The notes beneath the pieces are model-generated. The model made no database searches. It was not told where the DNA came from and saw nothing but the letters and a program-made list of their open reading frames with translations. Below are positions 1 through 41,540 of a DNA stretch of 41,540 bases, piece after piece. The number at the start of each line of letters is the position of its first letter. Within the stretch, counting starts at the first letter, position 1. Source of the stretch: an uncultured Candidatus Saccharibacteria bacterium (lineage in GTDB: Bacteria; Patescibacteriota; Minisyncoccia; GCA-002772825). The stretch is taken from NCBI GenBank assembly GCA_964363045.1, contig CAYIGM010000003.1, forward strand, positions 1 to 41,540, read 5' to 3'. Made by a program: the position numbers and the translations under genes.

Positions 1-1
1 G

Positions 2-721
2 CTGAAGGAGATGGACCAGATCAAGTCCGACTTCGTGACTATTGCTTCTCATCAGCTTAGGACCCCGCTTACGGCTATCAAGGGTTATGCTTCGCTTATG
101 CTTGAGGGGAGTTACGGCAAAGTGCCGGAGAAGATGAAGGACCCTCTGAGTAAACTCTTCCGTTCTTCTGAGAGGATGGTGGTGATGGTGGGCGATTTCC
201 TAAATGTTTCTAGGATTGAGCGTGGCAAGATAGATTATGAATTCACAAAGTTTGATTTGAAGAAAATTGTTAAAGAACTTTTTGAGGAGTTTAAATTGAG
301 TATGGAGAAAGAGGGGAGAAGCGACCCCAAACTCTACTTTGACACAGAGGTTAAGGGGGAGGTGTTTGTAAATGGCGACGAGGGGAAGATCAAGCAGGTC
401 CTCTCCAACTTGATAGACAACTCTATAAAATACACGCCGTCCGGTTTTGTGAAGATAATTTTCTCTGTGTCGGAAGAAGGGGAAAAGACCGCTCTTGTCT
501 CTATCAAAGACAGTGGCGCCGGCATGAGTGAAGAGACGGTACATAAAATCTTTGAGAAGTTCAACAGGGCTAAAGACGCCTCTAGGTTCAACACCGAAGG
601 CTCCGGCCTCGGCCTCTACGTGGCCAAGGAATTCATCAAGAAGCACAACGGCCGCCTCTGGGCGGAAAGCCCCGGGGAGGGGAAGGGGTCTACTTTCTTT
701 GTAGAATTACCGTTGGGGTAG
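2..721 (+). CDS. sensor histidine kinase, C-terminal part (HisKA + HATPase_c); 5' end lies upstream of the window
   Basis: H-box SHQLRTPLTAIKGY, N-box-like LIDNSIKYT, G1 DSGAGM and G2 GSGLGL are present. The frame is open to the window edge (LKE precedes the Met at 11). Confidence 0.9.
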   Translation: MKEMDQIKSDFVTIASHQLRTPLTAIKGYASLMLEGSYGKVPEKMKDPLSKLFRSSERMVVMVGDFLNVSRIERGKIDYEFTKFDLKKIVKELFEEFKLSMEKEGRSDPKLYFDTEVKGEVFVNGDEGKIKQVLSNLIDNSIKYTPSGFVKIIFSVSEEGEKTALVSIKDSGAGMSEETVHKIFEKFNRAKDASRFNTEGSGLGLYVAKEFIKKHNGRLWAESPGEGKGSTFFVELPLG

Positions 722-847
722 TAGTATCTTTCTCGTCTCTCGCGAATTGATTGACTATCTAATGGTGGGTGGTAGTCTGAAAGTAGAGAAGTTTGGTCTT
801 TGAAAACTTAAACCATCCGCCTTGGCGGATAGAAGGGAGGTAGAGAG
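722..847 (+). promoter_or_regulatory. conserved leader copy A (promoter-like element + hairpin + SD) upstream of precursor peptide A
   Basis: TTGACT at 751-756, a 16-nt spacer, then TAGTCT at 773-778. Hairpin ATCCGCC/GGCGGAT at 815-830. SD GGGAGG at 835-840, 7 nt before the ATG at 848. Nearly identical to 9079-9204. Confidence 0.6.
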
Positions 848-991
848 ATGGAAACAAGCAAGATATTGGATGTCGTAGATAGGCATGTTGATGCACAAAA
901 TGCCCTAGGCAGTGATGGTCTTATCAGTGCTCATTCTGATGGCCCTGGGCACAACAACCACAGTGGAGACTCTGACCACGAAAACAGCTAG
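848..991 (+). CDS. 47-aa candidate RiPP precursor peptide A (METSKILDVVDRHVDAQNALGSDGLISAHSDGPGHNNHSGDSDHENS)
   Basis: Translated by hand and absent from the ORF track (below its length cut-off). Has a strong SD and sits directly upstream of a radical SAM/SPASM gene. The C-terminal half is rich in His/Asp/Ser/Gly/Asn and has no Cys. Confidence 0.65.
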   Translation: METSKILDVVDRHVDAQNALGSDGLISAHSDGPGHNNHSGDSDHENS

Positions 992-995
992 TCAA

Positions 996-1035
996 ATGAG
1001 AATGACTCTCCTGTAAAAAGGAGAGTCATTCTCAT
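996..1035 (+). promoter_or_regulatory. intercistronic 16-bp perfect stem-loop between precursor A and the rSAM gene
   Basis: ATGAGAATGACTCTCC (996-1011) pairs with GGAGAGTCATTCTCAT (1020-1035), with an 8-nt loop. The 3' arm contains the SD-like AGGAG and the ATG at 1034. Confidence 0.7.
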
Positions 1036-2125
1036 GATAGAAAAAGAGGATAAAATGCATATAATCCCGATTGTGAAAGTTGTATCAGAAACTTGTAATC
1101 TAAGATGTATCTATTGCTACTATCGCGACGGCAATCAAAATAAAATTCAGTTAATGTCATACAATGTGTTAACTGAGTTAATCAAAAAAACAATCCTCGA
1201 GATTAGAAACAGGATTACTTTTATCTGGCATGGCGGTGAGCCTTTACTTGCGGGCCGTTCGTTTTATCAGGACATTTTAGATATACAAAGTAAGTATAAA
1301 GAAGATAACCGCAAAGTGATAAACGGGGTTCAAACCAACGGCATTGTCCTCGACGGACGATGGGCTGAGTTCTTCTTTGAAAATCATTTTCGTGTTGGGG
1401 TAAGCTGCGATGGACCAAAGAAATACAACGATAAGAATCGTTTACTTGCTAACGGATTGAGTTCTTTTGATCGCGTATATAAAGGTATGCGCGATCTAAA
1501 AAGGTTCAATCTGGATCCTCATGTAATCTCAGTAATCACCCGCTCAAGTTTAGAAGGAGCACGCGAGATATACGAGTTTTTCAGGGATAATCAGTTATCA
1601 TTTCATCCTAAGCCATGCTCCGAGAGTGGCCGCAATGGCCTTCCAGCGGAATACTCCATTAATCCTGACGAATATACAGATTTCATGATAGAAATATTTG
1701 ATCTGTGGTGGAAAGATGATAATCCCCGGATCAAGATCAGAAATCTTTTTAATATTCTTATCGGATTGAGGGGAGGCAGGCCTAATTTGTGTGAGAGTAA
1801 TGGAGATTGCCACCTCTTTCTGACAGTTGAGCCTAATGGAGATGTTGGTCCTTGCGATAGTTTCTTAACCGGAAAATATCTTTTTGGCAATATAGAAAAA
1901 CAAAGCTGGAAAGAAATTTTAAATGGACCTGTGTATAAGAAATACCTTGAAGATATTGAGTACAGCAGAAGGTTTTGTAATGGATGCGAATGGCTCTCTG
2001 TCTGCAATGGTGGTTGCCTTAGATACTCGTTCGATGGAAATCAAGACAAATGGATTAAGAATCAGTTTTGTGAGTCAAAAATTCGTCTTTTTAAATACAT
2101 AAAAGAACGGATTTGCGCACGCTAA
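1034..2125 (+). CDS. radical SAM / SPASM-domain peptide-modifying enzyme (anSME-like family)
   Basis: CNLRCIYC CxxxCxxC cluster motif. C-terminal SPASM-type cysteines: CESNGDCHLFLTVEPNGDVGPCDSF ... CNGCEWLSVCNGGC. An alternative start is the ATG at 1055. Confidence 0.85.
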   Translation: MIEKEDKMHIIPIVKVVSETCNLRCIYCYYRDGNQNKIQLMSYNVLTELIKKTILEIRNRITFIWHGGEPLLAGRSFYQDILDIQSKYKEDNRKVINGVQTNGIVLDGRWAEFFFENHFRVGVSCDGPKKYNDKNRLLANGLSSFDRVYKGMRDLKRFNLDPHVISVITRSSLEGAREIYEFFRDNQLSFHPKPCSESGRNGLPAEYSINPDEYTDFMIEIFDLWWKDDNPRIKIRNLFNILIGLRGGRPNLCESNGDCHLFLTVEPNGDVGPCDSFLTGKYLFGNIEKQSWKEILNGPVYKKYLEDIEYSRRFCNGCEWLSVCNGGCLRYSFDGNQDKWIKNQFCESKIRLFKYIKERICAR

Positions 2126-2155
2126 AAGAGGTAGTTAAAAACTACCTCTTTTTTG
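2124..2155. terminator. bidirectional hairpin terminator between convergent genes
   Basis: AAAAGAGGTAGT / ACTACCTCTTTT stem with a 5-nt loop and flanking A/T runs. Confidence 0.7.
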
Positions 2156-3122
2156 TAGATTTCAATATTTTTGCAATCTTATCTATGAAATCTTTATCGA
2201 TCGGTTTTTTAATATTTATATAATTTTCAGTTAAAGAGATAATACTCTGTAGTACATTTTGACGAAAATCTGAAAAAGTATTAATTGGTGTCGGCTCCGT
2301 TTTTTTTAAAATGTTACCTAAATATTTAATGCCAATATATCCTTTTGGAACAAGGCTTTCTATTATGATCTCATTTATTGCAGTTAGCGGACTCATTTTT
2401 TCTTTAAAAAATTTTGTTTCTAAATTTATTTTGTTTTTGATGATAGTTTGCCTGATTAATTTAAGATGCCTCTCGTCTATGAAACAGAGGTGACATATCT
2501 CATGGAATATGACTCCCAGCGCATATTTTGTTAAAGAATGGTTCCGTGTTAAATTATTTATCTCTAAGGTTATTCCGCTTTCTCCTATATTTGCTCCGCC
2601 ACCAAGTTTGTCATTGCAAGGATGAGCTAAGAGGTAAATTGTCACTTTTTTTAAACTTACCTTGCTACCAAAAAAAGATTTAAGTTGGTTAAGTATAATT
2701 TTTGTTCTTTTATTAGTTAACTCATTTTCTATAATTTTTTTGTTAGTGGAGATTATTTTTGAGCCAATCTTCCACCAAATATTGAATTTTTTTTCAAAAA
2801 TATCAAAAGATTTCTCAATGATCTCGATATCTCTCTGCTTAAGAATAGCCCGCGCCTTAATAATAGCTTCTTTTTTATTTTTGCTCGTTATGAAGGACTC
2901 CCCAAGGTAAGTTAATACCCCTGGTTTTATTTGTTTGAATCCATATGCTGTCATTATTTTTTTTATTTGTTTCAGGTTGTTTTTTTCTTTATTAGTTAAG
3001 GCACCTAGAACCTTGAGCCACTCTTCGTTATAGTTTTTTCTGCAAGAGTAATGCCATTCTGAAAGATTTGTTACAAAGAAGAAAAAATTACCTATTCTTG
3101 AGGAAGTTACATTAAATTTCAT
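2142..3122 (-). CDS. hypothetical protein with HExxH (HEICH) motif, possible zinc metallopeptidase
   Basis: 326-aa ORF containing GVIFHEICHLCF. Convergent with the rSAM gene. No family recognised beyond the motif. Confidence 0.45.
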   Translation of the reverse strand: MKFNVTSSRIGNFFFFVTNLSEWHYSCRKNYNEEWLKVLGALTNKEKNNLKQIKKIMTAYGFKQIKPGVLTYLGESFITSKNKKEAIIKARAILKQRDIEIIEKSFDIFEKKFNIWWKIGSKIISTNKKIIENELTNKRTKIILNQLKSFFGSKVSLKKVTIYLLAHPCNDKLGGGANIGESGITLEINNLTRNHSLTKYALGVIFHEICHLCFIDERHLKLIRQTIIKNKINLETKFFKEKMSPLTAINEIIIESLVPKGYIGIKYLGNILKKTEPTPINTFSDFRQNVLQSIISLTENYINIKKPIDKDFIDKIAKILKSTKKR

Positions 3123-3171
3123 AATAGCTTTAGTATATAATATGTAGCTTAAGTATCAAAGGTGGTATTCC

Positions 3172-3334
3172 CTAGTTCAACACCGAAGGCTCCGGCCTCG
3201 ATCTCTATGTGGCCAAGGAATTCATCAAGAAGCACAACGGCCGCTTTTGGGCGGAGAGCCCCGGGGAGGGGAAGGGGTCTACTTTCTTTGTAGAGTTGCC
3301 GAGGGGGAAGGGCGTGTTGCCGTTAATTTATTGA
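3172..3334 (+). pseudogene. histidine-kinase 3'-end fragment, copy 2 (G2 box to stop)
   Basis: Encodes FNTEGSGLDLYVAKEFIKKHNGRFWAESPGEGKGSTFFVELPRGKGVLPLIY*. An in-frame TAG lies immediately upstream (3173-3175) and there is no start codon. Near-identical DNA to 583-721. Confidence 0.85.
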
Positions 3335-3377
3335 TTATGAAATAAGTATATTTAGTTTAGTATTAGCAACAATCATT

Positions 3378-4142
3378 ATGAATATTATCGTCTACTCAAA
3401 AGAAGAGGGCTTTGAGGGTGGTGTTAAAAAACTTGGCGATGAATCTTCTCAATGTGGAAAAACTTGCGAGATTATCGAGATAAAAGAATTACCTGGCTTG
3501 TTAAAAAGGGGATATTTTGAGACTATACAATTTAACATATATTTTCTCTCTAGCGATTATCGCATATCACATTTTATAGATATTATTAAAAAGAAAAACC
3601 AAACTGTGGTAAATGAGGCATTTTTAATTCGCGGCATAATTGTATCAAAATTTGAGTCATTGGAAAGAGTGCGTCGCGGTGGTATACACATACCAAGGCA
3701 TATACAACTAACATACGATGATAATAATTTTTTAGATAAATTAATTATGCCGGTTTTTATAAAGTCCAAGAGTCCGAGAGGGTTAGTTATTCGCGTTAAT
3801 GATAAAAAGTCACTAAATAATAGACTTGAATCATTGCCCGAAAAACAGAATTATTATCTTGAAGAAAATGTAAAGAATAAAGATAATATTGAATTAAAAA
3901 TTTATTATATTAATGGTGATGCATACGCACAAGAAATATGTGGTGCCAATACCGATATTCCAAGTTGGTTTCGTGTCGTATTGGATAAGATATCAAAATG
4001 TACAGAGCTAGATGTGTTTTCCGCAGATTTTTTTATTGATTGGGGAAAAGAGGAGTACTATTGTTTTGATATTAATCACGCATCATCTTTTTATAAATCT
4101 GAGAAAGCAAGAGAAGTATTTATTTCTAAAATTTTAAAATAA
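3378..4142 (+). CDS. ATP-grasp-like protein (putative)
   Basis: 254-aa ORF whose layout resembles RimK-type ATP-grasp proteins (PVFIKSKSPRGLVIRV, YYLEENV, ELKIYYINGD, YCFDINHASSF). The assignment comes from motif resemblance only. Confidence 0.45.
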   Translation: MNIIVYSKEEGFEGGVKKLGDESSQCGKTCEIIEIKELPGLLKRGYFETIQFNIYFLSSDYRISHFIDIIKKKNQTVVNEAFLIRGIIVSKFESLERVRRGGIHIPRHIQLTYDDNNFLDKLIMPVFIKSKSPRGLVIRVNDKKSLNNRLESLPEKQNYYLEENVKNKDNIELKIYYINGDAYAQEICGANTDIPSWFRVVLDKISKCTELDVFSADFFIDWGKEEYYCFDINHASSFYKSEKAREVFISKILK

Positions 4143-4143
4143 T

Positions 4144-4836
4144 ATGGATTGGGAAGAGATGTATATGAGTAAAATTAGACGCGCTGGTGGAATAGATCGA
4201 TATCTTCAAAAAAAAGAAGAAAGATCGGCGGGCGCACTCATTGAGCGTATAAGAAAAAATATTAAACCAGGGTCTCGTATTTTAGAGATTGGAACCGGAA
4301 CAGGCGCAATTGGGGCACTGCTCACCAAATACGGCTTTGATATGACGGCAATTGATAACGATTCAAAAATGATAAAAATAGCTAAAAAAACTTTTTCATT
4401 ATTTAATAAGGTTGATAATGTTTATTTATATAATGCTAAAGATATTATTAAAAAATTTGGATTAAATTCGTTTGCTTGCGTAATATCTCATGGGATGCTG
4501 GAACATTATTCAGATATAGAGATAATTAACTTTTTGAAGATACAGCTTTCTGTAGCTCCTCTTGTGATATTTGTTATACCAACATCCTCTATGTCAAAAA
4601 AATATAGATCTAAAGGGATTGGAGATGAAAGATATTTATCAACACAATACTGGAGAGAATTGATCAGAAAAGATTTTTTTATTCAGTATATTTTTGGATT
4701 TGGATTTAAAGAAACAAATTTCCCGCAGTCTTTTGAAATACTATTAAAAAATAATACCATAGCGAGGTTACTTGCTCCATTATGCGGTATTAATGAATTT
4801 TGGATTATCGCTAAAGGGGATAATTTTACTTTTTGA
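4144..4836 (+). CDS. class I SAM-dependent methyltransferase
   Basis: Motif I ILEIGTGTGAIG followed by an acidic residue in AIDND. Tightly follows the preceding gene (2-nt gap). Confidence 0.75.
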   Translation: MDWEEMYMSKIRRAGGIDRYLQKKEERSAGALIERIRKNIKPGSRILEIGTGTGAIGALLTKYGFDMTAIDNDSKMIKIAKKTFSLFNKVDNVYLYNAKDIIKKFGLNSFACVISHGMLEHYSDIEIINFLKIQLSVAPLVIFVIPTSSMSKKYRSKGIGDERYLSTQYWRELIRKDFFIQYIFGFGFKETNFPQSFEILLKNNTIARLLAPLCGINEFWIIAKGDNFTF

Positions 4837-5239
4837 TGAGATGATAAATTTCCTTAAAATATTCTTTTAAGTTGTTATAACTTAATATCGAAGATACCTC
4901 ATTTATTGGTATCCATTTAATATTATCTTCTTTAAATTCCGGCCTTAAAAGGGTATCATCCTCAGATTGTACCAAAAACATTTTTGTCGAGATATTGCCT
5001 CCATTTGGATGTGTATAATTTATACCCGGCAATTCTCGTAGAATTATTATAGATAGCCCGGTCTCTTCTTTGATCTCTCTCCTCATTGTGGCGGTCGGAT
5101 TTTCACCCTCCTCAATGTGCCCCTTGGGAAAAGACCAATCATTTTGTTTTCCACGATAAAGCAGAGCAATTTTATTTTGATCATCTTTGCTCAAAATAAT
5201 GGCGCCGGCTTTTTGTGTTGATTTAGTTTTGATAATCAT
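4826..5239 (-). CDS. NUDIX hydrolase
   Basis: Nudix box GHIEEGENPTATMRREIKEETGL (GX5EX7REUXEEXGU). Confidence 0.85.
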   Translation of the reverse strand: MIIKTKSTQKAGAIILSKDDQNKIALLYRGKQNDWSFPKGHIEEGENPTATMRREIKEETGLSIIILRELPGINYTHPNGGNISTKMFLVQSEDDTLLRPEFKEDNIKWIPINEVSSILSYNNLKEYFKEIYHLIKK

Positions 5240-5289
5240 TACTATATAATAACTTATTTTAATATGTTTATAAATAAGTATTTTTATTC

Positions 5290-5327
5290 AAAAAAATCCC
5301 CCTTATTCTTGATAAAATAAGGGGGGT
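5290..5327 (-). terminator. rho-independent terminator after the P-loop gene
   Basis: CCCCCTTATT / AATAAGGGGG stem, followed on the minus strand by a T-run. Confidence 0.65.
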
Positions 5328-5352
5328 TAAGAAGTAAATTTAGATTAACGAT

Positions 5353-5889
5353 TCATTTGATTTTTCCGGTCACGGAAAGATACTCAAAAAGAGCTTTTGC
5401 TTCTAAAGCTTGTAATTCCTGTGATGCTATCCCGCAAAAAGACCACTCTATTTGAGAGAGAAGGCAGTGATAATCTTCTTTATCATGCCAATGTCGCGCT
5501 CTTCTATCATCAAGAGTTAGATCTTCGGGGCTACTCCTCTTTAGTCTTAGTTCTTTTGGAATAAATACGCCCGCCAAGGTGCTTTCGCTATCTACTTCTT
5601 TAATGGCTCGCCATTCATCGGGGGTATGAATAGCATCAAGAAGAATGACATTATTTGGGTTTCTGTCGTATTCAATTCTCCTTAGCAGGTGATGCATGAT
5701 TTCATACCCTCCCATCGTTCGATAGAGATTACGATACCAATCAGTCCATGCGGGTTCGTTTTCCCCAATGTCAGACCATTCTTTTAGTAGGGCTCGCTTC
5801 AAGAGCCATTTCCATCCAAATCTTTTTTCCATATATTGGCAGAGATGTGATTTTCCCGAACTATGAAAACCAGCAAATCCTATAATCAT
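5353..5889 (-). CDS. P-loop NTPase / small-molecule or nucleotide kinase-like protein
   Basis: Walker A GFHSSGKS at the N-terminus. 178 aa, similar in size to dephospho-CoA or nucleoside-monophosphate kinases. Confidence 0.5.
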   Translation of the reverse strand: MIIGFAGFHSSGKSHLCQYMEKRFGWKWLLKRALLKEWSDIGENEPAWTDWYRNLYRTMGGYEIMHHLLRRIEYDRNPNNVILLDAIHTPDEWRAIKEVDSESTLAGVFIPKELRLKRSSPEDLTLDDRRARHWHDKEDYHCLLSQIEWSFCGIASQELQALEAKALFEYLSVTGKIK

Positions 5890-5916
5890 TTTTTTCTCCT
5901 CATCTTACGGGTGAGA

Positions 5917-7011
5917 TTATTTTTTTTCTGCCATCGCGGCGGACATACAGTGTATTTCGGGGGTGCAGGAATTTCCCCAGAAGGAAGAAAGATTCTGTAT
6001 CATAAAATCCCCGACGCTGGACACTCCTAACGGCTCTAAAAAACCACAAGTATGAACACGGCCATTCGGAGATATGGAAAGTCCTCGCCGTCCAGCTTTA
6101 CACTTGTGCCATGCGAACGGGAGTTTGATTCTTGGGGCGGTATCAATTTCCTTGAGATAATGACCACTGACAATTCCCTTTGGGTCAGAAAGAAATGAAT
6201 CTAGTTTGATGCGCAGAACATTATAGTCATCAGTTGTCAGCATTTCTTGCGCATTACTTGCTCTTCCTGACGGGATTAACCTCCGGATCATTATTGGTAC
6301 ATTTCGGTCAGAGAAATATCGCACCACATGAGGGATTTCCAACAAATTGCTCTTCATGGCAACGAGGTTCACTCTTACAGGAATTTGAGCTTCTATTAAA
6401 AACTCAATACCCTTAAGAGTTTTTTGAAACATTCCAAGCCCTCGAATAGAATCGTGCCTATCTTCGAGGCCATCGACGCTGACAATCGCAACATTTAGAC
6501 CAATTTCGGAAAGACGCTTTGCGACTGTAGCATCGATAAGTGTTCCGTTTGTACCCAGTGATGCGCGTAAACCAGCTTCTCGGATCTTTAAAATGTAATC
6601 AAAGATTGAAGATATAAGAAGAGGCTCTCCTCCGGTGAAGCGAACTTCTTGAACTCCAGACATACAAAAATCCTCAAGGAGAGAGATTTTTCGCTCATGA
6701 GATAACTCGACAGGTAATGATTCACTAGAGTCATTAAGGCAATGAGTGCAGTGTAGATTGCATGCACGAGAGAGCTCAAAAAAGATTATATCTGGCGCGC
6801 TGAAATTATCAGCAGGGAGAGTGCTTGGTTCACGGATGATTACCTCGGTTGACGTCGTCTTCAATTCAATCCGAAGATTATAAGGAACAAGACCCTCGTT
6901 CTTTATCTGTTGGAATTCTAGTGGAGTAATGTATATCCTCTTTCCGGAGACTGCATTGCTGATTGTCCCGCCAAAAAATTCTTTTCTGAGTAATGATGCT
7001 TGTCTTTTCAT
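5917..7011 (-). CDS. radical SAM enzyme with partial SPASM/twitch C-terminal domain and an N-terminal extension
   Basis: CNLHCTHC cluster motif, GGEPLL, and C-terminal CKAGRRGLSISPNGRVHTC plus CTPEIHC. I moved the start to the ATG at 7011, which is preceded by AGGAGG; the ORF track uses the TTG at 7053. Confidence 0.8.
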   Translation of the reverse strand: MKRQASLLRKEFFGGTISNAVSGKRIYITPLEFQQIKNEGLVPYNLRIELKTTSTEVIIREPSTLPADNFSAPDIIFFELSRACNLHCTHCLNDSSESLPVELSHERKISLLEDFCMSGVQEVRFTGGEPLLISSIFDYILKIREAGLRASLGTNGTLIDATVAKRLSEIGLNVAIVSVDGLEDRHDSIRGLGMFQKTLKGIEFLIEAQIPVRVNLVAMKSNLLEIPHVVRYFSDRNVPIMIRRLIPSGRASNAQEMLTTDDYNVLRIKLDSFLSDPKGIVSGHYLKEIDTAPRIKLPFAWHKCKAGRRGLSISPNGRVHTCGFLEPLGVSSVGDFMIQNLSSFWGNSCTPEIHCMSAAMAEKK

Positions 7012-7046
7012 CTTTGTCCTCCTTAAGATAAGTTTATTTTTTTTAA

Positions 7047-7076
7047 TTGACAAAGTACATTTCTAATATATAGAAT
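7047..7076 (+). promoter_or_regulatory. sigma70-like promoter, TTGACA-18 nt-TAGAAT
   Basis: TTGACA at 7047-7052 and TAGAAT at 7071-7076, 9 nt upstream of the ATG at 7086. Confidence 0.55.
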
Positions 7077-7085
7077 GCATATATT

Positions 7086-7181
7086 ATGATTGAAAGTCAA
7101 CATCAAAAATTACAACAAGCGTTTGAGGCACAAAAAAATTGTTTGAATCTTTGTTATCGTAGTAGCTGGACGGCTTCGTGA
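7086..7181 (+). CDS. 31-aa Cys-containing small ORF (MIESQHQKLQQAFEAQKNCLNLCYRSSWTAS)
   Basis: Translated by hand. Lies directly downstream of a strong promoter and divergent from the rSAM gene. Its stop TGA overlaps the GTG at 7178 of the kinase fragment. Confidence 0.3.
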   Translation: MIESQHQKLQQAFEAQKNCLNLCYRSSWTAS

Positions 7182-7447
7182 AAATTATCTTTTCCCTGCC
7201 GGAGGGGAAGAACACCGCCCTTGTGTATATTAAAGATTCCGGCGCCGGCATGAGTGAAGAGACGGTACATAAAATCTTTGAGAAGTTCAACAGGGCTAAA
7301 GACGCCTCTAGGTTCAACACCGAAGGCTCCGGCCTCGGCCTCTATGTGGCCAAGGAATTCATCAAGAAGCACAACGGCCGCTTTTGGGCGGAGAGCCCCG
7401 GGGAGGGGAAGGGCTCAACCTTCTTCGTGGAATTGCCGCTTAGTTAG
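7167..7447 (+). pseudogene. histidine-kinase 3'-end fragment, copy 3 (G1 box to stop); retains an 89-aa ORF from the GTG at 7178
   Basis: Homologous to 448-721: VKIIFS..KDSGAGMSEETVHKIFEKFNRAKDASRFNTEGSGLGLYVAKEFIKKHNGRFWAESPGEGKGSTFFVELPLS*. TAGTAG stops lie just upstream in frame. HisKA and the N-box are missing. Confidence 0.8.
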
Positions 7448-7462
7448 AGAGGGTAAAATATT

Positions 7463-7606
7463 ATGAGAAATAAATTTGAAGAAGAAGGCTTAAAAGTAGA
7501 GAAAAAAGGACAGTTAGATTTTTTAAAAAATGTCCTTAATAGATATGATAAACTTTATTTTGATGGTGCAGCAGATGGTATTAAATATCTAAAGAACATA
7601 AAATGA
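7463..7606 (+). CDS. 47-aa small ORF (MRNKFEEEGLKVEKKGQLDFLKNVLNRYDKLYFDGAADGIKYLKNIK)
   Basis: Translated by hand. Starts 15 nt after kinase fragment 3 and overlaps the next start as ATGA (7603-7606). Confidence 0.35.
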   Translation: MRNKFEEEGLKVEKKGQLDFLKNVLNRYDKLYFDGAADGIKYLKNIK

Positions 7607-8170
7607 AAAATATTGAATTAAAAGTAGAAGTTGATAATTTTGATGATATTATCGGCGTGCTGAAAAAAAGGCGCTAAATATAATGGCGAATTGTTTCAAA
7701 TAGACACCTATTATCATTGTGACCAAGGAAGACTGAAGTTAAGGGAGATAAATCATTCTGTCTTTGAGCTAATTTTTTATAAGAGGCCAAATAAATTTAG
7801 ATCCAAGATCTCTGAATATCAAATCATAGATATGCCAAAAATAAGTCTCGGAAGGATAAAATTAGAGTTGTCATCTATATATGGTGAAAAGAATATTGTT
7901 CGAAAGAAAAGAAATTTATGGATATATAAGAATACAAGAATACATCTTGATGATGTCTATGGCCTTGGAGGATTCTTAGAAATTGAGACAGTGGTGAAAA
8001 ATATTGATATCAAGCAAGCTAGAAAGGAGCACAGTGAAATTATATCCCTGTTGAATCTCTTGGAATATAAAAAAATAGATAAGTCTTATGGGGATTTGAT
8101 CCCCGTCATTCCTGTTAGGAAAGATATTTCGGTAGATAATACAATGATGAAGTGTCCATTGTTTTCCTAA
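7603..8170 (+). pseudogene. CYTH-domain protein (CyaB/class IV adenylate cyclase-like), interrupted by a frameshift in an A7 run
   Basis: MKNIELKVEVDNFDDIIGVLKK reads into a stop at 7675-7677. Removing one A from 7663-7669 restores ...LKKGAKYNGELFQIDTYYHCDQGRLKLRE..., which continues as ORF 7691-8170. Confidence 0.65.
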
Positions 8171-8201
8171 AAACAAACAATATCTATAAGTAAAAGGTAC
8201 G

Positions 8202-8246
8202 CTCTTCGTGGAGCTACCGAGGGGGTAGTAGATTTGACGGTAGTTT
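8202..8246 (+). repeat. 30-nt stub of the kinase 3' end plus a decayed leader remnant
   Basis: CTCTTCGTGGAGCTACCGAGGGGGTAGTAG matches ..FVELPRG* and the GTAGTAG start of the leader. It is followed by ATTGACGGTAGT, which matches the leader's TTGAC and GGTAGT blocks. Confidence 0.6.
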
Positions 8247-8249
8247 TTA

Positions 8250-8258
8250 TGGTATAAT
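8250..8258 (+). promoter_or_regulatory. extended -10 box TGgTATAAT, 6 nt upstream of the mntA GTG
   Basis: TG at 8250-8251 and TATAAT at 8253-8258. There is no SD before the start at 8265. Confidence 0.5.
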
Positions 8259-8264
8259 ACACCT

Positions 8265-8555
8265 GTGGAAAAGGATATTATTATTGAAAAATTAAATAAA
8301 ACCCTGCCGATTTTAAAGGAAAAATACAATGTGAAAAGCATGGGTGTCTTCGGCTCGTATATAAGAAATGAGGCAAAGGCAGGGAGTGATCTGGATATTT
8401 TAGTCACATTTGAAAAACCGATAGGATTGTTAAAATTTATAGAGCTGGAAAATTATCTTTCGGATATAACAGGAATAAAAGTTGATTTGGTATCTAAAAG
8501 GGCGCTTAAGCCCAGAATCGGAAAACAGATATTAGCGGAAGTTGTTAATATATAA
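8265..8555 (+). CDS. mntA: MntA-type nucleotidyltransferase antitoxin
   Basis: GVFGSYIRNEAKAGSDLDILV (GSxxR..SDxD polymerase-beta NTase motif), 96 aa, directly abutting a DUF86 gene. Confidence 0.85.
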   Translation: MEKDIIIEKLNKTLPILKEKYNVKSMGVFGSYIRNEAKAGSDLDILVTFEKPIGLLKFIELENYLSDITGIKVDLVSKRALKPRIGKQILAEVVNI

Positions 8556-8912
8556 GTGATGAAAAGAGATTATCTGGATTATCTTCAAGATATTATTGAC
8601 TCAATAAATGACATTGAGAGCTTTGTTAGTGGAATGAATTTTAATTCGTTTGAAAAAGATAAAAAGACTTTAAATGCAGTGGTAAGGAGTTTGGAAATAA
8701 TAGGTGAAGCTGTTAAAAAAATACCGGATGAGGTAAAAAATAAATACACTAACATTCCATGGAAAAATATGTCGGGAATGAGGGATAAATTGATCCACGA
8801 ATATTTTGGAATTGATGAAGATATCGTTTGGAGGGTTGCAGTAGAGGAATTGCCACCACTAAAGCCGTTTTTTGAAAAAATTTTAACAGAAACGGAAGGA
8901 GAAAATCTTTAA
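8556..8912 (+). CDS. hepT: HepT (DUF86/HEPN) toxin
   Basis: HEPN RX4H motif in RDKLIHEYFGID, 118 aa. The real start is probably the ATG at 8559. Confidence 0.85.
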   Translation: MMKRDYLDYLQDIIDSINDIESFVSGMNFNSFEKDKKTLNAVVRSLEIIGEAVKKIPDEVKNKYTNIPWKNMSGMRDKLIHEYFGIDEDIVWRVAVEELPPLKPFFEKILTETEGENL

Positions 8913-9081
8913 GAAATTCAATAGGGCTAAAGACGCCTCCAAGTTCAACACCGAAGGCTCCGGTCTCGGCCTCTATGTGGCCAAAGAGTTCATCACTAAA
9001 CACAATGGCCGCCTCTGGGCGGAGTCAGCTGGCGAAGGAAAGGGGAGCACCTTCTTCGTGGAGTTGCCGAGTGGGAAGTAG
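8902..9081 (+). pseudogene. histidine-kinase 3'-end fragment, copy 4 (more diverged)
   Basis: Encodes (E)KIFKKFNRAKDASKFNTEGSGLGLYVAKEFITKHNGRLWAESAGEGKGSTFFVELPSGK*. There is no start codon. The homology begins inside the last codons of hepT, in another frame. Confidence 0.85.
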
Positions 9082-9204
9082 TATCTTTCTTGTCTCTCGC
9101 GAATTGATTGACGATCTAATGGGGGGTGGTAGTCTGAAAGTAGAGAAGTTTGGTCTTTGAAAACTTAAACCATCCGCCTTGGCGGATAGAAGGGAGGTAG
9201 AGAG
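9082..9204 (+). promoter_or_regulatory. conserved leader copy D upstream of precursor peptide D
   Basis: Aligned from the TAG (9079-9204 versus 722-847) I count 3 mismatches in 126 nt, and the last 78 nt are identical. TTGACG at 9108-9113, TAGTCT at 9130-9135, hairpin at 9172-9187, GGGAGG at 9192-9197. Confidence 0.6.
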
Positions 9205-9348
9205 ATGAAGAAAACGAATCTAATGCCATTGATTCTTGATTTGGCGGAAAAAGTCGATGTCGTCTACGACAAGAGTGGTAGACAGGTTTGTTTCGCTGGT
9301 ACAACTCAGGGAACTTATGACGAACCTGACTCCGCTGGTCCCGACTAA
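9205..9348 (+). CDS. 47-aa candidate graspetide precursor D (MKKTNLMPLILDLAEKVDVVYDKSGRQVCFAGTTQGTYDEPDSAGPD)
   Basis: Translated by hand. Has a strong SD and sits immediately upstream of an MvdD/MdnC-like ATP-grasp gene. The C-terminus is rich in Thr/Ser plus Asp/Glu and contains TTQGTYDE. Confidence 0.7.
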   Translation: MKKTNLMPLILDLAEKVDVVYDKSGRQVCFAGTTQGTYDEPDSAGPD

Positions 9349-9353
9349 GCACA

Positions 9354-9397
9354 TTAGTTAGGATGGGCGAGGACACTTCCTCTCCCATCCTAACTAA
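9354..9397 (+). promoter_or_regulatory. intercistronic long stem-loop between precursor D and the ATP-grasp gene
   Basis: TTAGTTAGGATGGG (9354-9367) pairs with CCCATCCTAACTAA (9384-9397), with further inner pairing (one mismatch). There is no T-run. Confidence 0.65.
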
Positions 9398-9427
9398 CAC
9401 TTAACTAATAAAAAGGAGGTGATGGAC

Positions 9428-10357
9428 ATGATTTTAATAATCGGAAATAGTTCAGACAAGGCCAAGACCGTTGTAGATGAAATCAAGAAAATAAGCAAAA
9501 AGAAAGTCATCATCTTTAAAGCCGACAAATGCATAGAGGGAGAAGCTATAGGATTTTCCCTTATTAATGACAAGGCGATGTTATTTGCCGATATAAGTGG
9601 AAAAGATTTTGATTTAAATGAAGCAACATCCGTATGGTACTGGAAGCCGTTGTTGCCCAAGGTCTTGAGAACTATAGAGCCAGCAAGACATCAAATATTC
9701 ATCCATAGGCAGTTTTTAACAATATGGCGTTCAATTGCCAGTTGCCTATCTGACAGGATGTGGATCAATGACTACTACAAACTGTTAGAAGCCGAGAATA
9801 AGCCATACCAAATAAAGCTGGCTTCAGAAATCGGATTTGATATTCCAGATACTCTTATCACTTCTGATCCGAAAAGAGCAATAGATTTTTGGGAATATTG
9901 TGATAAGAAAATGATAATTAAAACTTTAGCTCTCAGTCAGACTGAAGATAGTATGATCTACACTAACAAAGTCACAGAGGAGATAATGCTAAAAATAGAA
10001 AGGCTGAGGTCGTCGCCAGTTATTATGCAGAAGCTAGTCCCCACAAAATACGGACTAAGGATAACTGTAGTGGGTGATGATATTTTCCCCGCTAGAGTTG
10101 AGAGTGACAGTGAAATCGATTGGCGTAGAAGTGAGATTAAACTCAAAAAATATCATCTACCTGGAGAAATTAAAGATAAATGTTTCTGCATGGTAAGGAA
10201 GTTAGGACTAAAGTATGGTTGTATAGATATGATACTCACACCTGATGGTAAATATGTTTTTCTGGAAATAAATCCAAATGGACAGTGGAGTTTTGTCGCA
10301 GAAAGGACGGGTATGCCGATTGGAGAGGCCATCGCACATTTGCTAGTTCACGAGTGA
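9428..10357 (+). CDS. MvdD/MdnC-family ATP-grasp ligase (graspetide / omega-ester peptide synthetase-like)
   Basis: SVWYWKP, ENKPYQIKLA, VIMQKLV, RITVVGDDIF, DWRR and CIDMILTPDGKYVFLEINPNGQW. The start is placed at the ATG 8 nt after AAGGAGG; the ORF track starts at the GTG at 9419. Confidence 0.8.
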   Translation: MILIIGNSSDKAKTVVDEIKKISKKKVIIFKADKCIEGEAIGFSLINDKAMLFADISGKDFDLNEATSVWYWKPLLPKVLRTIEPARHQIFIHRQFLTIWRSIASCLSDRMWINDYYKLLEAENKPYQIKLASEIGFDIPDTLITSDPKRAIDFWEYCDKKMIIKTLALSQTEDSMIYTNKVTEEIMLKIERLRSSPVIMQKLVPTKYGLRITVVGDDIFPARVESDSEIDWRRSEIKLKKYHLPGEIKDKCFCMVRKLGLKYGCIDMILTPDGKYVFLEINPNGQWSFVAERTGMPIGEAIAHLLVHE

Positions 10358-10360
10358 AAA

Positions 10361-10389
10361 GGGAGAAACATTTCGTTTCTCCCTTTTTT
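10361..10389 (+). terminator. rho-independent terminator
   Basis: GGGAGAAAC / GTTTCTCCC stem with a 5-nt loop, followed by TTTTTT. Confidence 0.8.
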
Positions 10390-10434
10390 GATTATTAAGA
10401 TCAAAATGCTAAAATAATACTATGAAATAATACT

Positions 10435-10971
10435 ATGATTAGAAACAAGAAATTACAACAGAAAGTCTTAAAAATGGCATCAATGGATCAAAAAGCAAGA
10501 AAACAGTTCGTAAACGATAGCCAGAATAAGAAATTAGCTAAGCGTATTTATAATTGTGATACTAAAAATATTATAAAAGCAAAAGAAATTATTAAGAAAT
10601 ATGGTTGGCCAACTTTTGATTTAGTCGGGAAAAGAGCTTCCGATGCTTTTTGGCTATTAGTCCAGCACTCTGATAGGGATATAAAGTTTCAAAAGAGGTG
10701 TTTGGCTCTTTTGAGAGAAGTGGTAGAAAATAAGCAGGCTCACTCCAAAAATTTGGCTTTCCTTACTGACAGGATTTTATCAGCTGAAAGTAAAAAGCAA
10801 AAATTTGGTACACAATTTATCTTTAAGAACGGAAGGGCTGTTGTAAAGCCGGTTCAGGACAGAAAGAATCTCAATAAAAGAAGAATCAAATATGGGTTAA
10901 ATACAATAGAGGAAAGAACAAAAGAGATAAATAAAGAGTACTCTAAGATGTTATCGTTGATGAAGAAATAA
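10435..10971 (+). CDS. hypothetical protein (resembles the DUF6624-type helical family)
   Basis: 178-aa ORF with GWPTFDLVGKRASDAFWLLVQHSD and LTDRIL motifs. The family assignment is from memory and is weak. Confidence 0.35.
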   Translation: MIRNKKLQQKVLKMASMDQKARKQFVNDSQNKKLAKRIYNCDTKNIIKAKEIIKKYGWPTFDLVGKRASDAFWLLVQHSDRDIKFQKRCLALLREVVENKQAHSKNLAFLTDRILSAESKKQKFGTQFIFKNGRAVVKPVQDRKNLNKRRIKYGLNTIEERTKEINKEYSKMLSLMKK

Positions 10972-10982
10972 ATAATATTTTG

Positions 10983-11028
10983 CTTAAACACTCAAATCCG
11001 CCGCGGCGGATAGAAAGGAGGTAGAGAG
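10983..11028 (+). promoter_or_regulatory. partial leader copy E (hairpin + SD only)
   Basis: CTTAAAC..ATCCGCCGCGGCGGATAGAAAGGAGGTAGAGAG matches the 3' third of leaders A and D. The stem is kept and the loop differs. Confidence 0.6.
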
Positions 11029-11055
11029 ATGGAAACAAGATGGTTTACTTGCTAG
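11029..11055 (+). pseudogene. 8-aa ORF METRWFTC*, probably the truncated remnant of a precursor-A-like gene
   Basis: The first 11 nt (ATGGAAACAAG) are identical to precursor A, after which the sequence diverges and stops. Confidence 0.45.
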
Positions 11056-11090
11056 TTTACTTATGTTTTTGAGCAGATTAAACTAGATAT

Positions 11091-12116
11091 ATGAATGAAT
11101 CGAGGGTAAAAATCAAATTATCTTATATAACAGGTCTAAGGGATGTTGTCTTAGGTGAGATAAATCAGTATTCAAAGCTTCATACACTCAAAGAAATTAA
11201 TGATTCTGTCTATTTGGATTATGTAGAAGACCTCAATGAGATTAAGAGATTAAGAAGTGTGTCTCGAGCTTACATTGTGTTGCAGGATTTTAAATACAAT
11301 CCACTTTATATTTCCAATCACAAATCAATCGTAGGTAATTTAATAGACATGGTCATCAATGAAGACAAAAATGCGTTTAAAACTTTTAAGATAACATGCG
11401 CCGGATCAAGCTCTCAGGAAGTTCGTAGTATTGCTGAATACATACAGATAACATATGGAGTGATGGAAAAAGAAGAAGCGGACATGAAAATACATATTAT
11501 AAAATCAGATGACGTGTGGGAAATAGGTATTCAGATCACTCATCGGCCACTTTCTGTACGAGGCTACAAAGTTAAAAATATGAGCGGGGCGATGGACCCG
11601 ACTATTGCATATGCTGTAAATTCATTTTGCGCGTTAGAGATGGCAAAAACCTATCTGAATGTTTTTTCCGGTAGCGCTACATTGCTTATTGAGGCAAGTC
11701 AATCTTATCCAGACTTAAAGGATTTAGGTGGTTTTGATAATGATAAAAAACATATTTCTTTAGCGGTGCAAAATATTAAGAAGGCCGGATTGATTAAAAA
11801 GATCAAACTAAAAGAGGCGGATATTTTTGATAAGCCAGATTTTGGGAAGTTTGATGCGGTAACATCTGATTTGCCGTTTGGTATGTCTATATCAAATGAC
11901 GAAGATTTGGAGGAGTTGTATAAAAGTTTTGTAGAATATTGCCAAGATGTATTAAGCCCGGATGGAAGGCTGGTTATTTATACGAATGAGAGCGAACTTC
12001 TGGAAAAGACTATTCAAGAATCGGAGTTTAAGATAGTAAAAACTCTAGAATTAAAATTCATAACATCGGTGGGCGCATATCTTCGCCCAAAGATTTTTGT
12101 GTGTAGGTTAAAATAA
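11091..12116 (+). CDS. THUMP-like domain + class I SAM-dependent methyltransferase (UPF0020 / RlmL-Trm14-like)
   Basis: AMDPTIAYAVNSF, FSGSATLLIE and the catalytic-loop-like SDLPFG, with an N-terminal ~150-aa ferredoxin/THUMP-like region. Confidence 0.55.
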   Translation: MNESRVKIKLSYITGLRDVVLGEINQYSKLHTLKEINDSVYLDYVEDLNEIKRLRSVSRAYIVLQDFKYNPLYISNHKSIVGNLIDMVINEDKNAFKTFKITCAGSSSQEVRSIAEYIQITYGVMEKEEADMKIHIIKSDDVWEIGIQITHRPLSVRGYKVKNMSGAMDPTIAYAVNSFCALEMAKTYLNVFSGSATLLIEASQSYPDLKDLGGFDNDKKHISLAVQNIKKAGLIKKIKLKEADIFDKPDFGKFDAVTSDLPFGMSISNDEDLEELYKSFVEYCQDVLSPDGRLVIYTNESELLEKTIQESEFKIVKTLELKFITSVGAYLRPKIFVCRLK

Positions 12117-12179
12117 GAGCGATGGTTGAATGACAAGAGGCAATATCTTTTATAAAATATATAAAAAGCTTTAATTCAT

Positions 12180-12302
12180 ATGGGTAAGTTCGTTAAAATA
12201 GGCTTCGGAGGATCTTATCGCTTCTCTATGAAAAATTGGAATAAATTAAAAAAAAGGTGGGCATCTATCGGCAAAAAATTTTATGAAAAAGAGCTTTTAT
12301 AA
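12180..12302 (+). CDS. 40-aa basic small ORF (MGKFVKIGFGGSYRFSMKNWNKLKKRWASIGKKFYEKELL)
   Basis: Translated by hand in a 230-nt intergenic gap. No homology recognised. Confidence 0.15.
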   Translation: MGKFVKIGFGGSYRFSMKNWNKLKKRWASIGKKFYEKELL

Positions 12303-12349
12303 AAAGATAATGGAATTTATTAAGAAAAATGATAGAATATTGATAATAT

Positions 12350-12814
12350 ATGCAAAAATTTCAAGCGGCGGAATCCCATATACATGTTATTGCCCGCGGG
12401 TTCCTTGTTCGTGGGAATGAAATTATTTTATGTAAGCCTAAAAATGCAGATTATTTTTTTCTCCCCGGAGGACATGTTGAAGATGGAGAATTTGCAAGAA
12501 CGGCACTTCTAAGAGAGTTAACCGAAGAAATTGGCGATAGCAATTATAAAATCAATTCTTTTATCGGAGTATGTGAAAATATTTTTCCCATAGATGAAAA
12601 TATATCTCAGCATGAAATAAATATTGTATTTGAAGTTGATGTTCCGAAAAATATTAAAATTGATAGCAAAGAATATCATATTGAATTTGTGATTATTAAA
12701 AAAGAAGATTTAAAAAAATATAAAATTTTACCTGCCTCACTTAAGGAAGGTCTTTTGGAGTGGTTTGAAGATATGAAACCTTTTTTAAAGGAAATCGATG
12801 TTTCTAATGAATAA
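12350..12814 (+). CDS. NUDIX hydrolase
   Basis: Nudix box GHVEDGEFARTALLRELTEEIGD. Confidence 0.85.
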   Translation: MQKFQAAESHIHVIARGFLVRGNEIILCKPKNADYFFLPGGHVEDGEFARTALLRELTEEIGDSNYKINSFIGVCENIFPIDENISQHEINIVFEVDVPKNIKIDSKEYHIEFVIIKKEDLKKYKILPASLKEGLLEWFEDMKPFLKEIDVSNE

Positions 12815-12847
12815 TTATATATATAGATATTTAAAATAATATAAATA

Positions 12848-13294
12848 ATGGATATAAATTTAAAAAAGGCATTAAGAATGACGATTCTCAAGCTAGAGGG
12901 TTTGGAATATCTTGTGATAGGATCGATGAGCCTTTATTTGCATGGAATTAATGTGTCACCAAGGGATATAGATATTATAACTACTCCGGAAATATTAGAG
13001 GAGATCATTGTTCGTCTGAAAGAATACCAAACGAAAGAAGTGTATTTCGATAAGACCGAGGGTAGAAATTCATGGAGGACATTTTTTGATATTGAGGGTA
13101 TTGAAGTGGAGGTTCTTGGTAATGTGGATAATCTCGCTTGGTCAAAAAATATTTCAGGTAATAAAGTTGTCGTTGAGTGTGATGGTATATTTATACCTTG
13201 TGTGTCTCTTGAAGCTTCTATTATTGCTTATGAGAAGATGCTCCGTTTGAAAAAGGTTGGATTGATAAAGAATTTCTTAAATAAGCCATGTTGA
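12848..13294 (+). CDS. nucleotidyltransferase-fold protein (putative)
   Basis: LVIGSMSLYLHGINVSPRDIDIITT resembles the GS..DxD minimal NTase motif. Confidence 0.4.
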   Translation: MDINLKKALRMTILKLEGLEYLVIGSMSLYLHGINVSPRDIDIITTPEILEEIIVRLKEYQTKEVYFDKTEGRNSWRTFFDIEGIEVEVLGNVDNLAWSKNISGNKVVVECDGIFIPCVSLEASIIAYEKMLRLKKVGLIKNFLNKPC

Positions 13295-13330
13295 TTTGAC
13301 ACTATCCTCGGTGTGTATTAGTATAAAAAT

Positions 13331-13453
13331 ATGAACAGAAATTATCACAAATTTAATAAGAAATTAAGAATCGCAATGACCTGTGGCTCGTTTGTCGCAT
13401 CTGGCGATGAACAGTTTTTATTCAACCGTGATAGTTTTAATCCTCTTATATAA
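13331..13453 (+). CDS. 40-aa small ORF (MNRNYHKFNKKLRIAMTCGSFVASGDEQFLFNRDSFNPLI)
   Basis: Translated by hand and followed by a strong terminator. No homology recognised. Confidence 0.2.
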   Translation: MNRNYHKFNKKLRIAMTCGSFVASGDEQFLFNRDSFNPLI

Positions 13454-13479
13454 AATAAAATTTATTTTAAAGAATTAGA

Positions 13480-13510
13480 AAAACCCCGGCTGGATGAAAG
13501 CCGGGGTTTT
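13480..13510 (+). terminator. rho-independent terminator
   Basis: AAAACCCCGGC / GCCGGGGTTTT stem with a 9-nt loop. Confidence 0.75.
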
Positions 13511-13557
13511 ATCTAGTAAAAAATAGTTCGTTAACAATCTAAACAGGGAGAAGAAAG

Positions 13558-14157
13558 ATGAAGAAGATTGAAGAGATGAAAAAGCCGGACGAAAAGAGAG
13601 TGATTTTTCTCAAAGGGAAGAAAGTTGTGCTTAGGCCTTTATGCAAAGAGACGGATTTGGATTCAATTTATCGGTGGATTAACGACCCGGAAGTGAATAA
13701 GTATGTGGAAGGGTATTTGCCGATGACCAAGGAAGCCGAGGCGGAGTGGATTGAAAAGGTCTCTAAAAACAAGGACATAATTCTCGCCATAGAGACATTT
13801 GGAGGCAGGCATATCGGCTCAATGGGTTTGCATAACATAAAGTGGAAAGACCGCATCGCCACCACTGGCGCTATGATAGGGGAGAAAGATTGTTGGGGCA
13901 AGGGCTATGGCACTGATGCGAAAATGATACTTCTTAATTATGCCTTTAATACGCTAAACTTGAGGAAGATATTCTCGTCCGTATTTAGTTTCAATAAGAG
14001 GAGTATCGCTTATAGTCTTAAATGCGGATACGAAGTAGAAGGATTGCTTAAGAGGCAGAGGTTTGTAAATGGCCGATACTACGACGAGGTGCTTCTCGGT
14101 GTCTTTAAGAAGAAGTGGCAATCCTTGTGGAGAGAGTATAAGAAAGGAATTAAATAG
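13558..14157 (+). CDS. GNAT family N-acetyltransferase (RimJ/RimL-like)
   Basis: Typical layout: LRPL..D...IYRWINDPEV, IGSMGLHNI, WGKGYGTDA. SD GGGAG lies upstream. Confidence 0.75.
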   Translation: MKKIEEMKKPDEKRVIFLKGKKVVLRPLCKETDLDSIYRWINDPEVNKYVEGYLPMTKEAEAEWIEKVSKNKDIILAIETFGGRHIGSMGLHNIKWKDRIATTGAMIGEKDCWGKGYGTDAKMILLNYAFNTLNLRKIFSSVFSFNKRSIAYSLKCGYEVEGLLKRQRFVNGRYYDEVLLGVFKKKWQSLWREYKKGIK

Positions 14158-14180
14158 CTCCACTGGCTGAAGTCCAGCCT

Positions 14181-14213
14181 AAGACCCCGCGATAATATCA
14201 ACGGGTCTTTTTT
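14181..14213 (+). terminator. probable terminator hairpin
   Basis: AAGACCC / GGGTCTT stem followed by TTTTT. The loop is rather long (15 nt). Confidence 0.45.
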
Positions 14214-14299
14214 ATAATAATATTGAGTATCCGGTGGCGAGTGTTAGCGTAATGGCGGATATGGATAAAATAGTATTTATTGTATAATATGAATATATT

Positions 14300-15301
14300 A
14301 TGGAGAAAGAATATAAAGTGAAAATATTTACAGGGATTAGGCCCACCGGAGACCTTACTATTGCTAATTATTTAGGAGCGATCAAGCCCATTGTTGATAT
14401 GGCCGAAGAGCGCGATATCAACCCGCTTGTTTTTGTTGCGGATATGCACGCTCTTACGGATAGTGAACCGTCAGTGGCGAAAAAATTTACCCATGAGGTT
14501 GTTGCTGATTATTTGGCCTTGGGGCTTGACCCTGAAAGGACGACGATTTTTATCCAATCGGCAATCGCTCCGCAAATTCTTACTTTGATGAGTTATTTAT
14601 CCCGCCATATAACAGTGGCTGAACTGTTAAGGGTACCAGCTCTTAAAGATAAATTAAAAAAAAATGCCCGGGAAGAAACGGCCAATGCTTTGCTTTTCTT
14701 ATACCCGGTGCTTATGGCGGCTGATATTTTAATTCAACGGCCGGAGTATGTTCCGGTGGGTGAAGATCAGGAATCTCATCTGGAAGTTGCTCGTCTGCTG
14801 GCTAAAAGATTTAACGCTCGCTACGGAGATGTTTTTCCTCCGCCTAAAACTTATCAAATGAAATCGCTTCGCATCCTTTCTCTCAAAGGGAAGGGGAAAA
14901 TGAGCAAATCAGTTCCCGAAGGGGCAATATTTTTGACCGATAATATTGAGAGCGCCGTCCAAAAAATAAAAAAAGCCGTCACTTCAGTGGAAGGTAAAAT
15001 GACCGACGGACTTCTAAGTAATATAATTATAGCGAAAGAATTATCAAAAAATGAAAATGATAAGATGCGAATTGATGAGATTATTGCCGAGCATATGTCA
15101 GGAAAAAAAGTGATGGGGGAATTTAAAAAAACGCTGGCCAATTCAGTGTCGGGATTTTTGATTGATTTTCAAGCGCGAAGGGAAAAGATTATCCGCAACC
15201 CAGAGACAATAGAATTTATTTTAAAGAGGGGGGCGGAAATTGCCGCTAAAAATGCCGATGAAACGATGGCGCTGGTTGAAAAGGCAATGTTCTCGCGGTA
15301 A
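14300..15301 (+). CDS. trpS: tryptophan--tRNA ligase
   Basis: GIRPTGDLTIANYLGA (HIGH-region equivalent), the KMSKS motif, and 333 aa. Confidence 0.93.
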   Translation: MEKEYKVKIFTGIRPTGDLTIANYLGAIKPIVDMAEERDINPLVFVADMHALTDSEPSVAKKFTHEVVADYLALGLDPERTTIFIQSAIAPQILTLMSYLSRHITVAELLRVPALKDKLKKNAREETANALLFLYPVLMAADILIQRPEYVPVGEDQESHLEVARLLAKRFNARYGDVFPPPKTYQMKSLRILSLKGKGKMSKSVPEGAIFLTDNIESAVQKIKKAVTSVEGKMTDGLLSNIIIAKELSKNENDKMRIDEIIAEHMSGKKVMGEFKKTLANSVSGFLIDFQARREKIIRNPETIEFILKRGAEIAAKNADETMALVEKAMFSR

Positions 15302-15373
15302 TACTTTATAAGTAAATTATTTTTTATTTCTAATATAAACACTAAAAAATTCCGCAGGAATATTGAGGATTTT

Positions 15374-15631
15374 GTGTGCGGGCATTGCGGGAAGAGAGTC
15401 TCCGGCAACGGCTACACTAACCACTGCCCCAAGTGTTTGTGGAGTAAGCATGTGGATGTGAATCCGGGCGACAGGAGCGCGGATTGCGGAGGGATGATGA
15501 AGCCCGTCTCTTTTGAGCAGAAAAGCGGCGGGTGGCGAATCCTCCACAAGTGTGAAAAATGCGGGCATAAAAAAATAAATAGACTCTCAAAGGACGATGA
15601 CTTTGATATAATGTTTGGCATTCAATGTTGA
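15374..15631 (+). CDS. RNHCP-domain zinc-binding protein
   Basis: CGHCG...TNHCPKCLWSKHVD..GDRSADCGGMM..HKCEKCG matches the RNHCP domain pattern. GTG start. Confidence 0.7.
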   Translation: MCGHCGKRVSGNGYTNHCPKCLWSKHVDVNPGDRSADCGGMMKPVSFEQKSGGWRILHKCEKCGHKKINRLSKDDDFDIMFGIQC

Positions 15632-17463
15632 ACATATTAAGTTCATGTTATAATTATCTCGTTGTGATAGAAAATAAAAAATTAAAAAATAATAAAAAAT
15701 TCTACGCGGGGTTTATAATCATCTTGCGCTATCTGGCTGAGTATAAGAGTGAGATAATCTTGCTTTCTGTACTTGGCGTTATCTCCGCTTTGGCAAACGG
15801 AGCGGTGCCTTATCTAGTGGGGCGTCTTTTTGATACAATTATTTCTCCGGGGGAGATTTTCGCGGGCACATCAATAGAGATGCCCTTATGGCTCTTCTTT
15901 GTTATCATATGGGGGATTGCACAGCTCGTGGCTAATGTAGTTGATTGGAGGAGCAATCTAAAAAGTGCCATGCTTGGAGAAGATATTTTCACCAGTTATA
16001 TGGCGAAAGGTTTTAGTTGCCTTTTAGGACTCCCTTTGTCCTTTCACAAAACGAATAAAATGGGAGAGATAGGTGATAGGATAAATAAAGCCGCGCACTC
16101 TCTTGAGACTATTTCTAATAATGTCGTTATTTATCTGGCGCCGCAATTTTTGAGTATTTTTGTCGCGTTGACAATAGCGTTTTTAATTAACTGGGTCTTG
16201 GCTTTGGTTATGCTCGGTGGTTTGATTGTCTATGTCATCATCCTTTTATATATTGTGCGTCCCCTCGCGCATCTCCAGAGAAAAGGGCATCGGGCATATG
16301 GTAAGGCATACGGTGATGCTTATGACGCTATTTTTAATGCTCAGACGGTGAAGCAGGCTGTTTCTGAAAAATATGAGCAAAGAAAAATGTATAATAATTT
16401 CAAGGTGAAAGCTATGGGGATTTGGGTGAATATTTTCCGTGCTTGGCAGGGGCTCAGCTTCTATCAGCGGTTGGTTATCCTGGCAACCCAATTAGCCATT
16501 TTTTCATTATCCGTCATCTTTATTCAAGCGGGCAAAATGACCGTCGGTGAGCTAGTGATGTTTAATGGTTATGCGATGGTGCTTTTTGGCCCTTTTGTTA
16601 TCCTCGGCAAAAATTGGCAGACAATCCAAAACGGAATGATCGCCGTTGAGCGAGGTGAGAAGATATTATCTACTCATGCTGAAAATTATGAGCCTGAGAA
16701 TGCAGTAGTACTTGATGATATAAAAGGGGAGATTGAATTCAAGGATGTCTTTTTCTCATACGATAAGAAGGGAAAGTATGTCTTGAATAATATTAATTTT
16801 AAAGTGAATCCCGGGGAAATAATAGCGCTTGTCGGTGAATCGGGCGTGGGCAAGAGCACCTTGATAGATATCATCTCCGGGTATTATTTTGCGGATAAGG
16901 GGAAAGTCTTGGTGGATGGACATAATGTGAAGCGGTTGAATTTAAAATTTCTTCGTTCTAAGATTGGCGTGGTGCCTCAGGAGGTGGTGCTCTTCAACGA
17001 AGCGATAAAGACGAATATCAAGTATGGCAGTTTTGGCGCCTCTCTTGATGATGTGAAAAGAGCGGCGGAAGATGCACATTGCGCCGGCTTTATAGAGAAA
17101 TTCCCCAAGAAATGGGACCAGGTTGTGGGAGAGAGGGGAGTGAAGCTCTCCGTAGGGCAGAAGCAGAGAGTGGCTATCGCCCGAGCGATATTGCGCGATC
17201 CGAAGATATTGATACTTGACGAACCGACTTCCGCGCTTGACGCCAAGTCAGAGAAAATAATCCAGGAGTCCTTGGAAAGATTGATGAAAAGGAAGACAAC
17301 TTTCATCATTGCGCATCGCTTAAGTACGGTGAGGAAAGCGGATAAGATACTTGTCTTTGAGAAGGGGGAGATTGTTGAAACCGGCAAACACGATGAACTT
17401 ATAAAAAAGAAAGATGGCGTGTACAGGAATCTTCATGAATTTCAAGTAGGTTTATCCGCTTAA
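15625..17463 (+). CDS. ABC transporter, fused permease/ATP-binding exporter (MsbA/type I exporter-like)
   Basis: Six-TM N-terminal half. Walker A GESGVGKST, signature LSVGQKQR, Walker B ILILDEPTSALD. The exact start is uncertain. Confidence 0.9.
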   Translation: MLNILSSCYNYLVVIENKKLKNNKKFYAGFIIILRYLAEYKSEIILLSVLGVISALANGAVPYLVGRLFDTIISPGEIFAGTSIEMPLWLFFVIIWGIAQLVANVVDWRSNLKSAMLGEDIFTSYMAKGFSCLLGLPLSFHKTNKMGEIGDRINKAAHSLETISNNVVIYLAPQFLSIFVALTIAFLINWVLALVMLGGLIVYVIILLYIVRPLAHLQRKGHRAYGKAYGDAYDAIFNAQTVKQAVSEKYEQRKMYNNFKVKAMGIWVNIFRAWQGLSFYQRLVILATQLAIFSLSVIFIQAGKMTVGELVMFNGYAMVLFGPFVILGKNWQTIQNGMIAVERGEKILSTHAENYEPENAVVLDDIKGEIEFKDVFFSYDKKGKYVLNNINFKVNPGEIIALVGESGVGKSTLIDIISGYYFADKGKVLVDGHNVKRLNLKFLRSKIGVVPQEVVLFNEAIKTNIKYGSFGASLDDVKRAAEDAHCAGFIEKFPKKWDQVVGERGVKLSVGQKQRVAIARAILRDPKILILDEPTSALDAKSEKIIQESLERLMKRKTTFIIAHRLSTVRKADKILVFEKGEIVETGKHDELIKKKDGVYRNLHEFQVGLSA

Positions 17464-17480
17464 TGTCAAACATTAAGTTT

Positions 17481-17510
17481 AAAAACACCCCGTTTTGAGG
17501 GGGTGTTTTT
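17481..17510. terminator. bidirectional rho-independent terminator
   Basis: AAAAACACCCC / GGGGTGTTTTT stem between convergent genes. Confidence 0.8.
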
Positions 17511-17544
17511 AATACGGAGCGCGTTGCGTGTTATGCGCGGGTGA

Positions 17545-17793
17545 TTAAGCGGCGCGCTCTTGGTCGTTTTCAAATGTTTCATCTGTCGGCACGCGCACCG
17601 TTCCATCCGGATTTAACACCCGCTTGGCGCTAATCCGTTCTTTGGTTTCCGGAGATAAACCTATCCCTTTTTTATCTATTGTCTCTTCGGGTTGTCTTTC
17701 TTCTATTGATTCCTCGGTAGATACTTCTTTTGCTGATTCATTTTTTGCCTCTTCCGGTTTTTTATTTCCAAAAATATTTTCTAAACCAAACAT
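17545..17793 (-). CDS. small acidic hypothetical protein (82 aa)
   Basis: ORF with its start moved to the ATG at 17793, which lies 7 nt downstream of TAAAAT (17801-17806 on the minus strand). The composition is Glu/Lys-rich. Confidence 0.45.
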   Translation of the reverse strand: MFGLENIFGNKKPEEAKNESAKEVSTEESIEERQPEETIDKKGIGLSPETKERISAKRVLNPDGTVRVPTDETFENDQERAA

Positions 17794-17942
17794 AATTAAA
17801 ATTTTAGTTAAATAATAATCGCGATTTCCGACCATTTTTCACGCTAAAATAGCGTAATTTATCTTAAAATTAGTATAACTTTTGCCAAAAATTATGGCAA
17901 TTATCATATCTGGATAATAGGACTTCAATTTTCTGCTATTTA

Positions 17943-17951
17943 TGGTAGAAT
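17943..17951 (+). promoter_or_regulatory. extended -10 box TGgTAGAAT, 7 nt upstream of the aspS ATG
   Basis: Read from the sequence. No SD lies between it and 17959. Confidence 0.5.
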
Positions 17952-17958
17952 CAAGTTT

Positions 17959-19356
17959 ATGCAACGAATTTTAATCAAAGATATAAAGGATAAAATAGGG
18001 GAAACAGTCTTGCTCTCCGGCTGGGTGGATATAAGGCGCGACCACGGTAAGCTTGTATTCATAGACCTTCGCGACGCTTCCGGCAAGGCGCAATTGGTTA
18101 TTTTGCCTAATCATAAAGAAGTGTATGAAGCGGCAGAGAAAGTTCGTCCGGAATGGGTGGTGGAGATAAAAGGAATTGTGAATAAAAGACCGGAGAAAAT
18201 GATAAATGCCGACCAGTCTCTGGGCGCGGTGGAGATAGAAGTCTTGGAACTCAGCGTATTAAACGAGGCGGAAACTCCGCCTTTTGAGATAAACGGTGAT
18301 GGGTATGAGATAGGCGAAGAGCATCGCTTGAAATATCGCTACATTGACCTGCGTCGAGAGAGGATGCAGAAGAATCTTAGGATGCGCCATAAGGTTATCA
18401 AATTCATTCGCGATTATTTATCGGATAAGGATTTTATAGAAGTGGAAACCCCGCTTCTTACTAAATCCACGCCTGAGGGGGCGCGAGATTACATAGTGCC
18501 CTCTCGATTGGAGATAGGGAAATTCTACGCTCTGCCGCAGGCGCCTCAGCAATATAAGCAGATTTTGATGGCTTCCGGAGTTGAGAAATATTTTCAGATT
18601 GCCAAATGTTTGCGCGATGAAGATACGAGAGGCGACAGACAGCCGGAGTTTACTCAGGTGGACATTGAGGCGAGCTTTGTTTCAAGCGACGACATAATGA
18701 ATCTTATTGAGAATATTTTAATTGAAACGGTGGAGAAATTATATCCGGAAAAAATAATTCAAGAGAAACCTTTTCCGCGCATTTCTTATAAGGAAGCAAT
18801 GGAAAAATATGGCAATGACCGACCGGACATAAGAGAAGATAAAAATAATCCTAATTTATTGGCCTTTTTATGGGTGATTGATTTTCCATTTTTTGAAAAA
18901 ACCGATAACGATAAGTGGACATTTACTCATAATCCCTTTTCGGCTCCGCAGAAAGAATATAAGGAAGCGTTTCTTAACAAAGAAAAAATCGGCGAAATAC
19001 TTTCCGACCAATACGATATCGTTTTAAATGGCTTGGAAATAGGCGGAGGAAGCATAAGGAGCCATGAGAGCGGCATGCTTAAGAAGACGCTTGAAGTAAT
19101 AGGATTGGATGAAGAGAGTATTTCTCGAGATTTCGGTCATATGCTTAAGGCGCTTTCATCCGGCGCGCCGCCTCACGGCGGGATAGCGCTTGGTTTTGAT
19201 CGTCTTCTTTCTATTTTTCAAAATGAGCCGAATATCCGCGAGGTGATAGCTTTCCCCAAGACGGGCGACGGGCGGGAGCTTATGACCGGCTCGCCAAGCG
19301 ATGTGCCAAAAAATCAGCTTGAGGAGCTGGGTATAGAAATAAAGAAAAAGAAATAA
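17959..19356 (+). CDS. aspS: aspartate--tRNA ligase (bacterial-type core, short form)
   Basis: OB-fold N-terminus FIDLRDASGKAQLV, motif 2 region FQIAKCLRDEDTRGDRQPEFTQVDIE, motif 3 GGIALGFDRL. Confidence 0.92.
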   Translation: MQRILIKDIKDKIGETVLLSGWVDIRRDHGKLVFIDLRDASGKAQLVILPNHKEVYEAAEKVRPEWVVEIKGIVNKRPEKMINADQSLGAVEIEVLELSVLNEAETPPFEINGDGYEIGEEHRLKYRYIDLRRERMQKNLRMRHKVIKFIRDYLSDKDFIEVETPLLTKSTPEGARDYIVPSRLEIGKFYALPQAPQQYKQILMASGVEKYFQIAKCLRDEDTRGDRQPEFTQVDIEASFVSSDDIMNLIENILIETVEKLYPEKIIQEKPFPRISYKEAMEKYGNDRPDIREDKNNPNLLAFLWVIDFPFFEKTDNDKWTFTHNPFSAPQKEYKEAFLNKEKIGEILSDQYDIVLNGLEIGGGSIRSHESGMLKKTLEVIGLDEESISRDFGHMLKALSSGAPPHGGIALGFDRLLSIFQNEPNIREVIAFPKTGDGRELMTGSPSDVPKNQLEELGIEIKKKK

Positions 19357-19362
19357 AAAAAT

Positions 19363-20079
19363 ATGAATGTGAATCCAACTCAGTCTTATAAAGTAAAATC
19401 AGGAGAATTTGAAGGGCCTTTCGAGCTTCTGCTTGAACTTATTGAAGGGGAGAAACTTTCTATAAATAAAGTTTCTTTAACTGAAGTCGCTGATAAATAT
19501 CTTGAATATGTAAAGAATCTGCGGGATTTTCCAATAGACGAGGCGGCCGGTTTCCTCTTGGTCGCTTCCACTCTTATGCTTATAAAATCCAGATCGCTTT
19601 TGCCGAGTCTGAAGCTTACTGAAGAAGAAGAACAGAGCATTGGCGACCTTGAAAAGAGACTGGTAATTTATAGAGATATAAAACGGCTTTCTTTTAATAT
19701 TAGAGACAGATTTGGTAAGAATAGACTTTATGAGAGAGAATCTTTTTCCGGTCTTTTGCCGGAATTTATAGAACCTCGGGAGATTCAGGTCGCGACTTTA
19801 TTTGAGGCGTTGAAAAAAGTTTTAATCAATCTTCCTATTAAGGAGATATTCCCTGAAGCGGCCATAAAGAAGGTGGTAAGTCTTGAGGAGAAGATAAGAG
19901 ATATAATAGGAAGAATAGAGAAGGGGATTCAGGCGAGTTTTAGCGATTTTAATAAAGAAGGGCAAGATAAAAGCGAAATGATAGTGAATTTCTTGGCGGT
20001 GCTTGAACTGGCGCGGCGCGGACTGGTGATAGTTAACCAGGAAGACCATTTTGGAAATATCAGCATTATAAAAGCGTAA
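19363..20079 (+). CDS. scpA: segregation and condensation protein A
   Basis: FEGPFELLLELIEGEKLSI at the N-terminus, 238 aa, followed by scpB. Confidence 0.88.
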   Translation: MNVNPTQSYKVKSGEFEGPFELLLELIEGEKLSINKVSLTEVADKYLEYVKNLRDFPIDEAAGFLLVASTLMLIKSRSLLPSLKLTEEEEQSIGDLEKRLVIYRDIKRLSFNIRDRFGKNRLYERESFSGLLPEFIEPREIQVATLFEALKKVLINLPIKEIFPEAAIKKVVSLEEKIRDIIGRIEKGIQASFSDFNKEGQDKSEMIVNFLAVLELARRGLVIVNQEDHFGNISIIKA

Positions 20080-20087
20080 AACATATT

Positions 20088-20729
20088 ATGAATTTGGAAA
20101 ATAAAATTGAAGCCGCGCTCTTTATGAAAGGAGAACCGCAAAGTATAAAAAGCTTAAGCGGGCTTTTGAAGGTGCCGGAAAGCGAAGTGGAAACGGCTGT
20201 TTTAAAACTCGGTGAAGATTTGAAATCACAAGCGCGGGGCATCAGGCTTCTTAGAAAAGAGGATTCTGTGATGCTTGCCACTGCGCCTGAAGTGTCGGAC
20301 ATAATAAAGGAAATGGCTAGAGAAGAGTATGATTCTAAACTATCTCAAGCCGCCGTTGAGACGTTAGCGATTGTGGTTTATCGCGGTCCGATAATAAAAT
20401 CGGAGATAGATTATATAAGAGGAGTTAATTCCGGATTTATATTGAGGAATCTGCTGATAAGGGGGCTTGTAGAGAGGGTCGCCAGCCCAAGCGACCGGAG
20501 GGCGTTTACATACAGGCCAAGTTTTGAACTTTTGCAATTTTTAGGCATTGAGAAAGCCGGTGATTTGCCGGAATATGAAGATTTCAATGAAAAGATGAAG
20601 CATTCTGTTGCTGATATGGCGGAAGCTGAAAAAAAGATGAACGAAACTTTTAAAGAGCTTGAAGAAGATTTAGCCGGCACCGGCGAAATTCATAGCGAAA
20701 CTCGTAATTTAAATGAGACGAATCTATAA
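20088..20729 (+). CDS. scpB: segregation and condensation protein B
   Basis: IEAALFMKGEP..., LSQAAVETLAIVVYRGPIIKSEIDYIRGV (winged-helix repeats). Confidence 0.88.
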   Translation: MNLENKIEAALFMKGEPQSIKSLSGLLKVPESEVETAVLKLGEDLKSQARGIRLLRKEDSVMLATAPEVSDIIKEMAREEYDSKLSQAAVETLAIVVYRGPIIKSEIDYIRGVNSGFILRNLLIRGLVERVASPSDRRAFTYRPSFELLQFLGIEKAGDLPEYEDFNEKMKHSVADMAEAEKKMNETFKELEEDLAGTGEIHSETRNLNETNL

Positions 20730-21609
20730 AATAATAATTTTTATTGTCGTTATTTTGGCGTTTTTTGCGGTTTTGTTTTTTTTCTTGCCGGCGAATAAGA
20801 TAGATAACGATTCTAATTTTCGCGAATTTAAAGCTAATCCGTTTGATGATATTAGACTTGAAGCCAAGGCGGTTTATGTTTTTGATATTGTGAAAAATGA
20901 GCCTATTTTTGAATTTAATAAAAATGCGCAACTCCCGCTGGCTTCTCTGGCTAAAGTGATGGCCGTCCTTGTCGCTTCAAATGAAGTTTTGCCCGGCGTT
21001 ATTGTAGAGATAAATAAAGAGGCGATAAGACAGGCAGGGGATGATAAATTGCTGGTCGGAGAAAAATGGAGATTTTCTGACATCTTGGATTTTACAGTCG
21101 TTAAATCTTCAAATGACGGCGCTTCGGCGATTGCTTCGGCGGTGAGCGCCGTATCTTTTGGCGGTGATAAAAATAATTTTATAAAAAAAATGAATGAATT
21201 TGCCGGAAAAATCGGAATGAAGCAGACTTATTTTTTAAATGAAACCGGACTTGATTTGTCTAAAAATATGTCCGGCGCTTACGGTTCGGCGGAAGATATG
21301 GCGAAACTTTTTATATATGTTTTGAAAACTGACTCAAGGATTCTGGAGGCGACACAATATTCAACGCTTGAACTTAGCTCTAAAGAAGCTAAACACAGCA
21401 TAATAAATACGGATATTTTAACCGCCAATGTTTCCGGCATTATTGCTTCAAAAACGGGGTTTACCGATTTGGCGGAAGGAAATCTGGCTATTGTTTTTGA
21501 TGCCGGTTTTATGCATCCGGTAGTGGCGGTGGTGCTCGGTTCCTCGCAAGAAGGAAGGTTTGAAGATATGAAAAAATTGATGAAGGCGACATTTGAAAGC
21601 TTGAGATAA
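20713..21609 (+). CDS. D-alanyl-D-alanine carboxypeptidase (peptidase S11, low-MW PBP)
   Basis: SLAK (SxxK), SSND (SxN) and KTG motifs, with an N-terminal TM/signal segment. Confidence 0.85.
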   Translation: MRRIYKIIIFIVVILAFFAVLFFFLPANKIDNDSNFREFKANPFDDIRLEAKAVYVFDIVKNEPIFEFNKNAQLPLASLAKVMAVLVASNEVLPGVIVEINKEAIRQAGDDKLLVGEKWRFSDILDFTVVKSSNDGASAIASAVSAVSFGGDKNNFIKKMNEFAGKIGMKQTYFLNETGLDLSKNMSGAYGSAEDMAKLFIYVLKTDSRILEATQYSTLELSSKEAKHSIINTDILTANVSGIIASKTGFTDLAEGNLAIVFDAGFMHPVVAVVLGSSQEGRFEDMKKLMKATFESLR

Positions 21610-21659
21610 TTTAAATAATCCTTTCTCTTTTAGATTAGATATTATGTCAAGTCCAATGT

Positions 21660-21702
21660 CCAACACTAATGTCCAACACTCGGTGTTGGACATTAGTGTT
21701 GG
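21660..21702. repeat. perfect 20-bp inverted repeat with a 3-nt spacer
   Basis: CCAACACTAATGTCCAACAC tcg GTGTTGGACATTAGTGTTGG. It also contains the internal direct repeat TGTCCAACAC twice. There is no T-run. Confidence 0.8.
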
Positions 21703-21773
21703 TGCTGGTAAGGCTACGGACATGCGACATCCATAGGACGAATAAGTTGTTTTTTTGCGTATTTGGCAAAAGG

Positions 21774-21782
21774 TGGTATAAT
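21774..21782 (+). promoter_or_regulatory. extended -10 box TGgTATAAT, 8 nt upstream of the mraY ATG
   Basis: Read from the sequence. No SD before 21791. Confidence 0.5.
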
Positions 21783-21790
21783 TTTGTCTG

Positions 21791-22849
21791 ATGATAATAA
21801 ACGTCTTTAAAGTTTTTGCGCCAGCTACGGCGGCCTTTTTTATCGGGATTTTTCTGGCTCCGCTTTTAACGCATTATCTTTATAAGCATAAAATGTGGAA
21901 GAAAAAAGCGCGCAATGAAGCGCTTGGCGGAGGAGGGACACCGATTTTTAACAATTTGCACAAAGAAAAAGAAGTCGGCACCCCAAGAATGGGCGGTATT
22001 TTAATTTGGAGCAGTTCGCTTATCGTTATAATCATATTCCGGCTTCTTTCAGTCATATCTTCAAATCCGCTGGCTGATAAACTTGATTTTTTAAGCCGTT
22101 CGCAGACATGGCTTCCTATTTTTACTCTGCTCGCCGGTTCTATGGTTGGGCTTGCTGATGACCTGTTGGTTATTTATGGAAAAGGAAAATATATTGCCGG
22201 CGGACTTAAACTGTCGGAAAGAATAATAATGGTTCTGGCTATCGGAGCGATAGGCGCTTGGTGGTTTTTCGTTAAGCTTGGCATATCAAGCATCCTCATC
22301 CCATTTTACGGCGAAGTATCACTTGGGCTTTTGTTTATTCCATTTTTTATGATAACAATGCTCGCTCTTTTTTCCGGCGGAGTGATAGACGGCATAGACG
22401 GCCTTTCCGGGGGGATTTTTGCCGCGATATTTTCCGCTTATGCGGGGATAGCTTTTTTTCAAAATCAGATAGACTTGGCGGCTTTCTGCGCCGTGGTGGC
22501 TGGCGGAATTCTGGCGTTTTTATGGTTTAATATACCGCCGGCCCGTTTTTATATGACAGAAACAGGCATACTCGGGCTGACCACTACTCTTACCGTTGTC
22601 GCTTTTCTTACCAAGTTCGCGGTGGTTCTTCCCATTATTGCGTTTCCTCTTTTTGTGGCGTCCGGTTCCGTTATAATTCAAGTAGTTTCAAAAAAATTAA
22701 GAAACGGGAAAAAAGTTTTTTTAGTCGCCCCGGTTCATCATCATTTTGAAGCTTTGGGGTGGCCGTCGTATAAAGTGACTATGCGGTTTTGGATTATAAG
22801 TATAATTTTTGCACTAATAGGCATGATAATCGCTCTAGCGGGGAAATAA
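21791..22849 (+). CDS. mraY: phospho-N-acetylmuramoyl-pentapeptide transferase
   Basis: Polytopic membrane protein with GTPRMGG, GLADD, DGIDGL and PVHHHFE motifs. Confidence 0.92.
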   Translation: MIINVFKVFAPATAAFFIGIFLAPLLTHYLYKHKMWKKKARNEALGGGGTPIFNNLHKEKEVGTPRMGGILIWSSSLIVIIIFRLLSVISSNPLADKLDFLSRSQTWLPIFTLLAGSMVGLADDLLVIYGKGKYIAGGLKLSERIIMVLAIGAIGAWWFFVKLGISSILIPFYGEVSLGLLFIPFFMITMLALFSGGVIDGIDGLSGGIFAAIFSAYAGIAFFQNQIDLAAFCAVVAGGILAFLWFNIPPARFYMTETGILGLTTTLTVVAFLTKFAVVLPIIAFPLFVASGSVIIQVVSKKLRNGKKVFLVAPVHHHFEALGWPSYKVTMRFWIISIIFALIGMIIALAGK

Positions 22850-22871
22850 ATAAAAAGTTATAATAAAAAAT

Positions 22872-24440
22872 ATGGCTCATTATTCTGCATTGATAAAAAA
22901 CGGTATAGTTTTTGACGGAAAAGGGAATCCGGGAAAAAAGACGGACATCGGTCTTTCGGGCGATAAAATAAAAAAAATAGGCGAACTTTCCGGCAGTACC
23001 GCTGATGATGTTATAAATGCCGAAGGTAAATATGTTTGCCCGGGTTTTATTGATATGACCACTCATTCTGATACTCACTTCACCCTTTTTTCTTCTCCTC
23101 GGCAGGAAAGTTTTTTCCGCCAGGGGGTGACTACTATCCTCGGCGGTAATTGCGGGTCGTCTCTCGCCCCGCTTCTTTCCGGAGAAGCGGCGGAAGCTTT
23201 ATCCAAATGGACGGATGTTTCTAAAGTGAATATCAATTGGCGCACGGTCGGAGAAATGCTGGGCGAGCTTGATAAGCGCCGGCTGGGAGTCAATTTTTGC
23301 ACATTAGTCGGACTTGATACTTTATATAAATCCGTTTTGGACGAAATAAAGCAAGTTGACGGTGAAGCTTTAGATCAATTGAAGCTGGTATTGAAAAATT
23401 CCATTAAAGAAGGGGCTTTCGGCGTATCAACCAGTCTGAGCGCGGAGAGCATTCTTAGGTTAGGGGATGATAATGTTATGGAAATTTTGAAAGAGGTCAA
23501 GAGCAATGATGCTTTGGTTAAACATCATCTTGAGGATGAAGGAAAAAATATTTTATCTTCTCTTTCCAAAGTCCTTCATCTGGCGAGGAATTCAAGGGCG
23601 CGTACGCAAATATCTCATTTTAAAGCGCTGGGGAAGAGCGCTTGGTCGGTATTGCCTCAAGCTTTGGAAATGATAAGAACAGCAAGAAAAGACGGGGTTG
23701 ACATTACTTGCGATTTTTTCCCATACGAAAGGACAGGCTCAAGTTTGTTTGAATTTCTGCCGGCTTGGATTAAAAAAGACGGAAGGGAAAAAGTCCAAGA
23801 CATATTGCGTTTGCGCGATTCAGGCGAGAGAAAGGATTTGGTGTCTTATTTGAACAGTTTGACTTTGCATTACGATAAAATAACAATCGCTTCAACTTTG
23901 CATGATTTTTCAAGCGTGGGCAAAACAATAGAGAAGATAGCGGAAGAATCAGGCATTACCGGAGAAGAAGTGATTTTAAATCTGCTGGAAGTGAATAATC
24001 TTCAAGTTTCAATATTCAGCGAAGTTATAAATGAAGAGAATATAAAAGAGATAGCGATGGAAAATTATTCAATACTGGCTTCCGATGGGGTCGGTTATGA
24101 TGTTTCAAGCAACACTTCAGAGATTATGAAAGACCTCGCGCACCCGAGGTCTTTCGGCGCTTTCCCGCGCTTTTTAAGCAGTTTTGCCAAAAAGGGGATT
24201 ATAAAATGGGAAGACGCTATCTATAAGATGACATCTGCCCCTGCCAAGGTCATTGGAATTAAAGACAGAGGGGTTATTGCTAATGGTAATTATGCGGATA
24301 TTGTCGTATTTGACCCGGTGGCTATAGAAGATAAGTCTACTTATAATACTCCTTATCGGTTGCCGCTGGGAATAGACCGTGTGATTATAAACGGCAAGCC
24401 GTCTTTTGAGATGGCGGGAAGGGTGATAAGGAGTAAATAA
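22872..24440 (+). CDS. amidohydrolase-superfamily protein, D-aminoacylase (N-acyl-D-amino-acid deacylase)-like
   Basis: ALIKNGIVFDGKG..., PGFIDMTTHSD, GGNCGSS and the C-terminal YADIVVFDP...INGK pattern. Confidence 0.75.
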   Translation: MAHYSALIKNGIVFDGKGNPGKKTDIGLSGDKIKKIGELSGSTADDVINAEGKYVCPGFIDMTTHSDTHFTLFSSPRQESFFRQGVTTILGGNCGSSLAPLLSGEAAEALSKWTDVSKVNINWRTVGEMLGELDKRRLGVNFCTLVGLDTLYKSVLDEIKQVDGEALDQLKLVLKNSIKEGAFGVSTSLSAESILRLGDDNVMEILKEVKSNDALVKHHLEDEGKNILSSLSKVLHLARNSRARTQISHFKALGKSAWSVLPQALEMIRTARKDGVDITCDFFPYERTGSSLFEFLPAWIKKDGREKVQDILRLRDSGERKDLVSYLNSLTLHYDKITIASTLHDFSSVGKTIEKIAEESGITGEEVILNLLEVNNLQVSIFSEVINEENIKEIAMENYSILASDGVGYDVSSNTSEIMKDLAHPRSFGAFPRFLSSFAKKGIIKWEDAIYKMTSAPAKVIGIKDRGVIANGNYADIVVFDPVAIEDKSTYNTPYRLPLGIDRVIINGKPSFEMAGRVIRSK

Positions 24441-24450
24441 TAATATTTTT

Positions 24451-25548
24451 ATGGTGAGAAGAAAATATGACAAATTTTTTCTAATAGCTTTTTTGATTTT
24501 AGTTTTTGGCGGATTTTTGATTTTTGCTTCATCGGCCATGGGTTTGCTTGCGAGAGACGGCGCCTCTTTTTATAAAATTCTTTTTAAGCAATTTACAATA
24601 GGATTTTTAATCGGCGGAGTGGCTCTTATTGCGGCTTATAAAATAGATTATCGGAATTGGAAAAAATACGCTATTTTTATTTTTATATTCTCTTTTTTGA
24701 TTTCTCTTTTGGTTTTTATTCCCCAGCTTAATTTTGAACACGGCGGAGCAAAAAGATGGATTGATTTAGGCTTTGTCTCTTTTCAGCCTTCTGAAATTTT
24801 AAAACTCGGTTTTATCATATATTTTTCAGCTTGGCTTTCTTCTCATAAAGAAACAATCCAATCTTTTAAATTCGGATTAGTCCCTTTTATTTTAATGATT
24901 GGCTCCGTTGCGCTGCTTCTGGCGGCTGAGCCTGACATAGGGACGCTTCTTATCATCAGTATTTCAAGTGCCGCTATTTTTTGGATTGCGGGAGCCAATT
25001 ATAAACAATTGGCCATTTTAATCATTATCGGAATTATCGCTTTTTTAGCGCTTGTTATGATAAAACCCCATCTTATGAATCGGGTAATGGTATTTTTTGA
25101 TTCTTCTTATGATAATCAAAATTTAGGCTATCAGCTCAAACAATCGCTGATAGCCGTGGGTTCAGGAGGATTTTATGGCAGAGGATTTGGCATGAGTCTG
25201 CAAAAGTTTAAGTATCTGCCCGAACCGATAGGAGATTCTATTTTTTCTGTTGCGGCTGAAGAGTTCGGTTTTATAGGAGTTGTTGTCTTAATAGGATTGT
25301 TTCTCTTTTTTCTATACAGAGGATTTTTAATAGCGTCTCGCGCGCCGGATATGTTTGGCAGGCTTCTGGCGGCCGGTATTGTGATGCTTATAGTAGTTCA
25401 GTCTTTTATCAATATTGCGGCGATGATAGGGATTATGCCCCTTACCGGAAAACCGCTTATTTTCGTATCTCAAGGCGCTTCAGCTTTCGTATTTGCCATG
25501 ATAGAGGTTGGAATTCTGCTCAATATTTCCAAATACGCTTCTCGTTAG
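24451..25548 (+). CDS. ftsW: SEDS-family peptidoglycan glycosyltransferase FtsW/RodA
   Basis: 10-TM layout with RWIDLGFVSFQPSE, EPDIGT, PEPIGDSIFSVAAEEFGFIG and PLTGKPLIFVSQG. Confidence 0.9.
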   Translation: MVRRKYDKFFLIAFLILVFGGFLIFASSAMGLLARDGASFYKILFKQFTIGFLIGGVALIAAYKIDYRNWKKYAIFIFIFSFLISLLVFIPQLNFEHGGAKRWIDLGFVSFQPSEILKLGFIIYFSAWLSSHKETIQSFKFGLVPFILMIGSVALLLAAEPDIGTLLIISISSAAIFWIAGANYKQLAILIIIGIIAFLALVMIKPHLMNRVMVFFDSSYDNQNLGYQLKQSLIAVGSGGFYGRGFGMSLQKFKYLPEPIGDSIFSVAAEEFGFIGVVVLIGLFLFFLYRGFLIASRAPDMFGRLLAAGIVMLIVVQSFINIAAMIGIMPLTGKPLIFVSQGASAFVFAMIEVGILLNISKYASR

Positions 25549-25737
25549 ATAATATTTTTCAGCGTAAATTTATTCTTATCCACAGTTTTGGCAAATTACA
25601 TTGCTAAATTTTACGGAAAGAAGATAATTAAATAAGATGAAGGGGACATACTGGTCAAGTTTCTTTCAATTTTAATAATAATTTCAATAAACAAAAATGG
25701 CTGCTAAAAAGAAAGGAAAGAAGAAATAGTTTATAAT

Positions 25738-25768
25738 AAAATCGCCCCTCTTTTGAGGGGCGATTTTA
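25738..25768 (+). terminator. rho-independent terminator in the ftsW-murG spacer
   Basis: AAAATCGCCCCTC tttt GAGGGGCGATTTT. Confidence 0.75.
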
Positions 25769-25857
25769 TTATAAACGGAGTTTTAAAATATATTGTATTG
25801 TATTGCGGGCGAATAAAGACACTTTTTTAAATATTTAAAATGATGTATTATTAAATT

Positions 25858-26994
25858 ATGAAAATAGTTCTTACCGGTGGCGGAACAGGCGGTCATTTTT
25901 ATCCGCTTATTGCTGTTGCTGATGAATTAAATAATATAATAGATAAGGAAAAGCTTATTAATGCCAGGCTTATTTATATGTCTGATGAACCGTATAATAA
26001 GAGATTGCTTGATGAAAAAGGGATTCGTTTTAAAGAAATAACCACAGGCAAAATTCGGCGTTATTTTTCTCTGCTTAATATAATAGACGCGATTAAAATT
26101 ATTTTTGGCGCGCTGGAGGCTCTTTGGATAATTTATACGGATTTTCCGGATGTTGTTTTTGGCAAAGGCGGTTACGCCAGTTTCCCGGCGCTCTTTGCCG
26201 CAAAAATTTTTAAAATCCCCGTTGTTATTCATGAGTCTGATTTTGTGCCCGGCAGAGTCAATAAATGGGCTTCAAAATTCGCCAAGAGAATAGCCGTTTC
26301 TTTTCCGGATTCAATAAATTATTTTCCGGAAAAAGTCAGGGGAAAAATCGCTGTGACCGGCAATCCGGTGAGGAAGGAGCTTCTGACTTTGCCTAAAGAA
26401 GGCTTCAGCGAGTTTCTTCAGCTGGAAAAAACCGTCCCGGTTGTTTTTATACTGGGCGGGTCCCAGGGTTCTTTGAGAATAAATAATGTTGCCGTTGGTA
26501 TGGCCAGTGAGTTGGTGGAAAAATATCAGATTATCCATCAGTGCGGAAAAAATAATTTGGAGGAAGTTAAGGGGATGGAATCCGTCGCTCTTGAAAAATC
26601 GCCGTATAAAAACAGGTATCGCGTCTTCGGCTTTTTGAACGAATCGGCGATGAAAATGGCCGCCGCCGCTTCAAATATCATAATTTCGCGCGCAGGTTCG
26701 TCTGCCGTGTTTGAGATTGCCGCCTGGGGAAAGCCCAGCATTCTTATTCCTCTTTCAGGCTCCGCTCAAGAACATCAGAGAGAAAATGCTTATGCTTTTG
26801 CTCGTACCGGAGCTTCGGAGGTGATTGAAGAAAAAAATCTTTCTCCTCATATCTTGCTTTCGGAAATAGACAGAATATTGTCTCAAAAAGATAAATTGGC
26901 GGAAATTAAAAATAGAGCCAATCAATTTTCCAAGCCGGATGCCGCGCGCAAAATAGCGAGAGAAATAATTAATTTAACTCTGGAGCATAATTAA
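25858..26994 (+). CDS. murG: UDP-N-acetylglucosamine--N-acetylmuramyl-(pentapeptide) pyrophosphoryl-undecaprenol GlcNAc transferase
   Basis: GGGTGGHFYPLIAVADEL, ILGGSQGS and the SRAGSSAVFE motifs. Confidence 0.92.
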   Translation: MKIVLTGGGTGGHFYPLIAVADELNNIIDKEKLINARLIYMSDEPYNKRLLDEKGIRFKEITTGKIRRYFSLLNIIDAIKIIFGALEALWIIYTDFPDVVFGKGGYASFPALFAAKIFKIPVVIHESDFVPGRVNKWASKFAKRIAVSFPDSINYFPEKVRGKIAVTGNPVRKELLTLPKEGFSEFLQLEKTVPVVFILGGSQGSLRINNVAVGMASELVEKYQIIHQCGKNNLEEVKGMESVALEKSPYKNRYRVFGFLNESAMKMAAAASNIIISRAGSSAVFEIAAWGKPSILIPLSGSAQEHQRENAYAFARTGASEVIEEKNLSPHILLSEIDRILSQKDKLAEIKNRANQFSKPDAARKIAREIINLTLEHN

Positions 26995-26996
26995 AT

Positions 26997-28370
26997 ATGT
27001 TTTTATATAAATCAAATATGAATCAAGGCGCTAATCAATCTAAAGTTATAACTCGTTTTGCCCCGAGTCCGACCGGACCGATTCATTTGGGTGGCGTGAG
27101 AACGGCGCTTTTCAATTATCTTTTTGCCAAACAAAATGGGGGAGAGATGGTGTTAAGAATTGAGGACACTGACCCGGAGCGTTCTAAAGCGGAATATGAG
27201 AAAGATATTATTGACGGATTAAATTGGCTCGGAATAAGATACGGCAAGTTTTACCGCCAATCGGAAAGAAAGGATATTTATAAGAAATATCTTGAAAAGA
27301 TGGTGGAAGAGGGGAGCGCTTATCTTTCAAAAGAGGAGCCGAAAGAGGAGGGTCAAAGGAGCGAGGTCATAAGATTTAAAAATCCGAACATAAAAATAAA
27401 ATTTAAAGATCTAATTCGCGGTGAAATAGAATTTGACACGACGGAGCTTGGGGATTTTATTATCGCGAAAGATATGGAAAATCCCCTTTATCATTTGGCC
27501 GTTGTTGTTGATGATTTTGAAATGGGAGTGACGCACATAATTCGCGGAGATGACGGCATATCAAACACTCCGCGTCAGATTTTAATACAAGACGCGATAG
27601 GCGCGCCAAGGCCGATTTATGCGCATATTCCGCTTATTTTAGCGCCTGATAAATCTAAACTTTCCAAGCGCCACGGAGTTGTTTCTGTGAATAAATATAA
27701 AGAGGAAGGGTATATCCCGGAAGCGATGATTAATTTTCTGGCTCTATTGGGGTGGTCTTTTCAAGGCAAAGGAGGAGATGATGAAGAGATTTTTTCTTTA
27801 GACAGCCTTGAAAAATTTTTTTCGCTGGAAAAGGTGCAGAAGAGCGGAGCGGTATTTAATATTGAGAAATTAAATTGGATAAATAAGCAATATATTAGAA
27901 CTATGCCTATTGAGAAGTTAGAAAAAAAATTATTTGAATTTTTGCCTGATGATTTTAAAAAAGAAGCAGAGAAAAACGCTGGTTTGTGGAGAAAAATAGT
28001 GCTACTTGAAACGGAAAGAATTGAGAGATTCAGCGACATCAAAGATTCCATTGATTATTTTTTCCGGTTGCCGGACTGTAAAAAAGAAATATTGAATTGG
28101 AGAGATGAAAAAGATATGAATAAAACAAAATCTCATCTTGAACATATTATCAATGTTTTGAGCAGTATTAAAGAGGATGATTTTAATAAAGATTTTATAA
28201 AAAATGCTTTATGGGGCTATGCCGGAGAATGGGGGAGAGGGAATGTGTTGTGGCCCTTCCGCATTGCTCTTACTGGCAGAGAAAAATCACCCGACCCTTT
28301 TATTGTCGCTGAAATATTGGGGAAAAATGAAGCTATTAAACGTCTTGAAAATGCGATTGGAAAAATATAA
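26997..28370 (+). CDS. gltX: glutamate--tRNA ligase
   Basis: RFAPSPTGPIHLGG (HIGH), KLSKRHG (KMSKS), 457 aa. The start could be the Met at 27018. Confidence 0.92.
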   Translation: MFLYKSNMNQGANQSKVITRFAPSPTGPIHLGGVRTALFNYLFAKQNGGEMVLRIEDTDPERSKAEYEKDIIDGLNWLGIRYGKFYRQSERKDIYKKYLEKMVEEGSAYLSKEEPKEEGQRSEVIRFKNPNIKIKFKDLIRGEIEFDTTELGDFIIAKDMENPLYHLAVVVDDFEMGVTHIIRGDDGISNTPRQILIQDAIGAPRPIYAHIPLILAPDKSKLSKRHGVVSVNKYKEEGYIPEAMINFLALLGWSFQGKGGDDEEIFSLDSLEKFFSLEKVQKSGAVFNIEKLNWINKQYIRTMPIEKLEKKLFEFLPDDFKKEAEKNAGLWRKIVLLETERIERFSDIKDSIDYFFRLPDCKKEILNWRDEKDMNKTKSHLEHIINVLSSIKEDDFNKDFIKNALWGYAGEWGRGNVLWPFRIALTGREKSPDPFIVAEILGKNEAIKRLENAIGKI

Positions 28371-29640
28371 AATCGGTTTTTCGGCATTATTTTTGCTTTT
28401 TATTTTTTTCAGTTTTTTTTCTGTCGTTAAGACAAACGCTTCTCTTATCGATGAATTGAAAGACAGAATAGCAGGCAGGAATAATGAATTGAAGGATTTG
28501 CAAAAAGAGATTGATGAATATGAGGCTCAAATAGAGAAATTGGGCAAAGAAGGGAATTCTTTAAGCAATGAAATCAAAAAACTTAAAATGACTGAAAAAA
28601 AACTCAAGGCCGACATTCTTTATACGGAAAGCCAAATTGAAAAGACGGGTTTTGGCATAGATAAGCTTGTTTTTGAGATAGGACAAAAACAAAATGATAT
28701 TTTAAATCAAAAAATCATTATGTCTGAAATGATAAGAAGGATGAATGAAAATGAATCGCAGTCCATGGTTGAGATTGCTTTGGCTAATGATAATTTCTCT
28801 GATTTTTTCAGCGATATAGAGAGAATGGAGAATCTCCAGAAGAGTGTGGGTCTAAATTTAAATGAGCTTAATAAGCTTAAAGAAGAATTTGAAAGCCAGA
28901 AAAACGATAAAGAAACAGAGAAGATAAAATTAGAAGCTTTAAATTCGCGTTATGTTGACCAAAAGTCTCTGGTGGTGATAAATCAATCCAAAAATAGCCG
29001 GCTTTTGAATGAGACAAAAAATAAAGAATCCAATTATCAAAAATTATTGGCCGATAGACTAAAGAAAAAAAATGCTTTGGAGGAAGAGATTAAAGATTTT
29101 GAAGATAAGCTTCGGGTGGAGATAGACCCGAATTCTTTGCCGGCTGTTGGTTCGGGTGTTTTAAAATGGCCGCTTGATGAAGTGACCATAACTCAATATT
29201 TTGGCAATACTCCTTTTGCAAGTAAGAATCCGCAGGTGTATAATGGCGGCGGGCACAATGGAGTTGATTTAAGAGCGAGTATAGGCACTCCGGTAAAAGC
29301 CGCTAAGAGCGGTAAAGTGATTGGCACGGGAGATACTGATAAAGAATGCGCCGGCGTATCTTACGGCAAATGGGTTTTAATAGAGCATCCTAATAATTTA
29401 ACCACACTTTACGCGCATCTTTCGCTTATAAAAGCGACGAAAGGGGATGATGTCACAGTAGGTCAAATTATCGGTTATTCCGGCGATACGGGATATTCGA
29501 CCGGTCCGCACCTTCATTTTACGGTTTATGCTTCTAAAGCGGTTGAAGTCGGCACTATCACAAGTAAAGTTTGCGGTACAAAGATGACGCTCCCTTTGGC
29601 CCCGCGCGAGTGGTATCTTAATCCATTGTCTTATTTATAA
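28327..29640 (+). CDS. coiled-coil M23 (LytM-type) peptidoglycan endopeptidase, EnvC-like architecture
   Basis: Signal/TM segment FSALFLLFIFFSFFSVV, a long coiled-coil region, and catalytic HNGVDL and GPHLHF motifs. The start is moved from the track's 28204, which lies inside gltX, to the ATG at 28327 (GGGG upstream); 28351 is also possible. Confidence 0.85.
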   Translation: MKLLNVLKMRLEKYKIGFSALFLLFIFFSFFSVVKTNASLIDELKDRIAGRNNELKDLQKEIDEYEAQIEKLGKEGNSLSNEIKKLKMTEKKLKADILYTESQIEKTGFGIDKLVFEIGQKQNDILNQKIIMSEMIRRMNENESQSMVEIALANDNFSDFFSDIERMENLQKSVGLNLNELNKLKEEFESQKNDKETEKIKLEALNSRYVDQKSLVVINQSKNSRLLNETKNKESNYQKLLADRLKKKNALEEEIKDFEDKLRVEIDPNSLPAVGSGVLKWPLDEVTITQYFGNTPFASKNPQVYNGGGHNGVDLRASIGTPVKAAKSGKVIGTGDTDKECAGVSYGKWVLIEHPNNLTTLYAHLSLIKATKGDDVTVGQIIGYSGDTGYSTGPHLHFTVYASKAVEVGTITSKVCGTKMTLPLAPREWYLNPLSYL

Positions 29641-29660
29641 ATGACATTTATAATACATAT

Positions 29661-29990
29661 ATGATGTTTAAAGAAGATTATTCGTCACGCCGCAAAGGGT
29701 TTATAAAGCTTATAATCATTTTTGTGATAGTCGTGCTTATATTAAGCATTTTAAATATTAATTTAAAAAGTATTATAGAAAGCGAACCGGTACAAAATAA
29801 TTTTTCTTATATTTGGAATTTTGCGAAAACCGTCTGGTCTGATTATTTAGCCGGTCCGGTAATCTATTTTTGGAATGATATTTTTATGAATTTATTATGG
29901 ACTTCTTTTGTGGATAATATGGAAAGGATAAAGGCGGGCAAGCCCACGGATATGATGCTAGACGCTCCTAAGGTAGATTTTGCCCAATAA
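29661..29990 (+). CDS. small membrane protein, hypothetical
   Basis: 109-aa ORF with one clear TM helix (IKLIIIFVIVVLILSIL). TATAAT at 29649-29654 lies 6 nt upstream. Confidence 0.5.
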   Translation: MMFKEDYSSRRKGFIKLIIIFVIVVLILSILNINLKSIIESEPVQNNFSYIWNFAKTVWSDYLAGPVIYFWNDIFMNLLWTSFVDNMERIKAGKPTDMMLDAPKVDFAQ

Positions 29991-30131
29991 GATTACTCAA
30001 TAAGATTACGGGAAGGTCGTAAAAGGTATATTGTGCGACATACTATATTTTTCCTAAACCCCGCTTCCCTTTAATAATATAGTTATATATAAAAATGATT
30101 GGATTTAAACCTGATTATTTTTAGTTTTGTG

Positions 30132-30140
30132 TGATATAAT
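30132..30140 (+). promoter_or_regulatory. extended -10 box TGaTATAAT, 7 nt upstream of the ATG at 30148
   Basis: Read from the sequence. No SD. Confidence 0.5.
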
Positions 30141-30147
30141 ATAATTT

Positions 30148-31323
30148 ATGCGAACATCTTATTCGGCTCTTGATACTTACAGGACATGCCCCCTTAAGTA
30201 TAAATATCAGAATCTTGATAAAATTCCCGCACCCAAGCGCATTGAGGCTGTTTTCGGTTCCCTTGTCCATTCGGCTTTAAAATTTATGTTTGAACGCGGA
30301 CCGCTTTACCCCGCCATTGATGAAGTAATCAATTTCTTTACGGATAAATGGAATAAAAAATCCGAGTTAATAGAATGGCCGAATCCTTCAAAAAAAGAAG
30401 AATTTGAAAAACTTTATTTTGAAGAAGGGATAAAAATTATAAAAAATTTTTATAAGAAGAATCAGCCTTGGAAATTTAACGCCGTGGAGCTGGAGAGCCG
30501 TTTCAGCGTGATTTTGCATGACGAGGAGACTGATGAAGACCACACCATTGTCGGAATCATAGACAGAATAGATAAAGACCCGAAAAGCGATGAATATGAG
30601 ATTATTGATTATAAGACCGGCAAGAAGATGCCTTCAGCTGAAACATTGAAAGATAATTTTCAACTCTCTCTTTATCATTTGGCCTTGCGGGAACGCTGGC
30701 CCAATCTCCCCGCCTTGCGAGTAAAGTTATCATTATATTTTTTAAAGCATAATGAGAAGATTACCGTTGAGAAGCAAAATTCGGAAGATGATATAAAAAA
30801 AACAAAAATTTTTATCCTGACTGCCATAAAAGAAATAACAAAAAATCAAGTAAAGAATAATTTTCCCCCTACCCCTTCCGCTTTATGCGATTATTGCGGT
30901 TATAAGAAGATTTGTCCTATGTGGTCGCATGAATATAAGAAAGATAAACCAAAGACAAAAAGCGAGGAAGAGATTGCTTCGGCTATAGAAGAATTTTTTA
31001 AAATAAAAGATGATGAAGACAAAAATAAGAAAAGGCTGAAAGAGCTCCGCGAAGACATATTGGCCTTTATGGATTCCGGCAATATCGCCCGGGTTTTTGG
31101 TTCGCAGGGTTTTATCACAAAATCTCTTCAGGAAAGATATTCTTTTGATTTGGAAAAAATAAAGGAGATATTAACGCCTATCGGCAAATGGGAAGATATT
31201 TTATCTCCTGATGAAAAAAAACTTAGCAAATTAATCCCCTTTTTGCCTCAAAAACTGCAAGATAAAGTATTGTCGGCGCGAAACAAGAACGAATTTATCG
31301 TCTTAAAGCAGACAAAGAAATAA
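30148..31323 (+). CDS. PD-(D/E)XK nuclease superfamily protein (Cas4/AddB-like, Fe-S cysteines)
   Basis: N-terminal SYSALDTYRTCPLKYKY, GIIDRID...YEIIDYKTG (D..E/D-x-K core), and the C-terminal cysteine triad CDYCGYKKIC. Confidence 0.75.
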   Translation: MRTSYSALDTYRTCPLKYKYQNLDKIPAPKRIEAVFGSLVHSALKFMFERGPLYPAIDEVINFFTDKWNKKSELIEWPNPSKKEEFEKLYFEEGIKIIKNFYKKNQPWKFNAVELESRFSVILHDEETDEDHTIVGIIDRIDKDPKSDEYEIIDYKTGKKMPSAETLKDNFQLSLYHLALRERWPNLPALRVKLSLYFLKHNEKITVEKQNSEDDIKKTKIFILTAIKEITKNQVKNNFPPTPSALCDYCGYKKICPMWSHEYKKDKPKTKSEEEIASAIEEFFKIKDDEDKNKKRLKELREDILAFMDSGNIARVFGSQGFITKSLQERYSFDLEKIKEILTPIGKWEDILSPDEKKLSKLIPFLPQKLQDKVLSARNKNEFIVLKQTKK

Positions 31324-31334
31324 TTTTTTTAAGT

Positions 31335-32117
31335 TTATAAACTTGAAATTGTCGCGAGTGAATCGGCAATATCTTTCAGTTCGTTTTCATCAAGCCAACT
31401 TTGTCCGTTATATTCAATTTTGAACAAGATGTTTTTATAGTTTGTTATGGCGAACGCCGTATAAGATGTTCTGCCTTCTTCAGTGAGTATAATTTCCGAA
31501 TTTTTTATGTAGATATCTTGATTGCCGGATGAAATTTTATCTAAATCACGGCCATTGGAAATATCTCTGAAAAGCTCTTGTTCCGTTTTACCGTTTGAGG
31601 TAAAACCGTTATCTATTGGAAATAGAGAAACTTCTATCGTTCCGTCGCCCATTTTTTTGTAAATGATATTGAGAGAACCGATTTTGCCGTATCTGTCGTA
31701 AACAGGATTGATATTTTCTTTTTCCAGCGCGTAACCCAAGGGTATTTTTTTAGGCAGATAAATAGTAAAAGGCGTTTCAGTTTGCATCTCTTTTATGGGA
31801 GAATAATCAATCCCGAAAACAAAATTCCAAAGTTTGAATTGATACGCGGAGACAAATGCTCCAATTATGAATATTATTATGAATACTTGCCAGAGGATGC
31901 GACTTTTTTTCATTTTTTCCCGTTCTTTCTCTCTTGCTATCGTCTCGCGCTCTATACTGCCGGTATTTGTAAATGAGCCGGTGAAAGTTTTCGGCTCCCC
32001 TATGAATATTCCGCATTTTGGACAAAATAGAAGGGCATTTTTTATGATTAATTCATTCTGGCAAAAAGGACATTTTTGGTTTAGCGGTTCTTGATTTTCA
32101 TTATTATTTTCCGGCAT
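31335..32117 (-). CDS. zinc-ribbon + single-TM hypothetical protein
   Basis: CPFCQNE...CPKCG at the N-terminus, then a TM helix ILWQVFIIIFIIGAFV, then an extracytoplasmic domain. Confidence 0.5.
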   Translation of the reverse strand: MPENNNENQEPLNQKCPFCQNELIIKNALLFCPKCGIFIGEPKTFTGSFTNTGSIERETIAREKEREKMKKSRILWQVFIIIFIIGAFVSAYQFKLWNFVFGIDYSPIKEMQTETPFTIYLPKKIPLGYALEKENINPVYDRYGKIGSLNIIYKKMGDGTIEVSLFPIDNGFTSNGKTEQELFRDISNGRDLDKISSGNQDIYIKNSEIILTEEGRTSYTAFAITNYKNILFKIEYNGQSWLDENELKDIADSLATISSL

Positions 32118-32203
32118 GTTTATTGTTATTATATAAAAAATTTACCGGAAAAGATACAGCTAATCATAATAGAAACATCTCTAATAATCATCTTTAATTC
32201 AGA

Positions 32204-33037
32204 TTATTTTATCTCGTATTGAAGAGTCACATTGATTGCCACTTCTTGCGACCCCGGCTCAATGGAAGCCGTTGGCGCGGAATTGTCTTTCATCTCTGAT
32301 GCTATGCCGGCGCTGTAGCGAAGCATCGGATATGAATATCCTTCATTGATGGATATAAGTTCGCCTAATCTGAAATTTGCCGATTTGGCTATCGCTTTTG
32401 CTTTTTCCATAGCTTCTTTTATAGCTTTGTCTCTCGCTTCTCCCTCAATCTTTTTTTGGTCATCAATCGTAAAATATAAAGACGAAACGGTATTGGCGCC
32501 GTTTTCAACAATTCCGCTTAAAATATCGCCGGTTTTATCAAAGTTTCTGATTTTAACAAGCACTGTCTGACTCACTGTGTAGCCGACTATTTCGCTTGGT
32601 GGGCAAGGTTTTCTTACTGGATAATTCGGATAGCTCATTCCTTCGCCGTCTGCGCCGTATAGTATTTCCGGTCCGCAACTGAAAGACTGGTATCGCGGTT
32701 CTATATTATAACTTTGAGTTTTAATATCTTTATCTTCAATCCCTTTTGCTTTGATAAATTCTATAGCTTTATTCGCTTTGCCGGTATTTTCTTTCTGAAG
32801 TTTTGCCACATCAACCCCGCCTTCAGTTATTACACTGAAAGTAAACTGGGCAATATCCGGTATCGCCATAACTTTCCCTTCGCCTGATACGGAAAAGCTT
32901 TTGAGAGATGCAGGAGCTATTGATCTGGCGTAAGAGGACGCGAAAGAAAGAGTGGCGTAAGAAAGAACTAAAATCATAAAAATTACGGCTATTTTTAAAA
33001 TTTTTTTTATGCGGTCGTTTGGATTTATATTTTCCAT
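32204..33037 (-). CDS. SIMPL-domain (DUF541) periplasmic protein
   Basis: FSVSGEGKVMAIPDIAQFTFSV..., the C-terminal IEPGSQEVAINVTLQYEI pattern, and an N-terminal TM segment. Confidence 0.75.
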   Translation of the reverse strand: MENINPNDRIKKILKIAVIFMILVLSYATLSFASSYARSIAPASLKSFSVSGEGKVMAIPDIAQFTFSVITEGGVDVAKLQKENTGKANKAIEFIKAKGIEDKDIKTQSYNIEPRYQSFSCGPEILYGADGEGMSYPNYPVRKPCPPSEIVGYTVSQTVLVKIRNFDKTGDILSGIVENGANTVSSLYFTIDDQKKIEGEARDKAIKEAMEKAKAIAKSANFRLGELISINEGYSYPMLRYSAGIASEMKDNSAPTASIEPGSQEVAINVTLQYEIK

Positions 33038-33080
33038 AATATTTTTTATTGTTAATATTATTAATAATAAATTGAAATCT

Positions 33081-33326
33081 TCACATTAAGCCGGAGAATT
33101 TTTGCGCGACCGCCATTTGCGCTTTTTTAACCGCTTTATTAAGGCAGTTTTTTAGCGCCGTTTCCTGCTCCTCTTGATTTAAATTCGGATTGAGTAAAAT
33201 CTCTTCCACCATAAACGCGCCGTTTATCACGACACGAATCCCCTCTTCTTCCGCCTCAATTTTTTCACTTTGAATGGCGCTGGAGATATCTTTCATTTGC
33301 TTTAATTGTTTTAATTTATCAAACAT
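33081..33326 (-). CDS. ybaB: YbaB/EbfC-family nucleoid-associated protein (short)
   Basis: 81 aa with a helix-rich N-terminus, IRVVINGAFMVEEILLNP, then LKNCLNKAVKKAQ. Confidence 0.65.
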   Translation of the reverse strand: MFDKLKQLKQMKDISSAIQSEKIEAEEEGIRVVINGAFMVEEILLNPNLNQEEQETALKNCLNKAVKKAQMAVAQKFSGLM

Positions 33327-33768
33327 GTTTTATTTTTTCTATCAATTCAAAAGGGTGTTCGTGGTAATAATTACCTTTAGCTACAAACTTTATTTTGTCT
33401 TGCAAACTTTTTGACATCGTTTCTTCCACCATTTTATGTAAATAATCCGGTGTGAAGAGATAGACTCCGGTTATATTCTCTTTCTCTTTTATCTCTTTAA
33501 GGTGTTTTTTTAACTCTTTTAAGAATTCTTGGCGATACTCTTCTTTCATAGATTCTTTAACCGAACCTGAAGAGGCTACTTTGCCACCATCGCCTGACCT
33601 ACCGAAGAACCCTTCATCATCTGAAAATTGAATTTTCTCAAGTTTAAATGAGTCAATCTTGTTAATCTCTCCGTCTGAAGCGATGTGAAAATCAACCTCT
33701 TGAGCGCCGGTTATTATGACAAGCGCTCTTTCTTCCGTAAATTGATGTAATTTTTTAGTAATTTTCAT
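33319..33768 (-). CDS. hypothetical protein
   Basis: 149-aa ORF overlapping ybaB by 8 nt. No family recognised with confidence. Confidence 0.5.
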   Translation of the reverse strand: MKITKKLHQFTEERALVIITGAQEVDFHIASDGEINKIDSFKLEKIQFSDDEGFFGRSGDGGKVASSGSVKESMKEEYRQEFLKELKKHLKEIKEKENITGVYLFTPDYLHKMVEETMSKSLQDKIKFVAKGNYYHEHPFELIEKIKHV

Positions 33769-33855
33769 ACCTCCATTATAGCACCAAAAGCTCGGGTGTA
33801 AAATAGCGGGCTTTATTCCCCGAGTGGACCCCTCCCCGAGGGGTCTTGGACAGCT

Positions 33856-33891
33856 AAACGGCTCAACCCACCACGGTGGGTTGAGCCGTTT
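33856..33891 (-). terminator. long GC-rich hairpin downstream of truB
   Basis: AAACGGCTCAACCCACC / GGTGGGTTGAGCCGTTT (about 15-17 bp). Further GC-rich hairpins lie at 33791-33848. Confidence 0.5.
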
Positions 33892-33910
33892 AAATTACTC
33901 GCCAGATTCT

Positions 33911-34690
33911 CTAGGAAAGTCTAATAGAATCTTTCGCCTCGTACTCCCCCACCCTTGTGCGCACAAGGGAGTAAAGGATGGCGCCACCGCCGAGTCTTTT
34001 GCCAAGTTCATGCGCTATAGAGCGGATATATGTTCCGCTTGATACGGAAAATTTTATTTTTGCTATTTGAAATTTTTCAGGGTTTTTATTTTTTAATATT
34101 TTCCCCCATTTATCTTTAATCTCATTTTGCCTAAAGTCCCCGAAGACTTTATCAATACGCCCTCGTATTATTTTATGGAGGTTCTTTGAATCAATATCAG
34201 AAGTTTTTATAAGTTTTATATCATATATTTCTGTCTTTCTGGCGGGTATTTCAATTTCGTTTAATTTTCCCTCTCTTGCCCAAACAAAAAGAGGTTTCCC
34301 TTTTATTTTGTATGAAGAGTAAGGAGGGAGCGGTAAAGAAATCTTTCCGTGGAATTTTTTAATCCCTTCTTTTATTTTATTGTTCGGTATTTTTAATTTA
34401 TATTTTTGGGCAGGTATGCCTAAAATGTCATAAGTGTCAGTTTCAATTCCGAATAGAATTTCTCCCTCATACTCTTTTTCAAGTTTTAAATATTCGTCTT
34501 TTTTATGCACCGCCTCCCCCGTCAGCGCTAGAAGCACCCCTTCTGCCATCGGGTCAAGCCTGCCGGCGTAAGTCATTTTCAGCCCTTTATAGGCCTCATT
34601 TTGCCCTAGAAAGCGATTTATGGCCTCAAGCGGTGAAAGACCCAGGGGTTTGTAAATATTTAAAATCTCACTTTTCATAATTAAAGTCAT
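33911..34690 (-). CDS. truB: tRNA pseudouridine(55) synthase
   Basis: YAGRLDPMAEGVLL catalytic Asp motif and GTYIRSIAHELG. Confidence 0.9.
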   Translation of the reverse strand: MTLIMKSEILNIYKPLGLSPLEAINRFLGQNEAYKGLKMTYAGRLDPMAEGVLLALTGEAVHKKDEYLKLEKEYEGEILFGIETDTYDILGIPAQKYKLKIPNNKIKEGIKKFHGKISLPLPPYSSYKIKGKPLFVWAREGKLNEIEIPARKTEIYDIKLIKTSDIDSKNLHKIIRGRIDKVFGDFRQNEIKDKWGKILKNKNPEKFQIAKIKFSVSSGTYIRSIAHELGKRLGGGAILYSLVRTRVGEYEAKDSIRLS

Positions 34691-34852
34691 TATCGCTTAT
34701 TTGTCAAAAGTTTTAAAGTTTTTATGACTTTACGATTTTTTTTATCTTTTTCTTGACTTTTTATGTAATGTCTATAAAATTATTTTAAATAAGTCGATAT
34801 ATAAAGCGGCTTAGAGTTGAAAGGTCGTTTTATTTAAAAAAAAGAAAATAGT

Positions 34853-35152
34853 ATGGCGTTTAAAAAATTTGATGATTCCCCAAGGAAGATGTTTCAGGGA
34901 AATTGGAAATGCGGAAAATGCGGAAAAAGCATTGATCAGCTTCCATTTAATCCTGACCCTTCAAGATTGGACCAGCTTACTTGCCGAGATTGCCACAGTT
35001 CCGGCAGAAAGGGCGATTTTTCTCCGCGCAAAATGGTTGAAGGCAATTGGACTTGCAGTCAGTGCGGCACTGATATAAGGTCGCTCCCCTTTGAGCCGAG
35101 AGAAGGCAATCCTGTTTCCTGCAAAGATTGTTGGTCTAAAAATAGAGGTTAA
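34853..35152 (+). CDS. tandem-duplicated CxxC...CxxC zinc-ribbon protein
   Basis: Two internal repeats: SPRKMFQGNWKCGKCGKSIDQLPFNPDP..LTCRDC and SPRKMVEGNWTCSQCGTDIRSLPFEPREGNPVSCKDC. Confidence 0.6.
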   Translation: MAFKKFDDSPRKMFQGNWKCGKCGKSIDQLPFNPDPSRLDQLTCRDCHSSGRKGDFSPRKMVEGNWTCSQCGTDIRSLPFEPREGNPVSCKDCWSKNRG

Positions 35153-35169
35153 ATTTTAATTTAATCACG

Positions 35170-35207
35170 CAAAACTCCTCCGCTCTTTAATGAATGGAGG
35201 AGTTTTG
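35170..35207 (+). terminator. terminator hairpin
   Basis: CAAAACTCCTCC / GGAGGAGTTTTG 12-bp stem. Confidence 0.7.
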
Positions 35208-35243
35208 TCTAGAAAATATCTATTGGAAAGTCAGAAGCTTAAA

Positions 35244-35252
35244 TGCTAAAAT
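35244..35252 (+). promoter_or_regulatory. extended -10 box TGcTAAAAT, 7 nt upstream of the ATG at 35260
   Basis: Read from the sequence. It supports the downstream start for the cyclophilin gene. Confidence 0.45.
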
Positions 35253-35259
35253 CAAAAGT

Positions 35260-35886
35260 ATGAAAAATTTAAAAATTTTATTATCAACAGCCGGCGTCAT
35301 TATCTTTATCGGATTGATTGGATTTTTTGTTTTTTTGAACAAGAAAGATAATAGCGGCTTAAATACGCCAATGAAAAAAATGAATAATCCAACCGTAGTG
35401 TTAAAGACAAATAAAGGTGATATTGAAATTGAACTTTTTATGGATAAGATGCCGATAACCGCCGGCAATTTCCTGAAGCTCTCAAAAGAAGGATTTTATA
35501 ATGGAACAAAATTCCACCGGGTTATAAACGGCTTTATGATTCAGGGTGGCGACCCGAATTCTCGCGGTGAAGACACATCGCTTTATGGAACCGGCGGACC
35601 CGGCTATGTGATAGCCGATGAATTTGTTGCCGGTCTTTCAAATGCGCGGGGAACGATTGCCATGGCCAATAGCGGACCAAATTCGGGCGGCAGTCAGTTT
35701 TTTATCAATCTTGTTGATAACACCGGTCTTGACTTTGACAAACCTCCTTTTACCAGCAAACATCCCGTATTCGGAAAAGTTATAACCGGAATGGGCGTGG
35801 TTGATATGATTGCCAAGGAAGATATCGGCTATAAAGATATCCCCGTCAATCCGATTATCATAGAGGAAGTTCTCGTGAACGAATAA
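35260..35886 (+). CDS. cyclophilin-type peptidyl-prolyl cis-trans isomerase with an N-terminal membrane anchor
   Basis: FHRVINGFMIQGGDP, GTIAMANSGPNSGGSQFFI. The track's start at 35194 lies inside the upstream terminator hairpin, so I moved the start to the Met at 35260. Confidence 0.88.
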   Translation: MKNLKILLSTAGVIIFIGLIGFFVFLNKKDNSGLNTPMKKMNNPTVVLKTNKGDIEIELFMDKMPITAGNFLKLSKEGFYNGTKFHRVINGFMIQGGDPNSRGEDTSLYGTGGPGYVIADEFVAGLSNARGTIAMANSGPNSGGSQFFINLVDNTGLDFDKPPFTSKHPVFGKVITGMGVVDMIAKEDIGYKDIPVNPIIIEEVLVNE

Positions 35887-35916
35887 AATGAATAAATAGG
35901 ATATTGCGCAAAAATA

Positions 35917-35943
35917 AAAGCACCCGATGATTTGGGTGCTTTT
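35917..35943. terminator. bidirectional terminator
   Basis: AAAAGCACCC gatgattt GGGTGCTTTT between convergent genes. Confidence 0.75.
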
Positions 35944-35956
35944 GTGTTGAAGCGCT

Positions 35957-36208
35957 TTATAGTCCGGCGCGCCTGATCCTCTCTGTAAGGTCAGGCGGGT
36001 GCTGGTCATTGAAGTGTCTCTCCAGCGCTTCGTTATCTCCTTTTTCAAAAACAAAGGGACAAAAATTATTAGGGCATTCCCCTTTTGTTTTTTGTTTAAA
36101 TGAACTACTGTTGTTCTTTATTGCGTTTATCATCGGCGTCTCCCCCGCCTTTTTTCCTCCTTTCTCATTTTTTTTCCCCAGCACTCTTTTCAATAAATCC
36201 TTAATCAT
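35957..36208 (-). CDS. small basic protein with a C2H2-like zinc-finger motif
   Basis: CPNNFCPFVFEKGDNEALERHFNDQH (C-x4-C-x14-H-x4-H). The start is preceded by GGAGGAGG. Confidence 0.5.
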   Translation of the reverse strand: MIKDLLKRVLGKKNEKGGKKAGETPMINAIKNNSSSFKQKTKGECPNNFCPFVFEKGDNEALERHFNDQHPPDLTERIRRAGL

Positions 36209-36314
36209 ACCTCCTCCTTTTTTGGCGCAATATTTCCTTTATTTATATAAGATAACTCATATTTAAAATTATGTCAAATTTTTATAATTTTCCGAATTCG
36301 TATATAATTCAATT

Positions 36315-37142
36315 ATGGAGATATTAAAATCATCTGGCGAAAAAGAAGCTTTTAGCAAAAGCAAATTTTGTCTTTCTTTGAAAAAAGCCGGCGCGCCGGA
36401 AAATCTTGTGGAGGAAGTCTGCTCTAAAATCGGCAAAGAATTGAAGCCGGGTATGTCCACCACTCAAATATTCAGAAAAGCTTCGCAATATCTTATGAAA
36501 GATGATTTTATTGTTGCCACCAATTACAGTCTCAAGCGAGGAATTGCCGAGCTTGGTCCGGCCGGATTTAATTTTGAAAAGTTTTTGAGCGTGGTTTTAA
36601 GCTCTTTGGGCTATGAAGTGAGATTGAATCAAATAATGAGAGGCCGTTGTGTCACTCATGAAGTTGATATTGTCGCTTATAAAGACAATGAACATTTCCT
36701 TGTTGAAGCTAAATATCACAACAGCTCCGGCCTTAAGACTCATATAGATGTGGCAATGTATGCTGACGCGCGTCTTGCCGATATAGCTTTTATTGAGGAG
36801 AGAAAAGAGTCTTCGCACAATAATCATAAAATGTGGCTTATAACCAATACTAAATTTACAAAGACAGCTGAAAAGTATGGATGTTGTCGAGGATTGAAAT
36901 TGACGAGCTGGAGGTCGCCTGCCAAAGAAAATCTTAAAGATATCATTATGAAAAATAAGCTCTACCCTATTACCGTGCTTCCTTCCGTCAATAAATTCGC
37001 GCAAGAAGAATTTGTCAGGCAAAATATGATGCTGGCGCGCGACCTTGCTCCTTATTCTGCTCCGGACCTTGTTAAATTATTTAAGATTGAGAGGCAAAGA
37101 GCTGAAAAAATAATAAATGAAGTTCAGGTATTAATTTATTAA
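36315..37142 (+). CDS. ATP-cone domain fused to a restriction-endonuclease-like (Mrr-type PD-(D/E)XK) domain
   Basis: The N-terminal EILKSSGEKEAFSKSKFCLSLKKAG..VEEV pattern is typical of an ATP-cone. The nuclease core is FEKFLSVVLSSLGY...HEVDIVAYKDNEHFLVEAKYH. Confidence 0.65.
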   Translation: MEILKSSGEKEAFSKSKFCLSLKKAGAPENLVEEVCSKIGKELKPGMSTTQIFRKASQYLMKDDFIVATNYSLKRGIAELGPAGFNFEKFLSVVLSSLGYEVRLNQIMRGRCVTHEVDIVAYKDNEHFLVEAKYHNSSGLKTHIDVAMYADARLADIAFIEERKESSHNNHKMWLITNTKFTKTAEKYGCCRGLKLTSWRSPAKENLKDIIMKNKLYPITVLPSVNKFAQEEFVRQNMMLARDLAPYSAPDLVKLFKIERQRAEKIINEVQVLIY

Positions 37143-37187
37143 AAAAAAGGAGCGTTTTCGCGCCCCTTTTCGTTCTTTAATCTTTAA

Positions 37188-37583
37188 TTATTTATTTGTT
37201 TTCATTACCCATTCTTCATTGGTGAACGTGATTTTTCCGTGACCTTCCCATATCCCAGCAATGTCTGTCTTCGGGTTATCAAGGCATTCTCTCTTTAAAC
37301 ACCCAACCAGCTGAAGGAAAGGATATCTTCTGTATACGACCGCGTGTTTGGGCGGTATAAAGTCCTTGCTTATAGGCGTATAAAGAGTAATTCTATCGCC
37401 GAAAAGAATCTGCCCGCCACACCAGGCGCATTTTATAGTCATCTTTCTCATGCAGTCCGGACAATATTTTACTTTTGTTTCTTCTAAAAAAGAAGTTATT
37501 CTTGCTTCTCCCAGTAGCTGGAATCTATAACCTGGATTTTTTATGAATACATCATGCCCGCATTTGGCTGTAATCATCTTCAT
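37188..37583 (-). CDS. Cys-rich hypothetical protein
   Basis: 131-aa ORF with AGGAGG upstream and CPDC...CAWCG pairs. Confidence 0.5.
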   Translation of the reverse strand: MKMITAKCGHDVFIKNPGYRFQLLGEARITSFLEETKVKYCPDCMRKMTIKCAWCGGQILFGDRITLYTPISKDFIPPKHAVVYRRYPFLQLVGCLKRECLDNPKTDIAGIWEGHGKITFTNEEWVMKTNK

Positions 37584-37657
37584 AACACTCCTCCTTTTTA
37601 TGAGCTATTTTACCTATCCATCTTAATTTATACTATTAAATATAAATTAAATCAAGA

Positions 37658-39421
37658 TTATTTTTGGTGGAGAATTTTCTTTCTTAAGCGGACGCTTTGG
37701 GGGGTAATTTCAAGATATTCATCTTTTCCCATAATTTCCAGGCCGTTTTCTATAGTAAGAAGCTGAGGTGGCACAAGTTTTATCGCGTCATCGGATCCGG
37801 AAGCGCGCATATTGGTAAGTTGCTTGCCTTTAGTCGGGTTTACCGTCATTTGTTCCCCTTTGGAGGTGTTGCCTATTACCATCCCTTCATACACTTCGGT
37901 ATTTTCTTTAATATACAAGACGCCTCGAGTTTGAAGATTATCAAGGGCGTAAGCCAATGTCTTACCCGCCACTTGAGATATCATTGAACCGGCTTCGTGG
38001 CGCGCAATCTCTCCGGCATATGGTTTGTAGCCGATGTTGCGGCTTGCCATTATCCCTTCGCCTTTCGTGTCTATGACAAATTTGTTGCGATAGCCGAAAA
38101 GCCCGCGGCTCGGTCCTTCAAATAAAAGAAGGACTCTGTTATCGTGAAGTTCCATATTTTTAAGAATAGCCCCTCTTTTGCTTAATTTTTCAATGATTGA
38201 ACCTTGGCAATCACTCGGAACATCTATAACTATCTCCTCAAATGGTTCATGTAACTTGCCGTCTATCTCTTTTGTAATAACTTGTGGTTGTGATACTTGA
38301 AGTTCGTAACCTTCTCGGCGCATATTTTCAAGCAGAATGGCGATATGAAGTTCTCCTCGGCCATAGACTGTAAATTGGTCGCCACTGGCCGAATCAAAAT
38401 TTACTTTAAGCCCGACATTCACTTCAAGTTCTTTTTCAAGTCTTTCTCGTATCTGGCGGCTAGTGACAAATTTTCCTTCTCTTCCGGCAAATGGCGAATT
38501 ATTGATGAGAAAATTAAGTTCAATAGTCGGTTCATCCACGGCGATAGTTTCAAGAAGAGGCGCTTCTGGCGCGCCTGCTATGGTGTCGCCGATATAGACA
38601 TCCGGTATGCCGGCTATCATTGCGATATTGCCGGCTTCTACTGTATTTGTTTCGGTTCGGGAGATTCCTTCAAAAGCGAATAATTTGGTTATTTTATATT
38701 TTTTTGTTTCGCCTGATTGTTTTTTGATATATACCGTATCGCCGGCGCTTATCCTCCCGCTGTAGACCCGCACCACTGCGATACGTCCTAGAAAATTATC
38801 ATAAGCCAGATTGAATGGCTGAGCAAGGAAGATTGTGTTTAAATCGCCTGAAGCGGCCGGCACTTTTTCCAGTATCATATCCAGAAGCGGCGTTAAATCT
38901 TTTGATTCGTCGGTTAATTCTTTTTTGGCCACCCCCTCTCGGCCTATCGCGTAAATAACCGGAAAATCAAGCTGTTCATTTGTGGCGCCAAGTTCGGCAA
39001 AAAGCTCAAAGACTTGGTCGTGGACACGGGCCGGGTTGGCCGCCGGTTTGTCAATTTTATTTATAACTAGAATCGGCTTAAGTCCGAGAGCGAGTGATTT
39101 CTTCAGCACGAAGCGGGTTTGCGGCATCGGGCCTTCCTGCGCGTCAACTATAAGAAGCACGGAATCAATAGAACGAAGCACCCGTTCCACTTCTGACCCG
39201 AAATCGGCGTGGCCGGGCGTGTCTATAATATTTATTTTGGTATTTTTGTAAGAGACTGCCGCGTTCTTGGAATAGATGGTGATACCGCGTTCTTTTTCCA
39301 AGGCGTTGCTGTCCATGCTTACACCGGTATCCACCGCACCCGTCTGGCGCAGTATGGCATCGGTAAGCGTTGTCTTGCCGTGGTCAACATGGGCTATAAT
39401 TGCGATATTGCGGATTTCCAT
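37658..39421 (-). CDS. typA: translational GTPase TypA/BipA
   Basis: NIAIIAHVDHGKTTL, DTPGHADF, NKID, and the domain order of the EF-G family without domain IV. 587 aa. Confidence 0.93.
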   Translation of the reverse strand: MEIRNIAIIAHVDHGKTTLTDAILRQTGAVDTGVSMDSNALEKERGITIYSKNAAVSYKNTKINIIDTPGHADFGSEVERVLRSIDSVLLIVDAQEGPMPQTRFVLKKSLALGLKPILVINKIDKPAANPARVHDQVFELFAELGATNEQLDFPVIYAIGREGVAKKELTDESKDLTPLLDMILEKVPAASGDLNTIFLAQPFNLAYDNFLGRIAVVRVYSGRISAGDTVYIKKQSGETKKYKITKLFAFEGISRTETNTVEAGNIAMIAGIPDVYIGDTIAGAPEAPLLETIAVDEPTIELNFLINNSPFAGREGKFVTSRQIRERLEKELEVNVGLKVNFDSASGDQFTVYGRGELHIAILLENMRREGYELQVSQPQVITKEIDGKLHEPFEEIVIDVPSDCQGSIIEKLSKRGAILKNMELHDNRVLLLFEGPSRGLFGYRNKFVIDTKGEGIMASRNIGYKPYAGEIARHEAGSMISQVAGKTLAYALDNLQTRGVLYIKENTEVYEGMVIGNTSKGEQMTVNPTKGKQLTNMRASGSDDAIKLVPPQLLTIENGLEIMGKDEYLEITPQSVRLRKKILHQK

Positions 39422-39525
39422 TTTGGGTTTGGTTAAAATTATTATATTTAAAAAAATCTCCGGTAAGAGATTTTTTGATAATATTATGATACCATAAGAT
39501 TATTAAAAAGTATAGTTTTATAAAT

Positions 39526-39559
39526 AAAAACCCCGTCGCTTGAAAGCGACGGGGTTTTT
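39526..39559. terminator. rho-independent terminator downstream of csp
   Basis: AAAAACCCCGTCGC ttgaaa GCGACGGGGTTTTT. Confidence 0.8.
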
Positions 39560-39568
39560 ATTTTAAGA

Positions 39569-39769
39569 TTACACTCTGTTAACATCAACGGCATTAAGTC
39601 CTTTTGGACCCTCTGCTACGTCAAATGTAACTTTGTCACCTTCGCGAAGCTCATCGAACTGTACGTTCTTTAGCTCATTAGAGTGGAAGAAGATATCCTT
39701 CTCTCCCCCTTCTTGAGCGATGAAGCCGAAACCGCGATCGGTTAGACGAGCGATTGTTCCTTGTTTCAT
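39569..39769 (-). CDS. cspA: cold-shock protein (CspA family)
   Basis: GFGFI (RNP1) and IFFHS (RNP2-like), 66 aa. Confidence 0.92.
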   Translation of the reverse strand: MKQGTIARLTDRGFGFIAQEGGEKDIFFHSNELKNVQFDELREGDKVTFDVAEGPKGLNAVDVNRV

Positions 39770-40149
39770 ATTCGTAAGAAAAAACTAATAAATAATGTTC
39801 AAACGCAGACTACTGTACGATAAAAACCCGACTTCGTTCCTACTACAGACCTGATTTGATATTTCTATTGAAGCATAATACGATTAAAAAGTCAAATCAA
39901 CCGCAATGATTCGGTAAAACAAGTGTCCGCCGAACGATTGGAAGGTTTTTGTTTGGAAAATTTAGAGCGCATTTCAGTTGATAAAAATTATGTTAATAAC
40001 CTCGTTTTTCGGCTCAATAACGACAATCAAACACCCCTCCGCGTCTTGCCCGCTCGCGTGAAAAAAATTGTTAGCGAAAAAATAAAAAAGGGATACCACC
40101 ATTTCTGATGATACCCCTCTTTTGGGATCATAGGCACTGCTCTGTTCGG

Positions 40150-41538
40150 CTACTCTTTCTCCTTTCTGTTGAGGTTGAGTTTTTGCTTCCATTTTTCCGC
40201 GACCGCTTTCGCTTTCTTGGCGGCGATGCCAGTGTAGAGAGACGGGTTCGAGAGAATCTGCCGTTGGTACGGAGTCATCTTTTCGAGATAGTCTTTCATC
40301 TCTGCATCGCCGGCAACGATTTCTTCGAGCGGTCGCGCCTCGCGTTGGGCTTGAAGCGTAAGCGTCCGCACCTTCTCATGCGCGTCGGGATGTCCCTGCG
40401 CGGCGAGAATGATGTAGAGTGGCTCGGCGACCACCAAGCCCTTCTGCATGGCGAGGTTGCGCTCCAAGTTGGCGCGGTCAACAGTGAGCTTCTTCATCGT
40501 GCGCGTCAGTCGCTTCGCGGTCGAAACCACATAAACGATAACCTCGCCGTAAGTCCGCGCGGATGCGGAGTTGGTAGGGTCACGTTGATGTTCGCTGATT
40601 TGGTCCATGAAAACCGTTACGATTCGCGGTGCGACGATTTTCCAACAGCTCTTGGCATTCTCGAAGTTGATGGGGTTGCGTTTTTGCGGCATGGTCGAGG
40701 AACCGACTTGCGCCACTTCAAACTCTTCGCCTACTTCTCCGATTTCCGTCCGTTGGAGATTCCGCATGTCGTCAGACAGATTGGCGAGGATGCCCGCTAC
40801 AATCGTGACTTCGCAGAAGAGACGGGTCAACGCCTCTGGCGGAACGATTTGCGTCGAGTGCTCGGCTGATGTGAGCCCCAACTCTGCAAGCACTTCCGCC
40901 TCGAAACCCTCTGGGTCATCGAAGAACAGCGAGGAAGCGTTATACGCTCCGACTGCCCCCGAAAACTTTCCGGGAAGTTCCGTGGCGAGAGACTTCAACG
41001 CTTCGATGGAACCGCCGAAACGACTGATGTATCCGGCGAGTGCGAAACCGAACGTGATAGGAACTGCATGCTGACCGTGTGTCCTGCCGACTTGCACCGT
41101 CTCCGCTTCGCGGAGCGTAGTGGTAATGAGCACTCCCTCCAATTTCACGAGCGAAGGAACGAGTACCCGTTGAACCACGTCCTTGTAGCGAGCGGCGTTC
41201 GCCGGATCAATGATGTCATACGAAGTCGCCGTCATGTGGACGTACGGCTTCGCGCTCTCACTGACTTTGGCGCGTACGCAATTCACGAGCGCGCGGATGT
41301 CGTGCCGAATCCGGTCTTCTTCCTCGTACACTTCTTCGGTCGTTACTTGACCGCAAGCCGTCTCAACTTCTTTGACGACAACTTCGGGACAAATCCCGCG
41401 GCGGTGGAGTACCTTCACGAGCGCAAGCTCCACGAGGAGCTTGTAACGGGTAAACCCGTTCTCGGAAAGATACTTCGCCACTTCGTCATCCCAGTACCGG
41501 TAGTCAACCGGCGAGAGACTGTCGAACTGGTCGCGTGT
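40150..41538 (-). CDS. purB: adenylosuccinate lyase-like (fumarate lyase superfamily), 5'-partial at the window edge
   Basis: The frame is open to the window end (..SPVDYRYWDDEVAKYL..). GSSTMPQKRNP signature loop and TATSYD. The track's GTG at 41481 is internal. Confidence 0.85.
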   Translation of the reverse strand, partial: TRDQFDSLSPVDYRYWDDEVAKYLSENGFTRYKLLVELALVKVLHRRGICPEVVVKEVETACGQVTTEEVYEEEDRIRHDIRALVNCVRAKVSESAKPYVHMTATSYDIIDPANAARYKDVVQRVLVPSLVKLEGVLITTTLREAETVQVGRTHGQHAVPITFGFALAGYISRFGGSIEALKSLATELPGKFSGAVGAYNASSLFFDDPEGFEAEVLAELGLTSAEHSTQIVPPEALTRLFCEVTIVAGILANLSDDMRNLQRTEIGEVGEEFEVAQVGSSTMPQKRNPINFENAKSCWKIVAPRIVTVFMDQISEHQRDPTNSASARTYGEVIVYVVSTAKRLTRTMKKLTVDRANLERNLAMQKGLVVAEPLYIILAAQGHPDAHEKVRTLTLQAQREARPLEEIVAGDAEMKDYLEKMTPYQRQILSNPSLYTGIAAKKAKAVAEKWKQKLNLNRKEKE

Positions 41539-41540
41539 TT

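Follow-up and report, generated by a model that had tools for sequence, protein, structure and literature searches.

Organization of the locus

In the window (the whole analysed stretch of 41,540 nt), the 3' part of an intact histidine kinase (HK) gene is followed by gene cassettes separated by truncated copies of the HK 3' end or of the leader behind it. The resident HK has been assigned through its HisKA (1.4e-16) and HATPase_c (6.5e-27) domains in Pfam. Its stop codon lies at 719–721 and its 5' end is cut off by the window start; contig L001 carries the gene on upstream, to at least 510 aa. The cargo assignments have been checked with Pfam and NCBIfam, and the features are given below in their order from the HK end.

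1–721, + strand: intact histidine kinase (HK) gene, 3' part; HisKA and HATPase_c (Pfam)
722–850, +: leader copy 1, intergenic (repeat families D1 and D4; pattern hits)
848–3122, mixed strands: cassette 1, HK-proximal, radical SAM (rSAM) peptide set (ORFs, Pfam/NCBIfam)
848–991: cassette 1, 47-aa precursor
996–1035: cassette 1, 40-nt hairpin
1034–2125, +: cassette 1, radical SAM/SPASM maturase
2142–3122, −: cassette 1, 326-aa protein with a HEICH motif
3172–3319, +: fragment c2, corresponding to HK about 582–727, 90–92% identical
3378–7053, mixed strands: cassette 2, methyltransferase/rSAM/Nudix set (Pfam/NCBIfam), including a SAM methyltransferase (+), a Nudix protein (−) and a radical SAM protein (−)
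3378–4142, +: cassette 2, 254-aa protein with a weak RimK-family match
5353–5889, −: cassette 2, 178-aa protein with a Walker-A-like motif and no family match
7171–7447, +: fragment c3, corresponding to HK about 442–721, 87–88% identical
7463–8170, +: cassette 3, 47-aa ORF, then CYTH gene
8198–8231, +: fragment c4, 34-nt stub of the HK end including TAGTAG (nhmmer, pattern search)
8232–8912, +: cassette 4, promoter-like site, MntA and HepT (Pfam; site read by eye)
8265–8555, +: cassette 4, MntA nucleotidyltransferase (NTP_transf_2, Pfam 6.8e-17)
8556–8912, +: cassette 4, HepT (HepT-like, Pfam 3.1e-32)
8902–9207, +: fragment c5 (HK 545–721), then leader copy 2 (9079–9207)
9205–10971, +: cassette 5, candidate graspetide set: 47-aa precursor, MvdC/MvdD-like ATP-grasp maturase, DUF6624 protein
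10996–11039, +: leader remnant 3, equal to window 815–858 at 93% (repeat families, blastn, pattern hits)
11091–13294, +: cassette 6, HK-distal, UPF0020 methyltransferase, Nudix and nucleotidyltransferase-like protein (Pfam)
13391–13552, +: right border, conserved intergenic stretch with a terminator-like hairpin (blastn; sequences read)
13558–14157: GNAT gene, just 3' of the right border

Leader copy 1 contains the hairpin TCCGCC-TT-GGCGGA, a ribosome binding site (RBS) and the ATG of the first precursor, and its RNA fold has a z-score of −2.07. In cassette 3, the end of the 47-aa ORF at 7463 overlaps the CYTH start at 7603, and the CYTH gene is frameshifted near 7670. The adjacent NTP_transf_2 and HepT-like genes of cassette 4 are predicted to form an MntA-HepT type VII toxin-antitoxin pair; a promoter-like site (TTGACG...TGGTATAAT) precedes the MntA gene, and the HepT stop codon falls within fragment c5. 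The maturase of cassette 5 matches TIGR04185 with 195.9 bits (E = 8.7e-58), under the curated cut-off of 425, and a 47-aa ORF lies upstream, making this a candidate graspetide-type (ATP-grasp RiPP) set. The cargo named in the original prediction stands overall, with two corrections in cassette 2: the protein called ATP-grasp-like has just the weak RimK match, and the one called P-loop matches no family. The three 47-aa ORFs exist as predicted, but their translations have no evident similarity, and one overlaps the CYTH start. Their equal length looks like coincidence.

Truncated copies of the kinase 3' end

The copies have been located by blastn of window positions 1–1040 against the whole window, and all matches lie on the + strand. 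Together with a profile search, this bears out the prediction of truncated, same-strand HK 3' copies downstream of the intact end; the predicted left breakpoints (583, 448, 690 and 540) are close to the measured ones, about 582–586 for c2, 442 for c3, 691–696 for c4 and 545 for c5. By blastn, c2 covers 3175–3310 (HK 586–721, 92%) and c3 covers 7171–7438 (HK 442–712, 88%). The claim that every copy reaches the kinase stop codon is right insofar as the 3' end is always kept; the stop of c2 has been mutated from TAG to AAG, so that its ORF extends to 3334, and the last 9 nt of c3 have diverged, with an in-register TAG retained. Fragment c3 is a mosaic in which a 104-nt run matches the resident HK exactly, and an RBS and ATG stand 15 nt past its end.

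For c4, blastn alone gives a weak match (8203–8231, HK 696–724, 79%, E=0.44), whereas a profile of seven other HK ends, built without the stub, finds 8198–8230 at E=4.6e-6, its next chance match reaching only E=1.2. A 21-nt consensus of the HK end has five matches against 0.05 expected, and the last ~20 nt are common to every HK copy. By these sequence measures, the 34-nt stub is real.

Fragment c5 does not stop at 9081, as had been proposed. It runs unbroken through the whole leader to the precursor ATG at 9205–9207, as the intact HK does, and by blastn 8902–9207 corresponds to HK 545–850 at 88%. Its HK part has 81% identity with the resident HK and 86% with the allele of the related locus G2, while leader copy 2 (about 130 nt) is 97.7% identical to leader copy 1. 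A leader-only remnant at 10996–11039 is added to the copies listed originally; it holds the hairpin, the RBS and ATGGAAACAAG, and opens merely an 8-codon ORF. The HK-end repeats are the sole repeat family in the window. As predicted, the copies are richer in GC (0.52–0.59) than the cargo (0.36 over 722–13390; 0.39 for the whole window).

Extent of the variable region and related loci

In a relative, L006, the homolog of window 13391–13552 lies about 90 nt past the HK stop codon (blastn 86%, E = 3e-51). Because the HK of L006 nearly abuts this stretch, the variable insert is delimited to about 722–13390 (about 12.7 kb), and the right limit of 11055 first given for the array has to be moved accordingly. 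The same architecture with other cargo has been found in four further Patescibacteria lineages. Nine fragments are thus known from five lineages, all on the same strand, 3' of one full-length HK and with the 3' end kept. Their lengths are 34, about 140, 177 and 277 nt in the window, 237 and 744 nt in G2, about 205 nt in L009, about 190 nt in L011 and about 225 nt in L014. The 744-nt fragment b of G2 retains a complete HisKA and HATPase_c core, and across its join with cargo B it shares a 157-nt identical stretch with the full HK's own join to that cargo. In L009, the HK fragment is interrupted by a hairpin insertion and an AmcB-like maturase at a cassette edge is truncated at its 5' end.

The empty site of L006 and the four lineages with different cargo show that cargo was added stepwise 3' of a conserved HK, in agreement with the repeated insertion at the kinase 3' end that the original prediction had put forward.

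Allelic origin of the fragments and recombination within the HK gene

Most of the substitutions that separate the fragments from the resident HK are synonymous (dN/dS 0.05–0.17 at dS 0.1–1.0), with dN/dS values of 0.17 for c2, 0.08 for c3 and 0.09 for c5, the last at a dS of about 1.0. The orthologous pair of window HK and G2 HK gives 0.08. The divergence therefore arose within functional genes, and the fragments are the 3' ends of other, once-functional HK alleles rather than decaying local duplicates; plain local duplication does not account for such ratios at a dS of up to about 1.0. In line with this, c5 and part of c3 bear the G2-type residues AESAGEGKG and SLPEGKN. All 55 differences between L001 and the window are confined to positions 175–382, and the HK fragments are mosaic (P<5e-5 and P=1e-4). 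This clustering and mosaicism show active recombination in the HK gene. For the displacement proposed below, a leader 97.7% identical beside synonymous-saturated HK copies is a difficulty that calls for an extra assumption, either gene conversion or strong constraint.

Proposed mechanism of array growth

The array probably grew by sequential displacement of the HK 3' end. DNA of a related strain would enter with its own HK 3' end and downstream genes and pair with the resident HK by homology, while its far end would join illegitimately within or just past the 3' end of the resident HK, by homology-facilitated illegitimate recombination; or else a circle of HK fragment and cargo might integrate via a single crossover. 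The HK would remain intact, but with its 3' end replaced and another cassette next to it, and the former 3' end, cut at a random left point, would shift downstream with its former cargo. Five or six repetitions of this cycle would yield the array of the window, presumably with the newest cassette nearest the HK. Natural transformation would be the route of entry: com DNA-uptake genes are conserved throughout the CPR phyla, and transformation with homologous recombination has been demonstrated in Saccharibacteria (PMC10633639; PMC12455944). On the whole, the locus is rather likely to be a recombination hotspot behind a conserved sensor HK of a groundwater Patescibacteria lineage.

That every fragment runs on into its right-hand cargo, as in c5 and G2 fragment b, speaks for displacement, as does the cutting of cargo at cassette edges, seen in the L009 maturase and in HepT with its stop codon in c5. 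The allelic mosaicism points to the HK as the homologous anchor that homology-facilitated illegitimate recombination needs on one side, opposite a microhomology join. Joins just past or just short of the stop codon would leave residues such as the leader-only remnant, whose left break is at 815, and the 34-nt stub. The data are equally compatible with anchoring on the right, the homology then lying in the downstream flank and the illegitimate join on the left. Against displacement, no donor genome with an internal window cassette right after a full-length HK was found, and the sole cassette homolog traced, a 76% identical copy of cassette 2 in L026–L035, has non-HK surroundings. Homology-facilitated illegitimate recombination is moreover rare where measured (PMC5361080); set against five or six events and five lineages, this rarity may call for something more specific.

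Site-specific recombination and integron features

A rival reading is site-specific accretion, in which a tyrosine or serine recombinase from another part of the genome would insert elements, or integrase-less cis-mobilizable remnants, into the HK 3' end, each bringing a surrogate 3' end. Accretion of this type is known for ICESt1/ICESt3 and CIMEs at fda, for phage 21 and e14 at icd, and for tRNA-linked additive islands. As in those cases, the target gene at the HK locus is intact, its 3' end presumably being supplied by the incoming DNA, and direct copies of that end, sharing the last ~20 nt, flank the tandem inserts. Five lineages show the pattern at this one gene, and a surrogate 3' end would likewise be under purifying selection, matching the observed dN/dS. 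Site-specific accretion is nevertheless unlikely. The scanned window ORFs (those of at least 90 aa and the three 47-aa ORFs) yielded no integrase, transposase or tRNA gene, nor did the related-locus genes scanned or carrying precomputed Pfam families (including the arrays of G2, L009, L011 and L014), and a Pfam scan of the 5.4 kb upstream of the HK in L006 revealed no recombinase. A fixed crossover core predicts a constant boundary, whereas the fragments begin anywhere between 34 and 744 nt ahead of the stop codon, which speaks against a single-site integrase. In addition, c5 and G2 fragment b are joined without a break to the right-hand and not the left-hand cargo, the cassettes are small (0.7–3.9 kb), and an inverted-repeat search over 1–13000 found no recurrent inverted-repeat family at the cassette edges.

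With integrons and CALINs the locus shares an ordered series of promiscuous cassettes, including a toxin-antitoxin pair, beside a fixed point. An integron is defined by intI beside the array, which a CALIN does not need, and attC sites by imperfect inverted repeats of about 60–140 nt at the 3' end of every cassette. Neither intI nor attC was found in the sequences searched, where the original prediction had likewise seen no integrase, attC-like element or transposase. Parts of a protein-coding gene serve as separators, and the cassettes comprise several genes each, in both orientations and with their own promoter-like sites; the comparison with an integron-like array is thus not supported.

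Decay of paralogs, cassette switching and reliability of the assembly

Decay of a tandem series, in which full-length units of HK plus cargo (paralogs or acquired) lost their 5' parts by deletion except in the first kinase, is hardly likely either. Functional paralogs would also give a low dN/dS, and G2 fragment b, with its complete domain core, could be an intermediate. However, two full-length copies occur in no genome examined, and full-length HK paralogs at internal positions, which the original prediction had linked to such decay, were seen in none of the related genomes examined. The 3' end is present in each of the nine fragments, with no remnant from the 5' part or the interior of the gene; random deletions would not leave such a pattern, and each would also have to stop precisely at the cargo before it. 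Join points account for the 34-nt stub and the leader-only remnant better than deletions do.

The repeats might instead be kept for switching, RecA-mediated excision, re-integration or deletion re-pairing the HK with another cassette by read-through transcription, with circles exchanged between cells. Repeats of 140–300 nt at 88–92% identity are usable for homologous recombination, conversion-like mosaic tracts occur between copies, and the leader is well preserved. Contig L005 closes on itself through 141-nt identical ends (fragment c – cargo A – fragment b – cargo B), and contigs L007 and L008 of the same population indicate that cargo B follows the full HK as well as fragment b. Yet this loop may be an assembly path switch or a strain mixture, since the 188-nt run identical between fragment b and HK exceeds k. 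No alternative junctions were found in the Hainich contigs retrieved (three replicate assemblies and the Logan assemblies), and distal cargo is decaying, as seen in the CYTH frameshift and the hairpin insertion in L009. Active switching is consequently considered improbable.

A chimera of collapsed or mis-joined reads from strains with the HK and different cargo is a very remote explanation: a second strain is present (L001) and short-read contigs break within the repeats (L003 ends at 9178; L015, L016 and L018 begin at about 9153), but L003, assembled independently, matches window 2196–9178 at 99.99% identity across c2, c3, c4 and their flanks, the layout is found again in further samples, under different assemblers and in an NCBI MAG, and collapsed full-length kinases would not yield unique left junctions with non-HK sequence. 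Contigs L001 and L002 span the HK, the leader and the rSAM precursor. The junctions are therefore repeated by independent contigs, and the artefact that the original prediction had allowed for is not borne out, except at the link of c5, leader and candidate graspetide set, which no independent contig crosses and which follows by elimination alone.

Comparison with displacement arrays

Sequential displacement would bring to an ordinary regulatory gene, with no recombinase nearby, a pattern that has been described for Rhs and type VI toxin loci. Rhs loci contain partial cores of varying length as direct repeats, with a GC-rich core and AT-rich downstream sequence, and form "C-terminal displacement" arrays, to which orphan cdiA-CT/cdiI modules are a related case (Jackson et al. 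2009, PMC2935791). The HK locus has the same layout, one intact gene followed on its strand by partial 3' copies that differ in length and in the module behind them, and the same GC contrast between repeated core and downstream DNA. Further features of a displacement array are the once-functional alleles shown by dN/dS, the empty site of L006 and the position of G2 cargo B after both HK and fragment b. In both systems the fragments are silent and slowly decaying, and homologous recombination, possibly via circles, is proposed to let incoming DNA displace the incumbent 3' end. Unlike in Rhs, the anchor is a sensor histidine kinase rather than a polymorphic toxin, and the variable part consists of complete operons (two RiPP sets, one of them a candidate, a toxin-antitoxin pair, CYTH, methyltransferase/Nudix sets) instead of an in-frame toxin tip and immunity gene. 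Rhs fragments are nearly identical to their intact gene, whereas those of the HK locus differ from the resident copy by 8–19%, and the host belongs to a Patescibacteria lineage. The locus thus works like the displacement arrays, yet it has been rejected as a polymorphic-toxin locus, because the HK C-terminus is conserved in all copies and the cargo consists of separate genes.

In Vibrio cholerae, T6SS effector-immunity modules are displaced sequentially by homology-facilitated illegitimate recombination, and the study itself draws a parallel to integrons (Kirchberger et al. 2017, PMC5361080). As proposed for the HK locus, the homology is provided there by a conserved gene on the upstream side, the other end is joined illegitimately, and older modules are shifted downstream into an array with no integrase involved. 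The persistence of the Vibrio array is explained by selection for old immunity genes, a rationale not evident here. In contrast to Vibrio, the displaced pieces of the HK locus retain clear remnants of the 3' end of the anchor gene.

Truncated copies of the kinase 3′ end

The histidine kinase (HK) gene is open at the start of the window, and its part at 11-721 encodes the HisKA and HATPase_c domains (Pfam); the matching contig L001 indicates a protein of at least 510 residues. A blastn search of the whole window with its nucleotides 1-1040 as the query revealed further copies of the HK end, all on the same strand, which form the sole repeat family within 41.5 kb:

3175-3310, + strand: copy c2, corresponding to HK 586-721, 92% (blastn)
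7171-7438, + strand: copy c3, corresponding to HK 442-712, 88% (blastn)
8203-8231, + strand: stub c4, corresponding to HK 696-724, 79% (blastn)
8902-9207, + strand: copy c5 with the leader, corresponding to HK 545-850, 88% (blastn)
10996-11039, + strand: leader-only remnant of 44 nt, corresponding to 815-858, 93%

The original prediction placed the copies and their left breakpoints correctly to within a few bases, and all the copies that it listed are real. Its statement that each runs to the kinase stop codon has to be amended: the stop codon is lost in c2, c5 extends past the kinase end across the whole 130-nt intergenic leader up to the next ATG, and the leader-only remnant had not been listed. 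The copies are also, as predicted, GC-richer (0.52-0.59) than the region between them (0.36). By blastn on its own the 30-nt stub c4 is not significant; a profile compiled from seven further kinase ends, the stub omitted, recovers it at E = 4.6e-6, the next match having E = 1.2. A 21-nt motif common to all copies had its sole match among species-representative contigs, a set from which the source genome is absent, in an unrelated Alcanivorax. The antisense ORFs that lie in GC-rich fragments (200-646, 7154-7372 and 8749-9003) were taken to be by-products of composition.

Assembly support

Replicate assemblies from one groundwater well (record names Hain_H52_01um) provide independent contigs. 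L002 equals window 326-2974 at 99.3%, L003 equals 2196-9178 at 99.99% and crosses c2, c3, the stub c4 and both flanks, while L015 and L016 match from about 9153 onward. The link between c5, leader and graspetide set lies at contig ends in every replicate assembly, and it follows by elimination only, given that L001 and L002 run from the HK through the leader into the rSAM precursor. Since these contigs tile the region independently, an array made by chimeric assembly is unlikely.

Extent and surroundings of the variable insert

The HK of the related locus L006 is about 79% identical, and about 90 nt past its stop codon lies an 86% homolog of window 13391-13552, the intergenic stretch directly before a GNAT gene. 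The L006 kinase thus nearly adjoins the far flank, and the variable insert of the window therefore spans about 722-13390 (12.7 kb). The array had been predicted at 2-11055, where it indeed lies; the insert continues past that end point to hold a sixth cassette with a methyltransferase, Nudix and NTase. Beyond 14.3 kb the window carries housekeeping genes, including TrpRS/TyrRS-type and other aminoacyl-tRNA synthetases, ScpA/B, MurG and FtsW. The top kinase matches belong to Patescibacteria MAGs. Scanning the window (for proteins, its ORFs of 90 aa or more plus the three 47-aa ORFs) revealed neither an integrase or transposase nor a tRNA gene, in agreement with the first reading as regards integrase and transposase, and the window ORFs without a family match are not recombinase-like.

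Directly upstream of the L006 kinase (3994-5449), a SAM methyltransferase and a FeeM/autoinducer-synthase-like acyltransferase are encoded, which hints at a signalling context; a response regulator adjoining the kinase was found in none of the loci examined. A palindromic terminator-like element (AAACGGCTCAACC...GGTTGAGCCGTTT) is located at window 33855-33897 and at L006 1533-1575 and 3855-3892. It is 93% conserved between the two, although the L006 kinase gene is only about 79% identical, and it is found repeatedly in L006, a 193-nt stretch of which recurs at 87.6%. Window 40001-41000, inside the adenylosuccinate lyase gene (40150-41481, - strand), has a GC content of 0.54 compared with 0.39 for the whole window.

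Recurrence in other lineages

Arrays of the same type are present at related loci.

Gene order at related kinase loci
G2 lineage (L005, L007, L008; HK 82% identical): full HK, cargo B (including a class I aminoacyl-tRNA synthetase), 237-nt fragment, cargo A (ATP-grasp, PIG-L, Nudix and others), 744-nt fragment
L009 (Ca. Taylorbacteria MAG; kinase 41% amino acid identity over full length): HK, three genes, ~205-nt fragment (87%), antitoxin/PemK, further genes, TrpRS
L011/L012: HK, four genes, ~190-nt fragment (84%)
L014: HK end, 42-aa ORF and radical SAM, ~225-nt fragment (89%)
L025 (control homolog): PyrG directly after the kinase, no fragment

The synteny from HK to TrpRS in L009 is the same as in the window. 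Its fragment is interrupted by a 38-nt perfect palindrome at 10028-10065 (AACCTATTGTCTAATTCG TG CGAATTAGACAATAGGTT), which lies in an insert of about 50 nt and may be a small mobile hairpin element. In P0129 (L022) a fragment stands at the contig start, and this context was therefore set aside. In P0003 (L024/L025), used as a control HK homolog, CTP synthase follows the kinase with no fragment; the array is therefore absent from some related kinases.

Allelic origin of the fragments

Fragments compared with their resident kinases have a dN/dS of 0.05-0.17, at dS of 0.1-1.0, and a true ortholog pair has 0.08. Under local duplication and neutral decay (one copy neutral) about 28-41 non-synonymous changes are expected, whereas 5 (c3) and 12 (c5) are seen, and this origin was rejected. 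Copy c5 is 86% identical to the G2 allele compared with 81% to the resident kinase, and the G2-type stretch “SLPEGKN” is present in c3. The low dN/dS and these G2-type affinities show that the fragments are 3′ ends of different, once-functional kinase alleles. The paralog explanation, by which tandem full-length kinases decayed in place, is likewise disfavoured: two full copies occur in no genome examined, related genomes thus having no full-length paralogous kinase at the internal positions, and no 5′ or internal kinase remnant was found.

Both larger fragments are mosaics: c3 matches the resident gene without a mismatch over a run of 104 nt (P<5e-5), and in c5, 34 differences fall in 545-719 against 3 in the leader (P=1e-4). 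The co-occurring strains represented by L001 and the window differ at 55 positions, all in HK 175-382 (L001 989-1196; about 26% divergence), with zero differences across the other 1957 nt compared. Taken together, the mosaics and this confined divergence indicate that recombination between diverged alleles is frequent in the HK gene. The 208-nt stretch 175-382 looks like an imported allelic tract; it spans the linker and the latter half of the HisKA domain, a region where partner specificity could be affected. The displaced fragments are dated relics of earlier kinase alleles and could serve to reconstruct the order and sources of acquisition.

Proposed displacement mechanism

The HK locus is best read as an array built by displacement, in which a sensor kinase of CPR bacteria is the anchor and whole operons are the cargo. 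In the proposed sequence of events, incoming DNA carrying a kinase and new cargo would pair with the resident kinase, its other end would be joined illegitimately, at random, within the resident 3′ end or shortly past it, and the old 3′ end with the old cargo would shift downstream; the recombination route, event order and mode of DNA entry are what we infer here. Such sequential displacement predicts what is observed: (i) the 3′ end is kept in 9/9 fragments; (ii) the left ends are spread over 34 to 744 nt; (iii) every fragment is continuous with its right-hand cargo. In G2, fragment b and the full kinase join cargo B through the same sequence, identical across 157 nt, and in the window c5 passes into the leader, while c3 is followed by 15 nt and then by RBS and ATG. 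The 34-nt stub and the leader-only remnant would result from joins landing just before and just after the stop codon, respectively. Cut cargo at cassette edges also fits: the HepT stop codon falls inside c5, and a 188-aa ORF of L009 (8867-9433, - strand) is only the C-terminal half of an AmcB-type cyclophane-forming radical SAM maturase (model positions 211-360 of 362), a 5′-truncated cargo gene. The 3′-anchored same-strand fragments, the near-empty site of L006 and the recurrence in other lineages support the earlier idea of accretion at a gene 3′ end. Another Hainich population has a copy of cassette 2, 76% identical, with no kinase fragment within 490 nt upstream; cassettes therefore exist outside the HK locus too.

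The same architecture is on record for polymorphic toxin loci. At Rhs loci the direct repeats are partial cores that differ in length, the core is GC-rich and the DNA downstream AT-rich, and circular intermediates have been proposed (PMC2935791). The V. cholerae T6SS effector-immunity arrays are ascribed to homology-facilitated illegitimate recombination (PMC5361080). In contrast to these loci, the anchor here is a sensor kinase in CPR bacteria and the cargo consists of whole operons, so the displacement process known from toxin loci is not confined to them. The CPR phyla share conserved DNA-uptake genes, and Saccharibacteria have been shown to undergo transformation with homologous recombination (PMC10633639, PMC12455944). 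The Patescibacteria (CPR) have tiny genomes with few classical mobile elements recognised, and surveys infer much horizontal transfer among them (PMC12455944). The HK locus offers a concrete sequence-level footprint: accessory operons, among them a toxin-antitoxin pair and two distinct sets for peptide natural products, stacked beside a conserved gene with no recombinase in sight.

A broader reading takes the kinase 3′ end as a landing pad, dedicated and lineage-wide in Patescibacteria, that would do the work of an integron without an integrase. Modules of HK end and cargo, circular or linear, would circulate in the population, be captured by homologous recombination and be re-excisable between direct repeats, and the HK-proximal cassette would be expressed through the conserved leader. 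We regard this as rather unlikely. Locus L005, which would be one such circle, has identical ends (1-141 and 10472-10612, exactly k = 141) and reads as a closed 10,471-bp loop of fragment c, cargo A, fragment b and cargo B; a circle, a tandem duplication and a path switch during assembly could each explain the loop. An active switching system would account for this closure and for the full kinase and fragment b both appearing to run into cargo B. However, a 188-nt identical run shared by fragment b and the full kinase exceeds the assembler's k, so a path switch is possible, and alternative junctions are not seen in the Hainich contigs; we regard switching as improbable. Should excision or switching also take place through the repeats, the locus would amount to a simple cassette-exchange system of natural origin. 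Construction by a single-site integrase is disfavoured by the varying left boundaries and by the lack of an integrase among the scanned genes of the five arrays, that of the window included. The integron-like array first suggested is not supported.

Leader and cargo details

The two full leader copies are 97.7% identical despite synonymous saturation in the coding copies next to them, which would reflect either recent conversion or strong constraint. The leader (722-850, 9079-9207, 10996-11039) has a hairpin TCCGCC-NN-GGCGGA followed by GGAGG, and in the predicted fold a 5′ pyrimidine tract, CUUUCUCGUCUCUC, pairs with the RBS (z = -2.07). It stands before two unrelated peptide precursors and may be a translational control element. 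Across related loci it was found in the Hainich lineage only; an Rfam scan of 1-14300 gave nothing near any gathering score, the leader included, and a sigma-70 promoter scan gave 55 matches against 47.8 expected, too close to chance to be informative. A 40-nt hairpin (GAGAATGACTCTCCT...AGGAGAGTCATTCTC) at 996-1035, between the 47-aa precursor and the radical SAM gene, has a weak Rfam match below threshold and could be an attenuator setting the precursor:enzyme ratio.

The three ORFs of exactly 47 aa, whose equal length had been pointed out, show no similarity on inspection; homology among them was rejected, and no significance is attached to the length. No exact-protein record was found for the ATP-grasp protein (9419-10357). 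The CYTH gene (7603-8170) is frameshifted near 7670, with the N-terminal “IELKVEV” in one frame and the rest in another. A sequencing error is unlikely because the independent contig L003 is 99.99% identical across 2196-9178, and the CYTH cassette is probably decaying.

Follow-up and report, generated by a model that had tools for sequence, protein, structure and literature searches.

The 126-nt non-coding repeat found in the window (the whole 41,540-nt stretch of DNA analysed here, from an uncultured Candidatus Saccharibacteria bacterium) is probably a portable promoter and 5′ UTR heading accessory cassettes, the near-identity of its two full copies having arisen by recent recombination. Homology across several genomes establishes the leaders as a family of modules of common descent, predicted to act as promoters and 5′ leaders, which stand before unrelated genes in this clade of Patescibacteria. 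Leader A (722-847, + strand), delimited by its sequence, its comparison with leader D and its nhmmer family matches, differs from leader D (9079-9204, + strand) at exactly 3 of 126 bases, that is, 97.6% identity. The mismatches (A/D) are C/T at 734, T/G at 756 and T/G at 766. An earlier reading of the letters without database searches (hereafter the sequence-only reading) had also counted three differences; the identical run upstream of the ATG, which it put at 78 nt, extends to 81 nt (84 nt if the ATG is included). As it also stated, the sequences on either side are far more divergent: the kinase fragments immediately upstream (586-721 and 8943-9078) carry 29 differences over 136 positions, where it had given more than 20 over about 135 nt, and the two peptide ORFs, of 144 nt each, share only 52/144 ungapped matches after the leaders, the background level expected of unrelated genes.

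The layout of the leader is that of a sigma-70-type promoter followed by a translation initiation region. In leader A, the predicted -35 (TTGACT, 751-756) and -10 (TAGTCT, 773-778) are separated by 16 nt, within the 16-18 nt expected, with a TG at 770-771, so that both copies read TTGAC(T/G), 16 nt, TGnTAGTCT. This element had been described from the letters and is indeed present, but its -10 matches the consensus at only 3/6 positions, and therefore a consensus promoter scan did not pick it up. At the homologous place, L007, L011, L012, L014, L015 and L001 (the L numbers denote the other sequences compared) carry TTGACA, a spacer of 16-17 nt and TAnnnT. We infer a transcription start about 7 nt past the -10, near 785. 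A conserved box, GGTCTTTGAAAA, lies at 795-806 (about +10 to +21 of this presumed start), followed by the hairpin ATCCGCC-TT-GGCGGAT (815-830), a perfect 16-nt palindrome, and by a strong Shine-Dalgarno sequence (SD), GGGAGG (835-840), 7 nt 5′ of the ATG. In leader D, the corresponding elements are the -35 TTGACG (9108-9113), the -10 (9130-9135), the box (9152-9163), the hairpin (9172-9187) and the SD (9192-9197), all on the + strand. Two GTAGAGA blocks, noted previously along with the hairpin and the GGGAGG, are likewise present.

Three further candidates in the leader were rejected. The 13-aa mini-ORF M(V/G)GGSLKVEKFGL does exist, as had been proposed, but it is not conserved as a leader peptide: no corresponding ATG is found in L011 or L015, it lacks an SD, it overlaps the -10, and one of the three A/D mismatches is non-synonymous in it (V/G). 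The hairpin at 815-830 does not qualify as an intrinsic terminator of the kinase gene, since on the + strand AGAAGGGAGG comes after the stem, with no T-run; it is terminator-like on the - strand only. Motifs of sigma-54 or LytTR type, inspected by eye, do not fit.

The two leaders head chemically different peptide systems. Leader A precedes a predicted 47-aa precursor peptide with a His/Asp-rich core (848-991, +), identified by sequence comparison, which has an orthologue in L015 and distant relatives in L016, L023 and L024, all four conserving the core H(S/T)DGP...HEN; the exact protein occurs on four further contigs. A perfect 17-bp hairpin (996-1035, +; repeat search, fold z = -8.3), which may be an attenuator or stabiliser, occupies the gap before a radical SAM/SPASM peptide maturase gene (1034-2125, +; Pfam Radical_SAM 3e-15, SPASM 1.2e-11). 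The nearest NCBIfam models (anSME, DynA, DarE and GrrM) all score under their cut-offs, and by sequence the maturase appears closest to the anSME/DynA/DarE/cyclophane-forming group. Cassette 1 ends with a 326-aa protein carrying an HExxH motif (HEICH; 2142-3122, - strand), which has only a faint Pfam metallopeptidase match and may be a leader peptidase; its gene adjoins that of the maturase and is syntenic in L015, L016, L023 and L024. [quoted passage not shown]

Leader D precedes a putative graspetide precursor, also of 47 aa (9205-9348, +; MPLILDL...TTQGTYDEPDSAGPD), with a PLILDL leader motif, a Thr/Asp/Glu-rich core and orthologues in L011, L012, L021 and L022. It is followed by a 20-bp hairpin (9354-9397, +; repeat search, fold z = -7.1) in the gap before the ATP-grasp gene, an MvdC/MvdD-like maturase (9428-10357, +; NCBIfam MvdC 196 bits and SAV_5884 191 bits, both under cut-offs, with weak Pfam RimK and ATPgraspMvdD matches), and by a DUF6624 protein (10435-10971, +). 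The trio of precursor, ATP-grasp and DUF6624 is syntenic in many Patescibacteria. The combination of an MvdC/MvdD-type ligase with a precursor bearing a Phhx(1,2)h leader motif, as described in PMC8939145, and a core of Thr/Ser and Asp/Glu points to a graspetide cluster. Both hairpins behind the precursors have counterparts of different sequence, at the same location in L015 for the A type and in L011 for the D type. Independent assemblies cover the join between the kinase copy K1, leader A and peptide A; that between leader D and peptide D is read from the window assembly alone.

A relic third copy of the leader (10983-11039, +) keeps the hairpin, the SD and the start of an ORF of peptide-A type that is then broken (METRWFTC*). 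Its portion at 10983-11028 was recovered as a 93% match in the repeat search, with the stem ATCCGCC/GGCGGAT retained and the loop GC instead of TT. The copy, its stem and its changed loop had been recognised beforehand; however, it is not limited to the hairpin and SD, as it also includes the opening 11 nt of the peptide-A ORF (ATGGAAACAAG). The hairpin pattern is non-random in the window, with three matches against none in 100 shuffles.

Homologues of the leader precede graspetide precursors in L011, L012 and L014 and a radical-SAM precursor in L015. A nhmmer profile built exclusively from the L011, L012 and L014 graspetide leaders and run on 210 kb of DNA retrieved, at E<0.01, only the L015 radical-SAM leader (1.1e-4, over the whole profile), leaders D (7.8e-4) and A (9e-4) of the window and one phage contig. 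The covariance search that the sequence-only reading had suggested, with a model from the three window copies, matched L011, L012 and L001/L010, and a profile from six members additionally matched L007. The proposed expression module shared by chemically different peptide systems is therefore recovered in several genomes, but the family extends beyond small-peptide genes, as it also precedes a 233-aa gene in L001 and a DUF397 gene in L007. Indeed, L007, L011 and L012 share the sequence from an upstream terminator and the -35 through the box, with a mean column identity of 69% over their whole three-way alignment, and have different downstream genes. Each such cassette carries its own copy of the module, and therefore the homology between two of them stops at the start codon; hence the apparent fusion exactly at the ATG.

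This comparison covers about ten members, the relatives having been reached through protein searches and a kinase 20-mer. The box is absent in the ATP-grasp homologues at 63% identity (L021, L022) and in the radical-SAM homologues at 50-56% (L016, L023, L024); therefore, the family is confined to a narrow clade. The pattern TCCGCCN{2,8}GGCGGATAGAARGGAGG gave no match in the whole metagenome-contig and genome-contig collections. A scan of viral contigs for the -35 plus the box retrieved four stretches, three of which are chance matches in coding DNA. In the phage contig L017, a leader-like layout precedes a DUF3574 gene; the number of scan matches is near chance, making this member uncertain.

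The leaders of the window belong to an array of cassettes. The 3′ end of a kinase gene is present four times, ending at 721, 3310, 7447 and 9078, of which two had been mentioned before. K1 (11-721, +), the anchor of the array, is the 3′ 711 nt of an intact gene for a 7TM-type HisKA/HATPase_c sensor histidine kinase (Pfam), whose full-length form is present in L029. K2 (139 nt; 3172-3310, +) has a mutated G2 box (GLGL to GLDL) and precedes cassette 2 (3311-7159), which encodes an ATP-grasp-like protein, a methyltransferase, a NUDIX protein and a second radical SAM protein. K3 (about 290 nt; 7160-7447, +) is followed on its 3′ side by cassette 3, with a 47-aa ORF, a CYTH protein and an MNT/HepT toxin-antitoxin pair. 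K4 (about 175 nt; 8905-9081, +) is of the ESAGEG allele type, as in the L001/L008 lineage. All fragments end on the right at the kinase stop codon, and their left ends lie at differing kinase positions without a common motif. The whole 12.7-kb array (722-13390) is an insertion relative to L007, in which it is absent and, about 90 nt after the kinase stop, the DNA is 86% identical to window positions 13391-13552. The sister lineage L001/L010/L008 has its own array of kinase fragments (237 and 730 nt in L001) with other cargo.

The near-identity of A and D within this array probably reflects a recent recombination or gene-conversion tract rather than selection. The view that the leader is better conserved than the flanking coding DNA holds within the window but is reversed between genomes, where the leader reaches 64-67% identity, with 14-32 gap columns counted, against 77-85% and few gaps for the adjoining genes. 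Therefore, selection cannot explain the 97.6% identity of A and D. The kinase copies themselves are mosaic. The identity between K1 and K4 jumps from about 60% to 97.6% at 716-722; K1 and K3 share an identical tract of 104+36 nt in a diverged background; and 21 of the 29 differences between K1 and K4 fall in synonymous codons, K4 being of an allele type from another lineage. Between strains, L029 differs from the window solely by one clustered, in-frame kinase patch about 25% diverged, and L030 by a shorter similar patch (313-382) and one isolated mismatch at 619; these variant patches, which appear to be imported, cluster at 175-382. Such patches of about 25% divergence in otherwise identical DNA, in co-occurring groundwater strains, are direct population evidence. 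Very recent gene conversion had been offered only as the alternative to shared regulation; the divergence between genomes and the mosaic tracts favour it as the cause of the near-identity, and it and the shared-module reading each hold in part. More generally, a non-coding stretch that is better conserved than its flanking genes can be a recombination mosaic and must be interpreted cautiously as a sign of function.

Selection would be the main cause if the leader acted as a structured cis-regulatory RNA or bound a protein, in the manner of a riboswitch or attenuator, with nearly all bases under purifying selection. This we consider improbable, despite several features in its favour. The box stands at a nearly fixed distance from the -35 (42-47 nt in 7/8 members), and a stem-loop lies immediately 5′ of the SD, with different inner pairs, in three lineages: ATCCGCC/GGCGGAT in the window, ATTCGGGC/GCCCGGAT in L001 and ATCCAG/CTGGGT in L015. 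Moreover, the 63 nt predicted to be transcribed are 100% identical in A and D; all three mismatches fall upstream of the presumed start (P ~0.125), which is compatible with constraint on the transcribed half. However, between genomes the leader is divergent and rich in indels, as given above, RNAalifold finds no consensus pair in six leaders, and the single folds are unremarkable (z of -0.1 to -1.3). The hairpin is missing in L012, L013 and L017, and its presence across leaders is not above that in shuffled sequences (Fisher P=0.2). Rfam gives no match at the gathering threshold over the whole window, and at E up to 10 within 700-1000 only chance snoRNA/snRNA (U6atac) matches. Nevertheless, the conserved +10 box and the stem kept at one place in three lineages hint at a function beyond that of a plain promoter.

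It seems similarly unlikely that the shared sequence is a regulon signature, the leaders being targets of the response regulator of the neighbouring kinase, although leader A begins directly past the kinase stop codon, a 7TM kinase of 44% identity lies 1.7 kb downstream of the L014 graspetide cassette, and cassettes with the leader cluster in a methyltransferase/FeeM-like/kinase neighbourhood in several genomes. The control by an adjacent two-component system suggested by the sequence-only reading finds no counterpart in the genes. No response regulator was found among the ORFs of the window, which begins inside the kinase and is complemented upstream by 814 nt of kinase sequence from L029. 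Nor was one found next to the kinase in L007, where this gene is preceded by those for a FeeM/LuxI-like acyl synthase and a methyltransferase. Elsewhere, the leader occurs without an adjoining kinase, while the cassettes behind K2 and K3 have no leader. In addition, the homology covers the full 100-130 nt, including the upstream terminator (L007, L011, L012), and therefore indicates common descent instead of a shared operator of 15-20 nt.

That a site-specific or hairpin-guided recombinase uses the leader, or its hairpin, for attachment or cleavage (integron attC-like, or IS200/IS605/REP-like), cassettes being inserted there and the repeats being att copies, is also unlikely. It would account for cassettes that all start at the kinase stop codon, mostly after GTAG, and it could draw on the perfect 16-nt palindrome, on the recurrence of TCCGCC...GGCGGA hairpins in related genomes and on a Y1 (IS200-like) transposase beside the L012 graspetide cassette. 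L032 even resembles the junction of an excised circle, joining K4, leader D and peptide A, but at a coverage of 1 it may be a chimera formed via the 84-nt identical block. Against this mechanism, Pfam searches of the ORFs of at least 90 aa detect no recombinase, integrase or transposase in the 41.5-kb window, the leader is missing behind two of the four kinase copies, the left junctions of the fragments (139, 290 and 175 nt) are scattered and lack a common core motif, and in other genomes the leader is single-copy with a different or missing hairpin.

Finally, an assembly artefact, in which strain variants were collapsed or chimerically joined, is conceivable for a metagenome contig with an 84-nt identical block that could mislead a short-k assembler, and low-coverage L032 does join a D-type leader to peptide A, but it is very unlikely because the independent per-sample assemblies L029, L030 and L031 repeat the order kinase, leader A, peptide A, maturase with a 100% identical leader, three bases distinguish the two copies, each truncated kinase fragment has a left junction of its own, which a mis-join in the assembly graph cannot produce, and an analogous array comes from two separate projects (L001 from ENA and L010 from JGI).

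The reading of a portable promoter and 5′ UTR spread by recombination thus remains the preferred one. According to it, cassettes would have accumulated just past the kinase stop codon in a recombination-prone array, each gain leaving a 5′-truncated copy of the kinase 3′ end. Two routes can be envisaged: a circle carrying a kinase fragment could integrate by a single, homology-anchored crossover (Campbell-type), or one-sided homologous recombination could be completed by illegitimate joining of the other end. The module would drive high, co-ordinated transcription and translation of the precursors, the long hairpin past the precursor would reduce read-through into the maturase gene, and the +10 box would be the likely site of a shared regulator.

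More speculatively, and with a modest chance of being right, this clade may run integrase-free “plug-and-play” cassettes. Their two handles would be a portable terminator-promoter-leader adaptor with an operator-like box at +10, and duplicated ends of conserved backbone genes (here the 3′ end of the kinase gene; in L007, L011 and L012 the 5′ end of the methyltransferase gene). Natural transformation and RecA would then swap, stack and excise cassettes between strains, with cargo that includes a tRNA synthetase as well as modified-peptide clusters and toxin-antitoxin pairs, and a new cassette would be expressed and co-regulated immediately on capture.

Among known systems, the leader recalls the putative mobile promoters of Nijveen, Matus-Garcia and van Passel (2012, PMC3575422), for which 80% identity or more over a minimum of 50 nt is required and in which highly similar upstream regions precede non-homologous genes within and between genomes, outside Rfam. 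The A/D pair (123/126 identical) passes this criterion, while the between-genome identities of 64-67% (including gaps) fall under 80%, even though the module precedes other genes there. Unlike mobile promoters, the module appears to include the entire 5′ UTR as far as the start codon, heads mainly modified-peptide clusters and lies in a cassette array of uncultured Patescibacteria, with a spread, likely by homologous recombination, that can be read from mosaic tracts. If it is a true portable adaptor, a covariance search would be a class-independent finder of modified-peptide and accessory cassettes in Patescibacteria, a useful handle since the precursor genes of this group are tiny, unannotated and difficult to predict.

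Lantibiotic operons such as nisA-nisB combine a strong precursor promoter with a stem-loop between the precursor and modification genes. Similarly, as in other bacteriocin/RiPP operons, the precursors here have their own strong SD and predicted promoter and a very stable hairpin before the maturase gene (z -7 to -8), in both cassettes and in orthologues. In contrast, two chemically unrelated systems share one homologous leader here, and we found no dedicated regulator gene in the two cassettes. Cassette D resembles the graspetide clusters of CPR genomes (Makarova et al. 2022, PMC8939145) in its MvdC/D-like ATP-grasp and Phhx(1,2)h precursor (PLILDL); that article does not report promoters or leaders (the word “promoter” does not occur in it), and its passages considered here describe no link between a CPR locus and a kinase.

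With respect to the array, the Prochlorococcus tycheposons and other islands targeting tRNA/tmRNA genes (bioRxiv 10.1101/2020.12.28.424599) are also hypervariable islands at a conserved gene, with cargo split by partial gene 3′ ends and an intact gene at one edge. Here, however, the target is a protein-coding kinase, the fragments vary in length, and homologous-recombination mosaics are found with no integrase or transposase. Homology-facilitated illegitimate recombination and Campbell-type insertion-duplication (PMC3240628) likewise have one homology-anchored end (the kinase 3′ end or the leader in our case) and an arbitrary other end, and produce an insertion with a truncated duplicate of the anchor; they are known from laboratory transformation and conjugation, while here they would be the natural builders of a multi-cassette array. 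Ultra-small symbionts poor in mobile elements may thus gain and shuffle accessory genes by homologous recombination at the ends of conserved genes. In the sister array, the 10.47-kb L001 has identical ends of exactly k=141, and L010 reads across the junction; a true circle and a graph cycle arising from near-identical kinase copies explain this junction equally well.

Leader A (722-847) and leader D (9079-9204) differ at only three of their 126 positions (734, 756 and 766), as the sequence-only reading had counted; the identical block that it placed directly before the ATG also exists, although it measures 81 nt and not 78. According to that reading, the kinase-gene fragments adjoining the leaders upstream (K1 and K4) differ at more than 20 positions and the peptide ORFs are unrelated after the start codon, and we indeed counted 29 differences over 136 nt in the former and, in the two 144-nt ORFs, 52 matching positions, which is the background level. 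The partial third copy was found as well (10983-11028), with the stem ATCCGCC/GGCGGAT kept and a different loop, and it continues into the peptide-A ORF, of which it holds the first 11 nt (ATGGAAACAAG). This hairpin pattern occurs three times in the window and in none of 100 shuffles. The observation of a conserved leader fused to unrelated peptide genes is confirmed. A point absent from the earlier reading is that the window contains four copies of the kinase 3' end, which stop at 721, 3310, 7447 and 9078 and have different left ends.

The contig comes from Hainich groundwater, and the relatives of its kinase and ATP-grasp proteins assign it to a Patescibacteria (CPR) genome. The end of a 7TM HisKA kinase gene (11-721) is followed by a first cassette composed of leader A, a 47-aa His/Asp-rich precursor, a radical SAM/SPASM maturase and, on the opposite strand, an HExxH protein. 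Kinase fragment K2 heads a second cassette (ATP-grasp-like protein, methyltransferase, NUDIX and a second radical SAM), K3 a third (47-aa ORF, CYTH and MNT/HepT), and K4 a fourth (leader D, graspetide precursor, MvdC/D-like ATP-grasp and DUF6624), while a fifth combines the relic leader with a methyltransferase, a NUDIX and a nucleotidyltransferase gene; housekeeping genes begin at about 13391. The ORFs at 848-991, 7463-7606 and 9205-9348, each directly 3' of a kinase copy, all have exactly 47 codons and no mutual similarity, and their equal length may be a coincidence. No family matches the middle ORF (MRNKFEEEGLKVEKKG...), whose exact protein sequence is found on two contigs of the collection. 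The HepT toxin ORF (8556-8912) overruns into K4 (from 8905), which supplies its last codons and stop codon. K2 is the only kinase copy with pseudogene-like decay: Gly is changed to Asp in its G2 box (3199-3201, GLGL to GLDL) and the normal stop is read through.

Among the contigs of other genomes, orthologous graspetide cassettes are present in L011 and L012 (~82-85% identity, ATP-grasp gene) and L014 (~69%, cassette DNA), and an orthologous radical-SAM cassette in L015 (85% in the maturase gene), all with an alignable leader upstream. The family leader consists of a -35 region (GATTGACAAAAT), a spacer of 16-17 nt, a -10 element (TAnnnT), an (A/G)TAGAR element close to where transcription is inferred to start, a box (GGTCTTTGAAAA) that follows the -35 by 42-47 nt, in most cases a stem-loop, and a Shine-Dalgarno sequence (SD) GGAGGT. 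A profile built solely from the three foreign graspetide leaders and run on 210 kb retrieved the L015 radical-SAM leader (E=1.1e-4) and the two window copies (8e-4 and 9e-4), in agreement with the earlier view of the leader as a module heading chemically different peptide systems. Its sole further match below E=0.01 was in a phage contig, L017 (E=5.4e-3). The covariance-model search from the three window copies that had been suggested recovered a leader 5' of a 233-aa gene in L001/L010, contigs of a sister lineage, and a six-member profile recovered another 5' of a DUF397 gene in L007. In L007, L011 and L012 the module is common from the upstream terminator hairpin onward and is fused at the same point to a duplicated methyltransferase-gene 5' fragment. 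From these comparisons, the leader is a portable promoter-leader of common descent and not a peptide-specific element; as each cassette brings its own leader copy, homology between cassettes is bound to stop at the start codon.

In L007, the methyltransferase promoter and first 17 codons are duplicated (1533-1726 and 3855-4043), flanking an inserted cassette made of the terminator-promoter module, the DUF397 gene and an ABC-F ATPase; this 5' fragment also meets the graspetide cassettes of L011 (1-70) and L012 (about 830-860), with an identical joining point. These 5' fragments mirror the kinase 3' fragments of the window array. The L017 layout (4137-4211, minus strand), 5' of a DUF3574 gene on a contig with terminase, sliding clamp and sigma-like factor, comprises TTGACAAAAT, a -10, AGGTCTTTGAAAAA and an SD (nhmmer E ~0.003-0.005), with a scan match count near chance; it may be a coincidence, or L017 may be a phage of these bacteria.

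Between genomes, the leader is 64-67% identical counting 14-32 gap columns, whereas the adjoining genes are 77-85% identical with few gaps; within the window the relation is reversed, with 97.6% and no gaps between leaders A and D and 79% between K1 and K4. Had A and D diverged with their own kinase fragments, at most ~65-80% identity and many indels would be expected. Selection freezing 126 consecutive bases is contradicted, since the leader family itself is only 64-67% identical and gapped between genomes. A recent gene-conversion or crossover tract, which the sequence-only reading had named as its alternative, is the parsimonious reading of the A/D identity because other mosaic tracts occur in the same array; its right limit would be the end of homology at the ATG. 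K1/K4 identity jumps from ~60% to 97.6% over only a few bases (716-722). In L032 (1-552), a 552-nt contig of coverage 1, a kinase fragment of K4 type and a leader of D type lead into peptide A; the three diagnostic sites read T/G/G, and there are four further mismatches, each a change to C or G. It could be an excised-circle junction or tandem form produced by leader-leader recombination, and could equally be a low-coverage chimera through the 84-nt identical block.

The proposal that the leaders are controlled by the adjacent two-component system is not supported: no response regulator is encoded anywhere in the 41,540-nt window, leaders occur without a kinase in L011, L012 and L015, and in L007 the gene upstream of the kinase is a FeeM/LuxI-like synthase. 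The only hints in its favour are a 44%-identical kinase located 1.7 kb 3' of the graspetide cassette in L014 and the clustering of the cassettes in a methyltransferase-FeeM-kinase neighbourhood. The L007 synthase (4703-5449, directly upstream of the kinase) resembles FeeM/autoinducer-synthase N-acyl amino acid synthases, and with the orphan 7TM kinase it could form a signalling pair. The possible mini-ORF of the leader is not conserved in homologous leaders, and the leader has no Rfam match. A site-specific recombination site is not supported either, given that no recombinase is encoded anywhere in the window, the variable fragment ends and two kinase copies without a leader.

In the relative L007, DNA 86% identical to window 13391-13552 begins ~90 nt after the kinase stop codon, and therefore window 722-13390 is extra DNA. 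The sister lineage (L001, L010 and L008) has its own array with other cargo, in which fragments of the kinase gene (237 and about 730 nt) stand between ATP-grasp/PIG-L and glycosyltransferase/tRNA-synthetase cassettes. In the window, the right limit of kinase-fragment homology is always the stop codon, while the left junctions lie at varied kinase positions without a common motif; 21 of the 29 K1/K4 differences are in synonymous codons, K4 carries the ESAGEG allele that is found in the L001/L008 lineage, K1 and K3 share 104+36 identical nt within a ~75-80% identity background, and K1 and K2 have long identical runs in common. Because of these synonymous differences, foreign allele, scattered junctions and mosaic identity, the fragments are not decayed local duplicates. 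Independent per-sample assemblies of co-occurring strains, carrying the same peptide A, were also compared. L029 differs from the window at 56 positions, all in 175-382, and L030 at 24 positions in 313-382 and one isolated position at 619; both are otherwise identical to it. These patches are in frame, ~25% diverged and located in the kinase sensor/DHp region, that of L029 (989-1196) being nearest to the L007 allele (83%). They indicate that foreign kinase alleles were recently imported. The pattern is the one left by homologous import and gene conversion acting repeatedly; the array is an insertion and reads as a recombination hot spot.

The two ends of L001 (1-10612) are identical over 141 nt, which equals the k of the assembler, and L010, a contig from JGI, crosses this junction at 100% identity. 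L001 represents either a circular element or tandem unit of 10.47 kb, or a cycle in the assembly graph. Besides a truncated kinase and a kinase fragment, it encodes ATP-grasp, PIG-L, NUDIX, GT2 and a class-I tRNA synthetase of 851 aa.

The leader is shown to have promoter-like hexamers at a conserved distance and a strong SD, and to belong to a family. Transcription would start near 785 and 9142, and a shared regulator might bind at the +10 box. The short stem 5' of the SD occupies one and the same position in the window, L001 and L015, which differ in its inner pairs; elsewhere it is absent or shifted, and it lacks statistical support. Far stronger than any leader structure are the perfect 17-21-bp hairpins between each precursor and its maturase gene (996-1035 and 9354-9397; L015 about 535-575; L011 about 381-425), with fold z-scores of -7 to -8.3, whose position is kept in orthologues with different sequence. 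Modified-peptide operons usually run precursor, hairpin, enzyme, and the window cassettes match this layout. The precursor would be strongly expressed, with the hairpin damping read-through into the enzyme genes. The cassette A hairpin covers, with its 3' arm, the SD and ATG (1034) of the longer maturase reading frame.

The feature is real. At its core it is ordinary, a promoter with its leader that recombination has duplicated, and the pair qualifies as a putative mobile promoter in the operational sense of that term (PMC3575422). Less ordinary are a module common to chemically unrelated cassettes in several genomes and its placement in an integrase-free cassette array of a CPR bacterium, a group in which graspetide clusters are known (PMC8939145). 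The window array recalls tandem islands with displaced gene 3' ends, such as tycheposons (bioRxiv 10.1101/2020.12.28.424599), but it has no integrase, targets a protein-coding gene and shows mosaics of homologous recombination. Its structure is consistent with homology-facilitated illegitimate recombination or with integration of the Campbell type (PMC3240628).

The peptide A precursor family has a conserved core, H(S/T)DGPxxN(N/D)xxG(D/N)xxHEN(S/W), in window 848-991, L015, L016, L023 and L024, and is partnered by a radical SAM enzyme of the anSME/DynA/DarE kind and by an HExxH protein; in relatives at 50% identity, the maturase precedes the precursor. Our guess would be a His- or aromatic-residue cross-linked (cyclophane-type) peptide. 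Long palindromes of related sequence with perfect 15-19-bp stems (TAAACGGCTCAACC..., others with a TCCGCC...GGCGGA core) recur in the intergenic DNA of several genomes (window 33855-33892; L007 1533-1575 and 3849-3895; L011 2030-2075) and could represent one family of elements that resemble terminators or REPs. In L012, a Y1 (IS200-like) transposase adjoins the graspetide cassette.

What the first reader, a model, noticed from the sequence alone, without database searches (positions are those of the whole stretch)
848..3122. Cys-free, His-rich 47-aa peptide paired with an anSME-like radical SAM/SPASM enzyme: candidate new RiPP
The unannotated ORF METSKILDVVDRHVDAQNALGSDGLISAHSDGPGHNNHSGDSDHENS has a strong SD. 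It lies 42 nt upstream of a SPASM-domain radical SAM gene.

The peptide has no Cys, Trp, Tyr, Phe, Lys or Met in its C-terminal half. This rules out sactipeptide/ranthipeptide thioethers and Lys-Trp links.

Its only aromatic residues are four His in H-x-x triplets: HSD, HNN, HSG and HEN. Radical SAM/SPASM enzymes that make three-residue cyclophanes (triceptides) are known to act on aromatic-X-X motifs, including His-containing ones. His-C-to-beta-carbon crosslinks are therefore a plausible but unproven chemistry here.

A convergent HExxH protein (2142-3122) could be the leader peptidase.

A RiPP of this kind would be unusual in an organism that otherwise looks genome-reduced.
Basis: partly seen in the sequence, partly recalled or inferred. 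Interest (0 to 1): 0.85.

Follow-up and report, generated by a model that had tools for sequence, protein, structure and literature searches.

The report
Cyclophane-type modified-peptide gene cluster in CPR bacterium
A real, conserved three-gene module (small His/Asp-rich precursor peptide, radical SAM enzyme, unclassified zinc-protease-like protein) found in tiny-genome Patescibacteria most likely makes a ring-crosslinked peptide of the known "triceptide" type, using an enzyme lineage and a partner protein that have not been described.

Summary
The 47-aa ORF (848-991) is a genuine gene. Homologous peptides lie next to homologues of the radical SAM/SPASM gene and of the convergent HExxH gene in 26 of 27 complete related loci, all from metagenomes and, where named, from CPR/Patescibacteria. 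The peptides share a Lys/Ile-rich leader and a His/Tyr/Trp- and Asp/Asn-rich C-terminal core. The only spacing enriched in that core is aromatic-x-Asp/Asn (2.5-fold over shuffles). His, Tyr and Trp swap at the aromatic position while Asp stays. This is the substrate motif of three-residue cyclophane ("triceptide") synthases, for which Tyr-x-Asp and His-x-X links are published.

The enzyme is not a member of any defined triceptide-synthase family. It is closest to anaerobic sulfatase maturase (294 bits, below the cut-off) and DynA. The HExxH protein has invariant HExxH plus Glu, no Pfam family, and only weak zincin-like fold matches. Its role as leader peptidase is inferred.

The chemistry is untested. 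Verdict: new variant of a known kind, moderately interesting.

The parts
722..847 (+). Non-coding promoter/5'-UTR module ahead of the precursor gene. It holds TTGACT at 755-760, a short hairpin CCATCCGCC-TTGG-CGGATAG at 813-832, and the SD GGGAGG.
   Evidence: Sequence. It is conserved upstream of the L001 precursor. It is repeated at 98% identity at 9079-9204, ending exactly at the ATG of a different small ORF. Promoter function is inferred.
848..991 (+). Precursor peptide gene (47 aa). The leader is roughly residues 1-28, with the conserved K-I-L/V-x-x-[IVA] element. The core is roughly residues 29-47 (nt 932-988), HSDGPGHNNHSGDSDHENS, with candidate crosslink motifs H29-S-D31, H35-N-N37 and H44-E-N46.
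   Evidence: The leader/core boundary and the modified residues are inferred from conservation.
996..1035 (+). Perfect 17-bp stem-loop between the precursor gene and the rSAM gene. It is a probable attenuator or transcript-stabilising element that sets the precursor:enzyme ratio.
   Evidence: I7; dG -30.9 kcal/mol, z = -7.5, 0 of 200 shuffles fold as well. It is kept in L001 with compensatory changes, and L002 has a hairpin plus T-run at the same place. Function is inferred.
1055..2125 (+). Radical SAM/SPASM peptide maturase, anSME-like. The longest ORF starts at 1034, but the likely start is ATG 1055. It has the CxxxCxxC motif plus eight conserved auxiliary-cluster Cys, and no N-terminal RRE domain.
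2125..2154 (.). Hairpin AAAGAGGTAG-TTAAAAA-CTACCTCTTT followed by a T-run (A-run on the other strand). It overlaps the stop codons of both convergent genes and is a probable bidirectional terminator.
   Evidence: Read directly. It was not called by the consensus scanner. Inferred.
2142..3122 (-). HExxH protein (326 aa), a member of an unclassified family. It has invariant H207, E208, H211 and E251, and an invariant N-terminal motif NL.E(W/F)H(F/Y)SCRK..N..W. It is the putative leader peptidase.
3132..3159 (-). Sigma-70-like promoter match (TTGATA-16-TATACT, 10 of 12) just upstream of the HExxH gene.
   Evidence: This is a consensus match only.
3176..3307 (+). Fragment copy of the 3' end of the upstream histidine-kinase gene (aa 193-236). 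It marks the right-hand boundary of the cassette.

Best explanation
Window 722-3160 is a self-contained three-gene RiPP cassette of a Roizmanbacteria-like CPR bacterium.

Proposed steps:
1. The 47-aa peptide is a precursor. Its N-terminal leader (conserved K-I-L/V-x-x-[IVA] helix-like element) docks it to the enzymes.
2. The radical SAM/SPASM enzyme reductively cleaves SAM and abstracts a Cbeta hydrogen from the Asp/Asn at position +2 of each aromatic-x-Asp/Asn motif.
3. The substrate radical adds to the imidazole of the His two residues upstream, most likely at C2. This gives a three-residue cyclophane and a loss of 2 Da per motif.
4. The likely targets are H29-S-D31 and H35-N-N37, and probably H44-E-N46. 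The product would carry two or three small rings.
5. The convergent HExxH protein, a zincin-like metalloprotease, then removes the leader.
6. The stem-loop between the precursor and enzyme genes keeps the precursor transcript in excess.

Shown here: the genes, their conservation and co-occurrence, the motif and its register, the Fe-S ligands, and the invariant HExxH...E.

Inferred: the hydrogen abstraction site, the bond formed, the protease role, and the hairpin's role. The biological function of the product is unknown.
For: Co-occurrence:
- 26 of 27 complete loci carrying rSAM + HExxH homologues have a candidate precursor. It lies upstream of the rSAM, upstream of the HExxH gene, or after the rSAM.
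- Peptide HMM: 26 hits at E<=3e-9, with noise starting at E=2.
- A database search with the peptide profile returned 30 proteins at E <= 0.01 (29 besides the window's own peptide); every sequence fetched carries HND/YND/HTD-type cores.

Leader/core architecture:
- The leader is rich in K/I/V/E.
- The core is enriched in H, Y, W, D, N and G.

Motif:
- Aromatic-x-[D/N] occurs 81 times against 32.8 expected (2.47-fold). All other registers give 0.5-1.4-fold.
- Asp31 is invariant in clade A.
- H and Y interchange at both aromatic positions.
- Another clade uses W-x-D repeats.

Co-diversification: the rSAM tree splits exactly by precursor core class.

Enzyme:
- Radical SAM + SPASM.
- It aligns end to end with anSMEcpe, including all cluster Cys.
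- It also matches peptide crosslinkers DynA (251 bits), DarW (173), GrrM/OscB (157), DarE (155) and YhhB (150), and the triceptide synthase ChlB in the PDB (96 bits).

Published chemistry (PMC11002830, PMC11499958, PMC12912966):
- YxdB makes a Tyr-C3 to Asp-Cbeta link.
- OscB links Trp-C7 to Asn/Asp-Cbeta.
- HaaB, YhhB, HtkB and MicB link His-C2 to X3-Cbeta.
- A His-to-Tyr swap is tolerated by ScaB.

HExxH protein:
- H207, E208, H211 and E251 are invariant in 41 sequences.
- The AF2 model is confident (pLDDT 89, pTM 0.90).
- The only protein-family signals are weak zincin ones: SprT-like (E=0.0026 for P0126), Wss1p, proabylysin, M61, 4l7a and SPRTN.

Negative context: no sulfatase gene anywhere in the 41.5-kb window.
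Against: - No experiment exists. No mass shift or bond has been observed.
- The rSAM scores far below the curated cut-offs of every cyclophane-synthase model: YhhB 150 vs 445, GrrM/OscB 157 vs 310, XyeB 102 vs 450, FxsB 118 vs 370, AmcB 132 vs 425. Its best match is a protein maturase, anSME.
- Most relatives carry a conserved Cys immediately before the first aromatic residue. A thioether is therefore also possible in them.
- Fold matches for the HExxH protein are not significant: best E = 0.06 for the whole protein and 0.49 for the catalytic half, with TM 0.2-0.3.
- No exporter or immunity gene belongs to the conserved module.
- A few loci have the HExxH gene without an adjacent rSAM (L094, L117).
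- The sequences used for motif statistics are related, so the enrichment is not a formal probability.
Confidence: 0.6

Rival explanations
1. Same precursor and enzyme pair, but different radical chemistry. Options include:
- a C-N link (His N-tau to Cbeta), as DynA makes in dynobactin;
- a C-O ether, as in darobactin;
- a Cys-S to Asp-Cbeta thioether in the Cys-bearing relatives (ranthipeptide-like);
- oxidation, decarboxylation or epimerisation at the conserved Asp without ring formation. This last option could yield a metal-chelating His/modified-Asp peptide.
For: - DynA is the second-best curated model (251 bits). It makes a His-N to Tyr-Cbeta bond on an i/i+2 pair (PMC11002830).
- The enzyme is closest to anSME, which oxidises a Cbeta rather than crosslinking.
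- Asp275 aligns with the position I recall as the general base of anSMEcpe (Asp277; residue role from memory, not checked in a paper here). It is invariant.
- The motif D-x-P-x-[H/Y] in clades A and B mimics the sulfatase C/S-x-P-x-R motif, with Asp at the attacked position.
- A conserved Cys precedes the first motif in most relatives.
- The core is made of classic metal ligands: H, D, C and Y.
Against: - The window peptide and its two closest relatives have no Cys in the core, and one further clade-A relative (L100) has a Cys only in its leader. The second motif never has Cys. A thioether therefore cannot be the family's common reaction.
- His, Tyr and Trp interchange at one aligned position. 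That fits attack on an aromatic carbon better than on an imidazole nitrogen.
- The requirement for an aromatic residue exactly two residues before Asp/Asn would be unexplained by a simple Asp oxidation.
Confidence: 0.22
2. The rSAM is a protein maturase, as anSME is for sulfatases. On this reading its substrate is the HExxH protein, for example at the invariant Cys27 in the flexible, invariant loop E-W-H-F/Y-S-C-R-K. The small peptide would then be a substrate, inhibitor or regulator of the matured metalloenzyme rather than the rSAM's substrate.
For: - The rSAM's best hit is anSME, at 294 bits, with a full-length alignment.
- The rSAM and HExxH genes are the most constant pair and are always adjacent.
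- Cys27 is invariant among 41 HExxH proteins.
- Cys27 sits in the lowest-confidence segment of an otherwise confident model (pLDDT about 70 for residues 21-30).
Against: - The loop lacks the C/S-x-P-x-R sulfatase signature.
- The peptides have a typical leader/core layout, and their core class co-varies with rSAM clade. That is what is expected of an enzyme-substrate pair.
- The rSAM also has the HGGEP motif seen in the peptide maturase ChlB, rather than anSME's QGGEP.
Confidence: 0.08
3. The peptide is an unmodified small acidic His-rich protein, such as a metal-binding or signalling peptide. On this reading it merely travels with the two enzymes, which act on something else.
For: - His/Asp-rich composition.
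- Histidine-kinase genes lie near the module in three loci: the window, L083 and L086.
Against: - The register-specific motif.
- Tight linkage in three different gene orders.
- Co-diversification with the rSAM.
Confidence: 0.05
4. Chance ORF next to an ordinary anaerobic sulfatase maturase.
For: The anSME model is the top hit.
Against: - The score is below the anSME cut-off (293.9 vs 349.45).
- There is no sulfatase in the window.
- The ORF is conserved with purifying selection on its core.
- The peptide HMM separates by nine orders of magnitude from noise.
Confidence: 0.01

Closest known systems
Triceptides and their three-residue cyclophane-forming rSAM/SPASM enzymes (3-CyFEs): YxdB (Tyr-x-Asp); HaaB, YhhB, HtkB and MicB (His-x-X); OscB (Trp-x-Asn/Asp); ChlB (PDB 9gm3)
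   Same: - Leader-core precursor with repeated aromatic-X-X motifs.
- The i/i+2 register.
- Asp/Asn at X3.
- His, Tyr and Trp accepted at position 1.
- An rSAM/SPASM maturase without an RRE domain.
- The expected leader cleavage before the first motif (PMC11002830, PMC11499958, PMC12912966).
   Different: - The maturase is outside every curated 3-CyFE family (102-157 bits against cut-offs of 310-450). It is nearer to anSME (204 bits in the PDB, against 96 for ChlB).
- I found no report of a His-x-Asp/Asn link.
- It has an obligatory HExxH partner of an undescribed family.
- It is found in CPR/Patescibacteria only.
- No transporter is part of the module.
Anaerobic sulfatase-maturating enzyme (anSME, TIGR03942; PDB 4k36-4k39)
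   Same: - Best sequence match, aligned end to end.
- Same three-cluster Cys pattern and the C-D dipeptide of the active site.
- D-x-P-x-[H/Y] in the peptides resembles C/S-x-P-x-R.
   Different: - The score is below the family cut-off.
- There is no sulfatase nearby.
- It is linked to a small leader-core peptide and has WHGGEP instead of FQGGEP.
- The attacked residue cannot be Cys/Ser-to-formylglycine in a peptide whose conserved positions are His/Tyr and Asp.
Daropeptide and dynobactin maturases (DarE, DarW, DynA)
   Same: - Second-best curated match (DynA, 251 bits).
- These are also anSME-like rSAM/SPASM enzymes without an RRE that crosslink aromatic residues to Cbeta at i/i+2.
- DynA uses a His (PMC11002830).
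- One clade of relatives has W-x-W-N-D cores (L102, L113, L123).
   Different: - The score is below cut-off (251 vs 450).
- The window peptide has no Trp.
- There is no DarBCD-type transporter.
- The source is CPR rather than Gammaproteobacteria.
Minimal zincin metallopeptidases (SprT/Wss1/SPRTN, minigluzincins such as proabylysin, M61/M1 gluzincins)
   Same: - HExxH on a helix that follows a three-stranded sheet.
- An invariant Glu 40 residues later.
- These are the only families that give any signal.
   Different: - No match is significant.
- The protein has an additional 150-residue N-terminal helical/winged region with its own invariant motif.
- There is no Pfam family.
- About 774 cluster representatives exist, all about 300-350 aa.

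Membership tests
Triceptide (3-CyFE) RiPP system | Radical SAM maturase with a SPASM domain and a full set of Fe-S ligands | tested here: met
   PF04055 3e-15 and PF13186 1.2e-11. C21/C25/C28 plus eight further Cys are invariant in 25 homologues and align with anSMEcpe cluster ligands.
Triceptide (3-CyFE) RiPP system | Precursor core carries conserved aromatic(1)-X(2)-X(3) motifs | tested here: met
   The window has HSD, HNN and HEN. In 34 distinct relatives aromatic-x-[D/N] occurs 81 times against 32.8 expected, while other registers give 0.5-1.4-fold. H/Y interchange with an invariant Asp.
Triceptide (3-CyFE) RiPP system | Maturase belongs to a recognised 3-CyFE sequence family (XyeB, GrrM/OscB, FxsB, YhhB, AmcB) | tested here: not met
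   NCBIfam scores against cut-offs: GrrM/OscB 157 vs 310, YhhB 150 vs 445, AmcB 132 vs 425, FxsB 118 vs 370, XyeB 102 vs 450.
Triceptide (3-CyFE) RiPP system | C-C bond between an aromatic ring carbon and Cbeta of residue 3 (-2 Da per motif) | not testable with these tools
   Needs co-expression, HR-MS/MS and NMR.
Anaerobic sulfatase maturase (TIGR03942) | Score at or above the curated equivalog cut-off | tested here: not met
   293.9 bits against a cut-off of 349.45. PRK13758 gives 237 vs 441.
Anaerobic sulfatase maturase (TIGR03942) | A sulfatase substrate with C/S-x-P-x-R encoded in the genome neighbourhood | tested here: not met
   No sulfatase domain in any ORF of >=100 aa scanned in the 41.5-kb window, nor among the genes called around five related rSAM genes.
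Dynobactin/darobactin maturases (NF041298 DynA, NF038005 DarE) | Score at or above cut-off, and a Trp-containing W-x-W / W-N-x core | tested here: not met
   DynA 251 vs 450 and DarE 155 vs 650. The window core has no Trp.
Sactipeptide / ranthipeptide | Cys donors in the core for thioether formation | tested here: not met
   There is no Cys in the window peptide. PapB model 120 vs 340 and SCIFF maturase 89.5 vs 425. Many relatives do have one Cys before motif 1.
Zincin (gluzincin-type) metallopeptidase, for ORF 2142-3122 | HExxH plus a downstream Glu as third zinc ligand, all invariant | tested here: met
   H207, E208, H211 and E251 are invariant in 41 sequences. That E251 is a zinc ligand is inferred.
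Zincin (gluzincin-type) metallopeptidase, for ORF 2142-3122 | Significant sequence or fold similarity to a known peptidase family | tested here: inconclusive
   - Pfam: nothing at E<=0.01 for the window protein. SprT-like gives E=0.0026 for homologue P0126, below the cut-off.
- PDB profile: Wss1p E=0.12 and proabylysin E=0.48.
- Foldseek: M61 7xyo E=0.064, 4l7a E=0.081, SPRTN 6mdw E=0.49, with TM 0.2-0.3.
Zincin (gluzincin-type) metallopeptidase, for ORF 2142-3122 | Cleaves the precursor's leader | not testable with these tools
   Needs an in vitro assay with modified and unmodified precursor.

The most novel reading that the evidence does not exclude
An anSME-derived enzyme lineage confined to CPR/Patescibacteria installs a crosslink or Asp modification that has not yet been described. 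One candidate is His-C2 or His-N to Asp-Cbeta, which would create rigid His/carboxylate metal-binding rings.

It would work together with a new family of zincin-like proteins whose N-terminal domain substitutes for the missing RiPP recognition element.

The cassette would be one unit of a swappable array. In that array different RiPP precursors (this one and a graspetide-type one at 9205) are plugged behind an identical 126-nt promoter/5'-UTR module attached to fragments of a histidine-kinase gene. The symbiont could then exchange secreted or metal-binding peptides under one two-component control.
Probability: 0.15. Interest if true: 0.8.

Novelty: new variant of a known kind. Interest (0 to 1): 0.58.

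Why it matters
- CPR/Patescibacteria have tiny genomes, and few natural-product pathways are known from them. The held literature had no paper describing this module. The only related note is that CPR graspetide loci often also encode SPASM enzymes and zincin peptidases (PMC8939145).
- This is a compact, portable three-gene system with dozens of natural precursor variants (His, Tyr and Trp versions). It is suited to heterologous expression.
- It would extend cyclophane chemistry to His-x-Asp/Asn.
- It would show how an anSME-like scaffold was recruited for peptide crosslinking.
- It would give a first function to an uncharacterised HExxH family of several hundred sequence clusters.
- The product may bear on how these episymbionts interact with hosts or acquire metals.

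Tried and rejected
- Scan of GTDB genomes with an rSAM alignment. It was useless for context.
- Looking only upstream of rSAM homologues for the peptide. This failed in four distant loci and briefly suggested that the ORF was not conserved. The peptides were then found upstream of the HExxH gene on the other strand or after the rSAM.
- Pfam and NCBIfam on the peptide and the HExxH protein: no family.
- Foldseek with the whole HExxH model and with its C-terminal half: no significant match.
- Rfam on 1-15000: nothing. The 5'-UTR fold is not better than shuffles (z = -0.08), so no riboswitch-like claim is made.
- The JACS 2022 triceptide landscape paper is not held. I therefore could not check whether these CPR sequences sit in its network, or compare them with YxdB/HaaB.
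- An ATP-grasp role in this cassette was rejected. ATP-grasp genes are in the window but not next to the module in the other loci whose called genes were listed.
- The integrase-borne island idea: no integrase domain was found.


Full report
**1. What is in the window**

It has a GGGAGG Shine-Dalgarno 8 nt before the ATG.

ORF 1034-2125 (+) is a radical SAM protein with a SPASM domain. ORF 2142-3122 (-) is convergent and contains HEICH.

A perfect 17-bp stem-loop (996-1035) lies between the peptide and the enzyme gene. Its free energy is -30.9 kcal/mol, z = -7.5, and 0 of 200 shuffles fold as well.

A second hairpin with a T-run (2125-2154) overlaps the stop codons of both convergent genes.

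Homologues of the enzyme start at the equivalent of Met8. That ATG (1055) has its own GAGGA. The enzyme therefore probably starts at 1055, and the stem-loop is free-standing.

**2. The enzyme**

NCBIfam ranks the models as follows (score against curated cut-off):

| Model | Score | Cut-off |
|---|---|---|
| Anaerobic sulfatase maturase (TIGR03942) | 293.9 | 349.45 |
| DynA | 251 | 450 |
| DarW | 173 | 650 |
| GrrM/OscB | 157 | 310 |
| DarE | 155 | 650 |
| YhhB | 150 | 445 |
| AmcB | 132 | 425 |
| PapB | 120 | 340 |
| FxsB | 118 | 370 |
| XyeB | 102 | 450 |

- No curated cut-off is reached.
- In the PDB the order is anSMEcpe (204 bits), the triceptide synthase ChlB (96) and CteB (81).
- The alignment with anSMEcpe runs end to end and keeps all cluster cysteines and the C-D active-site dipeptide. 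It has WHGGEP where anSME has FQGGEP.
- There is no N-terminal RRE domain.

**3. Is the small ORF conserved?**

Closest relatives:
- The closest enzyme homologue (P0001, 85% identity, Candidatus Roizmanbacteria) has the ORF at the same place: MSTKKILDAVDEHIGAQNALGSDGFTASHSDSPGHNNSSGDSDHENS.
- A 56%-identical enzyme has ...INFHTDGPSYNDQGGNPDHSNWGNN.

Selection between the window and L001:
- The ORF shows 13 synonymous and 12 non-synonymous codon changes.
- 18 of 36 base differences fall at third positions.
- Only 2 amino-acid changes fall in the 19-residue core.
- The stem-loop is kept through compensatory changes (gaatgac/gtcattc versus gagtggc/gccactc).

More distant loci (40-46% identity) have no ORF upstream of the enzyme. 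The homologous peptide instead lies upstream of the convergent HExxH gene on the other strand. Examples are ...SGCHTDGPGHNDHSGTGSDHTKDCG...DCYSDGPSYSDSSGSDDHNRCV and ...VGCHNDNSGGTHNDN.

**4. Wider sample**

- An alignment of the HExxH proteins retrieved 45 metagenomic loci. In most loci with enough flank, an anSME-like rSAM is convergent right after the HExxH gene.
- A peptide HMM run against all 2779 small ORFs of 52 loci gave 26 hits at E<=3e-9. Nothing else scored until E=2.
- Four further loci have Trp/Asp-rich ORFs placed after the rSAM gene. Examples are ...KWNDHGDWDDSGSWADWEDGGEPFDDWIDQE and ...DWEDQWVHWDDLGGDDPGWGD....
- In all, 26 of 27 complete, distinct loci have a candidate precursor. 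The exception ends at a contig edge.
- The precursor occupies three different positions relative to the two enzymes, so linkage is maintained despite rearrangement.
- A few loci have the HExxH gene without an adjacent rSAM (L094, L117) or have a frameshifted HExxH gene.
- A profile search of 5.8 billion proteins found 30 peptides. The dominant type is ...QQIGCHND[NGS]SGG[TGS]HNDN.

**5. The motif**

- The peptides have a K/I/V/E-rich leader with a conserved G-x-[KR]-I-[LV]-x-x-[IVA] element.
- The C-terminal core is enriched in H, Y, W, D, N and G.
- In clade A the first motif is [H/Y]-[S/T/N]-D with an invariant Asp. The second is [H/Y]-[N/S/T]-[D/N]. A third, D-[H/F/Y]-x-x, is looser. The window's HSG (His38) is not conserved.
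- Over 34 distinct peptides, aromatic-x-[D/N] occurs 81 times against 32.8 expected from shuffling each core (2.47-fold). Offsets +1, +3, +4, -1 to -4 give 0.5-1.4-fold. The sequences are related, so this is descriptive rather than a probability. The pattern does recur in three enzyme clades with His/Tyr, Tyr-His and Trp versions.
- A neighbour-joining tree of the enzymes splits exactly by precursor core class.

**6. Comparison with known chemistry**

- Triceptides are defined by aromatic(1)-X(2)-X(3) motifs, crosslinked from a ring carbon to Cbeta of residue 3 by rSAM/SPASM enzymes.
- Reported links include Tyr-C3 to Asp-Cbeta (YxdB), Trp-C7 to Asn/Asp-Cbeta (OscB), and His-C2 to Ala/Arg/Lys/Ser-Cbeta (HaaB, YhhB, HtkB, MicB).
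- A His-to-Tyr substitution in the ScaB substrate is still crosslinked (PMC11002830, PMC11499958, PMC12912966).
- DynA makes a His-N to Tyr-Cbeta bond at i/i+2 (PMC11002830).
- The family here fits the triceptide substrate logic closely. The enzyme is nevertheless not a member of any curated cyclophane-synthase family, so membership is not claimed.
- D-x-P-x-[H/Y] in clades A and B resembles the sulfatase C/S-x-P-x-R motif, with Asp at the attacked position. This is compatible with Cbeta-H abstraction from Asp by an anSME-derived active site. It is inference.

**7. The HExxH protein**

- It has no Pfam or NCBIfam family.
- Among 41 homologues, H207, E208, H211, E251, C27 and a few others are invariant.
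- The AF2 model is confident (pLDDT 89, pTM 0.90). It shows a three-stranded sheet followed by the HExxH helix and the Glu helix.
- Only weak zincin signals appear:
  - SprT-like at E=0.0026 in one homologue;
  - Wss1p and proabylysin;
  - M61, 4l7a and LTA4H;
  - SPRTN for the C-terminal half.
- The family has about 774 representatives at 50% clustering, all single-domain and about 300-350 aa. Named members are all CPR: Berkelbacteria, Pacebacteria, Roizmanbacteria and the Patescibacteria group.
- A leader-peptidase role is the simplest reading but is inferred.
- The invariant Cys27 loop leaves room for the rival that the rSAM matures this protein.

**8. Context**

- The window is a CPR chromosome segment with aminoacyl-tRNA synthetases, ScpAB, FtsW, MurG and BipA.
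- The cassette lies at the start of a roughly 13-kb accessory stretch, bounded by repeated fragments of the histidine-kinase 3' end.
- Its 126-nt upstream non-coding region recurs at 98% identity in front of a graspetide-type precursor at 9205.
- No sulfatase, exporter or integrase is in the cassette.

**9. Verdict**

- The system works like a triceptide pathway but fails the sequence-family membership test for known synthases.
- It is best called a new variant of a known kind: a CPR-restricted, anSME-like maturase with a new HExxH partner.
- The bond, the protease step and the product's role remain to be shown.

Noticed in passing
window 301-721, 3176-3307, 7172-7441, 8902-9075: The 3' end of the histidine-kinase gene is present four times. 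There is the full gene plus three fragments covering aa 193-236, 145-235 and 179-236, at 91-93% amino-acid identity. Each fragment runs to the native stop region. The copies delimit successive accessory-gene cassettes. No integrase domain was found. This looks like serial cassette insertion or recombination at the HK 3' end.
   Followed up: partly
window 722-847 and 9079-9204; small ORF 9205-9348 (+); ATP-grasp 9419-10357 (+): The non-coding 126 nt ahead of the His-rich precursor is repeated at 98% identity, higher than the adjoining HK coding repeat. The repeat ends exactly at the ATG of another small ORF, MKKTNLMPLILDLAEKVDVVYDKSGRQVCFAGTTQGTYDEPDSAGPD. That ORF has a PLILDL graspetide-type leader motif and is followed by an MvdD-like ATP-grasp ligase. 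Two different RiPP precursors therefore share one promoter/5'-UTR module.
   Followed up: partly
window 10996-11040: A third, partial copy of that module is present: the hairpin, the SD and the first 11 nt of the His-rich peptide gene. It gives a truncated ORF, METRWFTC*. It looks like a recombination scar.
   Followed up: no
window 3378-7053: The second cassette contains a weakly RimK/ATP-grasp-like ORF (3378-4142), a SAM methyltransferase (4144-4836), a NUDIX protein (4826-5239, -), an unknown 178-aa ORF (5353-5889, -) and a second radical SAM enzyme of the NirJ/AhbD-like type (5917-7053, -). It may be another peptide- or cofactor-modifying set. No precursor was looked for.
   Followed up: no
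window 7691-8170, 8556-8912, 10435-14157: Further accessory genes follow: CYTH, a HepT-like RNase toxin, DUF6624, a UPF0020 methyltransferase, a second NUDIX protein, a nucleotidyltransferase-like ORF and a GNAT. Similar neighbours (UPF0020 methyltransferase, NUDIX, CYTH) flank the module in L084 and L086.
   Followed up: no
L083 11755-13116; L086 809-2869; window 11-721: Histidine kinases lie within a few kb of the three-gene module in three loci. Those in L083 and L086 have a HisKA_7TM sensor, and L086 also has a response regulator. A regulatory or signalling link is possible but untested.
   Followed up: no
L086 6926-7420: A stand-alone C39 peptidase-domain gene sits next to the precursor/HExxH genes in this relative. 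This hints at bacteriocin-type processing in some members.
   Followed up: no
HExxH protein residues 21-30 (window about 3033-3062, -): The invariant motif E-(W/F)-H-(F/Y)-S-C-R-K lies in the least confident loop of an otherwise confident model. It could be a cysteine-switch-like or modified site.
   Followed up: no
window 40001-41540: G+C rises to 54-56% over the adenylosuccinate-lyase gene, against about 35-42% elsewhere. The HK 3' end is also G+C-rich (47%).
   Followed up: no

Follow-up and report, generated by a model that had tools for sequence, protein, structure and literature searches.

A conserved five-gene cassette combining a radical SAM enzyme, a small P-loop kinase, a Nudix hydrolase, an ATP-grasp enzyme and a methyltransferase

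Background

A groundwater bacterium with a tiny genome (587 kb) carries five adjoining enzyme genes, encoding an ATP-grasp enzyme and a methyltransferase that face a radical SAM (rSAM) enzyme, a P-loop kinase and a Nudix hydrolase. Do these genes form a functional unit, and on which kind of substrate would it act? A preliminary description of the window (the whole stretch of 41,540 nucleotides analysed here) had offered two answers: an rSAM maturase of the RiPP type acting on a neighbouring 31-aa Cys peptide, or a modified-nucleotide pathway with the logic of viperin-plus-kinase operons.

Organisation of the locus

All five genes were recovered as open reading frames (ORFs) at the positions listed below, together with the neighbouring elements.

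3175..3310, + strand: 3'-end fragment of a histidine kinase, copy 2 of 4 (direct-repeat family D2, 92% identical to 586-721; copies aligned)
3378..4142, + strand: ATP-grasp enzyme of LysX/ArgX/RimK type, 254 aa (AlphaFold model, Foldseek, invariant residues)
4144..4836, + strand: class I SAM-dependent methyltransferase, 230 aa (Pfam Methyltransf_23/25/11)
4826..5239, - strand: Nudix hydrolase, 137 aa (Pfam NUDIX and complete Nudix box)
5298..5325, - strand: terminator-like hairpin in the spacer of the P-loop and Nudix genes, a 12-bp stem and then a T-run (consensus scan)
5353..5889, - strand: P-loop kinase of small nucleotide-kinase type, 178 aa (Walker A, profile match, invariant residues)
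5917..7011, - strand: rSAM enzyme, 364 aa, with an RRE-like N-terminal domain, an rSAM core and a twitch-like domain (Pfam, model)
7047..7076, + strand: promoter-like site TTGACA-18-TAGAAT, 11/12 (consensus scan)
7086..7181, + strand: 31-aa ORF ending ...NCLNLCYRSSWTAS (ORF listing)
7165..7447, + strand: 3'-end fragment of a histidine kinase, copy 3 of 4 (repeat families D1/D2; HATPase_c profile positions 35-109 of 111)

Copies 2 (3175..3310) and 3 (7165..7447) of the histidine-kinase fragment form the left and right edges of the cassette, and two TAG stops lie just 5' of copy 3, in the kinase frame. The two convergent operons overlap by 11 nt (4826-4836), as previously noted, and the overlap recurs in relatives, with 11 nt in L001 and L089, 14 nt in L090 and 17 nt in L093. 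The spacer with the hairpin is missing in relatives, in which the P-loop and Nudix genes abut or overlap. The stretch 5223-5382 is replaced in one contig of run X1.

Conservation and distribution of the cassette

Linkage was counted only in those related loci long enough to be judged. The P-loop gene was preceded by the rSAM gene, lying upstream, in 45 of 46 such loci and followed downstream by a Nudix gene in 44 of 45; the ATP-grasp gene was close by in 33 of 37. The core order is rSAM, P-loop kinase, Nudix and ATP-grasp. Clustering at 70% identity grouped 52 loci into 20 lineages. The methyltransferase is a separate gene in 6 of the 20, and is an optional part of the cassette, specific to certain clades. 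Gene fusions of three kinds were observed: methyltransferase-rSAM in L017 (567 aa, the methyltransferase lying at the rSAM N-terminus), Nudix-ATP-grasp in L105, L117 and L114, and ATP-grasp-methyltransferase in L100 (481 aa, the methyltransferase lying behind the ATP-grasp). Examined across related genomes, the genes of the cassette show strong synteny.

The carriers are Patescibacteria and reduced gut bacteria, with the source labels Zambryskibacteria, Saccharibacteria, Minisyncoccota, Parachlamydiales and 'Mycoplasma sp. CAG:611'. They are very unevenly scattered: the P-loop marker was present in none of 3 genomes of the same genus and gave only three weak matches (E about 1e-11) among 150 relatives, and a full-length rSAM match was obtained in 1 of 401 genomes of the phylum. 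Flanking genes vary between loci. Extra Nudix, CYTH or DUF84 NTPase genes stand beside the cassette in L001, L090, L094, L098, L101 and the window itself; L105 and L119 have recombinase genes close by, and L090 an integrase fragment. In a gut lineage it is found among housekeeping genes, including those for trigger factor and ThiI. In the window, it belongs to a recombining array and adjoins a toxin-antitoxin pair, the neighbouring cassettes of the array being of peptide type (an anSME-like rSAM/SPASM enzyme and an MvdC/D-like ATP-grasp). No copy of the cassette turned up in the phage and viral collections searched, none of the known defence models matches it as a system, and a literature search retrieved no description of it. 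The five genes are a real, conserved and widely scattered module, so far undescribed.

Kinase, Nudix hydrolase, ATP-grasp enzyme and methyltransferase

The five enzyme types initially assigned were borne out by Pfam, profile, fold and motif evidence, remote homology and structure prediction leading to ArgX/LysX for the ATP-grasp, to an AdkA-like kinase for the P-loop protein and to SkfB/SuiB for the rSAM.

The P-loop protein has no Pfam match. It carries the Walker A motif GFHSSGKS and a set of invariant residues (G7, H9, G12, K13, K31, W51, Y52, D85, H88, E92, R115, R118, D123, D127 and R130). Its profile matches the AdkA-like 3lw7 (E 1.2e-4) and its atlas neighbours are AAA_18/17/33. More distant relatives are AAA_18/17 kinases, several of which are fused to a dCMP deaminase and match the PADLOC dCTPase model (E 1e-98); the family member P0135 matches the kinase part of this model (E 3e-6), and in P0249 a related kinase domain is joined to a MoaA-like rSAM. 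These matches place the kinase closest to nucleotide kinases, among them the kinase portion of the anti-phage dCTP deaminase.

The Nudix hydrolase (Pfam NUDIX, E 3.1e-17) has a complete Nudix box, GX5EX7REUXEEXGU being readable in the translation, and weakly matches RNA pyrophosphohydrolase models. The ATP-grasp protein, also without a Pfam match, yielded an AlphaFold model with a pLDDT of 88.5, whose best Foldseek matches were ArgX (3vpb, E 7e-13) and LysX (3vpd, TM 0.76), with further matches to ITPK1, PsnB/MdnC, Ddl and RimK; K129, K174, D217 and D231-x-N233 are invariant and E162 nearly so. The methyltransferase matches Pfam Methyltransf_23/25 (E 7e-9 and 8e-9) and, weakly, rRNA adenine dimethylase models (RrnaAD, E 2.8e-6; Erm, KsgA).

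The radical SAM enzyme

The rSAM ORF (5917-7053, - strand) opens with a TTG and contains an internal ATG at 7011. The start previously placed at 7011 is supported: it is preceded by AAGGAGG, conserved and common to the nearest relative, and the N-termini of the homologues align there. The protein matches Pfam Radical_SAM (E 1.9e-21). About 80 residues precede the C84-x3-C88-x2-C91 motif and are nearly invariant across the family (LLRKESFGGTL..SGKR.Y). No other part of the rSAM family is as conserved as this N-terminal domain, which implies a conserved ligand. Besides C84, C88 and C91, the invariant Cys are C304, C322 and C355, which would fit a single auxiliary cluster in a putative twitch-like domain.

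In the predicted model (pLDDT 88.5), SkfB is matched with a Z of 28.4 over residues 4-359 and SuiB with 27.7 over residues 3-363, enzymes that align with the core alone scoring about 22. The N-terminal extension, which had been likened to the peptide-recognition N-termini of RiPP maturases, is indeed RRE-like in this model and can be superposed on the domains with which SkfB and SuiB bind peptides, but its three strands are accompanied by only two helices. Canonical RRE domains are given three helices in one account (PMC6231123). In the L114 lineage the RRE-like domain is absent from the rSAM, the other genes being kept.

With the family profile, SkfB was the best match (E 4e-34) and BlsE the second (E 1.4e-27). 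The preliminary description would have been contradicted by an rSAM of a well-characterised cofactor-biosynthesis family; the enzyme fell below every cut-off of the curated NCBIfam families, the best being NirJ2 (114.6 bits against 500), and its best sub-threshold matches were cofactor enzymes such as NirJ, AhbD and MoaA. It belongs to no family that would link it to a nucleotide-acting enzyme. In a HMMER alignment, a single column places the family residue R309 on R266 of MoaA, where SkfB has a Tyr; R309 is absent in the L114 lineage. We also considered whether the rSAM is a viperin. This was rejected, the pVip model being matched only at positions 2-152 of 257 (59.5 bits).

The 31-aa open reading frame

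The strong divergent promoter and the 31-aa ORF previously pointed out do exist as an 11/12 site and a reading frame, but the scan gave 20 promoter-like sites against 15.0 +/- 3.4 in shuffled sequences and thus no enrichment in the region. The site points away from the rSAM gene, towards the histidine-kinase fragment and the next cassette. Nor is the region conserved: beyond the ribosome-binding site, the DNA 5' of the rSAM gene cannot be aligned with the nearest relative, L089. A tblastn search with the ORF itself against 55 related loci yielded nothing, even at E 0.01, and the last codons of the ORF fall in the junction with the histidine-kinase 3' fragment. Among 20 lineages, no intergenic small ORF was common to different lineages. 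Moreover, in several loci the rSAM gene starts 32-131 nt after the preceding gene, which leaves no room for a precursor gene. The 31-aa ORF is therefore not supported as a precursor, for want of a homologue in related loci or of a conserved small ORF and in view of its junction-derived end. The proposed RiPP maturase thus keeps its structural premise, an RRE-like domain, but finds no support for its peptide.

Substrate class and role of the cassette

We tentatively propose, with a confidence slightly short of even, that the cluster is a self-contained, horizontally mobile cassette which most probably makes or modifies a small phosphorylated molecule of nucleotide type. This is favoured by the relatives of the kinase, the intact Nudix box, the extra Nudix, CYTH and DUF84 neighbours, the coincidence of R309 with R266 of MoaA and the lack of a peptide partner. 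Around these genes, with their observed folds, catalytic motifs, linkage, fusions and patchy distribution, we infer the following substrate, product and order of steps. The small kinase would phosphorylate a nucleoside phosphate and so supply the substrate, from which the rSAM would abstract a hydrogen atom, rearranging or dehydrating it; its auxiliary cluster, with only three conserved Cys, may anchor the substrate by analogy with MoaA. The ATP-grasp ligase would then couple a carboxylate and an amine, for instance by adding an amino acid, the methyltransferase would cap the product where a lineage has one, and the Nudix hydrolase would trim a pyrophosphate, so that the product is released or the producer protected. 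Its patchy distribution and its place in a recombining array suggest that the cassette is accessory, serving for example in defence or antagonism, and not a housekeeping unit. Against a nucleotide substrate, the two best-resolved enzymes, the rSAM and the ATP-grasp, most resemble peptide or protein modifiers. The peptide-type neighbouring cassettes of the array, the conserved ligand implied by the rSAM N-terminal domain, the lack of a family tie to nucleotide-acting enzymes, the single-column nature of the R309 match and the negative phage and defence-model searches also count against it.

These same observations make a peptide- or protein-modifying system, RiPP-like or devoted to protein maturation, a serious, if less probable, alternative. 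The rSAM would use its RRE-like domain to dock a peptide or protein, which it would cross-link or epimerise, the ATP-grasp would ligate onto a carboxylate of the same substrate, and phosphate, nucleotidyl and methyl groups would be attached or taken off by the kinase, Nudix hydrolase and methyltransferase, the precursor being encoded elsewhere or too variable to be recognised. SkfB and SuiB are the best structural matches, N-terminal domains included, SkfB also leads the family-profile matches, the rSAM N-terminal motif is nearly invariant, and LysX/ArgX, MdnC/PsnB and RimK, nearest to the ATP-grasp, all act on peptide or protein carboxylates. However, no conserved small ORF accompanies the cassette in the 20 lineages, several loci lack the room for one, and the 31-aa ORF is restricted to its own window. 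The RRE-like domain has two helices instead of three and is missing in L114, the relatives of the kinase are nucleotide kinases, and a Nudix hydrolase is not known from any RiPP pathway described so far.

A module for the modification or repair of RNA, tRNA or DNA appears unlikely. In such a module the kinase would phosphorylate polynucleotide ends, the Nudix hydrolase would remove a cap or pyrophosphate, the methyltransferase would add methyl groups and the rSAM would alter a base or sugar. P-loop kinases, Nudix hydrolases, methyltransferases and rSAM enzymes all occur in RNA processing or repair, and weak matches to RNA enzymes were obtained here for the methyltransferase and the Nudix hydrolase, but all far below curated cut-offs. 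Pfam and NCBIfam detected no nucleic-acid-binding domain in the five proteins, the kinase has the size and type of a small-molecule NMP kinase and showed no match to polynucleotide-kinase families, and the ATP-grasp falls in an amino-acid ligase clade, not with nucleic-acid ligases. We consider equally improbable a salvage or cofactor-type pathway without any part in conflict, by which reduced-genome bacteria would recover or remodel, for example, a vitamin, cofactor or nucleoside from a host. The small genomes of the carriers, the housekeeping surroundings in the gut lineage and the sub-threshold cofactor-enzyme matches of the rSAM agree with it, but a needed route should be kept more widely than 0 of 3 genomes within the genus, the rSAM belongs to no cofactor family, and the recombining array beside a toxin-antitoxin pair, the recombinases and the integrase fragment are at odds with it. 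Finally, cassettes alternate with repeated kinase fragments in this mosaic region, and a chance assembly of unrelated neighbours could be imagined; it is hardly credible given an order and adjacency kept in 20 lineages, the three kinds of fusion joining its parts and the synteny counts that already contradict it.

Comparison with known systems

The rSAM RiPP maturases SkfB, SuiB and CteB, with an N-terminal RRE and a twitch or SPASM domain, share the three-part architecture of the cassette rSAM, SkfB, like it, having one auxiliary-cluster (twitch-like) domain. The sequences are only about 20% identical, however, the cassette N-terminal domain has two helices rather than three, and no lineage has a linked precursor peptide gene; the conserved kinase, Nudix and ATP-grasp partners are not part of the SkfB, SuiB and CteB pathways.

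With prokaryotic viperins (pVips) and their nucleotide kinases, the cassette shares a logic, an rSAM gene adjoining that of a small P-loop nucleotide kinase, and a patchy, accessory distribution; relatives of its kinase include viperin-associated and dCTP-deaminase kinase domains. The match to the pVip models stays within the rSAM core, and SkfB, BlsE and MoaA outrank it in every comparison. Viperins lack RRE-like and twitch domains, and their operons are not known to carry ATP-grasp and Nudix genes. The analogy originally drawn with viperin-plus-kinase operons is favoured by the partner genes, but the rSAM is no viperin.

In blasticidin S-type peptidyl-nucleoside pathways, which include ligase and methyltransferase roles, the shared idea is an rSAM, an ATP-grasp ligase and a methyltransferase working on a nucleoside scaffold, and the decarboxylase BlsE is the second-best sequence match of the rSAM. 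The BlsE model gives only 74 bits against a cut-off of 400, BlsE has no RRE-like domain, the cassette lacks glycosyltransferase and aminotransferase genes, and its hosts are reduced-genome bacteria, not actinomycetes.

MoaA (GTP 3',8-cyclase) is described as having one C-terminal auxiliary cluster with three Cys, whose free iron binds the nucleotide substrate (PMC6231123). The cassette rSAM resembles it in its putative three-Cys C-terminal cluster and in R309, aligned with R266, but scores 89 bits against a cut-off of 325, differs in Cys spacing and has a Gly at the second Cys of MoaA. MoaA has no N-terminal domain, and the cassette has no molybdopterin gene context.

The ATP-grasp, finally, finds its best structural counterparts in LysX, ArgX and RimK ligases (E 7e-13, TM up to 0.76), and it keeps the ATP- and Mg-binding residues. 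Identity is 14-16%, the score with the RimK family model is 19.8 bits where the cut-off is 143, and the surroundings of the cassette contain no gene for a LysW-like carrier protein; in some loci, the cassette ATP-grasp differs further in being fused to the Nudix hydrolase or the methyltransferase.

Gene content of the cassette

The cluster is a real, undescribed and mobile enzyme cassette. Its five genes lie where the preliminary description had placed them, and the promoter-like site and the small ORF encoding a Cys-containing peptide are present as well. The region contains:

3378-4142, forward strand, ATP-grasp gene
4144-4836, forward strand, class I SAM methyltransferase (MTase) gene
4826-5239, reverse strand, Nudix hydrolase gene
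5298-5325, terminator-like hairpin between the P-loop and Nudix genes
5353-5889, reverse strand, gene of a probable P-loop kinase
5917-7011, reverse strand, radical SAM (rSAM) gene, from its ATG
7047-7076, promoter-like site (11/12)
7086-7181, forward strand, 31-aa ORF

Pfam identified the MTase, Nudix and rSAM products and gave no match for ORF 3378-4142 or for the P-loop ORF. The corrected rSAM start proposed earlier (ATG at 7011) is likely, because an upstream AAGGAGG is common to the nearest relative (locus L089) and the N-termini of 30 homologues align there. The MTase and Nudix genes converge with an overlap of 11 nt, as had been described; the overlap is also 11 nt in the related loci L001 and L089, 14 nt in L090 and 17 nt in L093. 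The spacer holding the hairpin is absent in relatives. In one contig of the public sequencing run X1 (depth 6.7), the 160 bases at 5223-5382, which contain the start of the Nudix gene, the hairpin and the stop of the P-loop gene, are skipped or replaced; this contig also differs at nearby sites, which points to a related strain with a different junction.

Synteny in related loci

The cassette genes were found together in related genomes, consistent with their earlier treatment as one cluster. Four genome records carry them: L001 (Zambryskibacteria), L002, L003 and L017 (labelled Mycoplasma sp. CAG:611). A locus search built on the rSAM alignment relied on generic rSAM motifs, and only 4 of the 80 returned loci were true family members; the P-loop profile was therefore adopted as the specific marker. 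It detected 51 metagenome loci, from which L135-L138, matching the Walker A region alone, were dropped. Synteny was counted over 51 loci including the window, with L135 dropped and L134 and L136-L138 set aside as partial. Regarding redundancy, the 52 loci whose P-loop match extends over 90 residues or more form 27, 20 and 11 clusters at 90%, 70% and 50% identity, respectively.

The rSAM gene lies upstream of the P-loop gene in 45 of the 46 loci with at least 900 nt upstream, and a Nudix gene lies downstream in 44 of the 45 loci with 450 nt or more; both times L128, a truncated remnant, is the one that deviates. An ATP-grasp gene is nearby in 33/37 loci with at least 1150 nt (exceptions: L003, L118, L128 and the short L089). 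A separate MTase gene is found in 6 of 20 lineages, those nearest to the window. Several of the enzymes are also fused to each other, in three combinations. The gut lineage of L017 has an MTase-rSAM protein of 567 aa, L105/L117 and L114 have Nudix-ATP-grasp proteins of 370-398 aa, and L100 has an ATP-grasp-MTase protein of 481 aa. In one gut lineage (L105, also L106-L113 and L117), the rSAM and P-loop genes are separated by an insert with a 73-aa ORF (L105 3825-4046) and a Zeta_toxin-family kinase gene (4055-4933, E 2e-29); it may represent either a toxin-antitoxin module or an additional pathway kinase.

Distribution and genomic context

The distribution of the cassette is patchy. The P-loop marker was detected in none of three genomes of the same genus, and among 150 relatives it gave three weak matches only (E ~1e-11). 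Among 401 genomes of the phylum, the sole full-length rSAM match (E 4e-164) was in the genome of the window itself, the seven others (E 1e-41 to 1e-47) being devoid of the N-terminal part. No relative was found in viral contigs with the P-loop profile, and an rSAM search of a phage collection gave six partial core matches at 26-33% identity and not the cassette.

The flanking genes vary from locus to locus (DnaK/DnaJ, SHMT, ThiI, serine recombinases, YcaO-nitroreductase, histidine kinases), and Pfam scans of the flanking DNA at 11 further loci revealed no conserved extra partner. A histidine kinase gene within ~2 kb in four lineages (the window, L001/L092, L096 and L139) was considered as a possible link; its geometry is inconsistent among them and no conclusion was drawn. 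Other natural-product-type genes lie near the cassette in three loci: a nitroreductase-YcaO fusion with DUF2268 in L139 (8879-11191), a second SPASM enzyme with a glycosyltransferase in L098 (5905-7988), and ThiF with an RNHCP protein in L095 (7837-9319).

Within the window, the five genes belong to an array. The 3' end of a histidine-kinase gene (ending at 721) occurs in four copies, each with different cargo behind it, and copies 2 and 3 enclose the five-gene cluster. The repeats and a neighbouring module are as follows:

545-844, histidine-kinase 3' end, copy 1
3175-3310, copy 2
~7165-7447, copy 3
8902-9215, copy 4
815-858, 9172-9215 and 10996-11039, tail copies of the repeat
8265-8555 and 8556-8912, nucleotidyltransferase (MNT) and HepT-like HEPN pair, a toxin-antitoxin-type module in the neighbouring cassette (Pfam)

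A terminator-like hairpin with a ribosome-binding site recurs three times in the array. The other cassettes carry an anSME-like rSAM/SPASM enzyme, a CYTH gene with the MNT/HEPN pair, and an MvdC/D-like ATP-grasp. In a contig of public run X10, 7051-7240 continues into 515-830 by way of the repeat, with 104 letters shared, which indicates that another cassette order exists in the population.

Three further observations were made in the array. The kinase fragment of copy 3 (7178-7447) is an open 89-aa frame with a GTG start, covering HATPase_c positions 35-109; as the promoter-like site 7047-7076 lies just upstream, this truncated ATPase fragment could be transcribed. A 47-aa ORF (7463-7606) and a CYTH-domain gene (7691-8170) adjoin the cassette, and their homologues in locus L101 (3969-4121, 54% identity; 4118-4639, 51%) sit directly upstream of rSAM. 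The CYTH ORF of the window spans only profile positions 34-179, which may mean an earlier start or a split gene. Finally, the ATP-grasp at 9419-10357 matches the graspetide maturases MvdC/MvdD (196 bits, under the cut-off of 425) and is preceded by a 47-aa ORF (9205-9348, ending ...TTQGTYDEPDSAGPD) whose start follows immediately on a copy of the repeated leader; the two may form a graspetide cassette.

The radical SAM enzyme and its N-terminal domain

The rSAM has a CX3CX2C core (Pfam Radical_SAM, E 1.9e-21) whose cysteines C84, C88 and C91 are invariant in a 30-member alignment, as are C304, C322 and C355. The latter three, together with a structural match to the twitch domain of SkfB, identify a twitch/SPASM auxiliary-cluster domain, and in homologues the Pfam SPASM model is matched over its first half. 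The enzyme belongs to a well-populated family, with 675 matching proteins at E <= 0.001; most of the best 120 share 38-75% identity and cover 93-100% of the query, its first 80 residues included.

The enzyme falls below every curated NCBIfam cut-off and thus lies outside the well-characterised cofactor families that the preliminary description had kept in view. The best match, NirJ2, scored 114.6 bits against a cut-off of 500, AhbD 109.4 against 500, and the MoaA models TIGR02668 and TIGR02666 scored 89.3 against 325 and 87.2 against 284, respectively; BlsE was likewise below its cut-off. Assignments to MoaA, NirJ, AhbD or BlsE were rejected on these scores. Viperin was also discarded, since the PADLOC pVip match (59.5 bits, model positions 2-152 of 257) covers the core only and no full-length model matched. 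No viperin model was among the 25 NCBIfam matches listed out of 74, and as a structural match viperin ranks under SkfB, SuiB, PqqE, MoaA and BlsE.

Along its entire length, the AlphaFold model of the rSAM (pLDDT 88.5, pTM 0.90) matches SkfB (Z 28.4 for residues 4-359) and SuiB (Z 27.7 for residues 3-363), whereas PqqE, MoaA, BlsE and anSME match from about residue 62-71 onward only (Z ~22). At the profile level, SkfB is again the best match of the family (E 4e-34), followed by BlsE (1.4e-27) and MoaA (3.3e-19). It is because of the whole-length matches to SkfB and SuiB, on whose N-terminal domains the predicted one superposes, that we regard the extension as RRE-like, in agreement with what had been guessed from the sequence. 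Its motif LLRKESFGGTL..SGKR.Y is nearly invariant across 30 family members and is the most conserved part of the enzyme. The modelled domain consists of strands 6-11, 14-19 and 25-28, helices 30-39 and 44-50, and a further strand. It thus has two helices, whereas the canonical RRE fold, as outlined in PMC6231123, is a three-stranded sheet followed by three helices; no PqqD match was obtained with Pfam for this domain.

The ATP-grasp, Nudix and P-loop proteins

According to its predicted model (pLDDT 88.5), the product of 3378-4142 is a true ATP-grasp enzyme. At E <= 0.001 the model matches no fewer than 500 PDB entries, with ATP-grasp enzymes at the top; ArgX and LysX are the best (E 7e-13, TM up to 0.76), and ITPK1, PPIP5K2, the graspetide macrocyclases MdnC and PsnB, Ddl and RimK are found further down. 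Among 20 sequences, K129, K174, D217, D231 and N233 are invariant and E162 nearly so; the ATP-binding Lys and Glu and the Mg-binding D/E-x-N motif are present. The RimK family model TIGR00768 gave 19.8 bits for a cut-off of 143.4. The Nudix protein scores 63.3 bits to Pfam NUDIX (cut-off 21.1) and has a complete GX5EX7REUXEEXGU box in translation, GHIEEGENPTATMRREIKEETGL.

The P-loop family shows an invariant Walker A motif together with invariant D85, R115, R118 and R130. The window protein matches Pfam AAA_18 at E 0.06 only; some family members match AAA_17/18/33, and the family profile matches the AdkA-like kinase 3lw7 (E 1.2e-4). In a search of 1.84 billion representatives, its distant relatives were AAA_17/18 kinases, several of them fused to a dCMP deaminase and matching the PADLOC dCTPase model (E 1e-98). 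An independent rSAM-kinase link is provided by the retrieved protein P0249 (498 aa), a fusion of a MoaA-like rSAM (185 bits to archaeal MoaA, under the cut-off) with a kinase domain related to the cassette P-loop protein. The apparent P-loop-Nudix fusions P0159 and P0169 keep only the N-terminal kinase half, followed by an unrelated Nudix domain, and were not counted.

Peptide precursor search and possible substrates of the proposed pathway

Using tblastn (E 0.01, word size 2), the 31-aa ORF found no match in any related locus. The DNA upstream of rSAM cannot be aligned with that of L089, and the 3' end of the ORF is made by the junction with the histidine-kinase fragment. For these reasons the ORF, which had been proposed as the precursor, was rejected in that role. 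More generally, the ORFs of 25-110 aa from 51 loci were all compared with the complete set of ORFs. The small-ORF clusters spanning lineages all proved to be antisense or shadow frames within core genes, and among ORFs not overlapping long ones, none occurred in more than two lineages of these loci. The sole pair involving the window (7463-7606 with L101) belongs to the neighbouring CYTH gene.

These results bear on the main rival explanation, in which the substrate is a peptide or protein encoded elsewhere, its precursor perhaps very divergent or unlinked. In its favour, enzymes that modify peptides or proteins are the closest matches of both the rSAM and the ATP-grasp, and the RRE-like motif is the best conserved stretch of the rSAM. 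However, the precursor candidates fail as described, no small intergenic ORF is common to different lineages, the rSAM is in several loci separated from the preceding gene by only 32-131 nt, leaving no room there for a precursor gene, and the L114 lineage lacks the RRE-like domain yet retains the kinase and the Nudix-ATP-grasp fusion. We consider this explanation rather improbable. Our tentative preference goes to a self-contained pathway acting on a phosphorylated nucleotide-type molecule. It is based on the kinase, whose relatives are nucleotide kinases, on the constancy of the Nudix partner, on the recurrence of extra Nudix, CYTH and DUF84 NTPase genes beside the cassette, on the CYTH gene and its small upstream ORF placed directly before rSAM in L101, and on the three-Cys auxiliary site, which recalls MoaA. 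In MoaA, the free iron of the auxiliary cluster binds GTP, according to PMC6231123. R309 of the rSAM family aligns with MoaA R266, the SkfB residue being Tyr, a correspondence limited to a single column and not kept in L114. Of the preliminary interpretation, the RRE-like domain therefore stands and the nucleotide alternative becomes the favoured one, while the 31-aa precursor is not supported.

A more specific version of the nucleotide-type pathway seems unlikely, though worth formulating: an SkfB-like rSAM, equipped with a domain of the peptide-recognition type, would have been recruited to a nucleotide and, with the kinase, the ATP-grasp ligase, the Nudix hydrolase and in some cases the MTase, would make a hitherto unknown aminoacylated or methylated nucleotide analogue. 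Ultra-small Patescibacteria and gut bacteria with reduced genomes would employ it as an antimetabolite against viruses or bacteria. If so, viperin-like chemistry would have been invented a second time, independently.

Significance and relation to known systems

The cassette is a self-contained set of four or five genes present in uncultivated groundwater and human-gut bacteria. An rSAM with a peptide-recognition domain is routinely read as a flag for ribosomal peptide natural products; the cassette would be a counter-example, with an RRE-type rSAM tied to nucleotide-type partners and no peptide gene seen. Should the nucleotide reading be true, genome-mining rules would need to change, and there may be a radical reaction of nucleotides still to be discovered. 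A product acting as an antiviral or antibiotic nucleotide analogue would extend viperin-like chemistry and bear on the defence and host interactions of tiny-genome bacteria, and a hidden peptide or protein substrate would imply an unusual peptide pathway with a Nudix enzyme and a nucleotide-type kinase.

PADLOC (2023 library) recognised no system and gave weak single-gene matches only (pVip core, mad2, PDC-S07, and dCTPase at E 0.0065), and the abstracts of the literature searched contain no description of this gene combination. In its working, the cassette most resembles viperin-plus-kinase operons or small peptidyl-nucleoside pathways, while being a member of neither.

Follow-up and report, generated by a model that had tools for sequence, protein, structure and literature searches.

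A putative three-gene graspetide cluster of group 42 in a repeat-rich island of an uncultured groundwater Patescibacteria bacterium

The DNA stretch analysed here as a whole (41,540 nucleotides, hereafter the window) most probably contains a three-gene graspetide biosynthetic cluster of group 42, which belongs to an uncultured groundwater bacterium of Patescibacteria (Parcubacteria-like). We estimate the probability of this reading, taken together with the chemistry proposed below, at about 0.85. The cluster consists of genes for a short precursor peptide, an ATP-grasp ligase and a protein of the DUF6624 family, and its assignment is carried by gene content, homology, conservation and synteny, all of which were observed directly. 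Positions of these genes and of the elements surrounding them are collected in Table 1.

Table 1. Features of the graspetide module and of its surroundings in the window.
Feature	Coordinates	Strand	Remarks
Histidine-kinase 3' fragments	3175-3313, 7171-7447, 8203-8231, 8902-9078		84-92% identity to the kinase 3' end
Promoter-like site for the precursor	9108..9135	+	TTGACG, 16 nt, TAGTCT; read from the sequence, putative
Left copy of the 44-nt direct repeat	9172..9215	+	Repeat family D4; hairpin ATCCGCCTTGGCGGAT, RBS GGGAGG, ATG, first codons
Precursor peptide, 47 aa	9205..9348	+	Leader motif PLILDL; predicted core TTQGTYDEPDSAGPD
Stem-loop between precursor and ligase	9354..9397	+	20-bp arms, 4-nt loop; inverted repeat I4, 95% complementary, -34 kcal/mol
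ATP-grasp graspetide synthetase, 309 aa	9428..10357	+	ATG 9428; ORF open from GTG 9419
Intrinsic terminator after the ligase	10356..10388	+	14-pair stem, then T run; terminator scan
Promoter-like site ahead of the DUF6624 gene	10388..10415	+	TTGATT, 16 nt, TAAAAT, upstream TG; consensus match only
DUF6624 protein, 178 aa	10435..10971	+	Pfam PF20329, E 4.6e-22; conserved third gene
Right copy of the 44-nt direct repeat	10996..11039	+	Repeat family D4; followed by 8-codon stump METRWFTC and stop

Pairing of an unannotated 47-aa ORF with an ATP-grasp gene was proposed in a sequence-only reading of this DNA, and it was reproduced here: the precursor frame translates exactly as quoted there (MKKTNLMPLILDLAEKVDVVYDKSGRQVCFAGTTQGTYDEPDSAGPD) and the ligase does contain FLEINPNGQW, at residues 281-290 if numbered from GTG 9419. 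The ATG codon is, as judged from the sequence, the most likely start of the ligase, because it is preceded by AGGAGG (9414-9419), homologues start with MILIIGN and independent assemblies call a protein of 309 aa. The same reading considered the enzyme as an MvdD/MdnC-type macrocyclase of a graspetide precursor, and profile searches bear this out, placing it with the MvdC/MvdD type. E-values obtained with NCBIfam models were 8.7e-58 for MvdC, 2.5e-56 for the SAV_5884 maturase, 3.8e-50 for MvdD, 6e-24 for grasp-with-spasm and 1.1e-11 for RimK. Expressed in bits, RiPP-maturase models scored 171-196 (TIGR04185, 196; TIGR04187, 191; TIGR04184, 171) versus 45 for rimK_fam. Since the scores are under the curated equivalog cut-offs of MvdC, MvdD and SAV_5884, membership among the maturases is assigned at the clade level only. 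Six matches were found in PDB: AMdnB (3.6e-41, 144 bits), MdnB, MdnC, CdnC, 9bou (MvdD-like pre-ATP-grasp) and PsnB (2.7e-14, 56 bits). All of them are graspetide-type ATP-grasp ligases, with AMdnB, MdnB and MdnC being the closest and PsnB the most distant, and neither RimK nor GshB structures are present among these matches.

Alignment of 25 homologues revealed invariant residues R214, D234-W235-R236, D270, E283 and N285-Q289 (numbering from GTG 9419). R214 is located 20 residues upstream of DWR, that is with the same spacing as Arg213 and DFR233-235 of PsnB, and the equivalence of these elements is proposed on the basis of spacing and motif rather than structural superposition. In PsnB both Arg213, which recognises the ring-forming carboxylate, and the D(F/W)R loop are essential, and they are conserved across graspetide ligases (bioRxiv 10.1101/2021.03.09.434688). 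One might nevertheless take the protein for a ligase of RimK or glutathione-synthetase type that acts on something other than a RiPP precursor, the small ORF beside it being incidental. The sole Pfam match above the cut-off, which is the generic RimK ATP-grasp domain (24.6 bits), and the name “glutathione synthase/RimK-type ligase” given to homologues in some sources agree with this supposition. However, RiPP-maturase models are approximately 150 bits ahead of RimK, every PDB match is a graspetide ligase, the D(F/W)R loop typical of graspetide enzymes is in place, and ligase and small ORF co-vary across about 30 loci. According to the model scores, the structural matches and the R214/DWR motif the enzyme therefore does not cluster with RimK/GshB-type proteins, the outcome which the sequence-only reading had named as contrary to its claim, and such identity appears to us extremely improbable. 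The homologues of the ligase (940 at E < 1e-5) are headed by proteins from metagenome-assembled genomes of Parcubacteria, Paceibacteria and Patescibacteria, and for the closest relatives (84-89% identity) the sole sources are metagenome contigs without annotation. Apart from the ligase, the window contains a single ATP-grasp-like ORF (3378-4142), a weak and distant one.

The precursor ORF, the ATG of which is located 7 nt downstream of the ribosome-binding site GGGAGG (9192-9197), was compared codon by codon with its counterparts from two related loci. With the closest relative, L161 (ligase identity 89%, precursor MKKANLTPLILDLAEKVDVVYDKNGKQVCFAGTTQGTYDEPDSAGPD), 19 synonymous and 4 non-synonymous differences were registered, and with L162 (84%, MSKNNLTPLILDLAEKVGVVYDRSGNQVCFAGTTQGTYDEPDSAGPD) the respective numbers were 22 and 6. 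Judging by these codon differences, the peptide is under clear purifying selection. Homologous precursors were found upstream of homologous ligases at about 30 related loci, mostly from Patescibacteria, among the fetched genome and metagenome loci. Because of this recurrence and the excess of synonymous differences the 47-aa ORF is not a product of chance. Of the leader and core motif that the sequence-only reading suggested for a survey, the leader proved to be conserved; the D39 position of the TTxxxxDE core varies.

The small ORFs preceding the ligase in the fetched loci form a single family with two subfamilies. The window peptide is a member of subfamily A, which can be written as ..PLILD(L/F)xE..(V/I)(V/I)Y....Q...GT(T/S)xGTxx(E/D)xD(S/T)xGxD, and subfamily B corresponds to ..(L)PFILxFLExxxGAxxxTTSGT(Y/W)xDxDxxDxx. 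The pattern of the family as a whole, found in 29 loci, combines a P(L/F)ILxF leader with a TTxGTxx[DE]xD core. In the window peptide P8-I10-L11 of the leader fit the graspetide signature Phhx(1,2)h. The ligase is thus accompanied by the kind of short precursor expected for graspetides, in which a conserved leader motif is followed by a core with many Thr/Ser and Asp/Glu residues. Searches with the precursor against Pfam, even at E up to 10, and NCBIfam gave no matches. In most peptides of subfamily A the TT of the core is immediately preceded by an AG, GG or GA pair, which is a possible candidate for the leader cleavage site.

Residues of the core are preserved to different extents. In 29 aligned precursors T33, T/S34, G36, T37, E40 and D42 are conserved (G36 and D42 being invariant), and position 40 is occupied by D or E in 26 sequences. 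The third conserved acid is D47 in subfamily A and resides at position 45 in subfamily B; conservation of S43 and G45 is limited to subfamily A. The family signature thus comprises three acids together with three or four hydroxyl donors. As the core lacks Lys, formation of lactams is not expected. From this set of residues we infer that up to three omega-ester macrolactones, nested or interlocked, may be formed by the single ligase. One observation counts against this: the best structural relatives of the ligase are amide-forming enzymes of MdnB type, yet the core is devoid of Lys.

For the core the sequence-only reading offered a different scheme, in which a single TTQGTYDE unit folds as a plesiocin-type (group 2) hairpin with two esters, T34-D39 inside T33-E40. 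The window peptide does carry TTxxxxDE, D39 is retained in 6 of the 10 sequences of subfamily A, and in the known TTxxxxEE cores the esters T31-E38 and T32-E37 are formed (bioRxiv 10.1101/2021.03.09.434688). However, across the 29 precursors position 39 is occupied by D, S, T, H, N, G or W, and replacements are found even where the ligases are clearly orthologous and E40, D42 and D47 are conserved. Efficient activity of PsnB requires the native TTxxxxEE with both Glu residues, and plesiocin is a multi-repeat product (bioRxiv 10.1101/2021.03.09.434688), whereas here the core is single; PsnB, as noted, is the most distant structural match, and the leader of the window peptide resembles that of microviridins rather than plesiocin. 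Primarily because D39 varies across the family, the two-ester hairpin was not upheld, and we regard it as very unlikely. Macrolactones engaging E40, D42 and D47 remain the preferred reading.

The cluster has a third gene. The intrinsic terminator behind the ligase, which the sequence-only reading had taken for the end of the module, is real, but the module does not end there, as the DUF6624 gene belongs to it too. According to tblastn against the fetched loci, about 35 of them encode DUF6624 immediately behind the ligase. Gene calling also yields it in L161, L162, L163, L164 and L192, all of which keep the order precursor, ligase, DUF6624. Since the terminator separates this gene from the ligase, it may be transcribed independently. 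G65, Q77-H78, A108, D112-R113, T126-Q127 and R150 of the protein are invariant in the alignment. Its AlphaFold2 model is mainly helical and confident (pLDDT 95.6, pTM 0.89), but the model found no fold match in PDB (best E 1.5) or in the library of viral structures, BFVD (best E 0.7), and the sequence matched nothing in PDB under E 0.06. The family recurs in several graspetide groups.

Signals that might govern expression of these genes were also found. The promoter-like site of the precursor is scored under the threshold of the scan tool, but the precursors of L161 and L162 are likewise preceded by a -35 element TTGAC(A/G) and a TAnnnT box separated by 16 nt. The stem-loop located between the precursor and the ligase has no T run; it was absent from the sequence-only reading. 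Strong hairpins were found between the two genes in all eight loci examined, where their sequences differ and several of them are followed by a T run. A hairpin in this place is the usual arrangement keeping the precursor transcript in excess, and in the window it probably serves as an attenuator or mRNA stabiliser. Within the 2.4-kb region scanned six terminator-like sites were registered, against 1.1 expected. Rfam search of the whole window at gathering thresholds and of the segment 8850-9450 at E up to 1 gave no meaningful hits; neither the conserved 5' UTR nor the hairpins thus correspond to a known RNA family.

Taken together, these features are compatible with the following scheme, in which the chemistry and the ring number, like the parts played by the hairpin and by DUF6624, are predictions. 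The 47-aa precursor would be transcribed from its own promoter, and the strong stem-loop past its stop codon probably holds the level of precursor mRNA above that of the ligase. The leader helix PLILDL, a presumed counterpart of PFFARFL in microviridins, would then dock on the ATP-grasp ligase, which at the expense of ATP would phosphorylate side-chain carboxylates of the core, with E40, D42 and D47 being the conserved candidates. The acyl phosphates would be attacked by hydroxyls of T33, T34, T37 and possibly S43, giving up to three omega-ester macrolactones. DUF6624 may act on the peptide or together with it as a tailoring enzyme, a partner protein or a processing/immunity factor. Neither a leader peptidase nor a peptidase-containing exporter was found to be encoded nearby: the ABC transporter at 15625-17463 has only ABC-transporter-type Pfam matches and no peptidase domain.

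The genomic context of the cluster is more unusual than the cluster itself. The window originates from the 0.1 µm filter fraction of Hainich groundwater and apparently represents a whole contig. Its positions 1-14200 constitute a variable island, located downstream of an intact histidine kinase gene (11-721); housekeeping genes start at about 14300. Four fragments of the kinase 3' end are scattered over the island (Table 1). The 126-nt region found downstream of the kinase comprises promoter-like boxes, a hairpin (ATCCGCCTTGGCGGAT), a ribosome-binding site and ATG, and two nearly identical copies of it lie at 722-850 and 9082-9207. Its first copy drives another 47-aa peptide (848-991), behind which come a hairpin and a radical SAM/SPASM maturase of anSME/DynA/DarW type (peptide and maturase together occupy 848-2125). 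The last 44 nt of the region are found once more at 10996-11039. Thus, as read from the sequence, the graspetide module shares its putative promoter and 5' UTR with a second pair, composed of a peptide and a radical SAM enzyme. Direct repeats of family D4 are represented by three copies, at 815-858 and at both sides of the graspetide module; relative to the first copy the left and right ones are 91% and 93% identical. The three-gene module is therefore bracketed by direct repeats. An exact match to the hairpin-plus-RBS pattern was found in none of the fetched loci, so the exact repeat is specific to the genome of the window; a similar hairpin is present in L161 downstream of DUF6624.

Independent assemblies confirm both sides of this arrangement separately. 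In L197 and L198 the order kinase, peptide, radical SAM enzyme is the same, and L193 and L194 (99.8% identical) reproduce the graspetide module followed by a methyltransferase, NUDIX and onwards. The latter two start within the repeat, at position 9153, so that upstream of it, in a repeat-rich island, only the window contig documents how the module is joined on its left side. The exact-sequence look-up of the HEPN protein, intended as a check of this junction, retrieved no record. In relatives the surroundings are different. In L162 an alpha/beta-hydrolase-like gene precedes the module and an IS200-like transposase follows it, in L163 it resides between genes of PPDK and DUF5663, in L192 it adjoins an integrase-containing region, and L161 is a contig of 2141 bp with identical 21-nt ends. 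These contexts, along with the ends of L161, are suggestive of a mobile or recombining cassette. tRNA scanning of the window revealed no tRNA genes, so the island is not tRNA-targeted. An integron-like cassette array was considered and set aside: there is no integrase in the window and the repeat search found no attC-type repeats.

A broader, rather tentative assumption is that the graspetide module is an exchangeable unit of a RiPP cassette site, where different modules plug behind one kinase-proximal promoter and 5' UTR and are gained or lost via recombination between repeated copies of this 5' UTR and of the kinase 3' end, with DUF6624 possibly being a new-fold enzyme or an obligatory partner that brings maturation to completion; we rate it as a distinctly minor possibility. 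The presence of two modules with a precursor and a maturase (ATP-grasp in one case and radical SAM/SPASM in the other), the direct repeats bracketing the module, and the four kinase fragments with a peptide stump in the same island are consistent with such a site, as are the identical ends of the 2.1-kb contig of the closest relative and the IS200-like transposase next to the module in another. The same surroundings allow another interpretation, namely that the module is undergoing decay in a graveyard of cassettes and its product is no longer made, since its neighbours are truncated kinase fragments, the 8-codon stump and assorted accessory genes. However, the three ORFs are intact and retain all invariant residues of the ligase and DUF6624, the peptide shows a strong synonymous excess relative to its homologues, and the promoter, ribosome-binding sites and terminator are preserved. 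Decay of the module is thus very unlikely, and an intact graspetide cluster remains the reading to which we adhere.

Bacteria of this kind are ultra-small and probably host-dependent, with minimal genomes, and retention of a graspetide cluster in them suggests a role directed toward hosts or competitors. Most of the graspetides characterised so far inhibit proteases, and their ring systems are cage-like or hairpin-like. To our knowledge, no product of group 42 or of its candidate-phylum relatives has yet been prepared or analysed chemically. The locus described here leaves current knowledge unchanged, but it offers a compact and intact three-gene example that is easy to synthesise, and its repeat-bracketed setting hints at how graspetide modules move.

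Among the known systems, microviridins (MdnA with MdnB/MvdC and MdnC/MvdD) provide the closest solved structures and curated models. The leader PLILDL/PFILxFL occupies the same position as PFFARFL and resembles it, and side-chain macrocyclisation is presumably the same in kind. In contrast to microviridin loci, the window cluster has one ligase instead of two, which scores below the equivalog cut-offs, and no adjacent genes for GNAT or an ABC transporter; its core lacks Lys and KYPSD and does not follow the microviridin pattern TxKxPSDx(E/D)(E/D). Plesiocin (PsnA2/PsnB, group 2) has in common with it a single ligase for all Thr-acid esters, which in the window are predicted, and, formally, the TTxxxxDE of the window peptide. 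It differs in the precursor, which carries four TTxxxxEE repeats with both Glu residues forming esters (bioRxiv 10.1101/2021.03.09.434688) as compared to the one core found here, where the first acid of the motif is variable, and in the ligase, as the window enzyme is nearer to AMdnB.

[quoted passage not shown] 2022, Biol Direct, PMC8939145). They possess the leader signature Phhx(1,2)h, and “cluster 23” of that study carries the motifs GWP...WLLVQH...YGTQF of the window DUF6624 and represents the DUF6624 family. The precursor of cluster 1865 from Giovannonibacteria (..LPFILGFLEYREGAMAPTTCGIITDIDAYDAA; PMC8939145) falls in our alignment into subfamily B, which is sister to the subfamily of the window. 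Compared with cluster 1865, the window subfamily carries 9 additional residues between leader and core, and its third conserved acid is found at +14 from the first Thr instead of +12.

The closest correspondence was found with group 42, which includes 22 clusters, many of them from candidate phyla and 82% with PF20329 (Carter, Ramesh, Saad, Mubarik & Mitchell, ACS Chem Biol 2026, PMC13097080). Its representative precursor from Candidatus Komeilibacteria (Fig. S19) is MKKNSTPKPLILD(R)LRQPIEDIYKGGEKAMEGFTTHGTPNDPDSGGTD, in shortened form ...PLILD...TTHGTPNDPDSGGTD (PMC13097080). This locus was recovered among ours as L192 and has DUF6624 immediately downstream of the ligase. BLASTP aligned its ligase (P0038) with that of the window over 307 residues without gaps, with 42% identity and 264 bits. 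The resulting alignment score of about 74 (264 x 0.301 - log10(309 x 309)), which is our own approximate conversion from bits made without rerunning the authors' network, exceeds the threshold of 70 used there. The precursors are alike over leader and core, MKK..PLILD..(I/V)Y..G..TTxGTxx[D/E]PDSxGxD in 47 aa, and the downstream DUF6624 gene and hosts from candidate phyla are also common to both. The peptide and ligase of the window constitute a divergent lineage, and its repeat-flanked setting behind a histidine-kinase fragment is absent from the paper on group 42 (PMC13097080). Given these two precedents, the cluster therefore belongs to an already catalogued group, and by sequence comparison it reads as a new, divergent member of this chemically uncharacterised assemblage.

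The 3' end of the intact histidine kinase gene (11-721) heading the accessory island recurs, together with the adjoining downstream intergenic region, as diverged copies with 84-93% identity. These copies are dispersed across the 14-kb island, which also carries MNT/HEPN, CYTH, two NUDIX, GNAT and methyltransferase genes as well as a second radical SAM gene, and two of them flank the graspetide module composed of precursor, ATP-grasp ligase and DUF6624 gene. Such scattered remnants look like scars from serial recombination or insertion at a single site. Three further assemblies of the same population (L193, L194 and L196) all begin exactly at position 9153, which falls within a near-identical repeat; the join of 8902-9152 to the module is thus backed by no contig other than that of the window and might reflect a choice made during assembly.

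Features of the accessory island (positions in the window)
Feature	Position	Strand	Remark
Peptide, 47 aa	848-991		METSKILDVVDRHVDAQNALGSDGLISAHSDGPGHNNHSGDSDHENS; RiPP-like pair
Hairpin, 16-bp			RiPP-like pair, between peptide and maturase
Radical SAM/SPASM maturase	1034-2125		RiPP-like pair
Second radical SAM gene	5917-7053	minus	
Copies of kinase 3' end/downstream intergenic region	545-858, 3175-3313, 7171-7447, 8203-8231, 8902-9215, 10996-11039		

The nearest relative of the module (L161, ligase identity 89%) was found on a contig of 2141 bp, whose gene content is limited to precursor, ligase and DUF6624 gene, with a hairpin containing ATCCGCCACGGCGGAT downstream of the latter. The first 21 nt of this contig are identical to its last 21 nt, so that it must be a circle or else have repeats at its two ends. 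In another close relative (L162, ligase 84% identical) the gene of an IS200/IS605-type Y1 transposase (2822-3496) lies immediately past DUF6624. The DUF6624 protein itself was modelled by AlphaFold2 very confidently (pLDDT 95.6) as a helical fold with a single small beta hairpin, and its invariant residues are QH, DR, TQ and R; comparison of the model with PDB and BFVD gave no significant structural match.

The homologous precursors form two branches, and the window peptide belongs to subfamily A. A precursor of subfamily B, MKGIMPFILLFMVEYEGATCATTCGHFNSIDSHDYT, is encoded together with a ligase 41% identical to that of the window on a 38.5-kb contig classified as viral (L165, IMG/VR UViG_3300029811_000049), where no DUF6624 gene was registered in the fetched 5.6-kb stretch surrounding the ligase. 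On a Chitinophagaceae chromosome (L013, OZ241749.1) a ligase is accompanied by a precursor of the subfamily B type (..KPFILNFLTYRKGVTAPTTTGTWPDPDASDNS), with a DUF6624 gene close by on the opposite strand, and the presence of this set in a Bacteroidota genome extends the wider family beyond candidate phyla.

Immediately after the kinase fragment 3175-3313 comes an ORF of 254 aa that matches the RimK family weakly (E 4e-4), and next in line is a gene for a SAM-dependent methyltransferase; this stretch (3378-4836) may represent a further, very divergent ATP-grasp module. Besides the graspetide module, the window contains another RiPP-like pair (848-2125). One type of 126-nt 5' region drives both this pair and the graspetide precursor, and the independent assemblies L197 and L198 confirm that the kinase is followed by the peptide and then by the radical SAM enzyme. 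The top NCBIfam matches of the maturase are anaerobic sulfatase maturase, DynA, DarW and cyclophane-forming maturases.
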